Source: Macrostomum lignano | Taxonomy: Eukaryota | DNA length: 64,000 nt | Direction of reading: 5' to 3' | NCBI GenBank assembly: GCA_002269645.1 | Contig: NIVC01000926.1 | Location: 186,001 to 250,000 of the forward strand | In this document: positions 1 to 64,000 of the stretch, one piece after another | Layout of the letters: the number at the start of each line of letters is the position of its first letter | Numbering within the stretch: position 1 is the first letter of the stretch | The notes under the pieces: generated by a model | The model's input: only the letters and a program-made list of their open reading frames with translations | Database searches by the model: none | What the model was told of the DNA's origin: nothing | Program-made: the position numbers and the translations under genes

Positions 1-1252
1 TGGTTCAGACTCCGGAAATCTTGTACAATTCTCAGGCTTCCGTCCTTCTTTGGGATGATCACGAGCGGGGTGTTGTAATTCGAGAAGCTTGGTCGGATCA
101 CGCCTTTGGCAAGCAGATCATCTAGTAGCTGGTCCACTTTGGGCAACAGGTGCGGCGGAATCCGTCGGGTCGGCAGGTGTACTGTACAGGATCCTTATCC
201 TTCAGTACGATGTTGTGGGTGACCAGGTGAGTTCGACCTAGATCGTGCGGTCCTTGAGAGAAGATGTTCTTGTACTTCTTCAGCAGCTTGATGACTTGAG
301 CGCGCTGGTCACTGGACAAGTCCTCGCCGATATCGATCTCTTTAATCCAAGCATCCGGATCTTCGTCCTGAATCTGCTTGACAGAGACTTCTGGCCGTGG
401 AAGCGGGTAGAATTGCAGTTCTGGCAGTCTAAGTGGTCTCGCAATCCCGATAAGTGCATTCGCTCGCACTTTAATAGATGTTGTACCGCGATTAATCATT
501 TCGATTGCACCTTCACCATTGGCCATAGATATTAGCGCAGGCGCAGCGTCCAGGTGCTGCACCTCGTCTTCGCGTCTGGCTGGTTTCAGCGGCTCGATAA
601 CTGCCGGTGTTCCTTGATTGTCTTCACGCCCTTTAGCTAGCTTAATTCTAATTCGGGCCGATGATAATGGTGGCACTGTGGTGCTTTCGGCCGTGTAGAT
701 TCTGCACGTAGTAGCTTCGGCTCGTGTGTAGCGAAGTGGGGCGGCTGTGCCGTTATTGAAAAATAGCATCCCGGCTGCGAGGTCGAGGGAGTTGCTGTGC
801 TTCTCCAGGAACTCGAAACCCAGGATGTTATCATGAGATCCTTGTGCTAGCAGAAAATTGACTGTCGACTCGAAGTTGCCGATCTTCATCTGGATTGCAA
901 GCTGTCTTGCCATCTTGATTGGTTCGCCATTGTAGGTCACGATTCGCTCTAAACAGGGCTTGATTTGTCCACGCAGAGAGGGGTCGTCGATGCAGAGTCG
1001 GTGCCAAGTGCTGAATCCGAGGACCTCGCACTTAGAGCCAGTATCAAGCAAGAAAGCAAAATAACGCCCATTAATCTCACCAGTTATAAACGGGTCTCTC
1101 CGAGGGCGCTTGGGTGCAGAGTTCTGTACAGGTGCGGAGGCGGTCTCAGCAGTAGCCTGCTGAGCGACTAAAGTCCGCGACGGGGACTTTAGTGCTGGCT
1201 CGGCCGCTGGATTGCGCTGCCCCCGATGGCGCGTCCAGCCGTCGCGTTTCCC
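1..1252 (-). pseudogene. pol: pol N-terminus: aspartic protease, dUTPase-like linker, RT start (frameshift near 170)
   Basis: ITGEINGRYFAFLLDTGS...NILGFEFL. After a frameshift, RRIPPHLLPKVDQLLDDLLAKGVIRPS...DFRSLN reads to the window edge. Confidence 0.9.
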
Positions 1253-2595
1253 GAGCTGCTGCTGCGCTGGGGCGCGTTGCTGGCCGACCGTCGATGCGGG
1301 CACTCCTCAGCGCGATGCTCCCGGTTGCACCTGTAGCACATTGCACTCTGGCGTCTTAGCTGATAAGGCGGCGGTCTCGAACTCGGCTGCGGCGGCTGTT
1401 GCGGCTGCGGCCGCTGCTGCTGCTGCTGTCGCCGTCCTCCTGCCGGTGGCGTCCTTGGGGGCGGAATGCTGCCGTCACGCGGTTGCTGAAGCTGATGGAA
1501 CTGTTGATGCTGCACATTGCGTGTGCCGTTTGTCGCAAATTGAGCGCTTCCTTCAGCGCTGCGGCGAGGAGTCATGGGTACCAGACATCGGTTGCGCTGG
1601 CCCCAGGAGTCCCGCGGCTGGTGGCGAGCAGGTTCATATGGCTCCGGGGTGTCGTTATCTCGCGATCCCCGTGAGTAGAACTTTCGCATCTCATTGCCCA
1701 GGGCTTCTAGTAGACGTCGCTGCTCCTGCAGTGTCTCTGACTGTTGCTCCATCACTTCTCGCAACCAATTTTCCTCGGGCCGAGGTGACTTGTCGTGTTG
1801 CACTCCAGTTGGTGGCTGACAGTCGTCATCCTCGAGAACCCGTACATGTCTCGCGGCCGGCGGCGGTGCTACTCGCTGAGCCAGGCTCGCTGCTGTCTCT
1901 ATGCGTAGCACTGCCCTTCTCGCTGCGGTTAGATTCTGCGGCCGTACCAGGATTAGCTGCTCTCTGGCTGACTGGGCGATTCGCACTCCGACCGTGAACT
2001 AGTCCACCAGTTCGGCCTGCTTCTGAACTGGGGTGAAGTGCGGGAATGCTCTATCAGCCAGAGCAATTAATCGGTCACCGTAGTCGTCGACACTCTCGTT
2101 TTTGCCTTGCTGGCAGCATCGGAACTGCTCCCGGTACTCCAGCGTGTCGGCCACGTGCGTGAAGCGCTCGGACAACCTCTGCTTGAACTCGCCAAACGTC
2201 AGATTGTCCGGCAGTTCCATCCTGACGACTGCGGGATATGTAGTGGCGATGTCCAGATTTACTAGGACTTCCGCCTTCTTTCGTCTGTCGTCCATGATCT
2301 TGTTGAGCTCACAACGCTCCTCGAGAGCCTGGATCCAGACGTCGAAATCCTGGTTTGGAGTGTACCGTTGAATCTTAACCGGTTTCGGCACTGGAGCTCG
2401 GTCCGGCTGTTGGGGCGGCTGGTACACGTGGTGATGGTGTTGTGGCTGTCCCAAATTAGCCTGCTCCAGTCGTCGTCGCACCTCTTCGGTCACCGCGCGG
2501 ATCATCTCATCGTAGGTAGGTCTTGTAGATGAATTGTCGGGGCCCGCGGCGTCGGTTGTCGCGTCCGCGGCCGTTGAGTTAGTAGTCGAAGCCAT
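1189..2595 (-). pseudogene. gag: gag with one in-frame TAG (1999-2001)
   Basis: ORFs 1999..2940 and 1189..1986 share a frame across a single stop (ELVD*FTVGV). Capsid-like QGKNESVDDYGDRL, knuckle CYRCNREHRAEEC, likely ATG at 2595 (MASTT). Confidence 0.88.
1200..1252 (-). promoter_or_regulatory. -1 programmed ribosomal frameshift signal (G GGA AAC + stem-loop/possible pseudoknot)
   Basis: Heptamer 1246-1252 in gag phase (TCG GGA AAC); pol is in the -1 frame; 6-nt spacer, then GCTGGA/TCCAGC stem. Confidence 0.75.
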
Positions 2596-2663
2596 ATCGT
2601 AGATTCTGAACGACTCGTCGAATGGGTTTTGGCGTTTCGTTATCCCACTTAGCTGACCACCAG

Positions 2664-3697
2664 TGAGGTGGGGGTGGAGAAGAACTTTCTTAGAACGGTT
2701 GTTTTTGAATTTGCTGACACCAGTGAGGTGGGGCGGATTCCTCGTTTGAATTGCCGCCGGCGTTGAGTTCGCACGAATAAAACCGGAAAAACGCGCAGAC
2801 GAATCACAACGAAATTTCTTCTCCTGTTTTACTCCGACAGCCGGGTTCTCAAGTCCGGGGGGAGGGTAGTTGTAATCGTAGCGGAGCGGTCGTATAGCGG
2901 CCCGGTCGTTCAGATCCGTAGACTCAATTGGTCTTGACACCGTAAATCTGCTTTTGAATTGTCGTACTGATTACTGTCAGTAGAGTAGCGCTGCCACCAC
3001 CGTAATTTGATCCGTATTACGGAACGTTGGGATCTCAGAGCTCGCTTAGAGTTGAGATCGATTCGGTTGTTTAACGCCCCACGGGCAAATGACTCACGAT
3101 AACTATTATGGGCTTCGTCAACGAGATAGACTTAATTATTAGTTAATTATTATTATTTATTGATGTTGTACTAGCAGGCGTAAATTGGCAAAATAAAGTT
3201 AAATTCAGACGATTGATCCTCGGCCGGTGCCGGGTGGGACGACTAACTGAACAAACTAGTAGATCGAGACTAAATAAGTACTAATTTAACTTCGTGCACA
3301 ACAGGAAATTAAACACTAAACAGACGAGTACACGAGGGTTCACGAAGCGGAATGGAACAGAAAACGAACAAGTAGGAGGCAAGGGAAAGGAAAGAGGGGA
3401 GGAGGGAGGAATGAAAACTTGCGGCCCGAAATGGCCTTAATAAATAATGGGGCGATGTCATCCGGACGGGGATAGAGCAGCAGATGGGGCAGGAAGGCGA
3501 AGGATGGGGCAGGAGATGGGGCGAAGGATGGGGCAACGGACGACAACAAAGCCGGGAATGAGAATACAAAAAATTACGCGCGACGGCAAAAGATGGGGCG
3601 AGTGATGGGACATGGGACGGCGCAACGGGTGACACAGAACGCGAGAGTCATTGCGGTGAGGTCACCTGTTCCAAACGTGGTAGTGCGCCCTACCACA
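2664..3697 (-). repeat. 5' LTR of family A (copy A1, 1034 bp)
   Basis: Termini TGTGGTAGG...CCCCACCTCA, followed by C + TGGTGGTCAGCTAAGTGGGAT (PBS-like); the ~450-bp U5-side core is shared with 4 other copies. Confidence 0.88.
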
Positions 3698-3819
3698 CAA
3701 GCTATATATTTTCTAGAAAAAGCTTCTATTAACGAAAAAACTAAGTCGCAAAACTAAGTCGCATTTTTGGTCAAAACTAAGTCGCACGGCCAGCGTAATT
3801 TCAGAGGTTGCGCATGTAT

Positions 3820-6800
3820 GTGCCGTAACCATAGCCGTAATGTATAACAAAAATTTATATTTTTGCATGAAAAGTGGGGCAGACAGAAAAGGATTGATAA
3901 AAAGGATAAAAGGATAGCAATAAAACCTACTTGTTGTTCGTTCATGTATTAATATTCATTTATTTTTTTCGTAAAGTATAATATCTTTATCGAAGTATTC
4001 TATAGCATTGTTGTATGCAATTGTGTGCTTGGTGCCTTTTTCAGTTTTCTGTGTCGTGATTCTGTTTTGTTTCGCTACAATATGAATATATGACTGACAT
4101 GCTAAGGTCAATATGTATGTTTAATATCATTAAATAAATATATGAATTTGTTCAAATAAAACTGCTTCAAAATTTCTGATGACTAAGAAATTGCATGTTA
4201 CATTTTTTCTTTTTCATTTTATTGCATTGTCTATTGTATTGTCTTCTTTGGTTTCAATCAATTTTCATTCATAATCAATCATACAGCAAAAAGATGGTAA
4301 AAATAAAAAGTAAAAAACTTGCTTTCAACAAAATTGTGGCAGCAGAACAAGATACATGTAGTGGCAAAAAGTGGGCTATATGGCAAAACTATGAACCAAG
4401 AACAATGAGATAGTAAAAATAAAAAAAATTAAAAACATTACTAAAGGTAAAGATAGCACCAGGCTATAGCTATAGGGTATTAGCACCTAATTATCACCTA
4501 CTGCAGCATGCTTATTGTGGAGAAGTACAGTCGAGTTAATCATAGTTATTTTAAATTTAAATTGTTCTCAATAAAAAGAAGCCTCTCGGCTCCCTCTGGA
4601 CTCAGTCGGTTACGCTTCTTTGTAACCGTACTGCCTGCTGCATTGAAAAGGCGTTCAGCGTCTGCACTGGTAGGTGGCACGGCCAATAGGCAGCGGGCAA
4701 GGATGGCCAAGACCGGAAATCGCACATGGTCAGAGCTGGATGTCGCCCAAAATCGGAGTGTTGCTGCTGCTTGTTGTTTGACACCTCCAGCTGGTATTGG
4801 AGACACTGTATTAAAAAATATATATAAGTATAAGAACTTAAGTAAAATATAAAATTGATTTCAGTTTCTCTATTACTTTCAATTTGAGTTCTTTAGATTC
4901 CGTTGTACAGAAAGGATTTGCAACAGGGTTTAACTTAAGTGTATTGGAGGCCCTATGTACATAAAATTAAAAAAAACTGGAATGCAAAAATAAGCAAGTA
5001 CAAGTGAAAGTAAAAACTTACCTGGCTCACCAAGGTAGCGCTTAAATTGTTCAGCAAACTCTACTTTTAACGATTGCTGCTCCTTGCTGTTCTCCAGGCT
5101 GCTCAGAGGACCATTTTATTGGGTTGAAATCTTCCAGCGTCAATGGTCGGAGCCTTGGTTGGTTGGACAGCTGAAATAGCTCATCGTCTTGAGTAGCAAC
5201 TGTTGTACCACAGCTGGATCTAGATCAATTGTCATCAATAATGACGGTGTCAGAGGCAGAGGCATGGTCACCCTGGAAGCTCATGTGGTTGCGGAGAAAA
5301 ATCTGCTGGAGCTTAGCATTCACTGCGGCAGTAGCTTTAGCTGCAGAGACAGGATCGCGAATGCCTGATATTTTGTAGTGTGGGTCCAGCACTGTTGCTG
5401 GACATCCCGAAATCGACTCTCAACTTCCTTCTTAAGTCCCTTAGCCAGTGTTTGCACACCAGTTGCTTGCGGTTCATCCTCACTTGCACAGTCCAAAAAT
5501 GCTACGAGTGCACAAATCTGAGAAAAAAATTAAGAAAGGTTGATTAGAATTATTTAGTTAGCTTTTTATTTTAGTAATATTGTACCTATATTGTACCTAG
5601 AAATAAAAATATAAACCTATAATTATTTCCTATAAGTATAAATTACTTTTATAAAGTTACAAAAAGTTTAAAGTTACCTTTGGGTAGACCATGCTTATCA
5701 GTGCATTGCATGAGAAAAAATCGGTTAGGTCGTGAATTGGATGCAGCAGAAATACTAAGCTCGGAAGAACTGCCCATTCTGAGTCCTTAAGATCAGCAAT
5801 TTTTTGTAGCCGACAGAAAACGTGAACAACAGCTTTCTAGTCTAGAAAAGACTCCAGCATAGAGAAATCGGAGTCCTATCTAGTAGGACAGGACTGCTTG
5901 AGTCATTTCGTTGAAGCAGCACCACTCTCAAGACAGGACTCGTTCCAAGAATCATTAGCAGCCTTGCTAATCCTGTTAAGATGGCCAGCAATTTGCTTGC
6001 AACAGGCTACCACATCATTGACAATTCGTTGCACTGGCTCTCCGTCGGAAGGAGTTGATGGAATGTTCTTGCGCACAGCATTCTGTAGGCGATGAACTAC
6101 ACACCCATGACGTGGGTACTCAAGCAGCCTAACTGCCTTCTGCATCACTGGGGCATTGTCTGTGACGAAGGCAACTACCCAGTCAGTAAGTTGCCAGTCT
6201 TCCAGAGCCTATCAGAATTAAAAGGTAAGAAAGAAAAGAAAAGAAAGTAACGTAAATTGTAAATAAAGTCAATAAAATGTTATTACTTATTAAGTATTAA
6301 AACAAGAAAATCAATACTGTATACTGTAAACTGTAAAAAATAAAAAATTATTGCAAATTTTTTTTTATTTTACCTGCTTAATCACAATCTTCATGTTCTC
6401 AGCATTTGCAGAGCCACGGATCTCTGGGCAGCAGAGTACAACACGGTTAAGCTTGCCATCGTCTTGGATAGTGAAAACAATAAGGCCCAGAATTTCAAAG
6501 GCAGCGTTTTCAGCAGTCCAACCATCCGTTGCAATTGCTACAGTTTTACTGGCAGATAAAATCTGACGCACTGGTTCAGCCACAGATTGGTACAGTTGTG
6601 GAATCGCAACACGGGCCATGTGGTCAGCAGTTGGGATTTGGTACCATGGGAAGCGTTTCTCTAAAAAGCCACCAAAGCCATAGTGTTCAACCATTGCATA
6701 GGGCTCCTGGTCAAGAGCAATGACAATTGCCAGGTCATTAGTCATCTCAATTGCCTTTGGATCAGAATGCGCCCATTTACTATTGACAGTTACAAAAGGC

Positions 6801-8170
6801 TGGCACAGTGTTTGCACTCTTTCAATATTTGCTTTGGGCTTTGTAGAACTTAGACTTGAAGTCAAAGTTAAAGTTGACTGAACCAAACTTTTTGGCTCAG
6901 ATGATGTAGACTGCAAACGAGCTTTTTTAGTAGCAGGAAACATAGCATCAGCTGCAAGCTCATTTTCTTTGAATTCATCTTTTCTTTTCTTCTCATCTTC
7001 CTTGGCTCCTAACACCTTCTCATGTTCCTCTTTGTGTCTTGTCTTCAAATAGGACCACATGCCTCCATTGGATGCATTTGCTTTCTTTGTTCCACGACGA
7101 ACAGTTGCATGACACAATGTGCACTCAGCAACCAAATTGTCATCTGCATTTGGTAGCATAAAAAAAGCTCCACAAAATACTGGTAGCACGATGAGGCCTA
7201 ACAATTTTGGCCTTGCAACTATGCTCAAGTTGCTCATGGCCACCCTCATGCTCACCATCCTTATCATCTGGCTTACTCATGGCACCACACTGTCACTGCA
7301 GCTTGAACTTAAACTCAAGTCAAGTCAATACTCAATAGGATAGACCAAATCCAAAAGTTAAGAGCTGCTACAGCTGGAATTAAAGAAATAAATAAGGAGT
7401 TTAATTTATATTGGTTACAAATTAATTTACATCAAACATCAAAGTAAAAATAAATTTTTTTTGTGCAGTTAGTTATATTACAATAAAAGACATAAAATTA
7501 ATAATAATAATAATAGGCATAATAAATATGATAAACTTAAACTTAAACTTAAACTTAAACTACAACAAAGCAAACAAGTAAACTACAATCAATCATAATT
7601 CATATTCATATCCTATTAGTATTTATTTAGTATTTCCTTATTAATATTCTTTCATCCTTATCCTCATAATCTAAATCTAATATCTAAATATCCTATTTTT
7701 ATGCTAAGGAGCTAAATGCTACATATGGCTAAGAAATAAGAATGCCAGATTCTTAGTCTCTTGCAGGCTTTGACTGGCTCTCTTTGTCTTGCTGCTATCA
7801 TGCTATCGCTATGCTATGCCGTATGCCTAATGAGAAAATTCGTGAAAAAAATTGTTTTTCGCTTTTCAAAAAGGTTCGTAGATATTTAGAAACTTAACAA
7901 ATGTAAAAAATAATAATAACTAGTAAAACAAAATGAAAACTGGTTGAAGTTGATATAAAAAATTTTCTTTTATAACACTAAACAGTTAAAAATAAATAAT
8001 TTTTGTTACGGCTACCAATTATGGCAAGTCTAGAAAAATCTCCGTAATCCGTAACTGTAACCGTAAGCTCAAAATATGTCCGTAACCGTAATCCGTAATA
8101 AAAATACAGCTTCAAAAGTGTCGTAGCCGTAATTTGCCGTAGCCGTAGCCGTAATTACAGTGGAACACTA
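3820..8170 (-). mobile_element. hAT DNA transposon, decayed; one terminus (TAGTGTTCCA at 8170) visible
   Basis: CCGTAA subterminal repeats at 8040-8155 and 3820-3845; transposase exons inside; left end approximate. Confidence 0.8.
4546..7280 (-). pseudogene. Multi-exon hAT transposase pseudogene (BED finger, DDE, dimerisation domain)
   Basis: SILWSFF..AECTLC..WSYLKTRH (BED), IATDGWT, CPTR*DS, RFPVLAILARCLLAVPPTSADAERLFNAAG; frameshift in A-run near 7160 and internal stops. Confidence 0.9.
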
Positions 8171-8345
8171 TGGTGTACGCCACGGAAATCAAGTGTACGC
8201 CAGAATTTTTTAGCGTATACCCCACCATCCACAAAATGGCTGATGTCACTGAATTATCTACTCTAAGTAGCATTGGCTGCCTCAAACTATGATTCTTTCC
8301 TAGAAATTCCTAGTTTACGCAGTTTTCTTAGAAGCCTCATGATAG

Positions 8346-9408
8346 TGAGGTGGGGCGGAGGAAGGGTTGTGGTTCTTAGAATTGTTTTTGAAAATTAGCT
8401 GACACTAGTAAGGTAGGGTGGTCTCCATGTTTGAATTACCGCCGACGTTTGCACGAATAAGCTGGAAAATTGTACAGACAAAATCACAATAAAATCTTCC
8501 TCCTTTACTCCGACTGCTGGGTTCTCAGGTCCAGGGGGAGGGTAGTCGTAATTGTAGCGGAGCAGTTGTGTAGTGGCGCAGTTGTTCAAAGCGATGAAAC
8601 ACTGTAAATTCAGACACCGTAAATTAATGTGTCAATTTGCTGAGCTTGTTACTTTCAGTAGGGTAGAGCTGCCACCACCGTAATTTATGTATTACGGAAC
8701 GAATAAGTCTCTGAGCTTTCTTTGAGCTGAGAAAACTTCGGTAATTTTACGCCCCACGGGCAAAAGACTTAAGATGGGCTATGGCTTAATGTCAACAAAT
8801 AAATGTATTTATAAATATGGTTTAATTATTATTAATATTTATTAAATTCAAGTTGAGCAGGATAAACAGTAGGTAAATTATTATATTTTGACAATGGCAA
8901 GAATATTTTGGCAGGCCGCGGTGCTATGGCTAATTTAATTAAGCAAAATAAACCAAACTAAACACAACTAAACTAAGTAAAGGATGAGTGTTAAAAGTAA
9001 CCAAGAGCAGGAAGGTTGGCAGGAAGGAAAGATAAATTTACACAAGTTTAGGCATCAATTTATAGGCAAAATATGCAATGACTGTGCCTGAACCAGAAAA
9101 AAAGAAAATTTAATACGCGTCGGGTCCAGCAGCGGTAGAACAGAAGAAAAAGCATAGAATTAAATGAGGCACGCATTCAAGCAAGCAAAAGGGGAGCAAT
9201 TGTATAAGGAATGAGACTAAAAATCCCATAACGGGATGGGGAGCGTGATACAATTTTGAAACTTTTGTCCCGGCGCGGGAAAGCATAATTTCAGGGTTGG
9301 GAAAGCATGCATGCACGTAAAAGTAGTAATTTTTAAATATTGATATAAGTAACTAATAATGAAATTTATTAAGCAGAATTTATACCGACGGGGCAGCCAC
9401 CTGCCACA
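8346..9408 (-). mobile_element. Solo LTR, family A (copy A2, 1063 bp), TSD ATAG
   Basis: TGAGGTGGGG...CCTGCCACA flanked by ATAG at 8342-8345 and 9409-9412. Confidence 0.92.
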
Positions 9409-11211
9409 ATAGCATTTAGTGCCCAAATGGTAAAACACTATCTAATCCCTAATTAAGTAAAAAAATCTTGCATTTTCCGATAATCAAGGGTGTCCCATAG
9501 TTAGGAAGATAGCGTTTTACTCAGAAAAACTGTTGTACATAGGGACATTTTTGGCCAATTTTGGCATACACAGCGTACACAGTTTAGAGAAAGTACCCCA
9601 TGGCGTGCAATGGCGTGCCACGATACACCCACAATGGGCCCTGCCCACCAACAATATCCTGAATCCTGATGCATAAAATATATTTTTAAAAAACTGTTTT
9701 TTAAAACTGAAAAAGAAAGAAAAATGTTATTTTCTGGTGCTAATTTTCTTTTGTTAAAGTCATTAAAATTTCAACACAAATGAAAACTTTGTTAAAGTTT
9801 GACTTTTATAGAGATGTTCCGAAATGTCAATTTCGATTTTGATTTTCTGAAGTTAGGATTTTTTTAGAGCAAATTTTGATTTTGAAAAATGAGCAGTAAA
9901 TTGAAAGTAGAAAAGTGAGTGTTCTTTGTACTAAACTTTGTTTTTCTGAATTTCAATGTCAGAAAATTTCAATTTCAATTTTGGAAAGTAGCAAATTTCA
10001 ATTTCAATTTTGATTTCTAATTCTTCACATGCACTGCTACCCCTACCCCTACCGGGTACTACTGGGTTCCGATGTTGGTGTACATGGCACACCATTTTTT
10101 TACTGACTTTTTATTTTGGCGTACTCGTGCGATGATCCTGACTATAGAGGGTGTCTAAGCGGTAGCTAAATTATCCCCCTAATGCCTAACTCCCTAGTGC
10201 CTAATGTGTTTTATTGGCCTGCATGGCTTCCCTGGGATCTACACACCTCAAGTCTCTCCTTTTGTCTTCTCTTATTTTAGGTCTCCACAACCCTTTTTCC
10301 CCTAGTCTCAGATCCCTTTTTGGGTCTTCACTTCAATCTGGGTCATTCCATATAATGACGGTCATAACATTCTTACATACAAGCTCATTAATTAGTGCCT
10401 GTAATAAGCTAAAATCGTTTATATTTGAGTCATTCTAAAAGCAAAATATGTCTGTTACACTAAAAAAATTGTTTTACTCATTTGACTAATGATAACGAAA
10501 TAAATTGAAGGCTAAGTTACATGATGGTTGTAACAAGAGAAATCGAAACAGTTGAATGATGTATTTTGTATTTGTGAATTTACTCAATCTACAAAGCTTA
10601 GAGGCACTGTAATGAATAATAAGTGTATAAATGTTATTACAACAAGAAAAAATAGTGTACATAATAATTGCATAACAAGTCTTTGAACTATTAAACTTGT
10701 TTTAAACCTTGTGGTCGTAACATTGCAGTCGTAACAAATTTCAAACTACCGACTTCTAATTTTTTTTTCATTTCAGATCAACAAAGTACTATCCTTTGGC
10801 AAATTTCTACCTTTTAATAATAAATGAATAATAGAATAGCTATTTTTTGTGTTATTGAACACTTCAGACCAATATTTTTATCACTGAATAGTCAGAAGTT
10901 GTGGCAGTCATTGGAAGCATAAGTTCATGGAAGACCATCAAAACGGAAGTGGCCCCGCCTGTCAACAGGAGTTGGTGGGCTAATTTAATTTCCTGAATTA
11001 TATCTGTTTCATAATAATAAATTTCATCCTTCTTCTTAGGCCACATGAAATGGCGGTCACCAGATTCTTTTCAGAGTTAGGAAAGCATGCATGCACGTAA
11101 AAGTAGTAATTTTTAAATATTGATAAGTAACTATTAATGAAATTTATTAAGCACATGCACGGGCGGGCCGGGATAATGAAAAAAAAGTTTACAGCAAGCC
11201 TGCTGTTCAGT

Positions 11212-11941
11212 TCAGTGGCGGCCGCCTCGGCCGATGGGCATTCTGCCGCCGCAAGTCGCAGGCCGGGAGCTGCGGGCCGTCTCGCTCGGCGTCTTGTCCG
11301 GCGTCTCGCTCCTGGTCACTCTCGCGGACGAGCTCGCAACTCGGACAGCCTTACACAACTGTTCAATTACCGGCGGGATGCCGCGTTGCCGAACGTGCTC
11401 CACATAGCGCGCAACCAGGGTGCAGCACGGTCCCAGTTGTGGACCGGTGGTCTCGGCTTGTAGCCGTAGACCAGTCAGGGCAGCCGCGGTCTCGAGTGCC
11501 AGGGTGGTGTCGGCAGACGAGTGATGGCGGGCCACCGTGTCCCATGTTCGACAGTTGTTCATGTGCCTCGGCCCTGGGGGACGCAGCACCTCTAGATATA
11601 ACAACTCTTGAAGCATCTGGGCCGGCTCCAGACCGGCCGGCGGGGCTGTCTCCAGAGCTGGGGCGCCCGACGCCTCCGGAGTGGCCTGGCTGGAGTTGCT
11701 TGACCATGTAGAAGGCGGCAGTGGCGGCGTAATCTGCAGGCCGTATTCTAGTAGCCGCAGAAAGTCGGCGTCCTCGGCCTCCAGCGCGGGCCGGCGTGCA
11801 CCTGATCTAGAAATTGATCTACTCCGATGTCCGGGCTTGGGGCGGGCGCCAGTGGCGTGTGGAGCCCGGGTTGCGCCATCGGATCGTCAAAAATCTGCCA
11901 TTCAGGGGTGTCAATGTTCCACATTTGGTCGGCCATTCTGA
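11212..11941 (-). pseudogene. GC/CpG-rich ORF of unknown function (~240 aa, one frameshift near 11800)
   Basis: MADQMWNIDTPEW..FLDQVHA, then the 11212..11616 frame is open upstream (ALEAEDADFLRLLEYGLQ..). No domain recognised. Confidence 0.35.
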
Positions 11942-13404
11942 CGAGACAAAATGGAGTCAAATAGCAGTCGAAGGCTGGTCGCCGGATTGAATAATTGTCA
12001 GTCAATCAAGAGCAAAATTTGTTGCCGGATAAAATCAAGTGGCGAGCCAGACAATTAACAATTAATAAAAATCAGAGCCAGAGCGCGGCTTTTAATACTT
12101 GGGCTGCCATCACGCAGATGGAAAAAAGGGCTCCCAAACCAGGAACAGGCCTCCACCCCGCATGCACTCTATGGCGGGCAAGCATGGAGATGGGGTGGGT
12201 GGTTAAAAAATGAATTACAACCTCCGAGTTTTCTGACAAATTGTCCCTTTGTTGCCGGTGGAAATCGGCCTGTTGGCGGTTGGTGAGATGATGCACCAAA
12301 AATTTCGGCACGTTGATCAACAGCTTCTGCATGCCCTCTTGCAGCGTACTGCTGTTTTTGTTGGGCTGCATGCGTCCAGTGTCACGGTCGTCTTCCCACG
12401 ACAGGTAGTTGATCTGCACTGCAGCTTGCTCACGAGTTGGCGCCGGAATGCAATGAGCGAGACCTGACGAGCAGTTCTCGCACTGTGCCAGTTTGCAGGC
12501 CTCGCTGATGGGGCTGCACAGCACCAACTTGTCGACCCAGGAGCGAGAATATTCGTCAATGCCTGGCATCTGCTTAGCGATGGTGTTGCATAAACTGGAA
12601 TAAGAACGTGGTTTATAAAAAAGCATTTTGTGGGTTAAGAAAAATTCTTAAATTTTGGTCATATAATTAATTACAAAAAAGTGAATCCTACTTCTGAAAG
12701 TTGCTGTGATAAGTGCAGCAGCAAGCCTCCATCGGAGTCTTCTCCAATGTGATGACGTTAGGTGGCCGCAAATGACAGAACTTAGAGAGGGAAATTTTAC
12801 GTTCTGGTGCTTCGTCCAGAAAGAGGCGATGGCACTCTTTCAAATTCATAGCAAAAATCGCTTTTGCAGCTGCTGCCCGTTGACCTTAATGAATTCCTTG
12901 ACACCCGGTGACCAGCGGGAGATGTCCTCCCGATTATAAAATTGGAGGATGGCGTCCTGGGTTCCAGGGTCCAGCTTCTGCCGTGTAGCTGGAGCTGAAT
13001 CCGCAATAACCAGACCGCAGTCGGCAGCTAGCTGGCGCACAACGGCTAGGCGCCTATCGGGAGTGTTCGGCAGAGCGGCATTGCACCTGCAATGAATTTA
13101 AAATATGATTTTCTAATGATTTTCACTATTCTTTAAACAACTTTGAACCATAATAATTGCCATTAACGACTTACTTATTCACTGCCCGAGTGTGCGTGCG
13201 TTTGCTGCTATACGGTTCGCCTTCAGCAGCCTGTACATCAGGTATAGCAGGAGCCTGTTCAGCAGCAGCGGCCGCTGCTGTCTTCAGAGGCTGGCGCATC
13301 TTTTTCATCCGCTCCCTTGCTTGTGCACGCCATGTAGAAAAATAACTGAAGAAATAACACTGGCCAGTGAATTCGTAGACAATAACAACTTGAAAAAAAC
13401 CAAA

Positions 13405-15119
13405 AAAACTTAAGATGAAAAGGCTCCTCCAGCAGTATAACGTACTTGCGGCAGCGAAACGAGTAGTCATAGCTCTCAGCCAACTCAGATTCCATCTTAT
13501 CTTCAGAGAGATCTTCCTGAATCACCTCATCTGCACCTTTTAACGCAAATGGAAACTGCCTCTGCCACTTCTGTCTGAGCCATCATGAACTCAGTCCTGA
13601 TGTGTCGGCTCATTGAAGAGCGTGACTCCAACTCATAGTGCAGTTTCTGCTGTGAAGTTATGATCTCCCACCTATAGTCCGAAGAATCCTGTCTGTGGCT
13701 GAGTGTGGCACTAACTTTGTTGATGTGTTCAGAGAGAGTGGACAGTTTTCCTCTAATGTCTCTCTCGGATAGATCAGCCTGCTCAACTATTTTTTTCAAA
13801 CTGGTATTCGGTTGGTTTGAAACCACCCGCATCAGTTTCCCTGTTTTGGCTCTCAGATCAGCAATTCATGTCTCAACTCTCATGAAAGCATCATCCACAT
13901 CAACAGCATTTGCTTCATATTTTGAATGGAAGTTTTTGAAAGACTGTGACCTTGTGGTCGACCTTCTGCTTCTATGGACTTTGGCACCGTTGCCCAGAAC
14001 CATACAATTCCTGACTTCACACTCGTGGATTTGCTCAACGCCCTGGAAAAGTGGGCTGTCCACTAAATCAGCTAACATGTCACTGTCTGTGGGAGAAACC
14101 ATCCTTGGGCCGCAATCGGTGAAATGTCCCACCACCCAAAAACCGGGACAGTTGGGCTCCACTGCCATCTGTGAATCAAGCAGGTCCCACCATGTCCCCT
14201 TCAGCCGGGAAGGTGTGATACAAATGAGGCCTGGGTTATCTTCAGTCACTACAGAATCAGATTTTTCGGACACAACATCCATGTGGGTTCTGCTCAGCTT
14301 GAATCTGTCAACCAGAGAGATATTAAGGCAGCATTGAGCATGTGTCTCACCATCCACTGATGTTATAAGGCCCTGGCAAAGGTAGGTCCGATTGGACAAA
14401 ACCCAAGCGCCTGACTTCATTATCATAATTTGAGATTCAACAGGTCTTACCATATTAATGCCCAAATTGCCAACTGACTTACAGGAGTGGTCACTTTTGA
14501 GAGAAACGGAAGCCAGCTGTTGGCATCCATCCGCATGGAAACTATTGTTCACACGATAAGCAATAGGAGCGCTAGGAGGGATCATCTGCAAGACAACTCC
14601 GTACTCTCGACCTCCTGGAAGCACTACATCTTCTTTGACGGGCACAACAAGCTGAGTATCAGTAGAAGTGATTCCTGTCGAGGCCATAAGGCAAACAACT
14701 GTCACTTAAGACAAACCACAAAGATGAGTTCTCATTCCGTGTTGATAATGAGGCACATCCTTCCCTGGGCTGAGGATCAGGTGGCCGGCACAGGCAGAAT
14801 GATCAGTCCCACACTCACAATGAGTTGCAGACCCGGCAGATGCTATTCCTCTAAAAACAATCAGTTTTCTCAGGGCTTTGGACTTCCGTATCTGGTTCTT
14901 TTTCTTTTTGTCCTTGCAGTTGACACAGGGAATGATGGTTGCAGCAAGAGTGCCAAGGAAGGTGACAGCCCCAATAGCATAATCTTTGAATGTGCTAGAA
15001 AACATAGCAACTTTAGCCACATTCCTAACCTCTTTGGCACCAGTAGGGAAAGAACAAGCCTCAAAGATGCCGACAAGCAGTATCATTGCTGTAAGCCACC
15101 AAGTTGAGTAGCGGAACAT
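13405..15119 (-). pseudogene. Intronless Cys-rich membrane/glycoprotein-like ORF, possibly virus-derived (~570 codons, 2 stops, probable late frameshift)
   Basis: ORFs 14706..15119, 13866..14705 and 13527..13832 are one frame. Signal-peptide-like N-term, hydrophobic segment + KDKKKK, N-X-S/T sites (NNS, NRT, NIS, NTS), RSRR, coiled-coil-like C-term. Confidence 0.55.
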
Positions 15120-15194
15120 GATAGTTGTGTCCTGATTTGTTGGGATTTAAAGCTTGGAAGCACCCGATGAATACAGAACTCGGAAGTTTGTTAA

Positions 15195-17064
15195 TGTAGA
15201 TCGCGACTTTCCTAGTCATTTCTTAGTTCACCTTCACTTGTCTCTGTTTACTCTGTTTTCTCTCTCTCTGTCTAGCTCAATCTTGTTATTCTTATCTCTC
15301 TCTCTCCCTTGCTGCCTTCTGATTGGTTCTCCATTCTCGCCTCTCTCTTCAGTCGCGCACTTCACCCCTCTCCTTATTATCTGGAGTCAACCCCCCTCTA
15401 AATTAGTCATATAAATATACTTGTTTGGGCCCTGCGCCCACTTACTGGCTTATCTTAGTATTCAATTTAACATCTAATTTAGTTCTAGTGTTTTTAGTCT
15501 TATTTTCTCTACATGGCGCCCAATGAAAAATAATTCAGTCAATACAGTAAGGCTGGCAAAGGCCATGCCATCGTCGTAGTCGTAGCCCTACACCAGTCAT
15601 CTCGTCATCCCGTCATCGACTCCTAATCGTCTCGTCTCTGCTTGCCGGCCTCTCAATCGTCTCGTTGCCGGCCTCTCAATCGTCTCGTCTCTGCTTGCCG
15701 GCTTCTCAATCGTCTCGTCTACCGGCCTCTCAATCGTCTCCTCTCTGGTTGCCGGCCTCAATCGTCTCGTCTCTGCTTGCCGGCTTCTCAATCGTCTCGT
15801 CTACCGGCCTCTCAATCGTCTCCTCTCTGGTTGCCGGCCTCTCAATCATCTCATCTCTGGTTGCCGGCCTCAATCGTCTCGTCTCTGGTTGCCGGCCTCT
15901 CAATCATCTCGTCTCTGCTTGTCGGCCTCTCAATCGTCTCGTCTCTGGTTGCCGGCCTCTCAATCGTCTCGTTTCTGCTTGCCGGCCTCTCAATCGTCTC
16001 GTTGCCGGCCTCTCAATCGTCTCGTTGCCGGCCTCTCAATCGTCTCGTTGCCGGCCTCTCAATCGTCTCGTCTCTGGTTGCCGGCCTCAATCGTCTCGTC
16101 TCTGGTTGCCGGCCTCTCAATCGTCTCGTCTCTGGTTGCCGGCCTCTCAATCGTCTCGTCTGCCGGCCTCTCAATCGTCTCATCTCTGGTTGCCGGTCTC
16201 GTCTTCGGAGTCGGTGCCGGCAGCATATTCACATTTCAACTCGGGCTGTCGGTCTCGTCTTCGGAGTCGGTGCCGGCAGCATATTCGCATTTCAACTCGG
16301 GCTGTCGGTCTCGTCTTCGGAGTCGGTGCCGGCGGCATATTCACAATTCAACTCGGGCCGTCGTCACGTCTTCGGAGTCGGTGTCGGCAGTCAATCTCAC
16401 CGGTCTTTGTCAAACTTTCTTCACTCGGTCCCCCCCTCTCTTGTCAGTGTCTCCAGTTGTCTCTAGTCGTCTCCAGTTGTTCTTTTCATCAACTTGATTC
16501 TCATCTCATCTCATCTCTCTCATCTCAGCTCTCTTACTCAACTGACAATGTTAATGTTTTCTCTAAACTGTACTAGCCATTTACAATTAAAAATTGCTAA
16601 TTTTTAAGGGGGAGGGTGGATATATTTAGTCTTTTCAGTCTTCTCATTGGTTCAAAAACTACTCATTAAAAATCTAAAGTTTAAAATTCGCTCTTAATAT
16701 TTTGCATTCACTCTACTGTTTTTGTATTCAAATTCTTAGTCATATTATGTATTTTTCAAATCGTTTTATACACCATTTATTGTGAATGTGTTTTTCAATT
16801 TAATTCGACCTAATTCTAACCTAGCTCAATCTTGTTATTCTTATCTCTCTCTCTCTCCCTTGCTGCCTTCTGATTGGTTCTCCATTCTCGCCTCTCTCTT
16901 CAGTCGCGCACTTCACCCCTCTCCTTATTATCTGGAGTCAACCCCCCTCTAAATTAGTCATATAAATATACTTGTTTGGGCCCTGCGCCCACTTACTGGC
17001 TTATCTTAGTATTCAATTTAACATCTAATTTAGTTATAGTGTTTTTAGTCTTATTTTCTCTACA
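15195..17064 (+). mobile_element. Non-coding (non-autonomous) LTR element with Lys-type PBS
   Basis: LTR1 TGTAGA(15195)...TCTACA(15513), TGGCGCCCAA at 15514, PPT AAGGGGGAGGG near 16606-16616, LTR2 ends TCTACA at 17064; 15271-15513 and 16821-17064 are near-identical. Confidence 0.8.
15600..16400. repeat. Variable-length minisatellite (CTCAATCGTCTCG..GCCGGCCT) followed by ~57-bp repeats
   Basis: Directly visible; unit length varies and there are no unique spacers. Confidence 0.9.
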
Positions 17065-17908
17065 CTGCTTGGCAATATCTGCGCTGTCTGCGAACTGACG
17101 CCGCACTCGACTGCGCTCTCGCTCGGAGGCTCGAAGGACGTCGCCAGCTCGACGACGACAATTCCGAGAATTTTCCGCGGCTGTTTTAACCATAATTGTT
17201 TAATTTAAGAGCTTGCAAGAGGTTTACTAGCTGAAGAATGTAACTTATATGACTATAGAAGGAATATTTTGCATCAAATGTTGAATCGAAAAGGGGATTG
17301 AGCTGTGAGAATAATTATATTGACATTATATCACAGAATAATAGCATACTAACGTCTATGTTACGACCAGAAGGAGGATGTTACGACCACAACATTCTGG
17401 TCGTAACAAGCAGTTTTTAGCCTCAATGGGAAAATGTGGCAGTCTAAAAATTTCTGACAATACTGACACCATAAGGAATGAGTTTTTAAGTGTACCCTGC
17501 ACCCTATAATAACTTCCACTTCAATGAGTAGATTTGAATGCATTCTAAACATTCTGGTCGTAACATTCATACAGCTGACTAACTTTTATACAAAATACAT
17601 GTTTCTATTCAAACTGAAAAAAGATTCTAATATTGTAATGGGTAAAAGAGCATATGACTACATGATCTGATTATTCCACTGATCACTCCACCAATAGTTA
17701 TTGTTCCATTAAATAGTAAAGATGTGGAACAGTTTCTAAATTACACGTGTAAGAATTTAATCATAGTTTGAAAGCAATACCTCTTAAAACTAATTATTAA
17801 AATCAAAACTTATTGGCTAAATATGTATAGTTTAAATAAAAGTCATTAAAAACACTAAAATAGGAAGAAAAAAATTCAATTCTTTGTCCAAGTTATATGG
17901 AATGACCT

Positions 17909-18052
17909 ATCTCCCTATTCAGATTCTTAGTTCTAGGTCTCCCCGACCTTTAGTCTTCCTATTCAGATTCCTAGTTCTGGGTCTCCACGACCTTCAGTCT
18001 TCCTATTCAGATTCCTAGTTCTGGGTCTCCACGACCTCCAGTCTTCCTATTT
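17909..18052. repeat. 44-bp tandem repeat x3; related sequence also left of the Sola-like element (10260-10339)
   Basis: TCTTCCTATTCAGATTCCTAGTTCTGGGTCTCCACGACCTTCAG units. Confidence 0.85.
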
Positions 18053-18876
18053 AGTAAAGAAATAGCGAACAAGTCTTAGCGAAAGTTTTAGAGTTGAACT
18101 TAGAGAACTTTAGAGTTATTAAGCAAGAGAACTGGCAAACGAGCGCACAAGTTGTTTATTTTTCGGCCCAAACTTCTTTCTTTTATAGTCATTTACAGAG
18201 GAGGGGGTGAACATAATGCATTTAAATAAATTGTTACAGGAATTAAAACAAAAAATAAGTTGAACAATATTAAAACAAAAAAGTGGAGAAATTCGTTGAT
18301 TGGTTGGGATACAATGTGCTAGATTAATTACTATGAGTAGGATGGTTACACTATTACACCCTGCCTCACTATATTAATATAAATATAAAAATGCTCACTT
18401 TTAGTTTTATTATTTAGTTCAGTAGATAGTATCTGGCGAAATCCAAAAATCGGGGGCAAGTTTTTTGAAAATTCGTTTTTGGTGATTTGAAAGCAAAAAA
18501 GCTATAAAATGAATTTATTTAAGTTTTAAAAAGTTAAAAAACATCTTTAAAAGCACAAATTATTCACATATAGCCTTATTTTTTATAAAATGATTTGGTA
18601 AAATGGTAAATTTAATTAGGACCTAAAATGACTATAATAAAAATGATAGAAAACTATAATAATGTATTTATTAACTTAAAGTATCTTATAATATTACATT
18701 CTATGATGCTACAACATATTTAATATTCTTCTTAAGGGTTTATTTGTTTATCACTCGTTACTATTGACAATGTGTTGACAATGTGTAGAGTTCGTTTGTA
18801 TTGACAATGTACGATATTGACAATGTGTAGAGTTCGTTTGCAATAAATACTGTATTCAACCGTAAGTTTGTTAAAA

Positions 18877-19390
18877 GCATACAGATTCCCATAAGGATTG
18901 AAAATTGCAATTTACTCAGCTTCTACTGAAGCAATTTGGAAAGTTCTTTATTTCCTGCATACACTCCGTGATGATACATATTTAAGCGTAATTTCATTGT
19001 TCTTTGTCGCTTAATAAGCATACAGTAAGCATCTGATTTGGAATCCGGGAATTCCCATAAGGATCGGAAAATTGCATTTTACTTATCTTTTACTGAAGTA
19101 ATTTGGAAAATTATTTTTTTCCTGCGTACACGCCGCGATAATACATATTCAAGTGTAATTTAATTGTTTTTCGTCGCTGAATAAGCATACAGTAAGCATC
19201 TGATTTGGAAGCCTGGTAACACATTGGAATTCCCAAAAGAATCAGAAAACTGCATTTTACTCAGCTTCTACTAAAGCAATTTGGAAAGTTCATTTTTCCT
19301 GCATACACGCCGCGATGATTCATATTTAAGTGTAATTTCATTGTTCTTTGTTGCCTCATTAGCCTACAGGAAGCATTTGATTTGGATGCC
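18877..19390. repeat. ~165-180-bp tandem repeat x3
   Basis: TTCCCA(T/A)AAG..GAAAA(T/C)TGCA..TTTACT recurs at about 18887, 19052 and 19231. Confidence 0.85.
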
Positions 19391-20119
19391 CAGTTCACAT
19401 TTTGTGGTACCATTTTTACTTGAGATTCTCAAGTCCAAAGACCCCAAGCCATCTACCATAGACTATTTCTTGCTTTCTACTTTGTAGTTTTGGCCATAGA
19501 CAACTCATTTATCTATCCGACTGAGAAAAAGGTACATTGAGAAGACAGGTGGAGCACTAATTTTGCTCCAATTTTGTCCGTGCGTTCAAAAGTCTTCAGT
19601 TGCATGCAATTTCCTGAGTTTTAGTTGATAATCTGATGTAGGCCACTTTGGAACTAATAGCAGAAGGTGAGACAAATCGTAAATGAATTGCTCCAATTTT
19701 TTATTTTATTTTATTACTAATACAAGGTAAATCGAAATAAGGTCTTTAAAAATATTGACAAACCAGTCACACACAAGCATAGAAAACAAACATCTATAGC
19801 TATATCCATTGCTTGTCAGTAAGTTAAAAAAATGACTACAAAATATACCGGTGTTATTTTATTACATTTTCAAGTTTACACTACATGACTACAGTATCAT
19901 ATTCAGTTCCTAACTGGAAAAGTTACGCAAAATTTACGTTAAAATTACATTAAATATCAACAAAACTTTGTTCCTAAAAAGCCGAGACCCTGGACAATTT
20001 TAGCATCAATTATAATCGTTGATTGGCTTGTGATTTGGGGTTGGTTTTCGCTATTCTGTATCAGCTGATTGTTAGGTCATTCATACTCTGTCTAGGGTTG
20101 TCCCCCATTCATATTTAAC

Positions 20120-22520
20120 TCACTCAACAACAACAACAACTGAGTACGCTGTCAGTTCGCAAAAGCAGCGTCAGATGGCGCGCTTCGAAGCTTGGGCGCA
20201 AACAAAGGCCGCACCGCCGGCAGAGTCCGGGGCGCCGGCGTCAGCCAGCAGACAGTCGACGTAGCGCCGGGTCCTCGCCTGTCCCCGCCGGTAGGGTGCC
20301 TGCAACGTAAGTAGCAGCACTTCCTGCACCGGCTCCGGACAGTAGGCCTCGGCGCGGATGACGTGGCCTGCCAGCTGGAGTCGCCGACGGCGCAGCAGAT
20401 CGCTAGGACGGGCCAGGCCGGCGCGATGATAGAGCGCCGTGTTGGTGACTCGCTCGTTGCCGATCTTGAAGGCGGCGCGCAGCAGGCCAGCGTGCGCCGC
20501 GTCGACTTGAGCCTCGAGCGAGTCTGTCAGCGTCCAGGTCTCGGCGTTGTATAACAGGACGGTCTCGATCACCGCCTGGAACAGCGCCGCCCTCGGGCGG
20601 TCCGGTAGGGCCTCGGACTGCAGGACTGACCTTATAGAACGAAAGGCAGCCCAGGCAAGTCCTCTGCGACGCCGCAGATCCTCGCGGACGTCGGGAACCA
20701 GACCGCCGAGGTAGACGAAATGCTGACATCTTGGAAGCTCACTCGCCTGTCCGTCAGCGCCTCGGCAGAAGATTGCAGCCTCGGTGTCGTCCGGCACGCA
20801 TAGCACGACGGTCTTCTGCGTGTTGACCACCAGGCCGACGCTCACCGCAACGGCAACCAGCCTATCCAGCTGTCGTTGGGCGCCCTCGACGGTCGAGGAC
20901 AGCAGGGTGAGGTCATCGGCGTAGCCAAGCACGCTGAGCCGTCTCTCCGGTTGGCGTCCACCCACGCGTCGCCGCAGTAGGAAGCCGTCGTCGTTGGAAG
21001 GCAGAGCAGTCCGTAGCACCCAGTCAAGCACCAGAATAAATAGGAACGGCGCTAGCGTATCTCCCTGGAGCACCCCGGAGGATGTCTCGAAGAAATCCGA
21101 TAGGCCGTCCGGTGTTGAGACAGCAGCCGTCGTGCCGTCGTACAGCGCCATGACAGCAGAAATCAGCAGCTCTGGCACGTTGTACGCACGGAGCACCTCT
21201 GGGAGCGTGTCCCTCACGACCGAGTCGAAGGCCTTCCTGAAATCGACGAAGATCAGGATCAGGGTCAACTGGCGGATGCGCGCCTCCTCGATGACTCGTC
21301 AAAGAGCCAGGATCTGCGTCACTATGCCGCGATGGGGCCGGAATCCGTTCTGCTCAGGCCGCAGGTACGGGTCCAGCACAGGCTGTAACCGCGATAGCAG
21401 CATGCGGTTAAACAGCTTCGCGGCGCAGGACTGTAGGCAGATGCCTCGATGCTCCTAGTATAAGTTTCCTAGTTGGCCGCAAACTAAGAACCTTACATAT
21501 GATTAATAGTAACTCAAACGAGGTAGAATATGCTTGGATGTTATTTACCGATCAACCATATAATTATATTTACTACTGCATTTTCAACGTTTGTATTAAT
21601 AAGTAGATAAGCAAATAAGCGAGCTACAAGCAGGGAGAATAAGTCTGAGACACTACGGTATAACTAAGCTACTCAAATACTCCTATTAATCTATTATACG
21701 AGTATATATATATATATATATAAATTACGCCTATCTACCTGGTCTGAGACCGATACGCTACTATTTATAAATCTATAGTCATGGCAGTGCTCAGTCTTAC
21801 CCTCCGGTCACAGGTGTCTGCAGAAGCGGTCGTCGTGATTTACAAACTATTAAGCAATCCAAAAGTTCATACAAGGCGTGTAAAAAGAGAGTGAAAAGAG
21901 AGTGAGAAAAGTAAAGTTTTAGACATTTAACCCCTCGCTTATTTAAAGTAAATTTCCCCGATGAAGTCCCTGTGAAACTGTCTGCGTTATCATTTCCCAC
22001 GTCTTCCAGCCACCGCGCAATTCCAGCCGATTCTCACGGTTCCCCTTTCTCGTGCGATTTCTGAAATGTCTGTTAAAATTTAATTGAACCCCGCCCCACA
22101 TAAAGGCATACAACCCCTCTAAAGTGGAAGCAGACTTTTAGGGCGGCCTGCACTCGCCCTTTGCAATGCCGTCATCAAGCACTTGTGGCTTTTTGTAAGA
22201 GTGCAGCTGTCCACAACTACTACACTCCACATATTCCTAATAGTTCCTACGATAGTCCCTAAATATCGGTTGATTACCATCCTTATACCTAGAGCTTGGT
22301 GGTGCCCGGCTTCTTTGGAATGGCGATGTGCGCCGTGGTACATTCGTTTGGCGCCACCTCACCGGAAAGCACGCGGTTCATCACTCTGGCGACCTCAGTG
22401 GCCACGCAGTGGATCCGCAGCGCCTCGGTGGGCACCTCGTCCGGACCAAGCGCTTTGCCGCCCGGCGACTGCCGAGCGAACTTCACAACGTCGGCTGTGC
22501 TTACTGGGGCAACGTTGAAG
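20120..22520 (-). mobile_element. 5'-truncated RTE-like non-LTR retrotransposon (RT pseudogene) split by an 829-bp insertion
   Basis: KALGPDE..IPKKPG (22289-22537), HRGICL..QNGFR, FVDFRKAFDSV, GVLQGDTLAPFLF, LGYADD, YLG; (GTT)n tail near 20125-20140. Confidence 0.93.
21459..22287. mobile_element. 829-bp insertion with TATAAG...CTTATA termini and 5-bp TSD CCTAG (solo LTR with non-canonical ends, or MITE)
   Basis: CCTAG at 21454-21458 and 22288-22292; removing it rejoins the RTE frame. Confidence 0.75.
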
Positions 22521-22743
22521 CTCTCCTCCGCCGGCAACGGCGTCTCCGGCGGCAGCCTCAGATTTTCTATAATTGGCTGGCCGTTGAACTACGAGATGTG
22601 ACCAAAAATGTAACGTGAATGTCTCCTTGAAGCTTAGCTATTATTTTTCATCATAGAGGTCATACTGCGCAGTGCTAAATTTTAAATTTGTTAACTTTTG
22701 GTCACACCTCGTATGCTTTGATCTAGTAACTTTCGTATCAAAT

Positions 22744-24342
22744 TCACCTACGCATGTCCCAGTACTGCAATAAAATCGCCAAAGTGGCGTCCGCCATGCC
22801 GAAAGCGCAGTCCGGTCGGCGGTGCAGGAGTGCAGCCATGGCGGTGAACAGTCGCCGCAGGCGTGTAGATCGACCACCGCGCGGCCTATCACGGTAAGCG
22901 CTCAGCGGCTCGGGCTCCGACAGGATGCCGGCGGTGTAGGCGGCCTTCCAAAAGCTGGCCTCCGCCCGCGACATTTCCCGATACCACGCCGCTTTGCCGT
23001 CACACACACTACGGCGACCGGCGGCCCGTTGGCGGACCGTTGCACCGCCTCGCCGGACTCCAGTAGAGTCCGACAATATCGGTCGCACATGTTGCGTTGG
23101 CATTGGATCATCGCCTTTTGCGCCTCAGCGGGCGTGTCGCCATGACTGACTCCTTTTGACCTCTCTTGTGCAACGTACGCTATCATTGTTGTGAAGACAA
23201 TGCGGCAGCTGTGTATCTTAGTGGGCTCCTCGGCCCGTGCCGGTAGTCCCTTGGACACTCTGCAGCATGTCAATCACCGACGCAGCTTTGTCTTCCGCAT
23301 TTTTGGACGCCATGGCGATCCAGTCTGCTGGCCAGTCATAGCCATTGACGCACAATGGTGCGCACGATGCGCAAACAGTGGCTGCCGTACTCACTGCTGC
23401 GCCGGCTGGCGGTTGCGCAGGTGCACAGCTAACGGCCGGTTGTTTACGCGCGGGCGGCTGGGCTGCCGCACTCGTTGCTGCGCCGGCTGGCGGTTGCACA
23501 GGTGCACAGCTAACGGCCGGTTGTTTACCCGCGGGCGGCTGGGCTGCCTCACTCGCTGCTGCGCCGGCTGGCGGTTGCACAGGTGCACAGCTAACGGCCG
23601 GTTGTTTACCCGCGGGCGGCTGGGCTGCCGCACTCGTTGCTGCGCCGGCTGGCGGTTGCACAGGTGCACAGCTAACGGCCGGTTGTTTACCCGCGGGCGG
23701 CTGGGCTGCCGCACTCGCTGCTGCGCCGGCTGGCGGTTGCACAGGTGCACAGCTAACGGCCGGTTGTTTACCCGCGGGCGGCTGGGCTGCCGCACTCGCT
23801 GCTGCGCCGGCTGGCGGTTGTACAGATGCACAGCTAACGGCCGGTTGTTTACCCGCGGGCGGCTGGGCTGCCGTACTCACTGCTGCGCCGGCTGGCAGTT
23901 GCGTAAGTGCACAGCTAATGGCCAGTTGTATATCCGCGGGTGACTGGGCTGCCGCTCTCGCTGCTGCGCCGGCTGGCGGTTGCGCTGAGCCAGCTACACC
24001 AACAGCTGGCGGCACGAGGTGGTCCCACTGGGACAAGTGCAGCAATCTGTCACTGACATCGCTAGCCTGCACAGCAACCAGTGCAATTTCACCATGCAGC
24101 TCATTGAATCGATCTTGGAGGTCGCAAAGAATCTCTCCACACTCAGAGAGTATTTGCGGCAGCAGCCACTGCAGCTTGTAGATAAGTGTACCGCTGATTG
24201 CGACATTATTTGACATATGTGCAATATTGCTTTGTAAAATGCTCGCAGACTTCGATATCTTTAGCAAAGAGTGATTCCGCCATAGAATTAGAATTACTCT
24301 GGAATGGTTGTAGGATAGCATAATTACTACAAGAATAGACAC
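22744..24342 (-). pseudogene. Unknown TE-accessory-like ORF: coiled coil + 27-aa Pro/Ala repeats + frameshifted C-terminus
   Basis: ORF 23218..24342; 81-bp tandem repeat x~6.5 at 23380-23990. Confidence 0.4.
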
Positions 24343-24596
24343 AATTCCATGAAGTATAAAACTGCCACTTTCTACTGCTTTCTACATTAAATGACTTGGC
24401 TATTATTATTGTTATTAACAAATTTCAATAAGTGTCCCCTATTTTTGCAACTCCAGTGGTACCCCCGAATAGGAAATCCTCTGAGAACCATTACTACTTC
24501 TGTATAAACGTTGAGATAAAGGGACTGATACGAAAGATGCTACATTCACCTTTTTATTTTCTGACCTAAAAATCTGAACATCCTAAAATCCAAAAA

Positions 24597-25272
24597 TCCT
24601 ATATACTAAAAATGAAATGTCTGTGTGTATGTGTGAGATAGATTTCAGAAAAAAACGGCTCAACCGATTTTCTTCAAACTTGCACCATTCGATCAGAAAT
24701 TTTCCTGGGACGGTACATGCATCTTGGCTAAGAAATTGCTCAATGTTAAAGGCATTAAATAGAGCCACCATTTCGAACATAAAAGAGCCACCATGTCGAA
24801 AAAAAGAGCCACCATGTCAAACCTAAAAGAGCCACCATGTCGAACATAAATGAGCTACCATGTCAAACATAAAAGAGCCACCATGTCAAACATTAAAGAG
24901 CCACCATGTCTAACCCCCCAAGTCCAACTATAATCCCAACCCAAACATATACTTGTCTACCTACCTACCTACCTACATACATACATACATACATACATAC
25001 ATACATACATACATACCTACCTACCTACCTACCTACCTACCACTATATTTATCCCACTAACCCAACCACTTACCTGTTACAGCCTCTTTTATTCTGGGGA
25101 ACCGCTGCCCTAGCAGAGAAATCTGAAATTTCTCTAAGTGTCAAAATTATTTTGACAGAAAATTTTTTGCCCAAAAAATGTTTTTTTCCTCTTTTAATTC
25201 AATTCGTCTAATGAACTGCCTGTTGCTGTCTGTGGGTGTTTATCTCTGTCTTAAAGATAGAGATTATTCTAG
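24597..25272 (+). mobile_element. Non-autonomous Helitron-like element
   Basis: A|TCCTATATAC start, ACGGCTCAACCGATTTT motif, internal ~21-bp repeats and (CTAC)n/(ATAC)n, hairpin ATCTCT..AGAGAT (25242-25264) then CTAG|T. Confidence 0.65.
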
Positions 25273-25893
25273 TTAATCTAATTAACTATCCCTAACCACA
25301 TACCTGTGACAGCATTTTTAATTCTGGGAAACGCTGCACTGCGCTGGTCGAGTAACTTATCTCGAGGGAGCCTGCTTCTGCTGACTATGGGGGGTACCTT
25401 ATCTGGAGAACCATCGCTTGTATTTTTTGTCTGCCTACCTACCTACCTACCTACCTACCTACCAGTACATCTGTCTGGTGGATGCCGTATCTGCGAAACC
25501 ACGTGCTGGCGTTGTCTGGAGGTAACTTATCCTTGGGAAGCCGCCTGTCTACCAGCCGGTTTTCCTGCACGATGTCTCCCTGTTATTCTGTCCAAAGAAT
25601 CGCAAAATGTTTTCAGACTTTTCCTAGAAAAATTGTCTGTAGAAACCGCAAAATTTCTTCCTACTAATCTTTCTGGGGAACCGCAGGTTGATTTCTTGGA
25701 AAATCTGTATGGATAAACTGCAAAATTTCTTCCTGCTAATCTATCTGGGGAACCGCAGGATGATTTGGTGCTTGGTTCTCAACTTTTTATTTAAATCAAA
25801 ATTTGGTTATATAGATTAGTAAATTCATTTTAAAAACAGCAAAAAACAACATCAGCAAACTTAATTGTTTCGTTGATTAATAAATGTTAATAG

Positions 25894-27403
25894 TGAAGTG
25901 TCGCGGCTTTCTTTGGTTGCCCTGAGAGAAGAGAGGTGGTCCGGTAGGCCTTGGAATCCCACCGCTATCACCAGTGTAGTAACTGAGCTTTTGTTTGCTC
26001 GGGCTAGGTGGACTGCTATTGGCCGGGGCAACTTTAGCGAGCACTTTTATGGGGGCTGAGACTGGGCAGAAATCTAAAATTAAGGGTAGTGCTGCCACCA
26101 GCGTGGGAACCGCAGGATCCGCAATGAAGGGGTCTGTTTGGGCTCCACGCAAATAAATAACGCTAGAACAACTAGTCTCAGATATTTCAATGTCCAAGTG
26201 ACAGGACTCAATGGTAGCAAATGGCCTGAGCGGCGCAGTCTTGGCACTGACAATTGTCCGCGCTTGAGCGTGTCTGAGTTTAGCTCTCAGAGGACCCCTA
26301 ACTCCTACTAACCTAATAGCTACGTCTCACGCAGATAGGCGGCGAGGAAATCGGTCTATGCGCCTGCGGCAGCAATAGACTCTAGGCCTATAAACTAACA
26401 GCTAGTTCTTAGAATCGTGCACGAGTGCTGCGACTGCACACTCACTCTCACTCTTATTCGCGCCTGTGTCGCGAGTAGACACTAGCAGAATGGCTTCAGC
26501 CAACTGATTTCCTGCCAATAGAGTAGGCGGGGAAATCAGAGCTATAGCACTAGCAATGCTCTACCAAGACCTGCTCAGGAGCGTGCTTTCTGCTTGAGCG
26601 CTGCTTTGCTCTACCAAGACCTGCTCAGGAGCTTTGCTTCGCTGTTAACCGGCGCTAGAGCGCTAGACTTGGAGAAAGTTCTCGACAAGTCCTCACGAGG
26701 CGGTTCTGAGGAAAAATTCAGACAGACTGGCCTGCATTCGTCAATACGAGTATAGAACGCGGAGGGTGGAGCGTTTGGGCATTCCGTGGCTTGACCATGG
26801 AACTGCAGCCGAAAAGTGCGGATAATGATGCACAACAGATTTTGATTAAACATGGGGGGGAGAGTAGCTTGTAAAAAAGCGCCGACAGTCGCCTCAAGCC
26901 ACTAGTGACAATAGCATGCCAAATTTGGGCTTGTGCGCACAAGGCTGCACGTGAGGGAGGGTTTAGCTCGGGACACGGGGTCCGCGAAACCCTCAGTCTA
27001 AAAATAGAATGACGCATGGGGAAGGCTCGGACGCAGGAGGAACGAGAGAGCAGAAGGGGGAAGGATCCAGAGAGCGCACGGGGGAGGAGTGCGGCTAACT
27101 AGACTTGCGTACACTGAGCGATCGTACGCGGCAGGCCAGGCAACAACAGTACAGGCAAGCGCCAAATTTGGCGGCTTCCACTAACTAACCCTAGGCTAGG
27201 CAAAACTTCCTAATTTCCTATGTTAAAGAGTCTCATAATGACGACACGATTGTGCCATATTGTGCAACTTCTGAGCGCCAAGGAAGGCTGCTTAGAGTGC
27301 ATAAAGGCAGCAGAAAATTCCTATTCCAGATACTAGCAGCGGACAGCAGTGCCTAAGATGTGACTGCGGCCCTATGCTTGCAGCAGAAGGCTGCGCCACA
27401 TCA
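25894..27403 (-). mobile_element. Solo LTR, family B (copy B1, 1510 bp), TSD ATAG, with internal PBS
   Basis: TGAAGTG...CACATCA flanked by ATAG (25890-25893, 27404-27407); U5 motifs shared with 37691-38868. Confidence 0.8.
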
Positions 27404-27744
27404 ATAGGTTTATTATAATTATAATTATTATTATTATTATTATCATCATTATTATTATTACTATTATTATTATTACTATTATCATTACTTATCCGGCTAC
27501 AGTGTTACAGGCGGTCCGGTCTGGCTACAGTGTTACAGGCGTTCCGGGTACTGCGGGCGTGAATAAAATTTGTTACGTAATAAATGATCAGATTCGTTTA
27601 ATTTATAATGCGACAATATGATGTGTTATGTTATAAATACTCACAGAGTCAAGGCCCTGGGCAACGCGGCTGGCTCTGTCCAGCCGGTTGCCCCACCTGG
27701 CCGCCTCTCGTTTGGCCTCGGCCAAGGCGCGGTATGCCGCCGCC

Positions 27745-27985
27745 CGCTGGCCAAGCCGTCAGCCAAATTCGTCAGCCAAAGTCGTCAGCCAAAGTCGTCA
27801 GTCAATTCTCATTGGCTTGTCTATGTGCATAGGGGAATCCAGCACGCTATGGCTGCGTGACTATTGAACGTATATTCTATGGCCTATGGACTAAGGAAAT
27901 CCATACACGCTGCGGAAATCCAAAGGTCGACTGACGACTTTGGCTGACGACTTTGGTTATAGGTTGACGACTTTGGCAACCGTAT
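27745..27985. repeat. Foldback: GTCGTCAGCCAAA repeats and inverted TTTGGCTGACGAC repeats around a ~130-bp core (MITE-like)
   Basis: About 4 forward units at 27745-27805 and 3 inverted units at 27928-27980. Confidence 0.7.
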
Positions 27986-29236
27986 TTTTGGTAGAATATA
28001 CTAGATATTTTACGTAGATTTCACGTTGAAAGTGTCGCGTGAAAATGCTTTAAATCTACGAATCTGATTTTATGAATAATGTACGTATTATCGACGCAGA
28101 AGATTAACGTCCTAAAACAGCTTAATTAGCTTGTATAGTAATATAATCGTCAGGTTCTAATTAGATTTTAAGCCACAAACCATTAGTGCATATTTTTCTC
28201 ACCACTTAACTTCTTCGGGCAAGCAATTTACAGTTAAATTTTTCTTAAATAGTAATTAAGTAATGGAACACAGAACGCAAAGATTAAAATATACTCTTTA
28301 TATGTTTCTTGCCTACATTTGACTGAATTATTTTTACCGTTCTGTTTCAAGTCGCACCCATAGTATGTTTTATTATTGGTATTATGAAATATATATATAT
28401 AACACCCAAGTATACAAAACTATAGAACATGAAAAAATAAAGACTGCAATGTTTGCACCTAATTTCAGCATGCAAAAAAGATTACTTAATTAAAAAATAG
28501 GAGCGAAAATAAATATTGCGAAAAGACACAAGAAAAAGTTGAAGGCTGAATTCCAATTTGCAAGATTCAAGGCAGGAAGAGAAACGGCACGCTTTTAGAG
28601 CAGGTGGCATCTGCAAGAATTAAGGCAGGAAGAGAAACGGAAGAGGCGGAAGTAACATTACGAGCTCGGCACGAGGATTCTATTTAGAAAATTGCCTTTC
28701 TACTCGTATCTTGAATATATTTGTAACTGTTGTAGATTAGCCACCATTAGTAGTGGATTAGTCTAAAAAGCAAGTCAAATTTCAAAGGCAAAAGAGCAAT
28801 CAATTATTCCTAACCCAGTGTAAAAAGTCGAGTCCGACGGACTCAGATTCGTCATAGTCCGCAGTGATAGGTTATGTACGACCATGTCTTATCTGATCGG
28901 ACCCTGATCGGACCCTGACTTGTAGACTTTGGAAAGACTGCTATTGGACTCTCTATTTATGGCTACTATCAGTAGTGTTAATTGCGAAGTTAGCTTGATT
29001 CAAATAGAGAATTAAAAATTGTTTTATTTCTTTTTAAGCATTGCAATGAGTTGTTTTACTTTTTTGTTTTTGAAGTTTATTTGTATATAATTATTACAAT
29101 AGATTACAATAAATTAATTAGCAATGATAAATGTACCTATAATGACAAATTATAATTCTTTATACTAAATGTTTCATTACCCAGCCATACCGTACATTTT
29201 TTCCAGTCAAACATTAAAATAGACAGTTATTAAATA

Positions 29237-30495
29237 TTAATCAGAATCTGAGTCAACGACTGTAGGCCGGCTGCCCCTTTTGCACTGCTTTTTGGCTGAT
29301 AAATCATCGGCTGTGGCAGCCCGCTTCAATCCTCTGGTCGCTGTAGCAGCGGCAGCTTCAGCATTATCGGTGGCCCGTGCAGCTTTTGCTTGAAGTCGCT
29401 TCTGCCTCGCAACCTCTCTTTCCAATGCGTGCTTCAGGACGTCTTTGATAGCATTCTCAATGCTCTTGTCGCTATGCACAGGTTCCCCCGTTTTAGGGTC
29501 CCTTGGAAAGAGGTCCTGAACGGCATCTGAAAAAAATAATTATCAAGTTCATGTTGTAATGATCACGCTTGTAGATGTCTACTATCAGTAGCAACAACCG
29601 GAAATAAAAAAGAGAAATGAAACTTCAACATAATATGCCCGATTTACTGTAAATCAAAAAGTGTGATCCCCGACCCCGAGTGATTCTGGGTGTGGTGAAC
29701 TGGAGTGCAATAGAATAGTGAGTAGTGGTGAACTGGAAGCAAACGAATAGCTATAAATTCCAACAAGCACTCACCAATAAACAACTTTCTGACTCTCTTG
29801 AATCCCAGCTGCTCATAGTCGATGATGCCGCACTCTGGAAATTCCTCTTGGCAGCGCGGAATACAGCCTTTGCCGCTCCAATTGACCAGACACAGCATCC
29901 TCGGCGACAAACACTTGTCCATCATTCGACGGATCGTATCCGGCAGGGTGCTGCACCGGCAACCACGCAGGCCTGCGATCTGAGTTGTGACATAAAAAGT
30001 ATCCGGTGAATTGTGAAAACTTTCAATTTTCAATTTTCAAAAACAAATCCTCAAAAAGTGTCACGCTCTACTTTAAGTAGAAATACATAATCACTTATTT
30101 CATTTCCACACTACACATTCGGTTATCTTTATCCACAAAGATGACAAACTAAAAAATGAGCTGTCTTCTTTTTAAGTGATTGTGATTCTCTTCCTATCAG
30201 TGTTTCGGATATACTTACAAGGCTGGACTGAAGCTGCGTTGATGAGAGAAAGTCAATATACTTCTCCCAGGAGTCGATGGGCTCAAAGTATTGGCTATTG
30301 GCACGCGTCAAACCATTCATTGCCGAAGTCGGCCCTTACTCTAATTGGATTTTTATAAAAGCGATTTTCTGCGCCTAACTTCTCCCAGTCCTCCACAGTA
30401 TACTCTTGGTACTCACCAAGAGCTACCTCACTGAACATGAGCTCAATGACCTGCTTGTCGGTCTCAAAATAAACAATGAATCGGACAGATTCCAT
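29237..30495 (-). pseudogene. Divergent accessory gene of the CMC element, DUF4806/BEN-like, spliced; frame unresolved near 30300
   Basis: DTIRRMMDKCLSPRMLCLVNWSGKG..LFI and IENAIKDVLKHA exons; N-term MESVRFIVYF. Confidence 0.6.
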
Positions 30496-30798
30496 TGCTG
30501 TCTGTCAAATCTAGATGGGAATCGGAACTGGAAAAAAGACTGGATTGACTGTCTTCTATGCAGGTTGGCATGAGAATATAGCTATAGTTGCGGGAAAGGG
30601 ATGCAGGAAAATCAAATTCCTCATCCAATCAGCGCAGCTATAGCTGTATTGACCAACCCTCACCCATTACTCGACCTCCTCCCCATTCTTCCCTCCCCCT
30701 TCCCACTCGGGCCTCGATCCTAAATCAAGCTTCAAAAAATGAAAAATATTAAAAATCATTCGAAATGAAAAAAATTGAGTTGTATTTGCAAAACAAAT

Positions 30799-33039
30799 AT
30801 GCCGAAGGAAAAAAAAACCGAGGACGACACGAATCCAAGCAGACAGTTTCAAAACTTCCTATCTGAAAGCCGGAAGTCTGCACTACCCATTGAAAATCTA
30901 CATGCCGATGCAAATATTTTCCCAGCTTGCGCTGAAACCGACCCTGCAGATCGCGATTTCGAATTCGACTCAGGATTCCTCGCACAGTGCATGAATGCTT
31001 TGGTTCTTCCGAGCGAATACGAAGATGATGAAGCCAGAGTAGCTTCTGATGATGAAGATAGTGAAGACGAGGCAGCGAAGCCCAGCATGGACACTCTAGA
31101 CGACGAGCTGCTCGTCCTTTTCTTGCTGCACAACCTGTCTCACAGGGCCATGCAGTTCCTCTTAAATGCACTTCACAGTCGTGGATTGCCTGTTTCCAAA
31201 TCCCTTTACTTATTAACAACGAAGGATGGGAAAAAGAAAGTCCTTAAATACCCAATGGGGACAGGCGACTTTGCATACTTAGGTATTGCCTCGAATATCG
31301 GCTACCTCCTGAGCAAAAATCTACTGAGATTGGGCCAAGCATCTACTCTTCCGAACGGTTCTAAAGGGTTCGAAGTCGACATCAAAATTGGCATTGACGG
31401 GATGCCAGTTTACAGGGCATCGAACTATAGTGCCTGGCCCATCTTGGCGCTAATCTCTGGATTCGACAGACCCGTCCCGATCGGGCTGTTTGCTGGAATA
31501 GGTGAGTGACGAAAAAACTAAGCGATATTTCCCACTTTAAATCCCACATCCGATTTAAATCCCACGCCTACCAAATCCCACCCTCATTATATTTTCACAC
31601 TTATTAAAATTATGTAAATAAAATTCGAAATTTAAATTTTTATCCTATTTGAATCTCAGGAAAGCCGCCTCTAGAAGACTACATAGCCGAATTTTGCAAG
31701 GAGGCTGCGGAACTGATGTCGGACTTCAAGATGATTGAAGGAGTGAACATCAAGATCCGAAAACTAGACTTCATCTGCGATGCGCCAGCTCGCTCATTCA
31801 TCTGCAAGACACTGGGGCACAATTCTCATGCCGGCTGTTTCTATTGTAGAAGTATAGGAAAGACCGTCGACAGACGAGTTGTGTACCCGACAACAGCGGG
31901 AGAGTCGCGCACGGCTGAAGATTATCGCACAGGAAGGTAGGAAGATTACTTGCTAGTTAATAAAAAAGTAATCTCCCTGCGAGAATCGCCCATAATATCT
32001 TTAAGTGAATCGCCCATAATCTCCACATTTCTTCCGTCTATCTCCACATAATCCTCAACATTTCAGTGAGTCAAACCAGCGCGCTGGGCCCAGTCCCCTG
32101 ATGCAACTGCCGGGATTGGAGTTTCCGCAGTGCATTCCACCGGACTATATGCATCTGGTCTGCCTAGGAACAGTGCGGAAGCTGTTCCACTTTCTGTTTG
32201 CTACGGATGACGGCCGCCACTGCAAACTTCGGCCCAGCGACATAGCAGCACTATCAGACGAAGTACAAAAGGTCGCTCCGTTCACACCATCCGAATTCCA
32301 ACGACGACCTCGTCGGATTGATCGGGAGTTGTCTCATTTTAAGGCGTCAGAGTTGAAAAACTTTGTTCTGTATTTCGGCCCGGTTATCTTTCGGCGATTT
32401 CTTCCCGTCCTCCTGTACAAAAATTTCCTGCTTCTACACTTTGCAATATACGTGTTCATGACGCCAGAGTTATTATCTCATCCCGAGATTTTTCGCTACG
32501 CCGCAGCTGCCCTAACCATGTTTGTCAGCGACGCCCATAAGCTGTACGGAAACAGTGTCATGAGTCACAACACTCACGTGCTGCTGCACCTTCCGGAATT
32601 TGTTCGTTCCTTTGGTAGCTTGAGCAATTTCTGCGCCTTCCCCTTTGAGAACTATTTGTCGCACCTAAAAAAGCGACTAAGAGTAACTCGCTTCACCACA
32701 GCACATTTGCTGGCACAAATGCTGAACGTGCGCGAAATGCTGACCACGAACCCAGCTTCATCTCTGCGCTACAGTCCAAAGCCGCCTAACAACTGCTGCG
32801 TGATTGGAGACAACATAGTGCGTATTTCAGCAGTCCATGGCAATGAAGAAGTCACAGGAGTGATTCTCCAATTTAATGGTGGCCTGTACGAGTACCCATA
32901 CACATCGGAGCTCCTGCGCATAGGGTACTACTGTGCCTCCCGTCAAACAATTACCGGAATGCCAAAGAAGAAGTGCATAATGCTACCGCAACCAATAGGC
33001 TGCCTTGTTGTGCCACTGGTGTCAGAGGATTTGAATTGA
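30799..33039 (+). CDS. CMC/EnSpm-type DDE transposase, 3 exons (30799-31501, 31660-31936, 32067-33039), 650 aa, no disablements seen
   Basis: GT-AG introns join in frame (703+277+973=1953 nt); motifs IGIDG..WPIL, ICDAPARSF..GHN..GC..C, DYMHLVCLG, FPFENYL..LKK. Confidence 0.88.
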
Positions 33040-35159
33040 ACATCGAATATTATTCTCATATGCTCGTATTGACCATACTCTCAATTAGACTAGGTGCACA
33101 TAAGCTTGTATTTATAAACTCGTGAGCTGTAAAGGTCATAAAGTATTGAAATAAACGCATTCGTAATTTAGGTGCACCTAACCTAATGCGAAAAGTCATT
33201 TGTAATAATATTTATAAGTAATCATACTTCTAGTTATTTTCACGACCAATTCCATGCTATTCTACCTGGACTATTCTAACCTGGACTGCAAGCCTCAGAA
33301 TTTCCTCATGTGGGCCTCACTGGGGTTTCGGTGCACAAGATGCGGGGCAGAGACCAAGTTGGGGCAGGGAAGAGAGGGGAAGACAGGAAAGGCAGTGAAC
33401 AATGTGCAGTGAATTTAATTCCAAGTTATTTTATTCAAGGCGACCCATTTCATTCCTTGCTCTTTTCATACTTTAAAGTATGTTCTTTATTGCTCTAGAC
33501 AAGTGTACGGCTTATCAAAAAGCAAATTCTCCTGTTTGTTAGTTTAAATTTCTATTTTTCTTCTTGCAACAATGCAAATTGCAATCCAATGTTCCCGCCT
33601 CTCGTATCTGGCGCTCTCCGCGGCCAGCCGGTTCGCAATGGGCAGGTTGGGGGACCTCCCGCCTTCACTATCTCACTGATGGGCAGTTTTTTTAACTGAC
33701 GGGCAAACAATTACTCCAGGTTTCAATTTGCTGGGTTGTTTGCCCCAAGTTTCAATCTCTGACTCTGAATTTTGGTTGCAAGTCCAGATTGCAAAGTATA
33801 GAAGTTTGGTCTTAGAAAAGGATTCCAAAGCACCAGGTGGGGCCGTGGGGGCGGCAGAGGCAAAGACCTGGCCCTGCAATTCCCAGCGCTCTGCTTTTCG
33901 GTTCAACCTAGGAGCAACTGCACCCAGTGCCCAGTGGTGCAGTAAACCAAATAATTCTATATATCAATTCTAGATTAAGTTTGATATATAGAATTCTTTG
34001 AGTAAACCCAGCCCCAGTTCTGCGGCGCCTTTCGGCCTGGGCATATAATTCTAGATATAGTTTGAAACGAGTATCTAGAATGCTATGGCCTGGGTCACAG
34101 GGGCAATAAATCACTTGTACGAGCACTGGGTTTCCACACAAGGCCTTCACAGCGCAGCCCTTATCTGCTCGCAGGCAGATAAGGGCTCATGGGAGAGATA
34201 TTAAAGAGCGAGGAACAACGGAGCCCTGGCTTTATGTAACAATTCTGTAACAATTCTTACATGTAACAATGTAACAGTTATGTAACACTTTAGCTCGTAT
34301 AAACAGAAAATCTTTTGCTCGTTTTGATCTAAATATTGCAGATGGTGTGGTGTGTTGCTCCATATAGACTCATATAGTAGCATCTGGACTGTAAATTATT
34401 TTTTTCGTTTTTTATTACATGGGAGCAACTTCTCCCCATTATGAAGCTAGCTTAAATTTTCGGGCCTCAAGGAGTCTATTTTTGCTCGTTCAGTCAGTCA
34501 GTCACTCACTCACCCAAGTCACTCTCTAACTCGCTCATCCAATCAGTTACTCACTCACTCATTCTATATACGGTATTTACATGTAAGGCGACCTAGCGGG
34601 CTGGCCTAGCGGAACTCTTTGCCTCCATTTGGCTCCCCAATTTCCTCTTACCGGTAAAACCAAACTACGGGTTGATTGTCTAGGGGTTTTTGCATTGCAT
34701 AGGGGTTTTTGTCTTTGTCCATGGACTCCTAGATATACTAGGTATATCTAGGAGTCCATGCTTTGTCTCGTCTCGAAGTATTTCTTGGTTTATTGTGTCT
34801 TATTTTTCCGTGGGCAGTGGGACCATTTTTCCACCATTTGCAAAAAAGCAAGTCCAGGCAGGCAGTGCGGGATGCGCAGTCTAGTTATATTTCTTGGTCT
34901 GTGCCCCTTGGGCATGCCCCTCTAAAGTATTGTGAACAAAGAAGGATCTGTGCTTCAAATAAAGATCAAGGCCAGCCAGGCTGTAAATTAAAAATGGCCA
35001 TGTTTGAATTGTTCGAAGAACACCTGGATGAGGCAGGCGGAAGGGAAGCAGGATTGTTTATATCATTTTTATGCTTGTTTATTCAGTATTTATGACAGTA
35101 CATAACTTTATTGCCGGTGGTAAAGAACGAGAGTCGCAATTTAGTCGCAAGTTTGGGGA

Positions 35160-35605
35160 GAGATGAGGGTGAGACTGTGAGATAGATGAGGGTGAGACTG
35201 TGAGATAGATGAGGGTGAGACTGTGAGATAGATAAGGGTGAGACTGTGAGATAGATGAGGGTGAGACTGTGAGATAGATGAGGGTGAGGCTGTGAGATAG
35301 ATGAGGGTGAGACTGTGAGATAGATGAGGGTGAGACTGTGAGATAGATGAGGGTGAGACTGTGAGATAGATGATGGTGAGACTGTGAGATAGATGAGGGT
35401 GAGACTGTGAGATAGATGAGGGTGAGACTGTGAGATAGATGAGGGTGAGACTGTGAGATAGATGATGGTGAGACTGTGAGATAGATGAGGGTGAGACTGT
35501 GAGATAGATGAGGGTGAGACTGTGAGATAGATGATGGTGAGACTGTGAGATAGATGATGGTGAGACTGTGAAATAGATGGGGGTGAGACTGTGAGATAGA
35601 CATGA
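35160..35605. repeat. 23-bp minisatellite x~19 (GAGGGTGAGACTGTGAGATAGAT)
   Basis: Directly visible. Confidence 0.95.
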
Positions 35606-36497
35606 AGGTGAGACTGAGATATCGATGCTGCGTGAACTGTCTGGATAAGAGTAGTCTGGGCTGGTTAAAATAATTTTTCCTACTGGAACTGGTGTTACCT
35701 CAACGGTCTACTGACAGTAGCACATCAAGAATGCTTTAATTTTTATTCGCCGTTTTTAGTTTGAATTAAATCAGATGTCAAAGGACTTGTTACGGACTCA
35801 CAAAATGAGTCAGGACAGAAAGGACTGAAATCGGACCCCCCAAAATTACGCTGAAAATAGAACAAAATATCCTCGAAAAACACCGAAAAAGACATTAACA
35901 GTCGGTTTAAAGTCTTAATTGACAAAAAAATTTTTTTGGAAATCAGCTCATGGGGGACCAATCCGAGTCCGATCAGGGTCCGCCGGACTCAACCTTTTAC
36001 ACTGGGAAAGTGCCCGTGAAAATTATTTTCCTAGATGGAAGATTTCTAGCATTGTAGTTTATTTCTCCCAAATAATTTTTTTTAATGGGTAGAACTAATT
36101 TAGGAGTAGCTCTGGGTCTAGGTAATTGAGTTGGGTAGGGTAGGTAATAGGTGCAAAGTGACCTGTCTTACGCTATTTTGTGATTTGGAGATGTTTTTTA
36201 TACTTTTAAGTAAATAAGTAACTACTAACTGCATGGATTGACTGTATACCACTGATTTCTTCACCATGTGTAGTTACTTCTGCATATAAGACGTAAAATG
36301 CAACTGACTTTAAAATAATTCCGTTGCGGATTGTGGATCTCTATAACTACTAGCTTTCAAGTTTCAACAAACAAATAAGAACTAATGCAAGGGAGCCAGC
36401 TATGTCGCCTTAAGGCGGGCAGGCGCCTGACGGAGCCAGTCGGTAATGGCTGTTTTAACTATATTTGATTCGCACTTGCCCGACTTGCTACCCTGGA

Positions 36498-37690
36498 CTA
36501 CCAGTCGCCTAACCAAGGAAATTGTGTTAGCAAAATCCTTGAAGGCAGCCTTTCCACCTCTTTTGCCTTCGTAATTAAAAGACAGCCAATTAACCTAAAA
36601 ACGGCTTTGTGCTGAGAATCAGAAACCATGCAGCCGATATAGGAGGCCAGCATGGTTGATTGTTTAGGAATCCTTAAGTACTGTTCCAGCTGATGCAATT
36701 CGTCCTTTGTGCTTACTGGCAGCACAAAGGGCAAATTTAGCTTTGCAAGCTGGGGCATTTGACGACTAGCCGCCAGTTGTTTTAGCAGCTGGTTATTTTC
36801 CTTCGCTAAAGAAAATGTGGAGCAAACTAAACGCATAAAGTCGTCTCGTCATCTCCCGTGTAACGGAAGTTTTCCTCTGCGCATAATTGCAACAAAAAAC
36901 TTGTACCCAATGGAGCAGCATTATCCGCATGTCGCGATGGGCTAGGAGTCAAATGACTGTCCAGTAGGCCTGGTCCAATGGTGTCGTCATCATCACTGGT
37001 GTATTCAAGCGAGCAGCCAGCTGCCGATTGTACCGGTGTAGGAAGACTGAATTGATAAGGTTAAAGAGCATGACAATTAAGCTTTCAAAAGCAAATATTT
37101 TAGTGGTTTGGATTATACATTGAAATCACCCAGGCCCGCACTTACACCGACCGACCAGAGAAATTCATGCTAGCGGCTGTTTCTTGTCGTTGAACCGAGC
37201 TGCAGGCGCTTGCAGACTGTCCAGCTGCTGAGTGATTTGAGCTAGCGACGCTAGCAGCAGATGCTTACTTCTGTCGTTGAACCGAGTTGTAGCTAGCTGC
37301 ATAGTGCTTTATAAAGAATGAACAAACGTATAATTCGGTTGAAAGTTGCACATGGTTAGCACACGCACGATTTTATTTTAGCATGCAAGGAAATAAAAAG
37401 AAAATAACTAATAGTTGAATCGATAAGCAAAGGGTGAGCAAAGCTCGGAGCCAATCGCTGGTCTCAGCCCAAGACAGTCCCAACCTCGTTGAACACGCGG
37501 CCAAGATGATAGCGCATTGTAATTTAGTCGATCGGCACTCGGGATACAATGCAGCACCTATCCCGGCGAGCCCGGGATCATCTGCCGGATCATCAAGTGG
37601 CTCCTCCTTTGTCCATTCTGGCTCTGACGTTTCTTCGACAAAGCTGTCTGTGTCTGCAGTGGAAGACTCAACCGAGCCAAAAACTGCAAC
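36498..37690 (-). mobile_element. Fragment of a second CMC-like element: transposase N-terminal-like piece and DUF4806-like piece
   Basis: LYPECRSTKLQCAIILAACSTRLGLSWAETSDWLRALL (37430-37600); LPVSTKDELHQLEQYL..LASYIG..VFRLI (36500-36830). Confidence 0.55.
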
Positions 37691-40600
37691 TGAAGTACAG
37701 GCTTCTTCGGTGTCGTCTAGAGATGGCCTGGTAGGTCTTGAAATCCCACCGCTGCCACCAGTGAAGTACAAGCGTCTTGCCTGTGACTGTTGACTAGACC
37801 GCTGCCACCAGTGTCGTGTCTGCTGGCTTCCTCGAGCTGTCTCGGAAGGGCTGGCCGATCTTCTAGCTCCTGGCAGAGGCGTCTAGTTGGATGTTTCTTA
37901 GAACTAGTTCTCGTAGCGTAGGTAGTGCTGCCACCAGCTTCGCAGAGTCGCAGCCTTCGGTGAGGTGCTTAGCTCGTAGAAGCAAATAACTAAGACGAGA
38001 GAGAAAGTTAAGCACTTCGTGCTGATTTAGCAGTTTTCGAACAGAAGCGTCCACAGTCAGCAGTCCCTGCCGGGTTAGTGCAGGGTGAGAGCGATGGTGC
38101 TAGCTTCGGGTGGTCAAAGCTGCCCTGCTAATAGATAGCAGGAACAATCAGAAGCAAGCACGCGCAAAGTCGGGAGTCTTGGGAGTCCAAACTTAGGCTC
38201 AAACTTGGCACACCAACTTAGAGACTTGAACTGAGAGAATCTCCGAGGAAGGGCTGAGGAACGGGCGAAAACGGGTGGAAAACGGGGCGAACGTGCTTGT
38301 CTGAACCAAGCCGTGAGAGGGGCTGCATTTATACGGAGAATCGATTGCACCATAGCACGAAAGACCCCCGCTGAGAGTCATGAGTGACTCTGTTGCTATT
38401 CTTAGCAACAAACAAGCGGGCCTCGCCTCAGAGGAGGCAGGGTGGTCCGGGCGCACGTGATCTCCCCATAAACACGAGCCCAACGCACAATGATGAAATC
38501 ATTGCACTTTGGACTAAAGAAGGAAGAAGGCCCTGTCATGTGACTGGCTGACATGACAAGGGGAAAAGCCCCACAAGTGAACGCACTCGTGACCTTGGGA
38601 CCGGAAAACAGAACGGCACTCCAAATTTGGAGATGCCAAACAGAGAACGAAACAGTGGCAGGCCAGACCAAGCTGTCTGGGACTGCGAAACGAGAGCGCG
38701 GGACAAAAAAAGCAAACGAGGACAAACAGACAGACAAACATGCAAGGGACAGGCCAAAGGACAGGTGAGAAGGGACAGACAACTGCCCAGCGGCAGACAT
38801 AAGTCTGGGGCGAGGGCGAGGGAAACAGCTGACTAGTGCGGCACCTAACTAAATAGCGACTGACTACACTCTCCCCGTTCAAATAAAGAGGCGGAGTGAA
38901 GCGGCGCGCGCTTTATTTAAAATTCAAACAAACAAATGCAGGTTTTAATAAAAAAGTTCGAACGTGAAAATGCTGCGGTAAAATTACTGCTGGGAGATGG
39001 CTGCTAAAAATGATAATGTTGGCTGAGCGAAGGCCGCAAAAGATGGAGGCCCATACCGCGGGAGCGTTGGCCCGCTACTGAACGCCTAAATATTGGTGTG
39101 GGGAGCCATTTCACAAAAGAAAAAAAGGCGCCTAAACACGCGTGAAGGCATCTGCTTCCCTAACCGAGAGTGAGCACTGGGTTGGCGAGAACGTCTCAAA
39201 CCGTAATAAGCAAGGGTTAGCCTAAGGTACTTCCCGCACAGGCAAGACTTAAGGTGCTCCCCCAGAGAGAAGGGACCTGAGCTAATTAGCATGAGTTCCG
39301 AGCGACATGCTGCGCCGGAACAAAACAAAAGAAACAACTAAAAAAGGGGAACCTCAAGCAGCAGGCCCCAAGAACAACTGTGGGAGCATGCTTGAGCGTA
39401 GTCAGGGTTAAAATGCGAATCCTTCAACATGTTTCAGATGTACCGCGTCGACGGCCGGGCCAGGGCCGCCGGCAGATCCGCTTCGCTGCCGCCGAGATTC
39501 CGGGCGATCTCGATCGCCGCCCGGTGTACGGCGTACGGGCGGTACGGTTGCTGCAGATCTGGGCCGCCCAGACGAACGGCCTCGAGCAGGGCCGTCAGCA
39601 GTGGCCTCCGAGGTCTTGTCCGGGCAAATCTCTAAGTAGTGGCAGTCAGCATGGGCATCTCGGCGGAGGGCTGAGGTATCAGTGGCCTCCGGGTTGGTGT
39701 CCAGACTGGTCTCCAGGCGTTGACTGCAGCGATGGTCGTCGTGCTGAAGGGCTGCTGGTGCAGTGGCCTCCAGGTCTTCGGCCAGGGCAGTTTCGGCCTC
39801 CACGTTGCGAGTGTGGACCTTCTTCGAGAGGGCTGCTCTTGCAGTGGCCTCACGTGTGGTGTCCAAGTCCGGCTCCAGGCTGGTGTCATCACCGTGTCGG
39901 GCTGCGGAACCGGGGTGCTCCAGCAGTCGGCCATGATCGAAGTCAACCGGTGGTGTCTCCGGGCGTCTTGACAGGGCGTCAGCGTTGGCTTGGTCCTTGC
40001 CTTTGCGATGGTGAAGCTGGAAGCGGAACTCGCTTAATCGCTCAATCCAACGGCCCAAGATGCCTGTGACCTGCGTCTGGTTCAGCAGCCACAGCAAGGC
40101 CCGATGGTCAGAACGAACTTCAAACTTCTTGCCGATTAAATAATCACGGAAATGTCGCATCGCGTCCACAATTGCAATCAGCTCCTTCTTCGTGACCGTG
40201 TAGCGCTTCTCAGGATCACGAAGTTTCCAGCTAAAAATGCAATCGGGCGCTCGACGCCGTCACATTGTCGTTGTCCAAGACAAGCGCCTATGTGAATGTC
40301 TGAGGCATCAGTGTCTAGGACAAACTTCAAATCAGGATCTGTTAAACTCAGGCAGAGCGAGATCTTCAGTCGAACATAACTTCTTCAACGTGTCGAACGC
40401 TACCTGGTGCTCATCAGTCCAATGCTGCCGCAGGGAGCATTTCGAGTCAGGGCATGCACCGGCGCAGCAAATCCAGCGTAGCCGTAGACAAACTTGTGGT
40501 AGTAATTGGCGAGGCCTAGGAATTGTCTCAGTTGAGTAACTGATTGCGGCACGGGCCAATCACGAATCTGCGCAATCTTGTCCTCACAGGTCTTCAGTCC

Positions 40601-41330
40601 GTTGGGAGTCACGACGTGACCTAGATAATGGAGCTACTTGAGGAACAAATAGCACTTTTTTGGCTTGACCTCGAGGTTGGCTGCGATGATCCGCTGGAGT
40701 ACAGTCCGCAGGTTGTCCAGCTGCTCCTCGAAGGTCAGTGAGTACACCACGATGTCATCCATGTAGCCAAGCGCAGTCTTTGGCGTCAGGCCGTCCAGGA
40801 GCTTATTAATGCAACGCTGAAAACTGCCTGGACTATCGTAGACACCCATCGGTATAACATTGAATCAAAATTGTCCGCGGTCAATCACAGAGAACGCCGT
40901 TAGGTGCTGATCGCAGTCGCGCAGCGGGATCTGCCAGAATCCTTGGGCAAGATCCATGCTTGAGTACCACTGGGCACCACGCAGCTTCGCAAAGGTCTCC
41001 TAAATATGCGGCAGCGGGTACGAGTGGTACACGCACTTGTCGTTGAGAGCTCTGAAGTCATGCACCAGCCTGATGTTGCCGTCCTTCTTGGGCACTATCA
41101 GCATCGGCGAGTTGTAACTAGAGTAGGCGGGGCGAATGATGTGCTTCGCCAGCATTTCGTCTAGCAGAGCGTCGAGCTTGTCGTTCAGATAAAGCGGAAT
41201 CTTGGCTCGGCTCCGGCTGGTAAGAGTTTCTATCGCGACGATCACGGCTCATTCTTCTCTGTTGACGGTACTGAAACCCATAATCGCGCCTCAAATCAGC
41301 TTGTTGTTGCGGCTGTCTGTCATCAACCCA
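37691..41330 (-). mobile_element. Ty3/Gypsy remnant (family B): decayed RT-RNase H, PPT, 3' LTR 37691-38868
   Basis: PPT GGGGAGAG (38869-38876) directly before TGTAGT; LTR ends GTACTTCA at 37691. Confidence 0.82.
39408..41245 (-). pseudogene. pol: pol remnant (RT + RNase H), several stops and frameshifts; no recognisable integrase
   Basis: IIRPAYSSYNSPMLIVPKKDG..HDFRALN, SMDLAQGFWQI, LGYMDD, FLGLANYY, FEVRSDHRAL, NADALSR. Confidence 0.92.
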
Positions 41331-41699
41331 GCAAATATAAATATAAATATAAATAGCTATAAACATAGAAAATTATCTAACAAAACTAAAGAAAATCAAT
41401 TTTTAAGCACTTAGCAATGTCCTCTATATAAAATAGAGCTAAATAAAATAGATTAAAATGATAATTGAATGTTAAAACAATAGAACTAGAAAAGCATTGC
41501 ATTTGCTGATTCTAACCTTCAAAGTCTATAGGCATAGCCTATTTTCAATTCTATTGAACTCAGTTCAACTTCAATTCAGTTCTTTTGAATTAGTTGATAA
41601 GAATTCAGGACTAAATAAAAGTAGGCGTAATTGTCAGCTAGACACCACAAAGGTTTACAACAAAGATCAATGTCATTTAGATAGGAATAATGGCAAGCT

Positions 41700-44250
41700 T
41701 GTGACGTTGCTACTCGTAGTTTAAGGTGGTCCCGCAAAAGGGCCGTTGGACTGTAGTTTCCCTTGAAATTTCTCATTTTAATTTCTCCAATAGTTTATTT
41801 TAACGGTTACTTGTAATAGCGTGCAAATAATCTGTATCAATGGCTAATTCACTGTGTATTTGGTAGGCCTTGCGTTCGTCTGTAAAATTTAGCACGATCG
41901 ATAATTTCAAGTTCTCTCGCCAGCCAATGAAAACTCTCCGTGTTTTATGCTAACCCTTCTGCGCTCTTTATTAACCCCCGCCTGGCGGCGGGCTGGGGGC
42001 CTCCTCACTTCTGGCTTCGGCGTCTGGCTCTCGTTTTCCTTCTCTCTCTCCTGGCTGCCTCGAGCCTCCTTATCTCTCGCCACGGCTCCTCTGTCTGGGC
42101 CAGCCTGTTTACACACTGTACTCCACTGTGTACTGCCACGGCTAACGCCAATCTCACCGCTACTTATCTGCCTGTTTACTTACTACTCACTGCCTCCACT
42201 GTGCTCATCGCCATCACTCACTACGTTGCGTCGCCATTGTATCCTTCGCCTGCTACTCGACTTCATCATTCTAAATTACCTTCAAAACCATTGTTGCAGC
42301 CGCCAGTGTCCCAAAGCGCAATAAGTTTTGTATTGACATTAACCAGTTCTAATATTGATCTCAACAATAAATTAACTACGGCAGTTTCCTGCCCTTATAC
42401 GCCAAGTGCTCCGCTACACAATCCGCTTTACAAGAATTGACTTCGATTAATTTTGGGACTACAACGACTTACGACGATTCCCGTTAAACGGCCCTTTTAA
42501 GGGTCCTAGCCACTACGCCAATAACGTGACATAATTTTGGAGGTCCCACCGAGACTCCTGCTCAACACTGCCGGCTTGCAACTAATCACCACCAAGGCTT
42601 CTTCTGCTCAGCACTGCCAGCTCACAATCAAGCGCCATCAAGACTTCTGCTCAGCCCTGCTAGTTCGCAACCAAGCGCCAGCGAGACTCTTGCTCAGCTC
42701 TGCCGGCTCGTGACTGAGCACCTGCCTGCCTCGTCTCCGTGTCGGTCCGCAAGGCTGCGAGAGCCTGTGCCACGCCTGAGGGACGGTCCGCAAGGCTGCG
42801 AGAGCCTGTGCCAAGTCAGGGGCTGTCGTCGCTAGTCAGCGCTGGTCGTCGCCCTGAGCAACGCGAGCTGTCAACTGCGTTGAGCTCGAGCTTACGCTCT
42901 GCCAAAATAGCTCCGCTGCGTGTGCCAAGCCACGCCAGGTTACGCTGTGCGCTGATTATTTGTAGGGCCTATTGCCTGACAGTTAGTCCGGGTGGTTTGC
43001 GTGATAGGACTTTCCCCTATTATAGGCTTTTTGTGGTTTGCCCCTGTCAGGCACGTATTTTTGTTACTAGGACGCAATCTCTCTCGCCTCTCTCGCGTCA
43101 TCAACCTCAATTCGTTTTCTCTGGAACCTTATTTTCATTCACGCTTGCGTCATTTGCCTCACTCAATCTTGCAAAATGTCCGACAACGGGACAACCACGC
43201 TGCAGCGTCATTGGCTGACGGAGATGCCGTCGTGCCAGATCAGGACGCAGTCGATGCCGGCGAACAGCCAGCAGGAGCAGCTGCTGCAGCCGCGCCAGCT
43301 CCTAGCGAGCAACTCTTGCTGACTCAAACCTTAGCCTCTCTTCACCGGATGCTCGAAGAGCGTCTCGCCGTTTCCTCGCCGTCAGCGCCAAATTCCTAGC
43401 CGCCTGCGAAGCCAGACATACGCCTTCGCCCTCCAATAGCTTATCAGCCGAAGATGAACTTTGATACGTGGGAAGCTCAGCTTACTTCGTATCTAGCCAC
43501 TTGCCGCGTTCCCGAGGACCAGAAGTCCGCCATTCTCGTATCTTTACTGTCAGCCGAATGCCAAGAGGTATATCTTAATTACCGGTGTGACCAGTTGCCT
43601 TTCGAATCTGCGCTTCGGTTGCTCAGGGAAAGGTACACCGATGCCAAGAAGAAGGACAACGCCTACGTAGAATTAGTTGCTGCTGTCCAATCTCATAATG
43701 AGCAAATGACTGATTTCTTCGACAGACTGGTCTCCTATTCTAGACTAGCGGGCCTCTCGCTCGCTGAAGCGAAGCCCCTACTCAAGGCCAGATTCTGTCA
43801 TGGGCTGAGGGATAAGGACCTCGCCGAAAAGCTCCTCTTATGGGATCAGGAAACCGACAGTGCCACCTCTGCAGAAGAGCTGATGCAGAAGGCCAAAGAC
43901 CTTGTCGGGGTCCGCCAGCTTCTGCATGTGCCTTCTACTGTAGCCAAGGTTCGTGCCATAGAACCTGACGCTGAGAAGAAAGCGTTAGAACAGAGGGTCG
44001 CCGAGCTTGAGAAAATGGTGACCGACCAGGCCAATAGGTTGAGCCAGACCGCTCCGCCAATCAGGGGCCCACTCGCACAGAGCCCACTGGGGGCCCACCA
44101 CAAGTTAGCCAAGCCTATAGGCAACCAAGGTCAGCTCCTCGCCCTCCACGGACTTGCCACCGATGCGGCCAGACCGACCACCTGATCGCTGACTGTCCAT
44201 CGCCCTCGCCGGGACCACAGTCACCAAAGCAGTCCCGCGGGAGCAGGACT
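41700..44250 (+). mobile_element. Ty3/Gypsy 5' remnant (family C): LTR 41700-42531, tRNA-Gln PBS 42538-42554, repeat-containing leader, gag
   Basis: TGTGACGTT...AACGTGACA; TGGAGGTCCCACCGAGA matches the metazoan tRNA-Gln(UUG) 3' end; ~45-bp repeats at 42555-42720. Confidence 0.87.
43176..44245 (+). pseudogene. gag: gag with stop (43397) and frameshifts
   Basis: FDTWEAQLTSYL..KSAILVSLL..QSHNEQMTDFFDRL..RFCHGLRD; CHRCGQTDHLIADC knuckle in a shifted frame near 44155-44200. Confidence 0.85.
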
Positions 44251-44422
44251 GCTTAAAGTTCTTAAAGTCTTAAAGTTTAAAGTCTTAAAGTTTAAAGTTA
44301 AAGGTCTTAAAGTTTAAAGTTAAAGGTCTTAAAGTTTAGATTTTTTAGCTCATGAGTTGCTACAGTAAGTAATGACTAACAGCAATTAAAAAATCAATAT
44401 ATTTAACAGCTATACACAATTA

Positions 44423-45090
44423 CCTTTACCCCAGCCTGGCGCACGGTCTGCCGCAGGAGGCTGTACGCCTCGGCAATTAATTTGAAATCAAGGCCACTAG
44501 TCTGTTGAAAGTTAAAATAAAATAAGGTTCAAATGATTTTGTTTAAATAATTACTGATTGTTATTGCGAGTAGGAATTCTTGGCATGAAAGTACCAAAAT
44601 GTGCTTGTTTGACTAATTTTTTAAACATAAAACTTACCGAGGACTGCTGCTCTTCAGCCGCTGAGTCTAGCCTTTTCCTTTTGCGGTTGTTGGCTGTGGC
44701 GGCGGCTTGAGTGGCAGGTGCGGCGGCAAATTAATTGGCCACGCCCCGCTGGCCAAACAAGTCTCAAAGCTGCTTTTATAATTGTTGGCATACAACAGGA
44801 GCACTTTGCAGCCTTCTTCAGAGAAAATTTTATTTAGATCAGCTGAATTTTTTCCGTGATCGTTCTTGATGTGTATGCGAAGGCCTGTTTGTTGCCGGAA
44901 GACCTTGCACTCTGGGCACATCATAATGCCGCACTTTTTTTTGGCATGTAAGTACCTCATCGTCTCGTCCACTGCCAAGAGACTGGCTCCATGTTTGTCA
45001 GATAAATGTGTTCTGAGATTATCTGATCTCATTTGCTCCTTGTTTTCGCAATTGTAAGCTGGACACGCAAAATGTGAAGCCATCTGACTG
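44423..45090 (-). pseudogene. Spliced gene fragment with two C2H2-like zinc fingers
   Basis: CPAYNC..LRTHLSDKH and CPEC..LRIHIKNDH; GT-AG boundaries near 44636 and 44500; frameshift near 44680. Confidence 0.5.
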
Positions 45091-46156
45091 CAAGTGAAAT
45101 AGATTACAGCTTTTTTACAGTGATTTGTAAATAAATTTATTGTGTAATGATACACAGCTTTCTATAGTTAAGACATCAGATAAATAATATTTTTTCTCAA
45201 AATAATACATTGACTAAAATGAATCAAAGTAAGTAATTCAGTAACTTTTTACCATCAAGTTACTAAATAAAGGTTAAAACTAGCTATGGAACTATCTAAA
45301 AATTTGTTTGAAACTAGCAGTGGCTACAAATCTATGTTTAAAGCGAAAATATTTGCTTCGCTGTTGTACTTGGATGTACTTGCTCTGAAATTCGGCGCAA
45401 CTCAGACGACACCGAGGTTACGACTTTGACTGACTGGTACACGAATGCTAAGCAGAGCGATACCGAGTTTCAACCTCTGGGTGCTCCGTGTCCATCAGGT
45501 GCGGTTGGCGGCTCTTCTGACCAAAGGGGAAACAACAGGCGAGTTGTTATGCAACTACCGGTTTCGCACGAATCCTTCCCTGATGTAGACGAAATTGTCT
45601 TGGACTTTGGAGAAGGAATAAAGGTGCGCGTGTTCATTGTACATGTAACTTATTTAATGTTTAGTATCTTTCTGTAGGACAGATCTATGCACTCTAATTT
45701 ACTACAGTATTGTATATTACTCAGTCAAGAATGTATAAAATTTTGTTTTAAGCAAACTTGTAAATTTTTGTTCATTAATTATACCTTTCTACAGAAGCTA
45801 TACAGACTGGTGCCGTCTGGCGAGAGCCAACTCGAGTCAACACGAATCGACTGGAGTACGCAGGCGGATGAAAGAAGTAGAATGTCATGCGAAGATTTCT
45901 CTGGCAGTTCAAGAAATCAGTGAGTTATTGAAGCACATGTGTTGAAAAGCCATCACAAGTAAATTTTAGCATGGAAAAAGAATTGCTACATTGGCCCTAC
46001 ATGCTAAAATTCCTGCTGCATTGGCATTGGCATGAATATGAAGTACCTTTAGATTGGGTGCATAAGTCCAATTTGGATACTAAAATTTAGGATATGGGCT
46101 ATTTAAGATATGGGCTATTTAAAACTTAATTGTAGTTTTGGTACTCCAGTAAGATT

Positions 46157-46775
46157 TCTGAGAATTTCAGCTAAGTAGAGTTGTGAGAATTTCCGCTAAT
46201 ATGGTTTATGAAAATTTCAGCTAATGAGATTTCTGAGAATTTCAGCTATTGGGATGTGTGAGAATGTCAGCTAATGGGAGTTCTGAGACTTTCAGCTAAT
46301 GGGATTTCGGAGAATTTCAGCTAATGGGATTTCGGAGAATTTCAGCTAATGGGAGTTCTGAGAATTTCAGCTAATGGGAGTTCTGAGAATGTCAGCTAAT
46401 GGGGTTTCTGAGAATTTCAGCTAATGGGAGTTCTGAGAATTTCCGCTAATATGGTTTATGAAAATTTCAGCTAATGAGATTTCTGAGAATTTCAGCTATT
46501 GGGATGTGTGAGAATTTCAGCTAATGGGAGTTCTGAGAATGTCAGCTAATGGGAGTTCTGAGAATGTCAGCTAATGGGAGTTCTGAGAATGTCAGCTAAT
46601 GGGATTTCTGAGAATTTCAGCTAATGGGAGTTCTGAGAATTTCAGCTAATATGGTTTATGAAAATTTCAGCTAATGAGATTTCTGAGAATTTCAGCTATT
46701 GGGATGTCTGAGAATGTCAGCTAATGGGAGTTCTGAGAGTTTCAGCTAACGGGAGTTCTGAGAATTTTAGCTATT
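46157..46775. repeat. 25-bp satellite x~25 with higher-order structure
   Basis: GAGAATTTCAGCTAATGGGAGTTCT; variant block GCTAATATGGTTTATG recurs at 46195, 46445 and 46645. Confidence 0.95.
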
Positions 46776-49700
46776 TTCATTAGAACATTAAGGATGAAGT
46801 GTTACATTATCGCAGGGTGTATTTTTGCCATTGCCAATGTTGATAGCAGGCTGGCTGCAGACGTGCTGGGCCTGACAGATAGTTCGTTGAAATGGACATT
46901 TCGCTGCTTTTGTATGTCCCTGGTAGATTTCTTCCACTCTAATACGTAGGCCAATCCAGAAGTTCTTGGTAATTACCGGTGCATTTGTGCAGATTAAGGA
47001 ACAGATTTTGTATCAGTATCCCCGTCGATTAGAGTTTGAACTCTACTAATTTGTGAAATTATTGGACTCATTTCCAGGCGATATGGAAATTCAATCAATT
47101 AATGTTCTGATTAAGGGGTTGAGCAGGAGATAGACGTAATAATTCGATGGTAAAAGCTCAATAAGAGTCCTGTCCCAAGCGATAGGAAAATTCTGATTAA
47201 TATTCTGATTGAGGGGTTGAGCCAGAGACAGTATTCATAGTTCAGTAAGAGTCCCGTCCATATTCTGCTGAGGGGTTCGGCCAGAGAGTCTGGTAGTGCG
47301 GTGATAGAAGCTGAAATTAGCAGCCTTTTGTAGTGGGAGAAAATGTCTGATTGCATGAACTTTTGGAATGGCCCTCGTACATGCAAATGCAGCCAGAGGG
47401 GGTTTGAGCAGCCTTTGCAAACCCCAGATAGTCTCTTGTGATGGCTTTAACTGATGGATTGTGATGGTTGCTCATTAGTAATGCCTGAAATTTACATGCC
47501 CCAAGTGAATGCCTCTGTCCAGCTGTGCAGACTAAAGCCAGCCAACAAGTGGTAAGATTGACACCAATGAAAATTTCGTAACAGAATTTGTGCAATGGTA
47601 CCATCTTGTTGGCGAAGCCTTCTGCAAAAACATCTTAATTCTTATCCTATTATGACTTAGCAATTGTGAATATACAGAGTAAATAATTTATGACTTTGAA
47701 ATTGTAAATATACAGAATAAATAAAAGGACTACTTGCAGTTGATTGGGTTTATGAATTTGCTTTTGTAATTACAGTGCAGAGTTGTTCTTGTTCTTTGTT
47801 CGAGTACGCAGAGAAAAGGATTATTTGTTACTAATTAATGGGAGTCTGCGCCCTAATTTGTGACTGTAGCTAAAGCATTTTAAAAAAGTTGCTTCTCCAT
47901 TAAAAATGTAGAAAATTTTACTGAATATTTATTATCAGCCATTCTAATTTTTGGTTAGTTAGTTATAGATTTAGTATTTAGTATATAAGTTGATTACTTT
48001 AAATGCAGGTTTGGGCGTGTGATCAATATGGTGGCTGTAGGTTGCAGTGTTTTACTTAAAGTACATTTAGTACGAGCGTAAAATGTTTGTTCTATTAGTT
48101 TCCACCAATGACTGCGCCCCTCTCCACCGGCTGGGGCGCAAATGAAGAAGTTATTCCGACACTGTACATTGCTAAGTACACGGGCGTGTCCCCCCGGCCT
48201 GGGGGAATGGGTAGGCGTAGCTATATGACAGTACAGTCTTGTCAGGCGGCTAGAAAAGTTTGGTTGAGAAATTTTTACTCAGCCTTCTCACTCAGGCACC
48301 AACGAACTCGAATTTAATCCAAGCACAGTACATGCTACATGTATGCACACTGGCATATGCCGCCTACCGCTATGATCTGGGGTAATGAGTGAGTGAGAGT
48401 GGCCCAATGCCAGAAAAAGCTATAATAGCGGCCATATCCATAGAGACCATAGCGAACAACTTTGTAAACAGACAGAAAACAGGGTTCGTTTTTACATTTT
48501 AAATCTAACATCAATCACACACTCGTGTTTCCGCAGTTAAGCCTTAAGGAATTAATCAAGTGGAGTTCAAGATATCGATGACGAATTTAGTCTACGAGTC
48601 GCACAGATATATTGCATAAGTTAACCAGAGTGAGTCCATGTATTTCAAAGTTGCATGATATGCAAAATGGGTCAAGCAAAGTCGTAAAATAACTTTAATG
48701 AAAAACTGCTAGAAAACTACAAGTTCCTAGAGTTGAGTTAGTGAAATTAAAATTGCATTTTAATTACCCTGTGAGTAAATAAAGATGAAAAGGTTGGGGC
48801 ACGTGAGAACTGCAAGAAATAACTGTAGCTAAAAGGAAATTAGGCTATGCGAAAATATTCGCAATTGAGTAGCAAAAAAAGTACAAAAGTACAAAATCTA
48901 AATTACGGAAACAATAACTTTAAGCAAGTCGAACCAATTAATGTAAGTCATTGTACCAGGCAATATCCACTATCAAATAACCACTGTCTCCAGTCACAAT
49001 AGCCGACGCCAATGTTTGTATGCAAACATTAAAACAGTTAAGCGTACACATCATTAAACTTGGTGCAACGCCAATGACGCCTCTGCATGATAGGCAACTG
49101 TGTAACATTGGTTAACAATATTTTTTGCTGTTGCTGCTTTCCAGCCGTTGCAGAGCGTACTTGTAAAAGTAGTACGCTATTGCTCTGAAAGAAGGCAAGT
49201 ATAGTTGAATTGTCAGTTATAAAATTCTGCACAAGCATGTTTGACTTGTAAATAAGCCCAGAATTAAAATAAGAATTCGATTCCTAGCCCCCCTCCCTAA
49301 GAATTATTTTCATTTTTAAGGATTCGTCCCTTGCTTATTGGCCACCCCGAAGGGGGGCGCTAGATTGCTAGTTCTAAGCTATTTTTGCAGATATTTTTTG
49401 AGTATTTGCTCGCAAGCACCATATGGGCAGCGGAGACTTTCTAATACTCGTCACTGTACTCTTGGAACAAATTTTTGGACAATTCAAGAAACCATATGCG
49501 CCGATTTTGCGTTCCGTCACAAAGCGACAAGAGCAACTGTTGTATCTCTGGTAATAGAATGAACAGAGACCTCGGATTTTTGTTGGTAAACCAGGCCGAC
49601 AGAATACTCGGCAGCGAGAAGTGTGTCTTTGTTTTTATACAGTAAGGGGTGTTCCTATTTATTATAGCCTTGGGATGCGCGAGAGAAGCCTCTAGAATGT

Positions 49701-51999
49701 TACTTTTTTAGTATATGGGGGTAGAGCGCAGAAGTTTCCAGAATAGAAGCTACATTGGTAAACAATATATAATGCTTACAACTGTGCTATAATTATAAGC
49801 GTAGAAATTTCTAGAAACATATTCGTATAGCGTCACGACAGCAACCAGTAGGCAAATGCGAATGAAGAGACTCAGGAATTGACGAGTAAGACAAAAAGCT
49901 ATGATGGCAAGTTTAAGTTGGGCAACAATTGGGCCGCAGTTGAAGCAGCCGCGTCCTCGCTGCTGACGGCGACGCCGAGTGTCGGTACCGGACTGCACTC
50001 TGACCCTCGTGATGAGCTCGATCGCGTTTAGTAGAAGTGGCTGTCAGCGAATGTCAAGCTGGACCCCCAAAATACAGTACGGAAATAGCAACACAGTTTG
50101 CAGGTGAATAATTACTCGTACAGGCTTTAAGCTAGATTGCTGATTTTTGACTTGCCAACGCATCTACCAGTGGTGCGCTGCGACGGCAACGAAATGTAGG
50201 TCGACTAAACCTGGCGATGTACGCTTTGTTTTAACTATGTTCGCTAGTGCTTGGATAAGCTACGGGTTTTCGCTTTACCAGTGCCTACTCATGTCTGATG
50301 TCATACCACGCACCCACATGAAGGCGTCTTCCCGCCGCACCCTGCTTAAATGGCAAAATTTCTTTGTCTCTGAGCCTTTTTTTCATTCTTTTTGTCACAT
50401 CACTGCTTTTACTTTCTTTTCTATATAAATGACCTACATGTGTATCATATTTTTTGCTGCTACTAATCCTACTAATCCAGTTATTGTTTTGTCAAGTAGT
50501 TTGTCGTTGCCACTAGATCATAGGTTCCTACGAGATTTTTAAAATCTCTTATAAACAGAATTGATTAGTCAGGGTGCACACGAAACACATTCTGCACATT
50601 AATCGATTAACATTTTAACTGACTATGAATCCGTTGGCATGACTTCTTAGGATAGACCTAGTAGGAAGGCTTTATTGTGCTTGATAGCGCCTGATTTGAC
50701 TATCTTTTTTATTAAATAGCAACGTAGTACGCTGGTGCGCCTTGTATGTATTGTTTTACCTTGTATGCCCAAGGTGTTGATTATTATTGAACTTACCATC
50801 GGGCCTCAAATGCGTAAGCCAGCTCTGGCGACGAGAATAATGACGGTTATAGTTTTCAAAGGTTATTATTAATTACTTATTACTGTCCCACACTTATTAC
50901 TTATTTACTTATTACTTATTACTGTCAATGTCCCACACTTCTCTGTACGTTTTTTAGAAATCTCTCAAAAACATTTTTTGCTTCATGTTGACAAAATTAG
51001 ATTTTAATTTTCGTACCGACTGACTTTTTATATCTTTCGTAGCCTAAATTTGTTTATCCACAAAGTAAATATATAAAGAACTGTTTACGAATTTCAAGTT
51101 CCGGTTCTGAATATTTTCCAATCAGATTTTGACGGTCCGACTCGTTTATTCGTTTTGTCAGTCGTCATAAACATAGTATACGAGTACTGCATTAGTATAA
51201 TTGATAACTGACTGATATGGCGAAAACTGAAAAGCAAAGTTTACGAATTGATCATGCTACTAACTTTTCAAATGCTGAAGGGAAGTAGTTTTTGAACTGA
51301 AGAGTGAGCAGCTTTTTGCAGGATAATAAGTAAAATAGAAGCTTAATAGAATATATTAATGGAGAGCTCACACGGTTAAACGTTTCACCTTACGATCAAG
51401 TTGTCAAACATTGTACGCTCGTATATGAGTGAAGTTATGTTTAATGACAATGCAAAAGCACATCAAAGCGAAAGCTAAATAAAAAAGTGTAGTACTATTG
51501 GTATCAGGGGTCCGCTATCTCCTGCGTAAGATGATCGTATGGCAACTCGTACGCATAAACATGAAGCATAAGGAGTACGTATTAAGAAAGCCTTGTTAAG
51601 TTATAATGAATCGGCGTTTATTGAGTTTTGAGAAAGATAAAAAAGAAGGGGTTAACATGGAATTTAGCACTGGCGTAGCCAGTCAAACAAAACTTAGTGG
51701 TACAGGTAAGGAGTTGAAAACCATAGATATAATTAAGAAGTCTGTTATAGAAAATTCTAGAAGGAAAACTTGAATTCACTTACTATAAATATAAAGTTGA
51801 CTATTTTAAGATAAACGATTACTTATAACATCTTTAACAGTACACCCCTTAATTGACAGGTGTCAATTTAAGCTATTGAGTTAAATTCACAAGTTTCGAT
51901 TGCACAAAAGCGCATTCATATGGTTCGCAAAAATCATCAGATTATTCTCGTCCCTGCAATTCGCAACATAAATTTAGTTGATGAACTTTTGTCTTGGGC

Positions 52000-54529
52000 G
52001 CAAAGGCCTACTTGTGCGACTTATTTTGGCTGTCGTATTTCCGTCTTTCTTGTCAGTGTTCACAAATTTTGCCGATCGCTTTCTCGATAAAGATAATTGC
52101 TCTCGCTGCTTCTTCAGCTCTCGCTGCTTCTCCAGTTCTCGCTGCTTCTCCAGTTCTCGCTGCTTCTCCAGCTCTTGCTGCTTCTCCTGCTCTTGCTGCT
52201 TCTCTAGTTCTCGCTGCTTCTCCAGTTCTCGCTACTGCTCCAGTTCTCGCTGCTTCTCCTGCTCTTGCTGCTTCTCCAGCTCTCGCTGCTGCTCCAGCTG
52301 CTTCTCCAGCTCTTGCTGCTTCTCCAGTTCTCGCTGCTTTTCCACTTCTGACTATCCCTGCTCAAATTCTGCTCCCCTCGCAGTAGACAATTGAGTAGAA
52401 TCAATCACGTTTTTTACCTGATGCACACGCAACAGATATTTGAATTATACTACGTATTTCATCAGGAGCTACGGATACGGCCAACTCCAGATGATCAAGT
52501 GCCTTTGTTACATGCTGTTTTGCAATCACAGCTGAAAGCTGCGAACTCTCTTCTTCCAACTTCCAACCATTATGTTTCAACCACTCCTTTCCGGCAGCAG
52601 CCGCTTTCGCTCGCTTGGAATGGTCTTGGTGACAATTCTATATTTTTTTTATGTCGAAAAATTGCTACCCCATCACGGTAGGCCAGAGCTAAACCATTTT
52701 CCGAAATATAATTGAGATTCGTTCCAGGAGCCCTTCGAAGTAGAGAACCGGACAGTGGAATGTTTAGGATCTGAGCAGCTACACGAACACAAGTCGCTGT
52801 TAGTCTGATGCCGACGACCACTTCCTTGTCTGGAAAGGGTAAGGGCAGTTCTCCTTTTGGCTCAAAGACCGAAAAAGGATCGTTAATGAAAGCCTGAAAT
52901 GAATTATATAACTTTTATTACATGCAAAAACATGCTTCCATAACATCGAAAATAACTTCAAAGCGTTGACAGAAACATAGTGACATAAAAGACAAGTGTA
53001 CAGTCACATTTACTTCACTTTTTCTTACTTGAAAAAACTCTACTAAGCAAATACTGGACTTGGTTAAGTGAATCCTAGCATTGAAGATAAGAAAAAACAG
53101 GAAAACCATGAATTACTACTCAGATATGAAAGGACATGAGTGGCCGTGACTCGATTGGCCCTTCCTCGTGTTGGATTACAAGCCCAGAAAAAAATGATTC
53201 CAGTTGTCGATGGCGGCAGGCATCGTTGCGGCAGATGCTTCTTATCAGGAATAAATGGCCATTTCCAAGTAACTCCAGAACTATGTCCAGTTCGCTGCTT
53301 TCGAGATTTCCGTCAACGATGCTGCTACCGTTTCGCCGCCAACGCAGAAAGCCTTTGCGCCAGAATGACTCTGTTTGTACTATCAGTGTAGCACGGGCAT
53401 GCATGGCTTCTTGATCGGTGCGGCTAGCGGTAGCTTTTCTGCAGTACCGGCCTAGCCGATGAAGCTCTTGAAGTCAAGACGCCAAAATGGCTTCACGGAA
53501 TGTCTCGCGATCTCTATATGCAAATGCAATACCAGTGAGGAACCCATCAACAGTACAAGTGTTGTGCAGCATTACTGTTACGAGTTTCCCATTAAAAGGT
53601 ACACTGGTCGGTAAATTTTACATATTTGCCACATCAGTGTACTTAAGTTCATTTTAATGTATTCTCTAGACATGTACACAAACTATTGTACTCGCTTCCA
53701 TTTGCGAATTAGAACATGAAACTCTTGCTTCTCTTGCGCATTACGCCGAATCGAATCCAGCACAAAGACCTTTCGTTCAACGCCGCAAATAACGATCAAG
53801 TAAAAATGCCCACTGTTTAAAATTGGCACGATTATTTGATTCAGGCCCTGCAGCATCAAGAGAGCAAATAATTTTATATCTCAAATTGGTGCATTCGTAA
53901 GATTTTCATTGAGAATTCAGTATAAGTGTACAAATTTATTCTGCATCAAAAACGACATCATTGTTTCATTAATAGAACTTGCCTTCCATCCGAGAGTTCT
54001 TCTCAGCAAGTTCTGGACTCCATCGTTGAACTCATCTCCTGAGAGAAATGTTCAACGAAATATGTACTCGTAGTAAAAGTCGCCCTCACTTTTTACAATC
54101 CTTTGGGCGTTGTTCGATGTGATAGCAGTGCAATAGGCCAATAAAATCTATCGCGAGTAATGCAAGAGGGACAGGAAAAGATAATGGTGAAAATTCATCA
54201 CAAGCCAACTGAATTTTCTATTCTATTTATTAAAATACTTACCGTGTAGTCTACAAGGTTGCTTCCCAACAAACTTTGACGATGCTCTTGCGTTACGGGA
54301 ATATCCGTTCCAGAGCCAGGAAGGGTGAAGAGAATCAGGCTATTATCGCTTTGCACGGTTCTTCCTTTCTGCCGCGTGCTCCTCTTGCTTTGCCACCTGC
54401 TTCTACTGTTATCTGCGGATCCATTTTGACTGGAATTTTTATTGGGTCTGTTCTTGCCTGTGCATCCCGGATGTTTTGATTTTGGGTTGCTCTGTTGTGA
54501 CTGACTGCTACTCTTTTCCGTTTCGTCAT
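52000..54529 (-). pseudogene. Decayed multi-exon TE-associated gene with Ulp1/C48-like protease motif and KQRELE coiled-coil repeats
   Basis: IIVPILNSGHFYLIVI..VFVLDS (53740-53840), HNTCTVDGFL, CDCKTAC; 18-bp repeat 52100-52345 reading EKQRELEKQQELE; many stops. Confidence 0.45.
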
Positions 54530-54984
54530 AATTTAAAAATTATACATGACGTTTTTGGTTTTGCACGCATCAAATTTGCACGACTGAATGAATGGTAAAT
54601 TTTCGATCGCAAGAAAGCGCCTTCTGAATGCTTCAACGGCCCCGGCCTCTTTTGTTGTGCTACTGGCCGGATCACTACCCTGACTATCACAGTGACGAGC
54701 CGAAGATGGCGTCAGTCAACTGGCCGGACTGGACTGACTTCGGACTCTGAGCGGGGGATCGCGTCAGGAGATAAATTCTACTGGCTTCTACCAGGACAGA
54801 TTGAGCCTAAAATAGGAATAACCCATTTAAGATTAAATTCCGACATTGCATGCATTCAGAAAGTTATTAAACTGCAAATACCTGTTCTTTTGATGGCAGT
54901 CCAAAACAGAAAGTTATTAGAATTGTGGTAAGTACTACGAAGAAAGCGACGAGTCCACGAGTCCACATATTTAAAAAATTCAAT

Positions 54985-55110
54985 GGTCAGCGATAGAAGC
55001 GATACTAAGTAGCCAATCAGAAGGCAGCAAGGGAGAGAGATAGCTGGACAGAGAGGAAAAGAAACAGTAAACAGGACGAGTGCACATGAACTGAAGAGAT
55101 ATATAAGAAA
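54985..55110 (-). repeat. Fragment related to the 15195 LTR family
   Basis: Reverse complement contains TCTCTCTCCCTTGCTGCCTTCTGATTGG, as at 15297-15326. Confidence 0.6.
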
Positions 55111-55189
55111 GTAGCTACGCAATATAGGTTGTTAGAAGACTGCTGCAGTGCAGTGGAGCTGGGGATACACAAATTCCTCTCAGGGCTGC

Positions 55190-55790
55190 AAATTGGAGGA
55201 AAAAGAAGAGAGATGAGATGAGGAGAGGAGAGAGTAGAAAGTAGAGATGAGAGAGATGAGATGAGACAGAGAGAGGAGAGAGGAGAAAGTAGAGAAGAGA
55301 TATATGAGATGAGAGAGAGAGAGGAAGGAGGAGAAAGTAGAGATGAGAGAGAAGAGATTAGAGATTAGAGAGTGGAGAGAGAGGAGAGAAGATATTGAAA
55401 GAGAGGGGGCATAAGAGGGGAAAGAAAATAGTACAGAGGGGAGAGTTGAGAACATATAAGAGAGTAAAGATGACAGAAGAGAGAGTGGAGATGATCGAGA
55501 GAGCAGGGACGAGAGTGAACAGACGACAGATGGTAGAATAGAGAGAACAGAGGAGAGAGAAGTGATAAGAGAGAAGCTATTACGGAGACGAGAGCAGAGA
55601 GGAGAGACAAAGGGAGAGAGAAGTGGAGTGAGGAAAGAGGAGAGAAGAGGGGGGAGAATCGAGAGCACAGTGGAGAGAGGGGAAGGGAGAGACGGGTGAG
55701 GAGAGGAAAGAAAATAATGGAGGGGGGAGAGAATAGAAAGGAGATGAGAGATGAGAGAGCAGAGAACAGAGAGATGAGTGGAGAGACAAG

Positions 55791-55864
<74 letters not shown>

Positions 55865-55877
55865 ATAGAGAGAGAGA

Positions 55878-55932
<55 letters not shown>

Positions 55933-56420
55933 TGAGGAGAGGTGAGAGTAGAGGAGGGAGTTGAGAGGAGAGAGAAGAGATGATAAAAGAAGACTACAGA
56001 TCAGATATGAGAGAGAGAGAGGATGAGACAGGAAAGATATATGACAGAGGATCGAGACGAGAGAGAAGAGAGTAAAGAGATGATAGGAGAGATGAGAAAT
56101 GAGAGCAGAGAGTAGAGAGAAGAGATCGGAGAGAGGAGAGAAGTGGGAAGTGTTGAGAGAGAGGGGAGAGTGAGGAGTGAGAACTTATACAGAGGGGAGA
56201 GAGAAGAGAGAGTAAAGAGCAGAGATAAATGAGAAGAGATAACAGAGCAGAAAAAAGATAAGAAAGGAGAGCTGATCGAGCAAAGACGAGAGAGAAGAAA
56301 GATAAGTAGAGTCAAGAAAAGAGGGGAGAGGAGAGAAAGGAGAGAGGAAAGAAAAGAAGAGATGAGAGATGAGAGAAGGGATGAGAGACGAGAGAGAAGA
56401 GAGGAAACAGTAGAGAATTG
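55190..56420. repeat. ~1.2-kb degenerate polypurine (GA)n tract with pure (AG)n core at 55790-55930
   Basis: Directly visible. Confidence 0.97.
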
Positions 56421-56869
56421 ACAGAAGTTTCAAAGGATCCTAGGGACGTAAGAAGGCGCAGGGGCAGAGGTCGGGGTTTGCCAATACTTGTTTTAAGACA
56501 GACATTGCCTGACATTCTTGCGCAAGACCACCAGCCAACATTATCAATGCTTGCCTCAAATCCTAATTTTACACGAATGTACTCCACTTTTATTTTAACT
56601 CATTCGTAATTATTAACAAGTTATGTTTAAGTATGACTTTAGATTTTTGAGTACAAGCAAAAGTATAGTTCCGGGGATTGGAATTCCCCGCGTTTAAAAC
56701 AGCTTGTTCATTATAATAAATACGAGCACCTTTAAAACTATTGCCGTTCCGCTTTGCGTGGTCTGATGAACTTGAAATTTCATACAGGCGTTTGTTTAGT
56801 GTGTAATATTTTTTCTGTAAATTTTCATGCAAATCCGAGCTGCACAAGTGCTGCAAATGGACATACATG

Positions 56870-57899
56870 TGAGGTGGGGGTGGGAAGAAAATAAAAAAAA
56901 TGCTTGGTTGGGATTGGGGTGTTTCTTCGAAAACCGGTTAGCGTTGCGTTCGCACGAATAATGCCGGAAAAATCACGCAGACGAATCACAACGAATTTCT
57001 TCTCCCTTTACTCCGACAGCCGGGTTCTCAAGTCCGAGGGGAGGGTAGTCGTAATCGTAGCGGAGCGGTCGTAGAGCGGCACGGTCGTTCAAATGTAGAA
57101 ACACCGGAGTTTATGACTCCGTAAATTAATGCGTCGATTTGTCGAACTGGTTACTTTCAGTAGGGTAGTTGCTGCCACCACCGTAATTTACGTATTACGG
57201 AACGTTAATGATCTCCGAGCTTTCTTTGAGTTGAGACTCTGGTTATTTTACGCCCCACGGGCAAATGATTCAAGATAGGCTATGGCTATGTCAACGAATA
57301 AATAGTAATTGAGATTAAATTGTCGGTGTTATTTATTTATTATTATTCAACAAAGTACTAATCGTTAGCAGGCGTCGTAATTGTTAAGTTGTTAACCGAC
57401 GAGTATTTTCGACGACGACGGATGTCGAAACAGTGGGAACTGAATAAGTAAGAATTAACTGAACCAAAGAAAACTGAACAAACTAGACACGCGTAATGCC
57501 AGAGCCGAGAGAGCGGGCGAGGTGGTTGGTGTGATCGCAGCAGAACCATTACTTTAAATAGTCAAAAAAATTAAATCAAACACGGGGCGGGGTTTGGGGC
57601 AGAAGGCTGGACAACAAGGTGGGCGAACAAGTGGGCAACATGGTGGGCAAAACTAATTCCATCACATTAAATAGCAAAAATTACAAAACCAACAAGGGGG
57701 AAAAATTAATTCAACGGCGGGGCAAACAAGAGGGACAACAAGGGGGAAAACAGGAGCAACACTGGGAAAAGAAATAGACACCACCGTTGGAGGCAAAATA
57801 ATCCGGGAATTAGGGGTCAAATTAAATTAAAAAATATTATTATTCGTACTTTACGAGGAACTTTTAAGTTCAAAGTTTTGTGGCAACCCGCCTGCCACA
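56870..57899 (-). mobile_element. Solo LTR, family A (copy A3, 1030 bp), TSD CATG
   Basis: TGAGGTGGGG...CCTGCCACA; CATG at 56866-56869 and 57900-57903; lies between two ~140-bp direct repeats (56712-56848, 57932-58075). Confidence 0.92.
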
Positions 57900-58136
57900 C
57901 ATGTATAGAACTGTGTGCATATACAATGCATTATAAATACGAGCACCTTTAAAACTCTCGCCGTTCCGCTTTGCGTTGTCTGATGGACTTGAAATTTCAC
58001 ACAGGCGTTTGTTTTGTGTGTAATAATTTTTCTGTAAATTTTCATGCAAATTCAAGCTGTACAAGTTAGTTTATTTTGCTGCTTTTGTTAGAAATTTAAT
58101 ATCAATATGAATATCTATGGGGAAACAGATACGTAT

Positions 58137-59193
58137 TGAGGTGGGGGTGGAGAAGATTAAAGAAATATTTGATAATGAATTTGATTCGGCGGTTTGAATT
58201 GTTAGTCGACACCAGTGAGGTGGGGCGGATTCCACGTTTGAATCGCTGCCTGCGTTGTCTCGACACTCGTAAAGCCGGAAAATTTCTCGAATTGATGCAC
58301 TGATTCTTCTCCTTGGTTACTCCGTCTGCCGGGGTCCTCAATTCCGGGGGGGGGGGTAGTCGTGATCGTAGTCGAGCGGTCTTTTAGTGGCACGATCGTT
58401 CAAATTGAGTCCTCAGACACCGTAAATGTCGTGATCTGTCGATGTACTCGGCTTGTTACTGTCAGTAGTAAAGTAGCGCTGCCACCACCGTAAATTCGTA
58501 TTACGGAACGTTAAGGGTCTCAGAGCTTTTTGAGTTGAGACTGATCGGTTATTTTACGCCCCCTGGGCAAATGACTCAATATAGACTAAAGGCTTCGGTT
58601 AAGATCAACTGGATAATATTAATTAACTTGGAAACTTATTTATTTACTATTATTGTCGATTTTATTAAAAGAGACGCTACGCGAGGCTGATTCGGCTGTG
58701 CCGAGAGGGAGCACACTAGGAATTAATATAAGTAGTAACGCGTAAGGCTTGCAAAGAAACCGAACTCAGAGAACAAATTAAACACGGAAACCTAAGCTAA
58801 CAATAGCAAGAAACAAGGTAACACGAACTAAAGAAGAAAACGGCATGAACAAAACGCCTCCAACTCCGGCGGAAATATATAACAAAATTAGCATGGATTA
58901 CCCAGGGGGTGGGACAGAGGATGGCACAAGGGAGGGGCAACGAGGGGAAAAGAGAAAAACCCGGCCACTGGAGTCACTAAAACAACAGTGGCCAAAGGGG
59001 GAACAACAAAAGGGAACAGACGAGGGAACAAAGGCGGGGACAACCTGGGGAACAAACAGGGGAGCATACATTAAGAAAAATGACGTCAACTCCATCACCC
59101 GTTGGGGATTGAGCCCGGTCGCAGCCTGCCGTCGTCCGCGAGGGACGTCTGCCGTCGCTCACCCCAGTGGTAGACCGGCCTAGGCCTACCACA
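58137..59193 (-). mobile_element. Solo LTR, family A (copy A4, 1057 bp), TSD GTAT
   Basis: TGAGGTGGGG...CCTACCACA; GTAT at 58133-58136 and 59194-59197. Confidence 0.92.
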
Positions 59194-59233
59194 GTATCAG
59201 TATACGAGAAAAGGTCTAAAAAATCTAGAATAT

Positions 59234-60198
59234 TGAGGTGGGGTGGAGAAGAATTTTTTTCTTGGACTGTTGGGTTTTGAAAAATTTACTGACATCAATG
59301 AGGTGGGGCGGATTCCTCGTTTGAATTTCCGCCGGCGTTGTTGAAACACGAAGAAAGCCGGAGAACTCGCGCAGACAAAACCTCAATGAAATTCTTCTCC
59401 TTTTACTCCGACAGCCGGGTTCTCAAGTCCGGGGGGAGGGTAGTTGTAATCGTAGCGGAGCGGTCGTAGAGCGGCACGGTCGTTCAGTTGTAGAAACACA
59501 GGAGATTCTGACTCCGTAAATTAATGCGTCGATGAGTTGAACTTGTTACTTTTAGTAGGGTAGTTGCTGCCACCACCGTAATTTACGTATTACGGAACGT
59601 CTAATGGTCTCCAAGCTTTCTTTGGGATGAGACTTCGGTTATTTTACGCCCCACGGGCAAAGGATTCAAGATAGGCTATGGCTTAAATCAACGGATAAAG
59701 AGTAGTTAATATTTAATTCGTCGGCGTTATTTCTTTATTAATTATAATTCATTAAAACGTTTTGTTAGCAGGCGTTGGAAATTTATTTTGTTGCGAACGA
59801 GAATAGGGGGCCGCCGACGACGGATGCCGAGACTGCGCAATGAATAAAATTAACTACAACTAAACAAGGAGAGAGAGCGAAGGAAAGATAAAAACATCGC
59901 GGCAGAAACCGAAACTTAAATAAGAAAAGATATTAAATTCAATCCCATGGCGAGGGTTGGGATGGATGACTGGACAACAGGGTGGGCGAGCCCGTGGGCA
60001 ACCTGATGGACAAAAAATCACAACGAATAAGATAGCAAAATTGGGAAATATCAACAAAAGACAAAAAAATTCCAACGGCGGGGCAAACCGGAGGGACAAC
60101 AATAGGAGAACACAAAACAACACCGGGAAAAAAGGAGACACAACCATTGGAAAAGTAACAAGGAAAAATTTCCGGGAATTGGGAGTCAAATTAAATTA
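59234..60198 (-). mobile_element. LTR, family A (copy A5), U3 end missing or interrupted near 60198
   Basis: Core matches A1-A4; U3 side resembles A3 up to CAAATTAAATTAA, then unrelated sequence. Confidence 0.85.
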
Positions 60199-60428
60199 AG
60201 GGTGCGTTCGAGTGGCTTAAAATAACTTAAAATGACTTAAAATGATTTTAAGCGCCATTTTAACGTCCTCAGTAAAACAAAACAAATAACAAAATTTTAT
60301 TTAAACAAACCGGTAAGTATTTATAAACAATGTTTTAAGGGTTATAAAAACCTATTTTAATATTTTAAATGGGTAGATAGTCAGTCTAAACATGTTTTCT
60401 ACATTTTGAGAAGGTAATTTATAACAAA

Positions 60429-62808
60429 ATCCTGCTTGCGACGCCAAGTTTGTTCTAACTGCCCTGTGGTGTCACTGGCTGACTACGTAGCCGAGGAACT
60501 CGACGCTGTCCCTTGCCCACTGACACTTCTCCAGGTTCAGTGTGATGTTGTGCTCCTTGAGCCGGTCAAGGACCGCAGTCACCGCTTTGTCGTGCTCGGC
60601 CCGTGTCACCGCATGCATGACGATGTCGTCGATGTAGTGCACTACTCCCTTGACCTTCTCGAGCACCTTCGACAGCACCTTCTGGAAGGCCGCCGGCGCG
60701 CTGTTCATCCCGAAGCAGACGCGGGTGTACCTATAGAGCCCTTCGTCCGTGATGAAGGTCGTCAGGTTGCGAGACTCTTCTGCGAGTTCCAGCTGCAGGT
60801 ATGACGAGTTGAGGTCCAGCTTCGTGAAGATCTTGGAGCCGGCAAACTCCGCAGACAGCTGCTCGAATGTCGGAAGGGGGTGTTTATCCGGCACGATTGC
60901 CTTGTTAGGGTTCCTGAGGTCGTTGCAAATCCTCAGCGATCCGTTCGGCTTTGGTACGACCACCAGGTTCGACACCCACTCCGACGCGTGCACCTCCTCG
61001 ATGACGCCTTCGGCCAGCAGCTTGTGGATCTCCTTCTTGACTGGCTCCTTGAGACTAAGCGGCACCTTCCTTAGAGGCTGTGCCACAGGTGTCACGGCGG
61101 GGTTCACCTTGGGCTTGTGAACGAAGCCTTTGATTTTGCCGAGGCCTTCGCCCACGTTGCTGAATCGGCCCGGCAGCCATGTCGGCAGGCTGCTGGCTTG
61201 GACCTTACGCACTGGCTCTCCCTCGCGGCTCACCAGTTGGAACTTCAGCTTGCTCATAAGATCCGTTCCCATTATGTTGGATCCTTGCTTGACCACTACG
61301 ATGGACACATTAGGCACTCGCAGCTCCTTGTACTCGACGGGCAGAACCATCTCGCCCATCACGTGGATGCTGCCGCCGTTGAAGGCCGTCAGCTTCTTCG
61401 TCGATGTCTGAAGCTTGACGTGGCTGAAGTGACGATTGTAGGAGGCCTGTGATACGATGGTGACCCGTGATCCGGTGTCCACCAACAGCTTCAGCGGTGT
61501 GTCTCCAAGCTTCACTTCGCAGTGCGTCTCGAAGCCGTCTCCAGGTTGCACTGTCGACACAGTCACCTCCTCGTTGACGCCTCGGACTTTACCTGCTGAC
61601 CTGCAGACTCGCTGAAAGTGGTTGAGCTTGCCACAGGCTCGACACTTCTGCCCTTGAGCTGGGCACTTGGAGCCCACTTCATGGCTTGCTTGGCCGCATT
61701 TGCCACAGCCCGCTGATGCCATTGCCCGTGGTTTCGGCTTGTAGCTCGTCTTGGCTGGGGCATGGTGCTGCCGCTTAACTTGGCCCACTTCGATCGGGCT
61801 GTCGGACGTTGGGTTGCTGCGCAGCGAGCTTGCCTCTCGCATGCCTGTCTCCAGCTGCTGAGCCAGCTCCACGGCTGTGCTCAGGGTGAGTTTCTCCTCG
61901 ATGAGCAGCCTCTCGCGGATCTTGTCGCTGTGAGTCTTTTCCACCAGCTGGTCTCGTAGCATCTCGTCTTTGAAGGCACCGAAGTCACACCTTGTCGACA
62001 GAGCTTGCAGAGCCGCCACGTAGTCAGCCACCGACTCTCCAGGTCGCTGTGCCCTCTGTCGGAAGCGGTACCTCTCTGCGACAACATTTATCCGGGTGGC
62101 GAAATGCTTCTCGAGTAGCTCTTCCGTTGCCTCCAGTGTATCCGGGAGCGGCTGCTGCAGGGCCAGGTATATACGCTGCCCTTCCGTGCCTAAGCAGTGC
62201 ACAAGCAGAGCCTGCTTACGTTTATCAGACAACTTGTCCATGCCTGACGCAAGCATGTAGTTGTCAAACATGGCTTTCCAGTTTTCCCAACGTAGGGGAG
62301 GCTGTCCCGGACTCGGAAGGAATGGAGATGGCAAAGCAATGCTGATTTTTGGCTCTCCGGACATTTCAGGGTCAGTTGATGCAGAATTCTTTGCTCCGTC
62401 AGGCATTTGTAGATCCTGCTCGCGACGCCAAGTTTGTTCTAACTGCCCTGTGGTGTCACTGGCTGACAAAGAAGTGCAAGTCTATAGACTGATAGATTTA
62501 TAGCACACTTGGCACTCTTAACTGCTTAGCCCCTAATCTGAGCGGGCCTGTGTATTTAATCAAACAGTTTCTCATACCACCTCAACACGGGGCCTTAGAT
62601 TGGCTCACAGGAGAGACCGGGTAAGGCACCGGCACATAGACATTACTCACACACAAACTGTAGGGTGGGGAGGCCGGGGATGAGACAGCTTAGTCATGCT
62701 GTCTGTGCTTGGGAAAGGGGGCATGGGTGCACTGGGTACGCAGCAGATAGACAGGGTATCAAGCCTAGACAGGCTCTAACGTGTCACTCCTCGCTCACAG
62801 TCACAACA
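60429..62808 (-). mobile_element. Ty3/Gypsy (family D): LTR 62435-62808, Ser-type PBS 62413-62430, gag-pro-RT truncated and capped by a second U5 end + PBS
   Basis: TGTT...AACA LTR; TGGCGTCGCGAGCAGGAT; 55-nt repeat at 60429-60483 and 62413-62467. Confidence 0.87.
60484..62406 (-). pseudogene. gag-pol: Single-frame gag-protease-RT, truncated at EFLGYVVSQ
   Basis: WENWKAMFDNY..LLVHCLG, CGKCGQASH..C / CRACGKLNHFQRVC, LLVDTGS, LDLNSSYLQL, HYIDD; no internal stops over ~640 codons. Confidence 0.92.
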
Positions 62809-63231
62809 ATTTGTCTTTCACTTTTTTATTTGTTTACACATGGAAGGAACTTAGGAAGCTATGGTAGCACTAGCAGAGCAGCGTTGAGAATTGCAACTTT
62901 TGAAAAAACAACTTTTGCAGCGGAAATGCATCGGACATGGCACAAAAATTAGAAAGTAAATAAAAAGCACAATGGCACAAATAAAAGCTAGTTCTGCAAG
63001 GTTCACATTTTATAAAGGTTTGTTCACATTCACATCGCTATCAAAGGACCCGTTTTGGTTTAAAAGTTATTAAATAATTAAATGAAGCTAAACAAAAATT
63101 TATAATTCTGATCTTTGAATCGTGTCGTGTGAACAAGCCTTCAGTTCAGTGGCTCCCCAAATTAGGAAGTAATCCGCCATGAAAAAAGCCTAACAAAAAC
63201 AGAACGGCAAAAGTTATAAAAATATAAGAGA

Positions 63232-63720
63232 TTAAAGATCGCTTCCGATATTCGTATCAATGAACAGAAGGCGCTGAGCAGACTCCGGGCTTAAACGATT
63301 GCGCTTCTCGGTCACAATTAGATTTTCTGCGCTGAAAAGCCTCTCAGAATCGGCACTGGACGGCGTAATGCAAAGATAACGGCGAGCCAAAGCCGCAAGC
63401 CGTGGATAGGAAAAGTTATTTTGAGCCCACCATTTTAGCGTGGCGACTGTCTGGGCTTTCGGATCCGCAGGCCGCGACAGGAGGGGCTCCTGAAAGTACA
63501 CGGATATTTCTTTTTGAGCCTGCTCCCTAGTCAACTCGATGGTCAAAGTTGGAGTGGCTGACGCCACATTGGGGCTCCACGAGTCGAAGGCCTCCAGATC
63601 AACAGTAGCAGCTCGGCGTCTTTCTGAGGCAGAAGCGAATTCCGTCTCCATTGGAAGCGTATCATTTGATTCTCCCGAGGAAGATGAAGATGTAGACTTG
63701 TTGCTAGCTTCATCGTCTCT
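63232..63720 (-). pseudogene. hAT transposase C-terminal (dimerisation domain) exon
   Basis: LKWW..YPRLAALARRYLCITPSSADSERLFS..KRNRLSPE. Confidence 0.88.
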
Positions 63721-64000
63721 GTGTGTTTAAAAGTAAAAATGTGATTTTTTACATATAGATTGCAAAAAAAATTGTAGAAACTAGGACAATATTGTTTTTA
63801 ACTGTTTTTGCATTATGGGTAATACGAGCCGTATATTATAACTCTTTCTTAAACGGATTACGGAATCATAGATATTTGACATTTAAAACTAAATTGTGGC
63901 TTAACTTTTGAATCTTAAATTAGTATCTGATTCTGATACAAAAGTAAAAATTAAAATCTCATGACTCAGAATTATTTATAATACATAAAATAAACTATAT

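What the first reader, a model, noticed from the sequence alone, without database searches (positions are those of the whole stretch)
13405..15119. Virus-like glycoprotein pseudogene 75 bp from an LTR
Seen: one intronless frame of ~530 codons with only two stops, probably continuing ~40 codons after a frameshift. It has a signal-like N-term, a hydrophobic segment followed by a basic cluster, a C-x-C-x3-H-x2-C-x2-H cluster, many Cys, four N-glycosylation sequons, RSRR and a coiled-coil-like tail. It is CpG-poor, unlike the neighbouring intron-containing TE gene. Established: non-retroviral endogenous viral elements often sit beside LTR elements, and some LTR elements captured viral envelopes. 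Inference: an endogenised RNA-virus glycoprotein precursor or an unknown env. I cannot name the family.
Basis: partly seen in the sequence, partly recalled or inferred. Interest (0 to 1): 0.7.

Follow-up and report, generated by a model that had tools for sequence, protein, structure and literature searches.

The report
Decayed orphan membrane-protein gene, flatworm
This is a real but broken intronless gene in the flatworm Macrostomum lignano that once encoded a membrane-anchored protein; nothing like it was found in any database searched, so a viral origin is neither supported nor excluded, and the LTR next to it is an unrelated recent insertion.

Summary
The minus-strand frame 15119 to 13530 runs 530 codons with two in-frame stops (about 29 expected by chance) and shows a normal coding signature. 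The N-terminal hydrophobic segments, polybasic stretch, Cys/His cluster, RSRR and CpG depletion (o/e 0.37-0.39 against 0.88 for the window) are all present.

Several clues are weak. Four sequons and one RSRR are what chance gives. A coiled coil is not shown; the tail is only helical and charged. The frameshifted extension cannot be verified. The LTR lies 152 bp away, not 75.

The window is Macrostomum lignano contig NIVC01000926.1, a TE-saturated genome. The ORF lies outside a young non-autonomous LTR element and points away from it.

No homologue was found in Pfam, PDB sequences, 5.8 billion clustered proteins, 1.84 billion HMMER-scanned representatives, IMG/VR, JGI metagenomes or GTDB genomes. 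The single hit is a repeat artefact. The AlphaFold model is poor (pLDDT 38) and Foldseek is uninformative.

There is no fusion peptide after RSRR, no C-terminal anchor, no poly(A) or target-site-duplication signature, and no other viral gene in the window.

Best reading: a dead, lineage-restricted membrane or secretory protein gene of undetermined origin. Viral glycoprotein origin has a probability of about 0.1.

The parts
13405..15119 (-). Broken intronless ORF, given as one part. The main frame runs 15119 to 13530 (530 codons) and has two in-frame stops. A possible further ~40 codons in another frame down to ~13405 would need one frameshift; this is unverified.
15048..15104 (-). Hydrophobic segment 1 (residues 6-24), signal-peptide-like or first membrane span.
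   Evidence: Kyte-Doolittle mean 1.59 over 19 residues; AF2 helix 2-21
14922..14978 (-). Hydrophobic segment 2 (residues 48-66), the strongest membrane-span candidate.
   Evidence: Kyte-Doolittle mean 1.97
14850..14915 (-). Polybasic stretch (residues 69-90). Net charge is +10 within residues 61-90, which implies a cytosolic face by the positive-inside rule (inference).
14781..14822 (-). Cys/His cluster H-C-x-C-x3-H-x2-C-x2-H (residues 100-113), a candidate metal-binding site.
   Evidence: no Pfam model matches it
14667..14723 (-). Hydrophobic segment 3 (residues 133-151), a candidate re-insertion or internal signal segment.
   Evidence: Kyte-Doolittle mean 1.72
13974..14666 (-). Middle region (residues 152-382) with 10 Cys and 3 sequons, putatively lumenal or extracellular. 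No fold could be assigned.
   Evidence: pLDDT 22-34
13962..13973 (-). RSRR, the single R-x-K/R-R motif. It is followed by polar sequence, not a fusion peptide.
13530..13961 (-). C-terminal tail (residues 387-530): Pro/Gly-poor (2.1%), 30% charged, predicted helical. A coiled coil is not demonstrated, and there is no membrane anchor.
15120..15271 (.). 152-bp spacer between the ATG and the truncated or short 5' LTR. It is unique in the window.
15272..17064 (+). Neighbour, not part of the gene: a young non-autonomous LTR element on the plus strand.
- LTR copies at 15272-15513 and 16821-17064 differ by 1 mismatch and one 2-bp microsatellite indel.
- A PBS-like TGGCGCCCAA sits at 15514-15523.
- The interior is CpG-rich tandem repeats (about 15600-16400).
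- A PPT-like purine tract lies near 16606-16616. This suggests that the 3' LTR really starts at about 16617 (TG...CA) and that the 5' copy is 5'-truncated.
11200..13345 (-). Neighbour, not shown to belong to the gene: a CpG-rich, intron-containing ORF of TE-like appearance on the same strand immediately downstream. It is itself broken by at least one frameshift, and its family is unresolved.

Best explanation
The stretch is an inactivated, intronless, low-copy gene that has resided for a long time in the Macrostomum lignano genome and has no detectable relatives.

While it was intact it encoded a protein of about 530-570 residues inserted in the secretory-pathway membrane. The inferred layout is:
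- an N-terminal signal-like or first membrane span;
- a second span followed by a strongly basic cytosolic loop that carries a Cys/His metal-binding-type cluster;
- a third hydrophobic segment that would take the chain back across the membrane;
- a ~230-residue Cys-containing lumenal or extracellular region;
- one dibasic motif;
- a charged helical tail.

It does nothing now: it has two in-frame stops and possibly one frameshift.

The LTR element upstream and the CpG-rich TE-like gene downstream are later, unrelated insertions into or beside it.

What is shown: the coding nature of the frame, the breaks, the sequence features, the absence of homologues, and the position relative to the LTRs. 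What is inferred: the membrane topology, the age order of the pieces, and the attribution to resident DNA rather than to a virus.
For: - Real coding frame: stop depletion P = 1.6e-10 and coding-type codon-position composition on the minus strand only.
- Membrane features: three hydrophobic segments, a +10 loop, and Cys and sequons concentrated after the third segment.
- CpG depletion came before inactivation (inference). CpG o/e is 0.37 with TpG 1.44 and CpA 1.40, yet the frame has only two stops in 530 codons. Such strong depletion is unlikely to have built up only after the frame broke.
- Depletion fits long residence in a methylating genome. M. lignano keeps DNMT1 and DNMT3 and has low 5mC (PMC11292947).
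- The flanking elements are CpG-rich (0.74-1.24). The LTR pair is about 99% identical, so they are younger arrivals.
- The ORF lies outside the LTR pair. No terminal inverted repeats bound it. There is only one copy in the 64 kb window plus 8 kb beyond it.
- No viral family was detected anywhere in the window.
- The host was identified through P0002 on GCA_002269645.1, contig NIVC01000926.1.
Against: - No parent gene or paralogue appeared among the searched proteins, although the sparse NCBI gene set of this assembly is in the collection. A host gene family with an expressed member should have been found.
- The rest of the genome could not be searched, so copy number is unknown.
- Its composition matches a hAT-like transposase gene in the window, so a CpG-poor profile is not exclusive to host genes.
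- The topology is predicted from hydropathy alone.
- The structure model is unusable (pLDDT 38).
Confidence: 0.45

Rival explanations
1. Accessory or env-like ORF of an unclassified transposable element. It might form one unit with the intron-containing TE-like gene immediately downstream on the same strand.
For: - The window is TE-saturated: gypsy, hAT, non-LTR RT and gag families.
- The ORF is unannotated, intronless, decayed and without homologues, as many fast-evolving TE accessory ORFs are.
- The downstream gene starts within about 200 bp of the ORF's end on the same strand.
Against: - There is a sharp compositional break between the two genes: CpG o/e 0.37 against 0.74-0.94, and GC3 0.47 against 0.60-0.62.
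- No terminal repeats bound the unit.
- No second copy lies in 72 kb.
- It is not between pol and a 3' LTR. It lies outside the only adjacent LTR pair and points away from it.
Confidence: 0.2
2. Endogenous viral element: a relic of a glycoprotein precursor gene from an unknown virus that infected macrostomid flatworms.
For: - It is an intronless decayed ORF with a signal-like start.
- It has a membrane span followed by a basic stretch, a Cys/His cluster, another hydrophobic segment and a Cys-containing domain. From my own knowledge this order recalls polyprotein junctions of some enveloped RNA viruses; that is a lead, not a test.
- It has one RSRR.
- Its composition differs from most TE ORFs here.
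- Viral glycoproteins are often sequence orphans.
Against: - No match to any viral protein by sequence and none by fold, although the model is poor.
- No hydrophobic fusion peptide after RSRR and no C-terminal anchor.
- Sequons and RSRR are at chance level.
- No poly(A) tract on the ORF's strand.
- No other viral gene family in the window.
- CpG depletion is explicable by host methylation.
Confidence: 0.12
3. A live gene whose apparent breaks are errors of the long-read assembly.
For: The break count is low: two stops and at most one frameshift in about 570 codons. By my own recollection, not checked here, Mlig_3_7 is a long-read assembly.
Against: - By my own knowledge of long-read data, their usual errors are indels, whereas the two certain breaks here are in-frame stop codons.
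- The ORF is absent from the transcript-based gene set held in the collection.
Confidence: 0.08
4. A chance open frame or an antisense artefact.
For: Two long antisense ORFs exist on the plus strand.
Against: P(<=2 stops) = 1.6e-10. The coding signature is on the minus frame only.
Confidence: 0.01

Closest known systems
Retroviral or errantiviral-type Env (class I fusion glycoprotein: SU, furin site, fusion peptide, heptad repeats, membrane anchor)
   Same: It has a signal-like N-terminus, a single R-x-K/R-R motif about 70% of the way along, a Cys-containing region before that motif and a helical region after it, and it lies near an LTR.
   Different: - The sequence after RSRR is polar, so there is no fusion peptide.
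- No hydrophobic anchor lies after residue 151.
- Heptad periodicity is at chance level.
- The ORF is outside the LTR pair and points away from it.
- No sequence or fold match.
Glycoprotein-precursor junctions of Bunyavirales (Gn membrane span, zinc-binding cytoplasmic tail, signal for Gc); comparison from my own knowledge
   Same: The order of elements is alike: a span, a basic stretch, a Cys/His cluster, a second hydrophobic segment, then a Cys-containing lumenal region.
   Different: The ORF is far shorter than such precursors as I recall them. No Pfam viral glycoprotein model matched at E <= 1. There is no terminal anchor. Whether the cluster fits their zinc-finger pattern was not tested.
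Non-retroviral endogenous viral elements of invertebrate genomes
   Same: An intronless, decayed ORF embedded among transposable elements.
   Different: Such elements are recognised by significant similarity to proteins of exogenous viruses, and none was found here. No retro-copy signature is present.
Lineage-restricted (orphan) genes and decaying duplicates in the neopolyploid M. lignano genome (PMC10733133)
   Same: No homologues outside the lineage, CpG depletion as methylated resident DNA would show, and a low number of breaks.
   Different: No intact parent or paralogue was found among the proteins held for this assembly.

Membership tests
Class I viral fusion glycoprotein / retroelement Env | N-terminal signal peptide | tested here: met
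   Residues 6-24 are hydrophobic, Kyte-Doolittle mean 1.59. This is by hydropathy only.
Class I viral fusion glycoprotein / retroelement Env | Furin-type site immediately followed by a hydrophobic fusion peptide | tested here: not met
   RSRR is present, but the following ~30 residues are polar or charged, and no hydrophobic window lies after residue 151.
Class I viral fusion glycoprotein / retroelement Env | Heptad-repeat coiled coil in the C-terminal subunit | tested here: inconclusive
   A crude heptad score gives 0.75 against a shuffled maximum of 0.76 +/- 0.08. The helices are predicted at pLDDT 60-76.
Class I viral fusion glycoprotein / retroelement Env | C-terminal membrane anchor | tested here: not met
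   None lies in the preserved frame. A 3' truncation by the neighbouring insertion cannot be excluded.
Env of an LTR retroelement | Lies inside the element, downstream of pol, on the LTR's strand, ending near the 3' LTR | tested here: not met
   The ORF is outside the LTR pair 15272-17064. Its start, not its end, faces the LTR. The element's interior is tandem repeats with no pol.
Non-retroviral endogenous viral element | Significant similarity to a protein of an exogenous virus | tested here: not met
   Pfam, PDB, 5.8 billion clusters, 1.84 billion representatives, IMG/VR and BFVD gave nothing.
Non-retroviral endogenous viral element | Retro-copy signature (poly(A) tract at the 3' end, target-site duplication) or adjoining viral genes | tested here: not met
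   No A-tract follows the ORF on its strand. Only retroelement and hAT families occur in the window.
Processed pseudogene of a host gene | Identifiable parent gene | tested here: not met
   No M. lignano or other protein matched. The unannotated genome could not be searched.
Processed pseudogene of a host gene | Intronless copy with a 3' poly(A) tract | tested here: inconclusive
   It is intronless, but no poly(A) tract is present. The 3' end abuts another element.
Transposable-element ORF | Multiple dispersed copies with defined termini | not testable with these tools
   There is one copy in 72 kb and no terminal repeats.

The most novel reading that the evidence does not exclude
The ORF is the relic of an envelope or glycoprotein gene of a so far unknown virus lineage that once infected free-living macrostomid flatworms. 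In that case its membrane-span, metal-cluster and re-insertion layout would be the only trace of that lineage.
Probability: 0.1. Interest if true: 0.6.

Novelty: new member of a known kind. Interest (0 to 1): 0.25.

Why it matters
As it stands this matters little. It is one more decayed, unclassifiable ORF in a flatworm genome dominated by repeats.

It would matter if natural relatives turned up. A match to an exogenous virus would give the first endogenous glycoprotein relic from a free-living flatworm virus. A family of intact copies in Macrostomum would define a new lineage-specific membrane-protein family.

The case also shows that sequons, a single dibasic site, CpG depletion and closeness to an LTR are not by themselves evidence of viral origin in a TE-saturated, weakly methylating genome.

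Tried and rejected
**Searches that found nothing**
- Pfam on the three uninterrupted pieces at E <= 1.
- PDB sequence search on each piece.
- Word-indexed search of 5.8 billion protein clusters with the longest piece.
- Pattern scans of IMG/VR with two pieces, of JGI metagenomes and of GTDB genomes.
- Exact-sequence look-ups of the ORF pieces and of neighbouring ORFs; none is on record.
- A search with one exon of the neighbouring gene. Pfam and PDB also did not classify that gene.
- Rfam and tRNA scans of the window.

**The single database hit**
- The full HMMER scan of 1.84 billion representatives used the whole frame, with X marking the stops. It returned one hit, P0001.
- I rejected it. 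P0001 is a bacterial secreted repeat protein with a Por_Secre_tail domain, and eight near-identical repeats each align weakly (about 28%) to the same ~60 residues.

**Structure**
- AlphaFold2 without an alignment gave pLDDT 38.
- Foldseek against BFVD and PDB gave TM-scores of at most 0.19 relative to the query and only generic helical bundles.

**Ideas considered and rejected**
- The plus-strand ORFs as the real gene: they lack the coding signature.
- Terminal inverted repeats around the unit: none.
- The missing 5' part of the LTR lying elsewhere in the window: not found.
- A DHHC-type cysteine-rich domain between the spans: no Pfam match.
- Baculovirus or nudivirus PIF-type proteins: no Pfam match.

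Full report
**What is there**

- Read on the minus strand from the ATG at 15119, one frame runs 530 codons to 13530 with two in-frame stops. An in-frame stop lies nine codons upstream of that ATG, so the ATG is the likely start.
- From the base composition 28.7 stops are expected, so P(<=2) = 1.6e-10. The other two minus-strand frames carry 37-45 stops per 700 codons.
- Codon-position composition is that of a coding sequence: G at position 1 is 0.32, purines at position 1 are 0.62, and G at position 2 is 0.19. This resembles control ORFs of the window. The two long antisense ORFs on the plus strand lack the signature.
- The stretch is therefore a real, lightly decayed coding sequence with two stops.
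An open run of that length is not unusual by chance, and no homologue exists to check it against. The frameshift count is therefore nought or one.

**The features claimed**

- Hydrophobic segments lie at residues 6-24, 48-66 and 133-151.
- Residues 61-90 carry a net charge of +10.
- The cluster H-C-x-C-x3-H-x2-C-x2-H sits at residues 100-113.
- There are 20 Cys, ten of them between residues 152 and 382. There are four sequons and one RSRR.
- Four sequons compare with 2.8 +/- 1.5 in shuffled sequence. From the Arg and Lys content I estimate about 0.2 dibasic sites by chance.
- The tail (residues 387-530) is Pro/Gly-poor (2.1%), 30% charged and predicted helical at pLDDT 60-76. Its heptad score equals that of shuffles, so 'coiled coil' is not shown.
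- By the positive-inside rule (inference) the basic loop and the Cys/His cluster would be cytosolic. The third hydrophobic segment would carry the rest of the chain into the lumen. This fits where the Cys residues and sequons lie.
- Nothing hydrophobic follows RSRR, and there is no C-terminal anchor.

**Composition**

- CpG o/e is 0.37-0.39 (window 0.88), with TpG 1.44, CpA 1.40, TpA 0.47 and GC3 0.47. This is the lowest 1.3% of equal-sized windows.
- Most TE ORFs in the window have CpG o/e 0.74-1.21 and GC3 0.50-0.75. One hAT-like gene has CpG 0.33 and GC3 0.39.
- The frame has only two stops, so the strong CpG depletion most likely came before inactivation (inference).

**Where the window comes from**

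- A gypsy pol ORF of the window is 100% identical to a gene on NCBI assembly GCA_002269645.1, contig NIVC01000926.1. Papers name this assembly as Macrostomum lignano Mlig_3_7 (PMC5730564, PMC10733133).
- The window is record positions 186001-250000 in the same orientation. The ORF is therefore at about 199405-201119.
- M. lignano is reported to keep DNMT1 and DNMT3 and to have low-level 5mC (PMC11292947). CpG depletion therefore needs no foreign source.

**Surroundings**

- The 'LTR' is a direct repeat at 15272-15513 and 16821-17064, with one mismatch and one 2-bp microsatellite indel.
- The left copy is followed by TGGCGCCCAA, a primer-binding-site-like sequence. The interior is CpG-rich tandem repeats without pol.
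- A purine tract near 16606-16616 followed by TG suggests a 3' LTR of about 448 bp. The left copy would then be 5'-truncated. The missing part is nowhere else in the window.
- This is therefore a young, non-autonomous plus-strand LTR element. The ORF lies 152 bp outside it and points away from it.
- Downstream on the ORF's strand, from about 13345, lies a CpG-rich gene with introns and at least one frameshift. I could not classify it.
- The compositional break between the ORF and this gene is sharp.
- No inverted repeats bound the ORF unit. No second copy exists in the window or in 8 kb beyond it.
- A Pfam scan of 83 stop-free stretches of at least 100 codons found only reverse transcriptase, RNase H, aspartic protease, gag/PNMA and hAT families. 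No viral polymerase, nucleoprotein or other viral family appeared.

**Homology**

- Nothing was found in Pfam, PDB sequences, 5.8 billion protein clusters, IMG/VR, JGI metagenomes or GTDB genomes.
- The exhaustive HMMER scan of 1.84 billion representatives returned one protein, P0001. It is a bacterial secreted repeat protein, and eight repeats each align at about 28% to the same 60 residues. That inflates the score, and I treat the hit as spurious.
- The collection holds only a sparse gene set for this assembly: one gene in 22 kb around the gypsy element. The ORF's pieces are not in it. Unannotated paralogues in the genome would therefore have been missed.
- AlphaFold2 without an alignment gave pLDDT 38. 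Foldseek returned nothing meaningful from BFVD or PDB.

**Interpretation**

- The best-supported statement is that this is a dead, lineage-restricted gene for a membrane-inserted secretory-pathway protein. It is older than the two CpG-rich elements that flank it, and its origin is undetermined.
- I put 0.45 on long-resident host-type DNA, 0.2 on an accessory ORF of an unclassified TE, 0.12 on a viral relic, 0.08 on a live gene with assembly errors, and about 0.01 on chance.
- The viral reading is not refuted. It rests only on a non-specific architecture. It also lacks a fusion peptide, an anchor, a retro-copy signature, neighbouring viral genes and any similarity to viruses.
- Closeness to an LTR carries no weight in a window this full of TEs, and here the LTR element is demonstrably a separate and recent arrival.

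**Limits**

- I could not search the rest of the M. lignano genome or other Macrostomum data, so copy number and natural intact relatives remain unknown.
- Searches used the uninterrupted pieces as they stand, or the frame with X marking the stops.

Noticed in passing
window 15272-17064: A young non-autonomous LTR element on the plus strand. The LTR copies are about 99% identical. It has a PBS-like TGGCGCCCAA, and its interior is made of CpG-rich 23-30 bp and 56 bp tandem repeats. A PPT-like tract ~200 bp upstream of the right repeat suggests that the left LTR is 5'-truncated.
   Followed up: partly
window 4549-7276, minus strand: A hAT-like transposase gene, with a BED-like Cys/His N-terminus at 6368-7276 and a hAT dimerisation domain at 4549-4860. 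It is as CpG-depleted (0.33) and as low in GC3 (0.39) as the target, unlike every other TE ORF in the window.
   Followed up: partly
window 9289-9375 and 11069-11153: An 87-bp direct repeat (96-97% identical) flanks 1.7 kb of AT-rich DNA. The right copy lies at the downstream end of the TE-like gene next to the target. Its meaning is unknown.
   Followed up: no
window 11200-13345, minus strand: A CpG-rich, intron-containing, TE-like gene with at least one frameshift. No Pfam, PDB or protein-cluster match was found with the pieces tried, so its family is unresolved.
   Followed up: partly
window 2708-3100, 8393-8786, 56984-57287, 58200-58593, 59283-59683: A family of LTR- or UTR-like repeats (60-92% identical) associated with gypsy-type gag sequences. 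The copies at 56.7-59.7 kb are clustered next to the gypsy element at 60475-62481.
   Followed up: no
window 60475-62469, minus strand: The gypsy gag-protease-RT ORF is annotated as a gene in the NCBI record (P0002, 644 aa). Its nearest relatives are only about 40% identical and come from echinoderms and fishes.
   Followed up: partly
window 23299-24064, 35043-35692, 46050-46899, 52065-52379, 55745-55988: Five tandem-repeat arrays, with units of 81, 23, 25 and 18 bp and a (GA)n-rich tract. The 81-bp array creates long spurious ORFs on both strands.
   Followed up: no
window 17101-17200: A 100-bp patch with 14 CpG immediately after the right LTR, in otherwise AT-rich, CpG-poor DNA.
   Followed up: no

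Follow-up and report, generated by a model that had tools for sequence, protein, structure and literature searches.

LTR ends and the primer-binding sites (PBSs) that follow them are usually treated as single fixed landmarks, and a long terminal repeat of Macrostomum lignano with several PBS-like copies raises the question of where such a repeat ends and how the additional copies came to lie where they do. The original prediction had placed three tRNA-Leu PBS-like copies and a repeated terminus, GTACTTCA, in the U5 of a 3′ LTR, and all of the positions given for them were verified, on the minus strand of the 64-kb stretch of DNA that we analysed (hereafter the window). The parts of the locus, read along that strand, are as follows.

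39945..41203, minus: remnant of a Ty3/gypsy reverse transcriptase (RT) and RNase H (Pfam RVT_1 and RT_RNaseH; limits from tblastn)
38869..38880, minus: polypurine tract, 11/12 purines, abutting TGTAGT at 38868
37691..38868, minus: 3′ LTR of a broken element, 1178 bp, TGTAGT...ACTTCA with a 5/6 inverted match; end set by the host-ORF alignment
37921..37936, minus: 10-nt PBS-like motif then ACTACC, without a preceding CA+C
37798..37817, minus: inner junction 2, ACGACA + C + 13-nt PBS copy, as far from the 10-nt motif as in the solo LTR B1
37762..37797, minus: tail 2, a shortened and diverged copy of tail 3 that terminates in the old LTR end (12/14 nt equal to the outer end)
37742..37761, minus: spacer C and 19-nt PBS copy of the tRNA-Leu AAG type
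37691..37741, minus: tail 3, closing with the true LTR terminus GTACTTCA; its homologue is the final 61 nt of B1
37442..37690, minus: target, a putative transposase-like host ORF remnant, 88% to P0103, with the match starting at the codon right after the LTR end

The 19-nt copy (37760-37742) is preceded by GTACTTCA+C and the 13-nt copy (37810-37798) by GACA+C, so that CA+C stands before both as it does at a true LTR/PBS junction; the 10-nt copy lies at 37936-37927. That CA+C+PBS is the form of real junctions is seen at the 5′ LTR of a sister family described below and in the Echinococcus ta-TRIM sequences contained in the part of the PMC4558846 supplement that was covered. The terminus GTACTTCA occurs at 37769-37762 and again at 37698-37691, the two ends being offset by 71 nt, and 51 nt follow the 19-nt copy up to the outer LTR end. 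The first 18 nt of the 19-nt copy are the complement of a LeuAAG 3′ fragment printed in the covered part of PMC12452697, the 19th base lying outside the comparison. Neither ARAGORN nor Rfam found tRNA genes in the 64-kb window. When bacterial and archaeal genomes were scanned the 19-mer occurred at 41 loci, four of which are 3′ ends of tRNA genes called Met, which supports the PBS geometry and not the isotype, and most of the remainder look like chance coding matches. Seven loci (L005, L007, L011, L014, L016, L017 and L035; positions 121-139) are filed as bacterial assemblies and look like eukaryotic LTR/PBS junctions, L014 continuing with further tRNA-like complement and a tandem repeat. From its position, the PBS-bearing part of the LTR is probably U5. 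The signals AATAAA and ATTAAA are absent from both the 37691-38868 LTR and B1.

Does the LTR end at 37691, or at the inner terminus 71 nt before it? A search with the flank after 37691 gave a sole match among 733 candidates, the Macrostomum lignano protein P0103, and the alignment begins at the codon directly past ACTTCA, the preceding residues being different. Since the interrupted host ORF resumes at the very next codon, the LTR end is placed at 37691. We read this ORF, from its sequence, as probably transposase-like; it has just a weak DUF1258 match, below the cut-off, ESM Atlas gave no match for it, and its left part was not recovered by tblastn. A second line of evidence is the tail itself, whose last 14 nt repeat the inner end at 12/14 and whose 51 nt align over their full length with the terminal 61 nt of B1 (0/2000 shuffles), an LTR whose end is bounded by a target-site duplication (TSD). 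The host-ORF boundary and this homology uphold the proposal that 37691 is the true end and that the PBS copies lie inside the LTR. A tandem-element junction at 37762, which had been named as the case that would overturn it, fails at this locus: the PBS is followed by 51 nt, a second LTR end and then the host ORF, which resumes after 37691. No TSD was found within 1.8 kb upstream of 37691, as expected inside the element. Gene fragments resembling those of DNA transposons surround the element at 36498-37690 and 44667-45677 (the transposase-like remnant, a small spliced-looking ORF and a zinc-finger ORF), and look like a nested transposon cluster.

The assignment to a 3′ LTR also held, given that the purine tract abuts the start at 38868 and that RT and RNase H lie upstream. 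Three in-frame stops and two shifts of frame interrupt the RT-RNase H remnant, and everything 5′ of 41203 (5′ LTR, gag, protease) is gone, leaving a 5′-truncated element; self-BLAST found no 5′ LTR for it in the 64-kb window. The RT is 91% identical to the Macrostomum lignano protein P0003, with the next best among the 100 matches listed at 52%, and its homologues are Pol polyproteins. A gypsy-type RT followed by RNase H, together with a polypurine tract abutting a TG...CA 3′ LTR, places the element among the Ty3/gypsy LTR retrotransposons. P0003, which is partial and ends after RNase H, has the order protease, linker, RT, RNase H. Many of the homologues matching the RT carry rve; Pfam gave no integrase match in the 283-aa ORF after RNase H, and none was seen downstream in the window. 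Where integrase would be expected, at 39408-39945 (minus), there is instead an ORF of about 180 low-complexity codons with repeated GAGGCCACT. As no integrase follows RNase H, the Gmr1 domain order, with integrase between protease and RT, was considered as an explanation and set aside, P0003 having no integrase there. The Gmr1/Osvaldo elements of M. lignano, 40 families according to the covered parts of PMC12801592, share the host of the best protein match, and these families have the standard PR-RT-RH order seen in P0003; assigning our element to that cluster is a guess. Elsewhere in the window, non-LTR-like RT fragments (RVT_1 match) lie at 20171-22520 (minus), split by an insertion, and tandem repeat arrays of various periods at 15625-16390, 23380-23985, 35158-35640, 46152-46773, 52098-52370 and 55195-56426.

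Within the LTR, tails 2 and 3 are clearly related (0/500 and, in a second comparison, 0/2000 shuffles reach the score). The spacer between the 10-nt motif and junction 2 (spacer 1) resembles tail 3 less closely (14/500) and is not counted as a rung, and it has no significant likeness to tail 2 (298/500). TRF reported no tandem array over the modules, and the end at junction 2 matches the other ends at just 3-8/14. Intactness of the PBS copies falls from the outside to the inside (19, 13 and 10 nt), in agreement with what a ladder of successive captures of end and PBS, as originally proposed, would predict.

The solo LTR B1 lies elsewhere in the window.

25894..27403, minus: B1 solo LTR with the 4-bp TSD CTAT, the 10-nt motif at 26100, ACTACA+C+PBS (17/19) at 25973 and a 61-nt tail

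Copies of CTAT flank it; CTAT+TG occurs four times in the 1.8 kb that were searched, once at the border of AT-rich flank and LTR. The element LTR and B1 share the order 10-nt motif with ACTACC, 116 or 117 nt, AC(G/T)ACA + C + PBS, tail and ACTTCA, and the spacing from motif to junction is 126 nt in the former and 127 in the latter. The original prediction also noted that about 23 nt after the PBS are common to both, and here 18/22 nt are identical, a score that 2/500 dinucleotide shuffles reach. The 116-nt spacers are barely alike (62/2000 shuffles in global and 418/500 in local alignment) and the LTR bodies do not align (37/100 shuffles reach the score), so the two represent distinct families. 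The suggestion that the element independently repeats the B1 architecture is not supported, since tail, terminal ACTTCA and spacing are common to both and point to common descent; the shared layout looks inherited, with one extra duplication in the element LTR. That extra part is one 50-nt rung bearing the 13-nt PBS copy. The inner end of B1 matches its own outer end at just 8/14, and the B1 outer end matches the inner ends of three family A LTRs (see below) at 10/14.

The 10-nt motif behaves differently from the longer copies. The exact 10-mer occurs nine times in the window against 0.09 expected (0/100 shuffles), always inside LTRs, and is exact in 7/7 LTRs of three families, a figure that is inflated because these LTRs were found through the motif. 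In 7/7 it lacks a preceding CA+C. It is followed by CTAC, and a short hairpin with the CTAC arm is predicted in 6/7 local folds and also in a longer fold of the 37691-38868 LTR; CTAC might in addition base-pair with the tRNA's 5′ acceptor strand. In an alignment of family A the motif falls in the longest invariant run (16 columns), where 48% of all columns are invariant and other invariant runs span 8-13 columns. The motif might be the oldest rung or, more likely, an element or signal kept separately. The ladder thus survives in part: the LTR end and two rungs with the signature end+C+PBS stand, and the third, 10-nt rung, without CA+C and exact in 7/7 LTRs, is not supported. The seven Leu-type LTRs all have minus-strand orientation, and the TSDs found are CTAT twice, CATG and ATAC.

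A better case for recurrence than B1 is provided by family A, five repeats that are LTRs of one family ending in CCCCACCTCA.

2664..3697, minus: family A 5′ LTR with the 10-nt motif (2999) and an inner end+C+PBS-like module (2722), followed by C and a PBS-like sequence at 2662-2642, gag and protease
8346..9408, minus: family A solo LTR flanked by the TSD CTAT, with its inner module at 8407
56870..57899, minus: family A solo LTR flanked by the TSD CATG, with the 10-nt motif and an inner module that is decayed or missing
58137..59193, minus: family A solo LTR flanked by the TSD ATAC, with its inner module at 58214
59234..60199, minus: family A LTR without a recognisable 5′ start, inner module at 59297, no TSD in 1.8 kb

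TSDs of 4 bp stand before the start TGTGG(C/T)AGG in three of the four solo candidates. The inner end followed by one base and a PBS-like module is present in 4/5 family A LTRs, and the 10-nt motif in 5/5. Counted over all seven LTRs, the end+C+PBS modules number 2, 1, 1, 1, 1, 1 and 0, three of the LTRs that contain them being TSD-bounded solo LTRs (B1 and those at 8346 and 58137), and the inner PBS precedes the functional position by 60-81 nt in all six outer modules of the three families. The inner ends of the four family A copies match their own outer end at 10-13/14 and that of the element at 6-7/14; across families, B1 excepted, inner ends are closer to the outer end of their own family (12/14 in the element LTR) than to that of the other (6-7/14). 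Since this holds in spite of a Pol identity of only 38% between family A and P0003 (protease and linker compared), the module was probably made or refreshed after the families split. No significant match was found between the family A inner spacers and the leader after the functional PBS in any of four comparisons (170-431/2000 shuffles).

Some further features of family A and its neighbours were seen. The PBS-like sequence after the 5′ LTR (2642-2662, minus) differs from the AAG type and looks bulged; we take it to resemble that for another Leu isoacceptor, the 10-nt motif upstream staying of the AAG type. A primer switch is not claimed, the same T variant occurring three times against 119 of the G form among the ta-TRIM PBSs in the covered part of PMC4558846. 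Family A LTRs have a conserved CCGTAAT/ATTACGG hairpin just before the 10-nt motif, and about 45 nt past it a second ATTTACGG(T/A)GTC, which may be a decayed module. No upstream PBS copy was seen in two further LTR elements of the window whose PBSs differ (0/2; 400 and 700 nt scanned). The LTR element at 41900-44256 (plus) has a different PBS at 42538 and no inner PBS copy; a 43-nt repeat lies in its leader (42546-42710), and its gag ORF at 43400-44185 has a weak PNMA match. An element with gag, PR and RT terminates in a 55-nt repeat (98%) of its own LTR end and PBS (60429-60483 and 62413-62467, minus), and this copy stops right at the PBS end, as a plus-strand strong-stop end would.

We consider it probable that the repeat is the 3′ LTR of a dead Ty3/gypsy element in whose lineage the LTR end was displaced outward, beyond an old primer site. 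The element LTR contains two end/PBS junction copies and ends one module past the last of them, and LTRs bounded by TSDs or host sequence contain 0-2 such copies each. In both LTRs, U5 is copied from the segment of the RNA that extends from the 5′ end to the PBS actually used. An inner junction is therefore heritable only if the downstream PBS primes, from which we infer that the end moved outward after a duplication of end and PBS. A segment spanning the two would have been duplicated at the 5′ LTR, priming from the downstream copy would then have made the junction heritable, and integrase would have cut at the new end. One such shift, common to the element LTR and B1, would be old, and a second duplication, of the PBS-tail-end unit, would have produced the extra rung of the element LTR, its upstream copy later losing about 27 nt and diverging. 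With two PBSs in the RNA, the plus-strand strong-stop copy of the PBS could anneal to the wrong site, or the template could slip, and a module would be gained or lost. A functional PBS downstream was observed in family A and not in the element's own family, and the source of the duplicated segment is untraceable because the inner spacers of family A do not match the leader. A tandem duplication at the DNA level after insertion could be the source of the extra rung. A conceivable source of the tails would be reverse transcription through the whole tRNA.

Several other explanations can be set against this one. Chance is negligible; a 10-mer is short, but nine matches face an expectation of 0.09, and the 13-mer and 19-mer are expected 0.001 and 3e-7 times in 64 kb. 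It is also improbable that the copies are one-off pieces of tRNA sequence retained at a cDNA end, from an unremoved primer or a plus-strand strong-stop end, or a local chromosomal duplication, the LTR not being heritably changed. Reverse transcriptase copies 18-19 nt from a tRNA primer, which fits the length of the copy, and a 55-nt repeat of end and PBS does close another element at 60429-60483; such retention, however, would stop at the PBS and not add a 51-nt tail with a new integrase end, and the module recurs in five other LTRs. For the single extra 13-nt rung it may nevertheless apply. Less probable still is a tandem-element junction, in which the LTR would end at 37762, the 19-nt PBS would open a second, deleted element, and GTACTTCA at 37691 would be fortuitous. 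The 19-nt copy is indeed perfect and follows CA+C, and tandem LTR arrays are known (PMC7215508, in the parts covered), but similarity to the host ORF sets in with the codon that directly follows 37691, 12 of the final 14 nt agree with the inner end, and the tail aligns to B1 up to the TSD of the latter.

A more serious alternative, if still an unlikely one in our judgement, is that selection maintains the PBS-like sites upstream as second binding sites for tRNA or 3′-tRFs in the 5′ RNA, with dual initiation, RNA bridging or a structural switch as the proposed roles and the end-like sequence as a by-product of origin. The constant position of the inner PBS in six of six outer modules from three families agrees with this, and the steady spacing of 60-81 nt is not explained by accident alone. 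So does the 10-mer, exact in every LTR and within the longest invariant run of family A, although the LTRs were located via the motif and family A has other invariant runs of 8-13 columns. In two of the 41 loci with the 19-mer, L005 and L014, an exact 9-mer precedes it by 72 and 61 nt respectively, against 0.03 expected, and none follows it; set against this, both are filed as bacterial assemblies (we would take them for retrotransposon junctions from co-assembled eukaryote DNA), 120 nt of flank were examined, and the upstream copies have no clean CA+C. The covered parts of two papers describe a primer of Drosophila gypsy that anneals at two sites (PMC1635307) and 3′-tRFs that act on PBS sequences (PMC12853362). 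Against a kept site are the mismatches in the first 9 nt of the inner copies in B1 and in 3/4 family A copies, and the one TSD-bounded family A LTR that lacks the module. A kept second tRNA site is compatible with an origin by sliding of the LTR end, function then being the reason for persistence.

Templates with two primer sites are known in other settings. Voronin and Pathak are said to have described, in 2004, engineered retroviral vectors with two tandem PBSs in which initiation is possible at either. On a two-PBS template, priming at the downstream site carries the upstream one into both LTRs. Plant Ogre elements have two PBSs in the internal region. The dual-PBS vectors are laboratory constructs, whereas the modules of the element LTR are natural, inherited and variable in number. 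Drosophila gypsy and yeast Ty3, with their two-part PBS, likewise have more than one primer-tRNA site on the genomic RNA (PMC1635307, covered in part). In those elements, according to the same part, the additional site lies close to the 3′ end and binds a different region of the tRNA; the copies described here repeat the same 3′-end complement, inside U5 and together with an old LTR end. In Cassandra a PBS follows an internal LTR, as in the element LTR, but what is repeated is whole LTRs and the internal domain, not a short end+PBS module in U5 (PMC7215508, parts covered). Helenus TRIMs likewise have tRNA-related sequence inside their LTRs; the covered sections of PMC10886601 describe it as a tRNA-like Pol III promoter with no role in complementarity, and contain no short end+PBS module in U5.

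Closest to the LTRs analysed are the flatworm lennie/Saci2 and ta-TRIM elements, which have a tRNA-Leu PBS, a 4-bp TSD and TG...CA ends in the covered portions of PMC4558846 and PMC12471100. The ta-TRIM junctions, CTACA+C or T+TGGTGGCAGCGG, have the form of our inner modules; ta-TRIM LTRs, however, are about 198 bp with no inner PBS copy in the four records displayed there, and ours are 1.0-1.5 kb (PMC4558846, covered part). PBS type and TSD length are the only points of agreement with a Saci2/lennie-like clade, of which the element is at most a candidate member. The LTRs of the Gmr1/Osvaldo families were set by self-BLAST of consensus sequences (PMC12801592), and the parts of that paper covered contain no analysis of PBSs or LTR ends, 'PBS' having 0 occurrences in five supplements. 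No report of end+PBS modules inside LTRs was found in the literature searched, whose coverage left most subscription journals outside, and curated repeat libraries may already contain these LTRs without comment.

We are thus dealing with a real and recurrent U5 architecture in a known class of elements. If it is limited to a few Macrostomum families, it is a modest observation for specialists. It carries a risk for annotation, in that solo or 3′ LTRs with inner modules can be mistaken for 5′ LTRs or tandem junctions. The mechanism by which primer type changes is called unknown in the covered part of PMC10886601, and inner modules of end and PBS offer a concrete route for change of U5, of the integrase end and perhaps of the primer. 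More tentatively, and here we are doubtful, many tRNA-Leu-primed animal gypsy elements could be natural multi-PBS retroelements, with a second primer site some 60-80 nt upstream in U5 that is renewed by repeated sliding of the LTR end; in family A the motif upstream of a different PBS variant is still of the AAG type. Were this true, changes in the LTR end, and possibly in the primer tRNA, could be read off the stacked modules.
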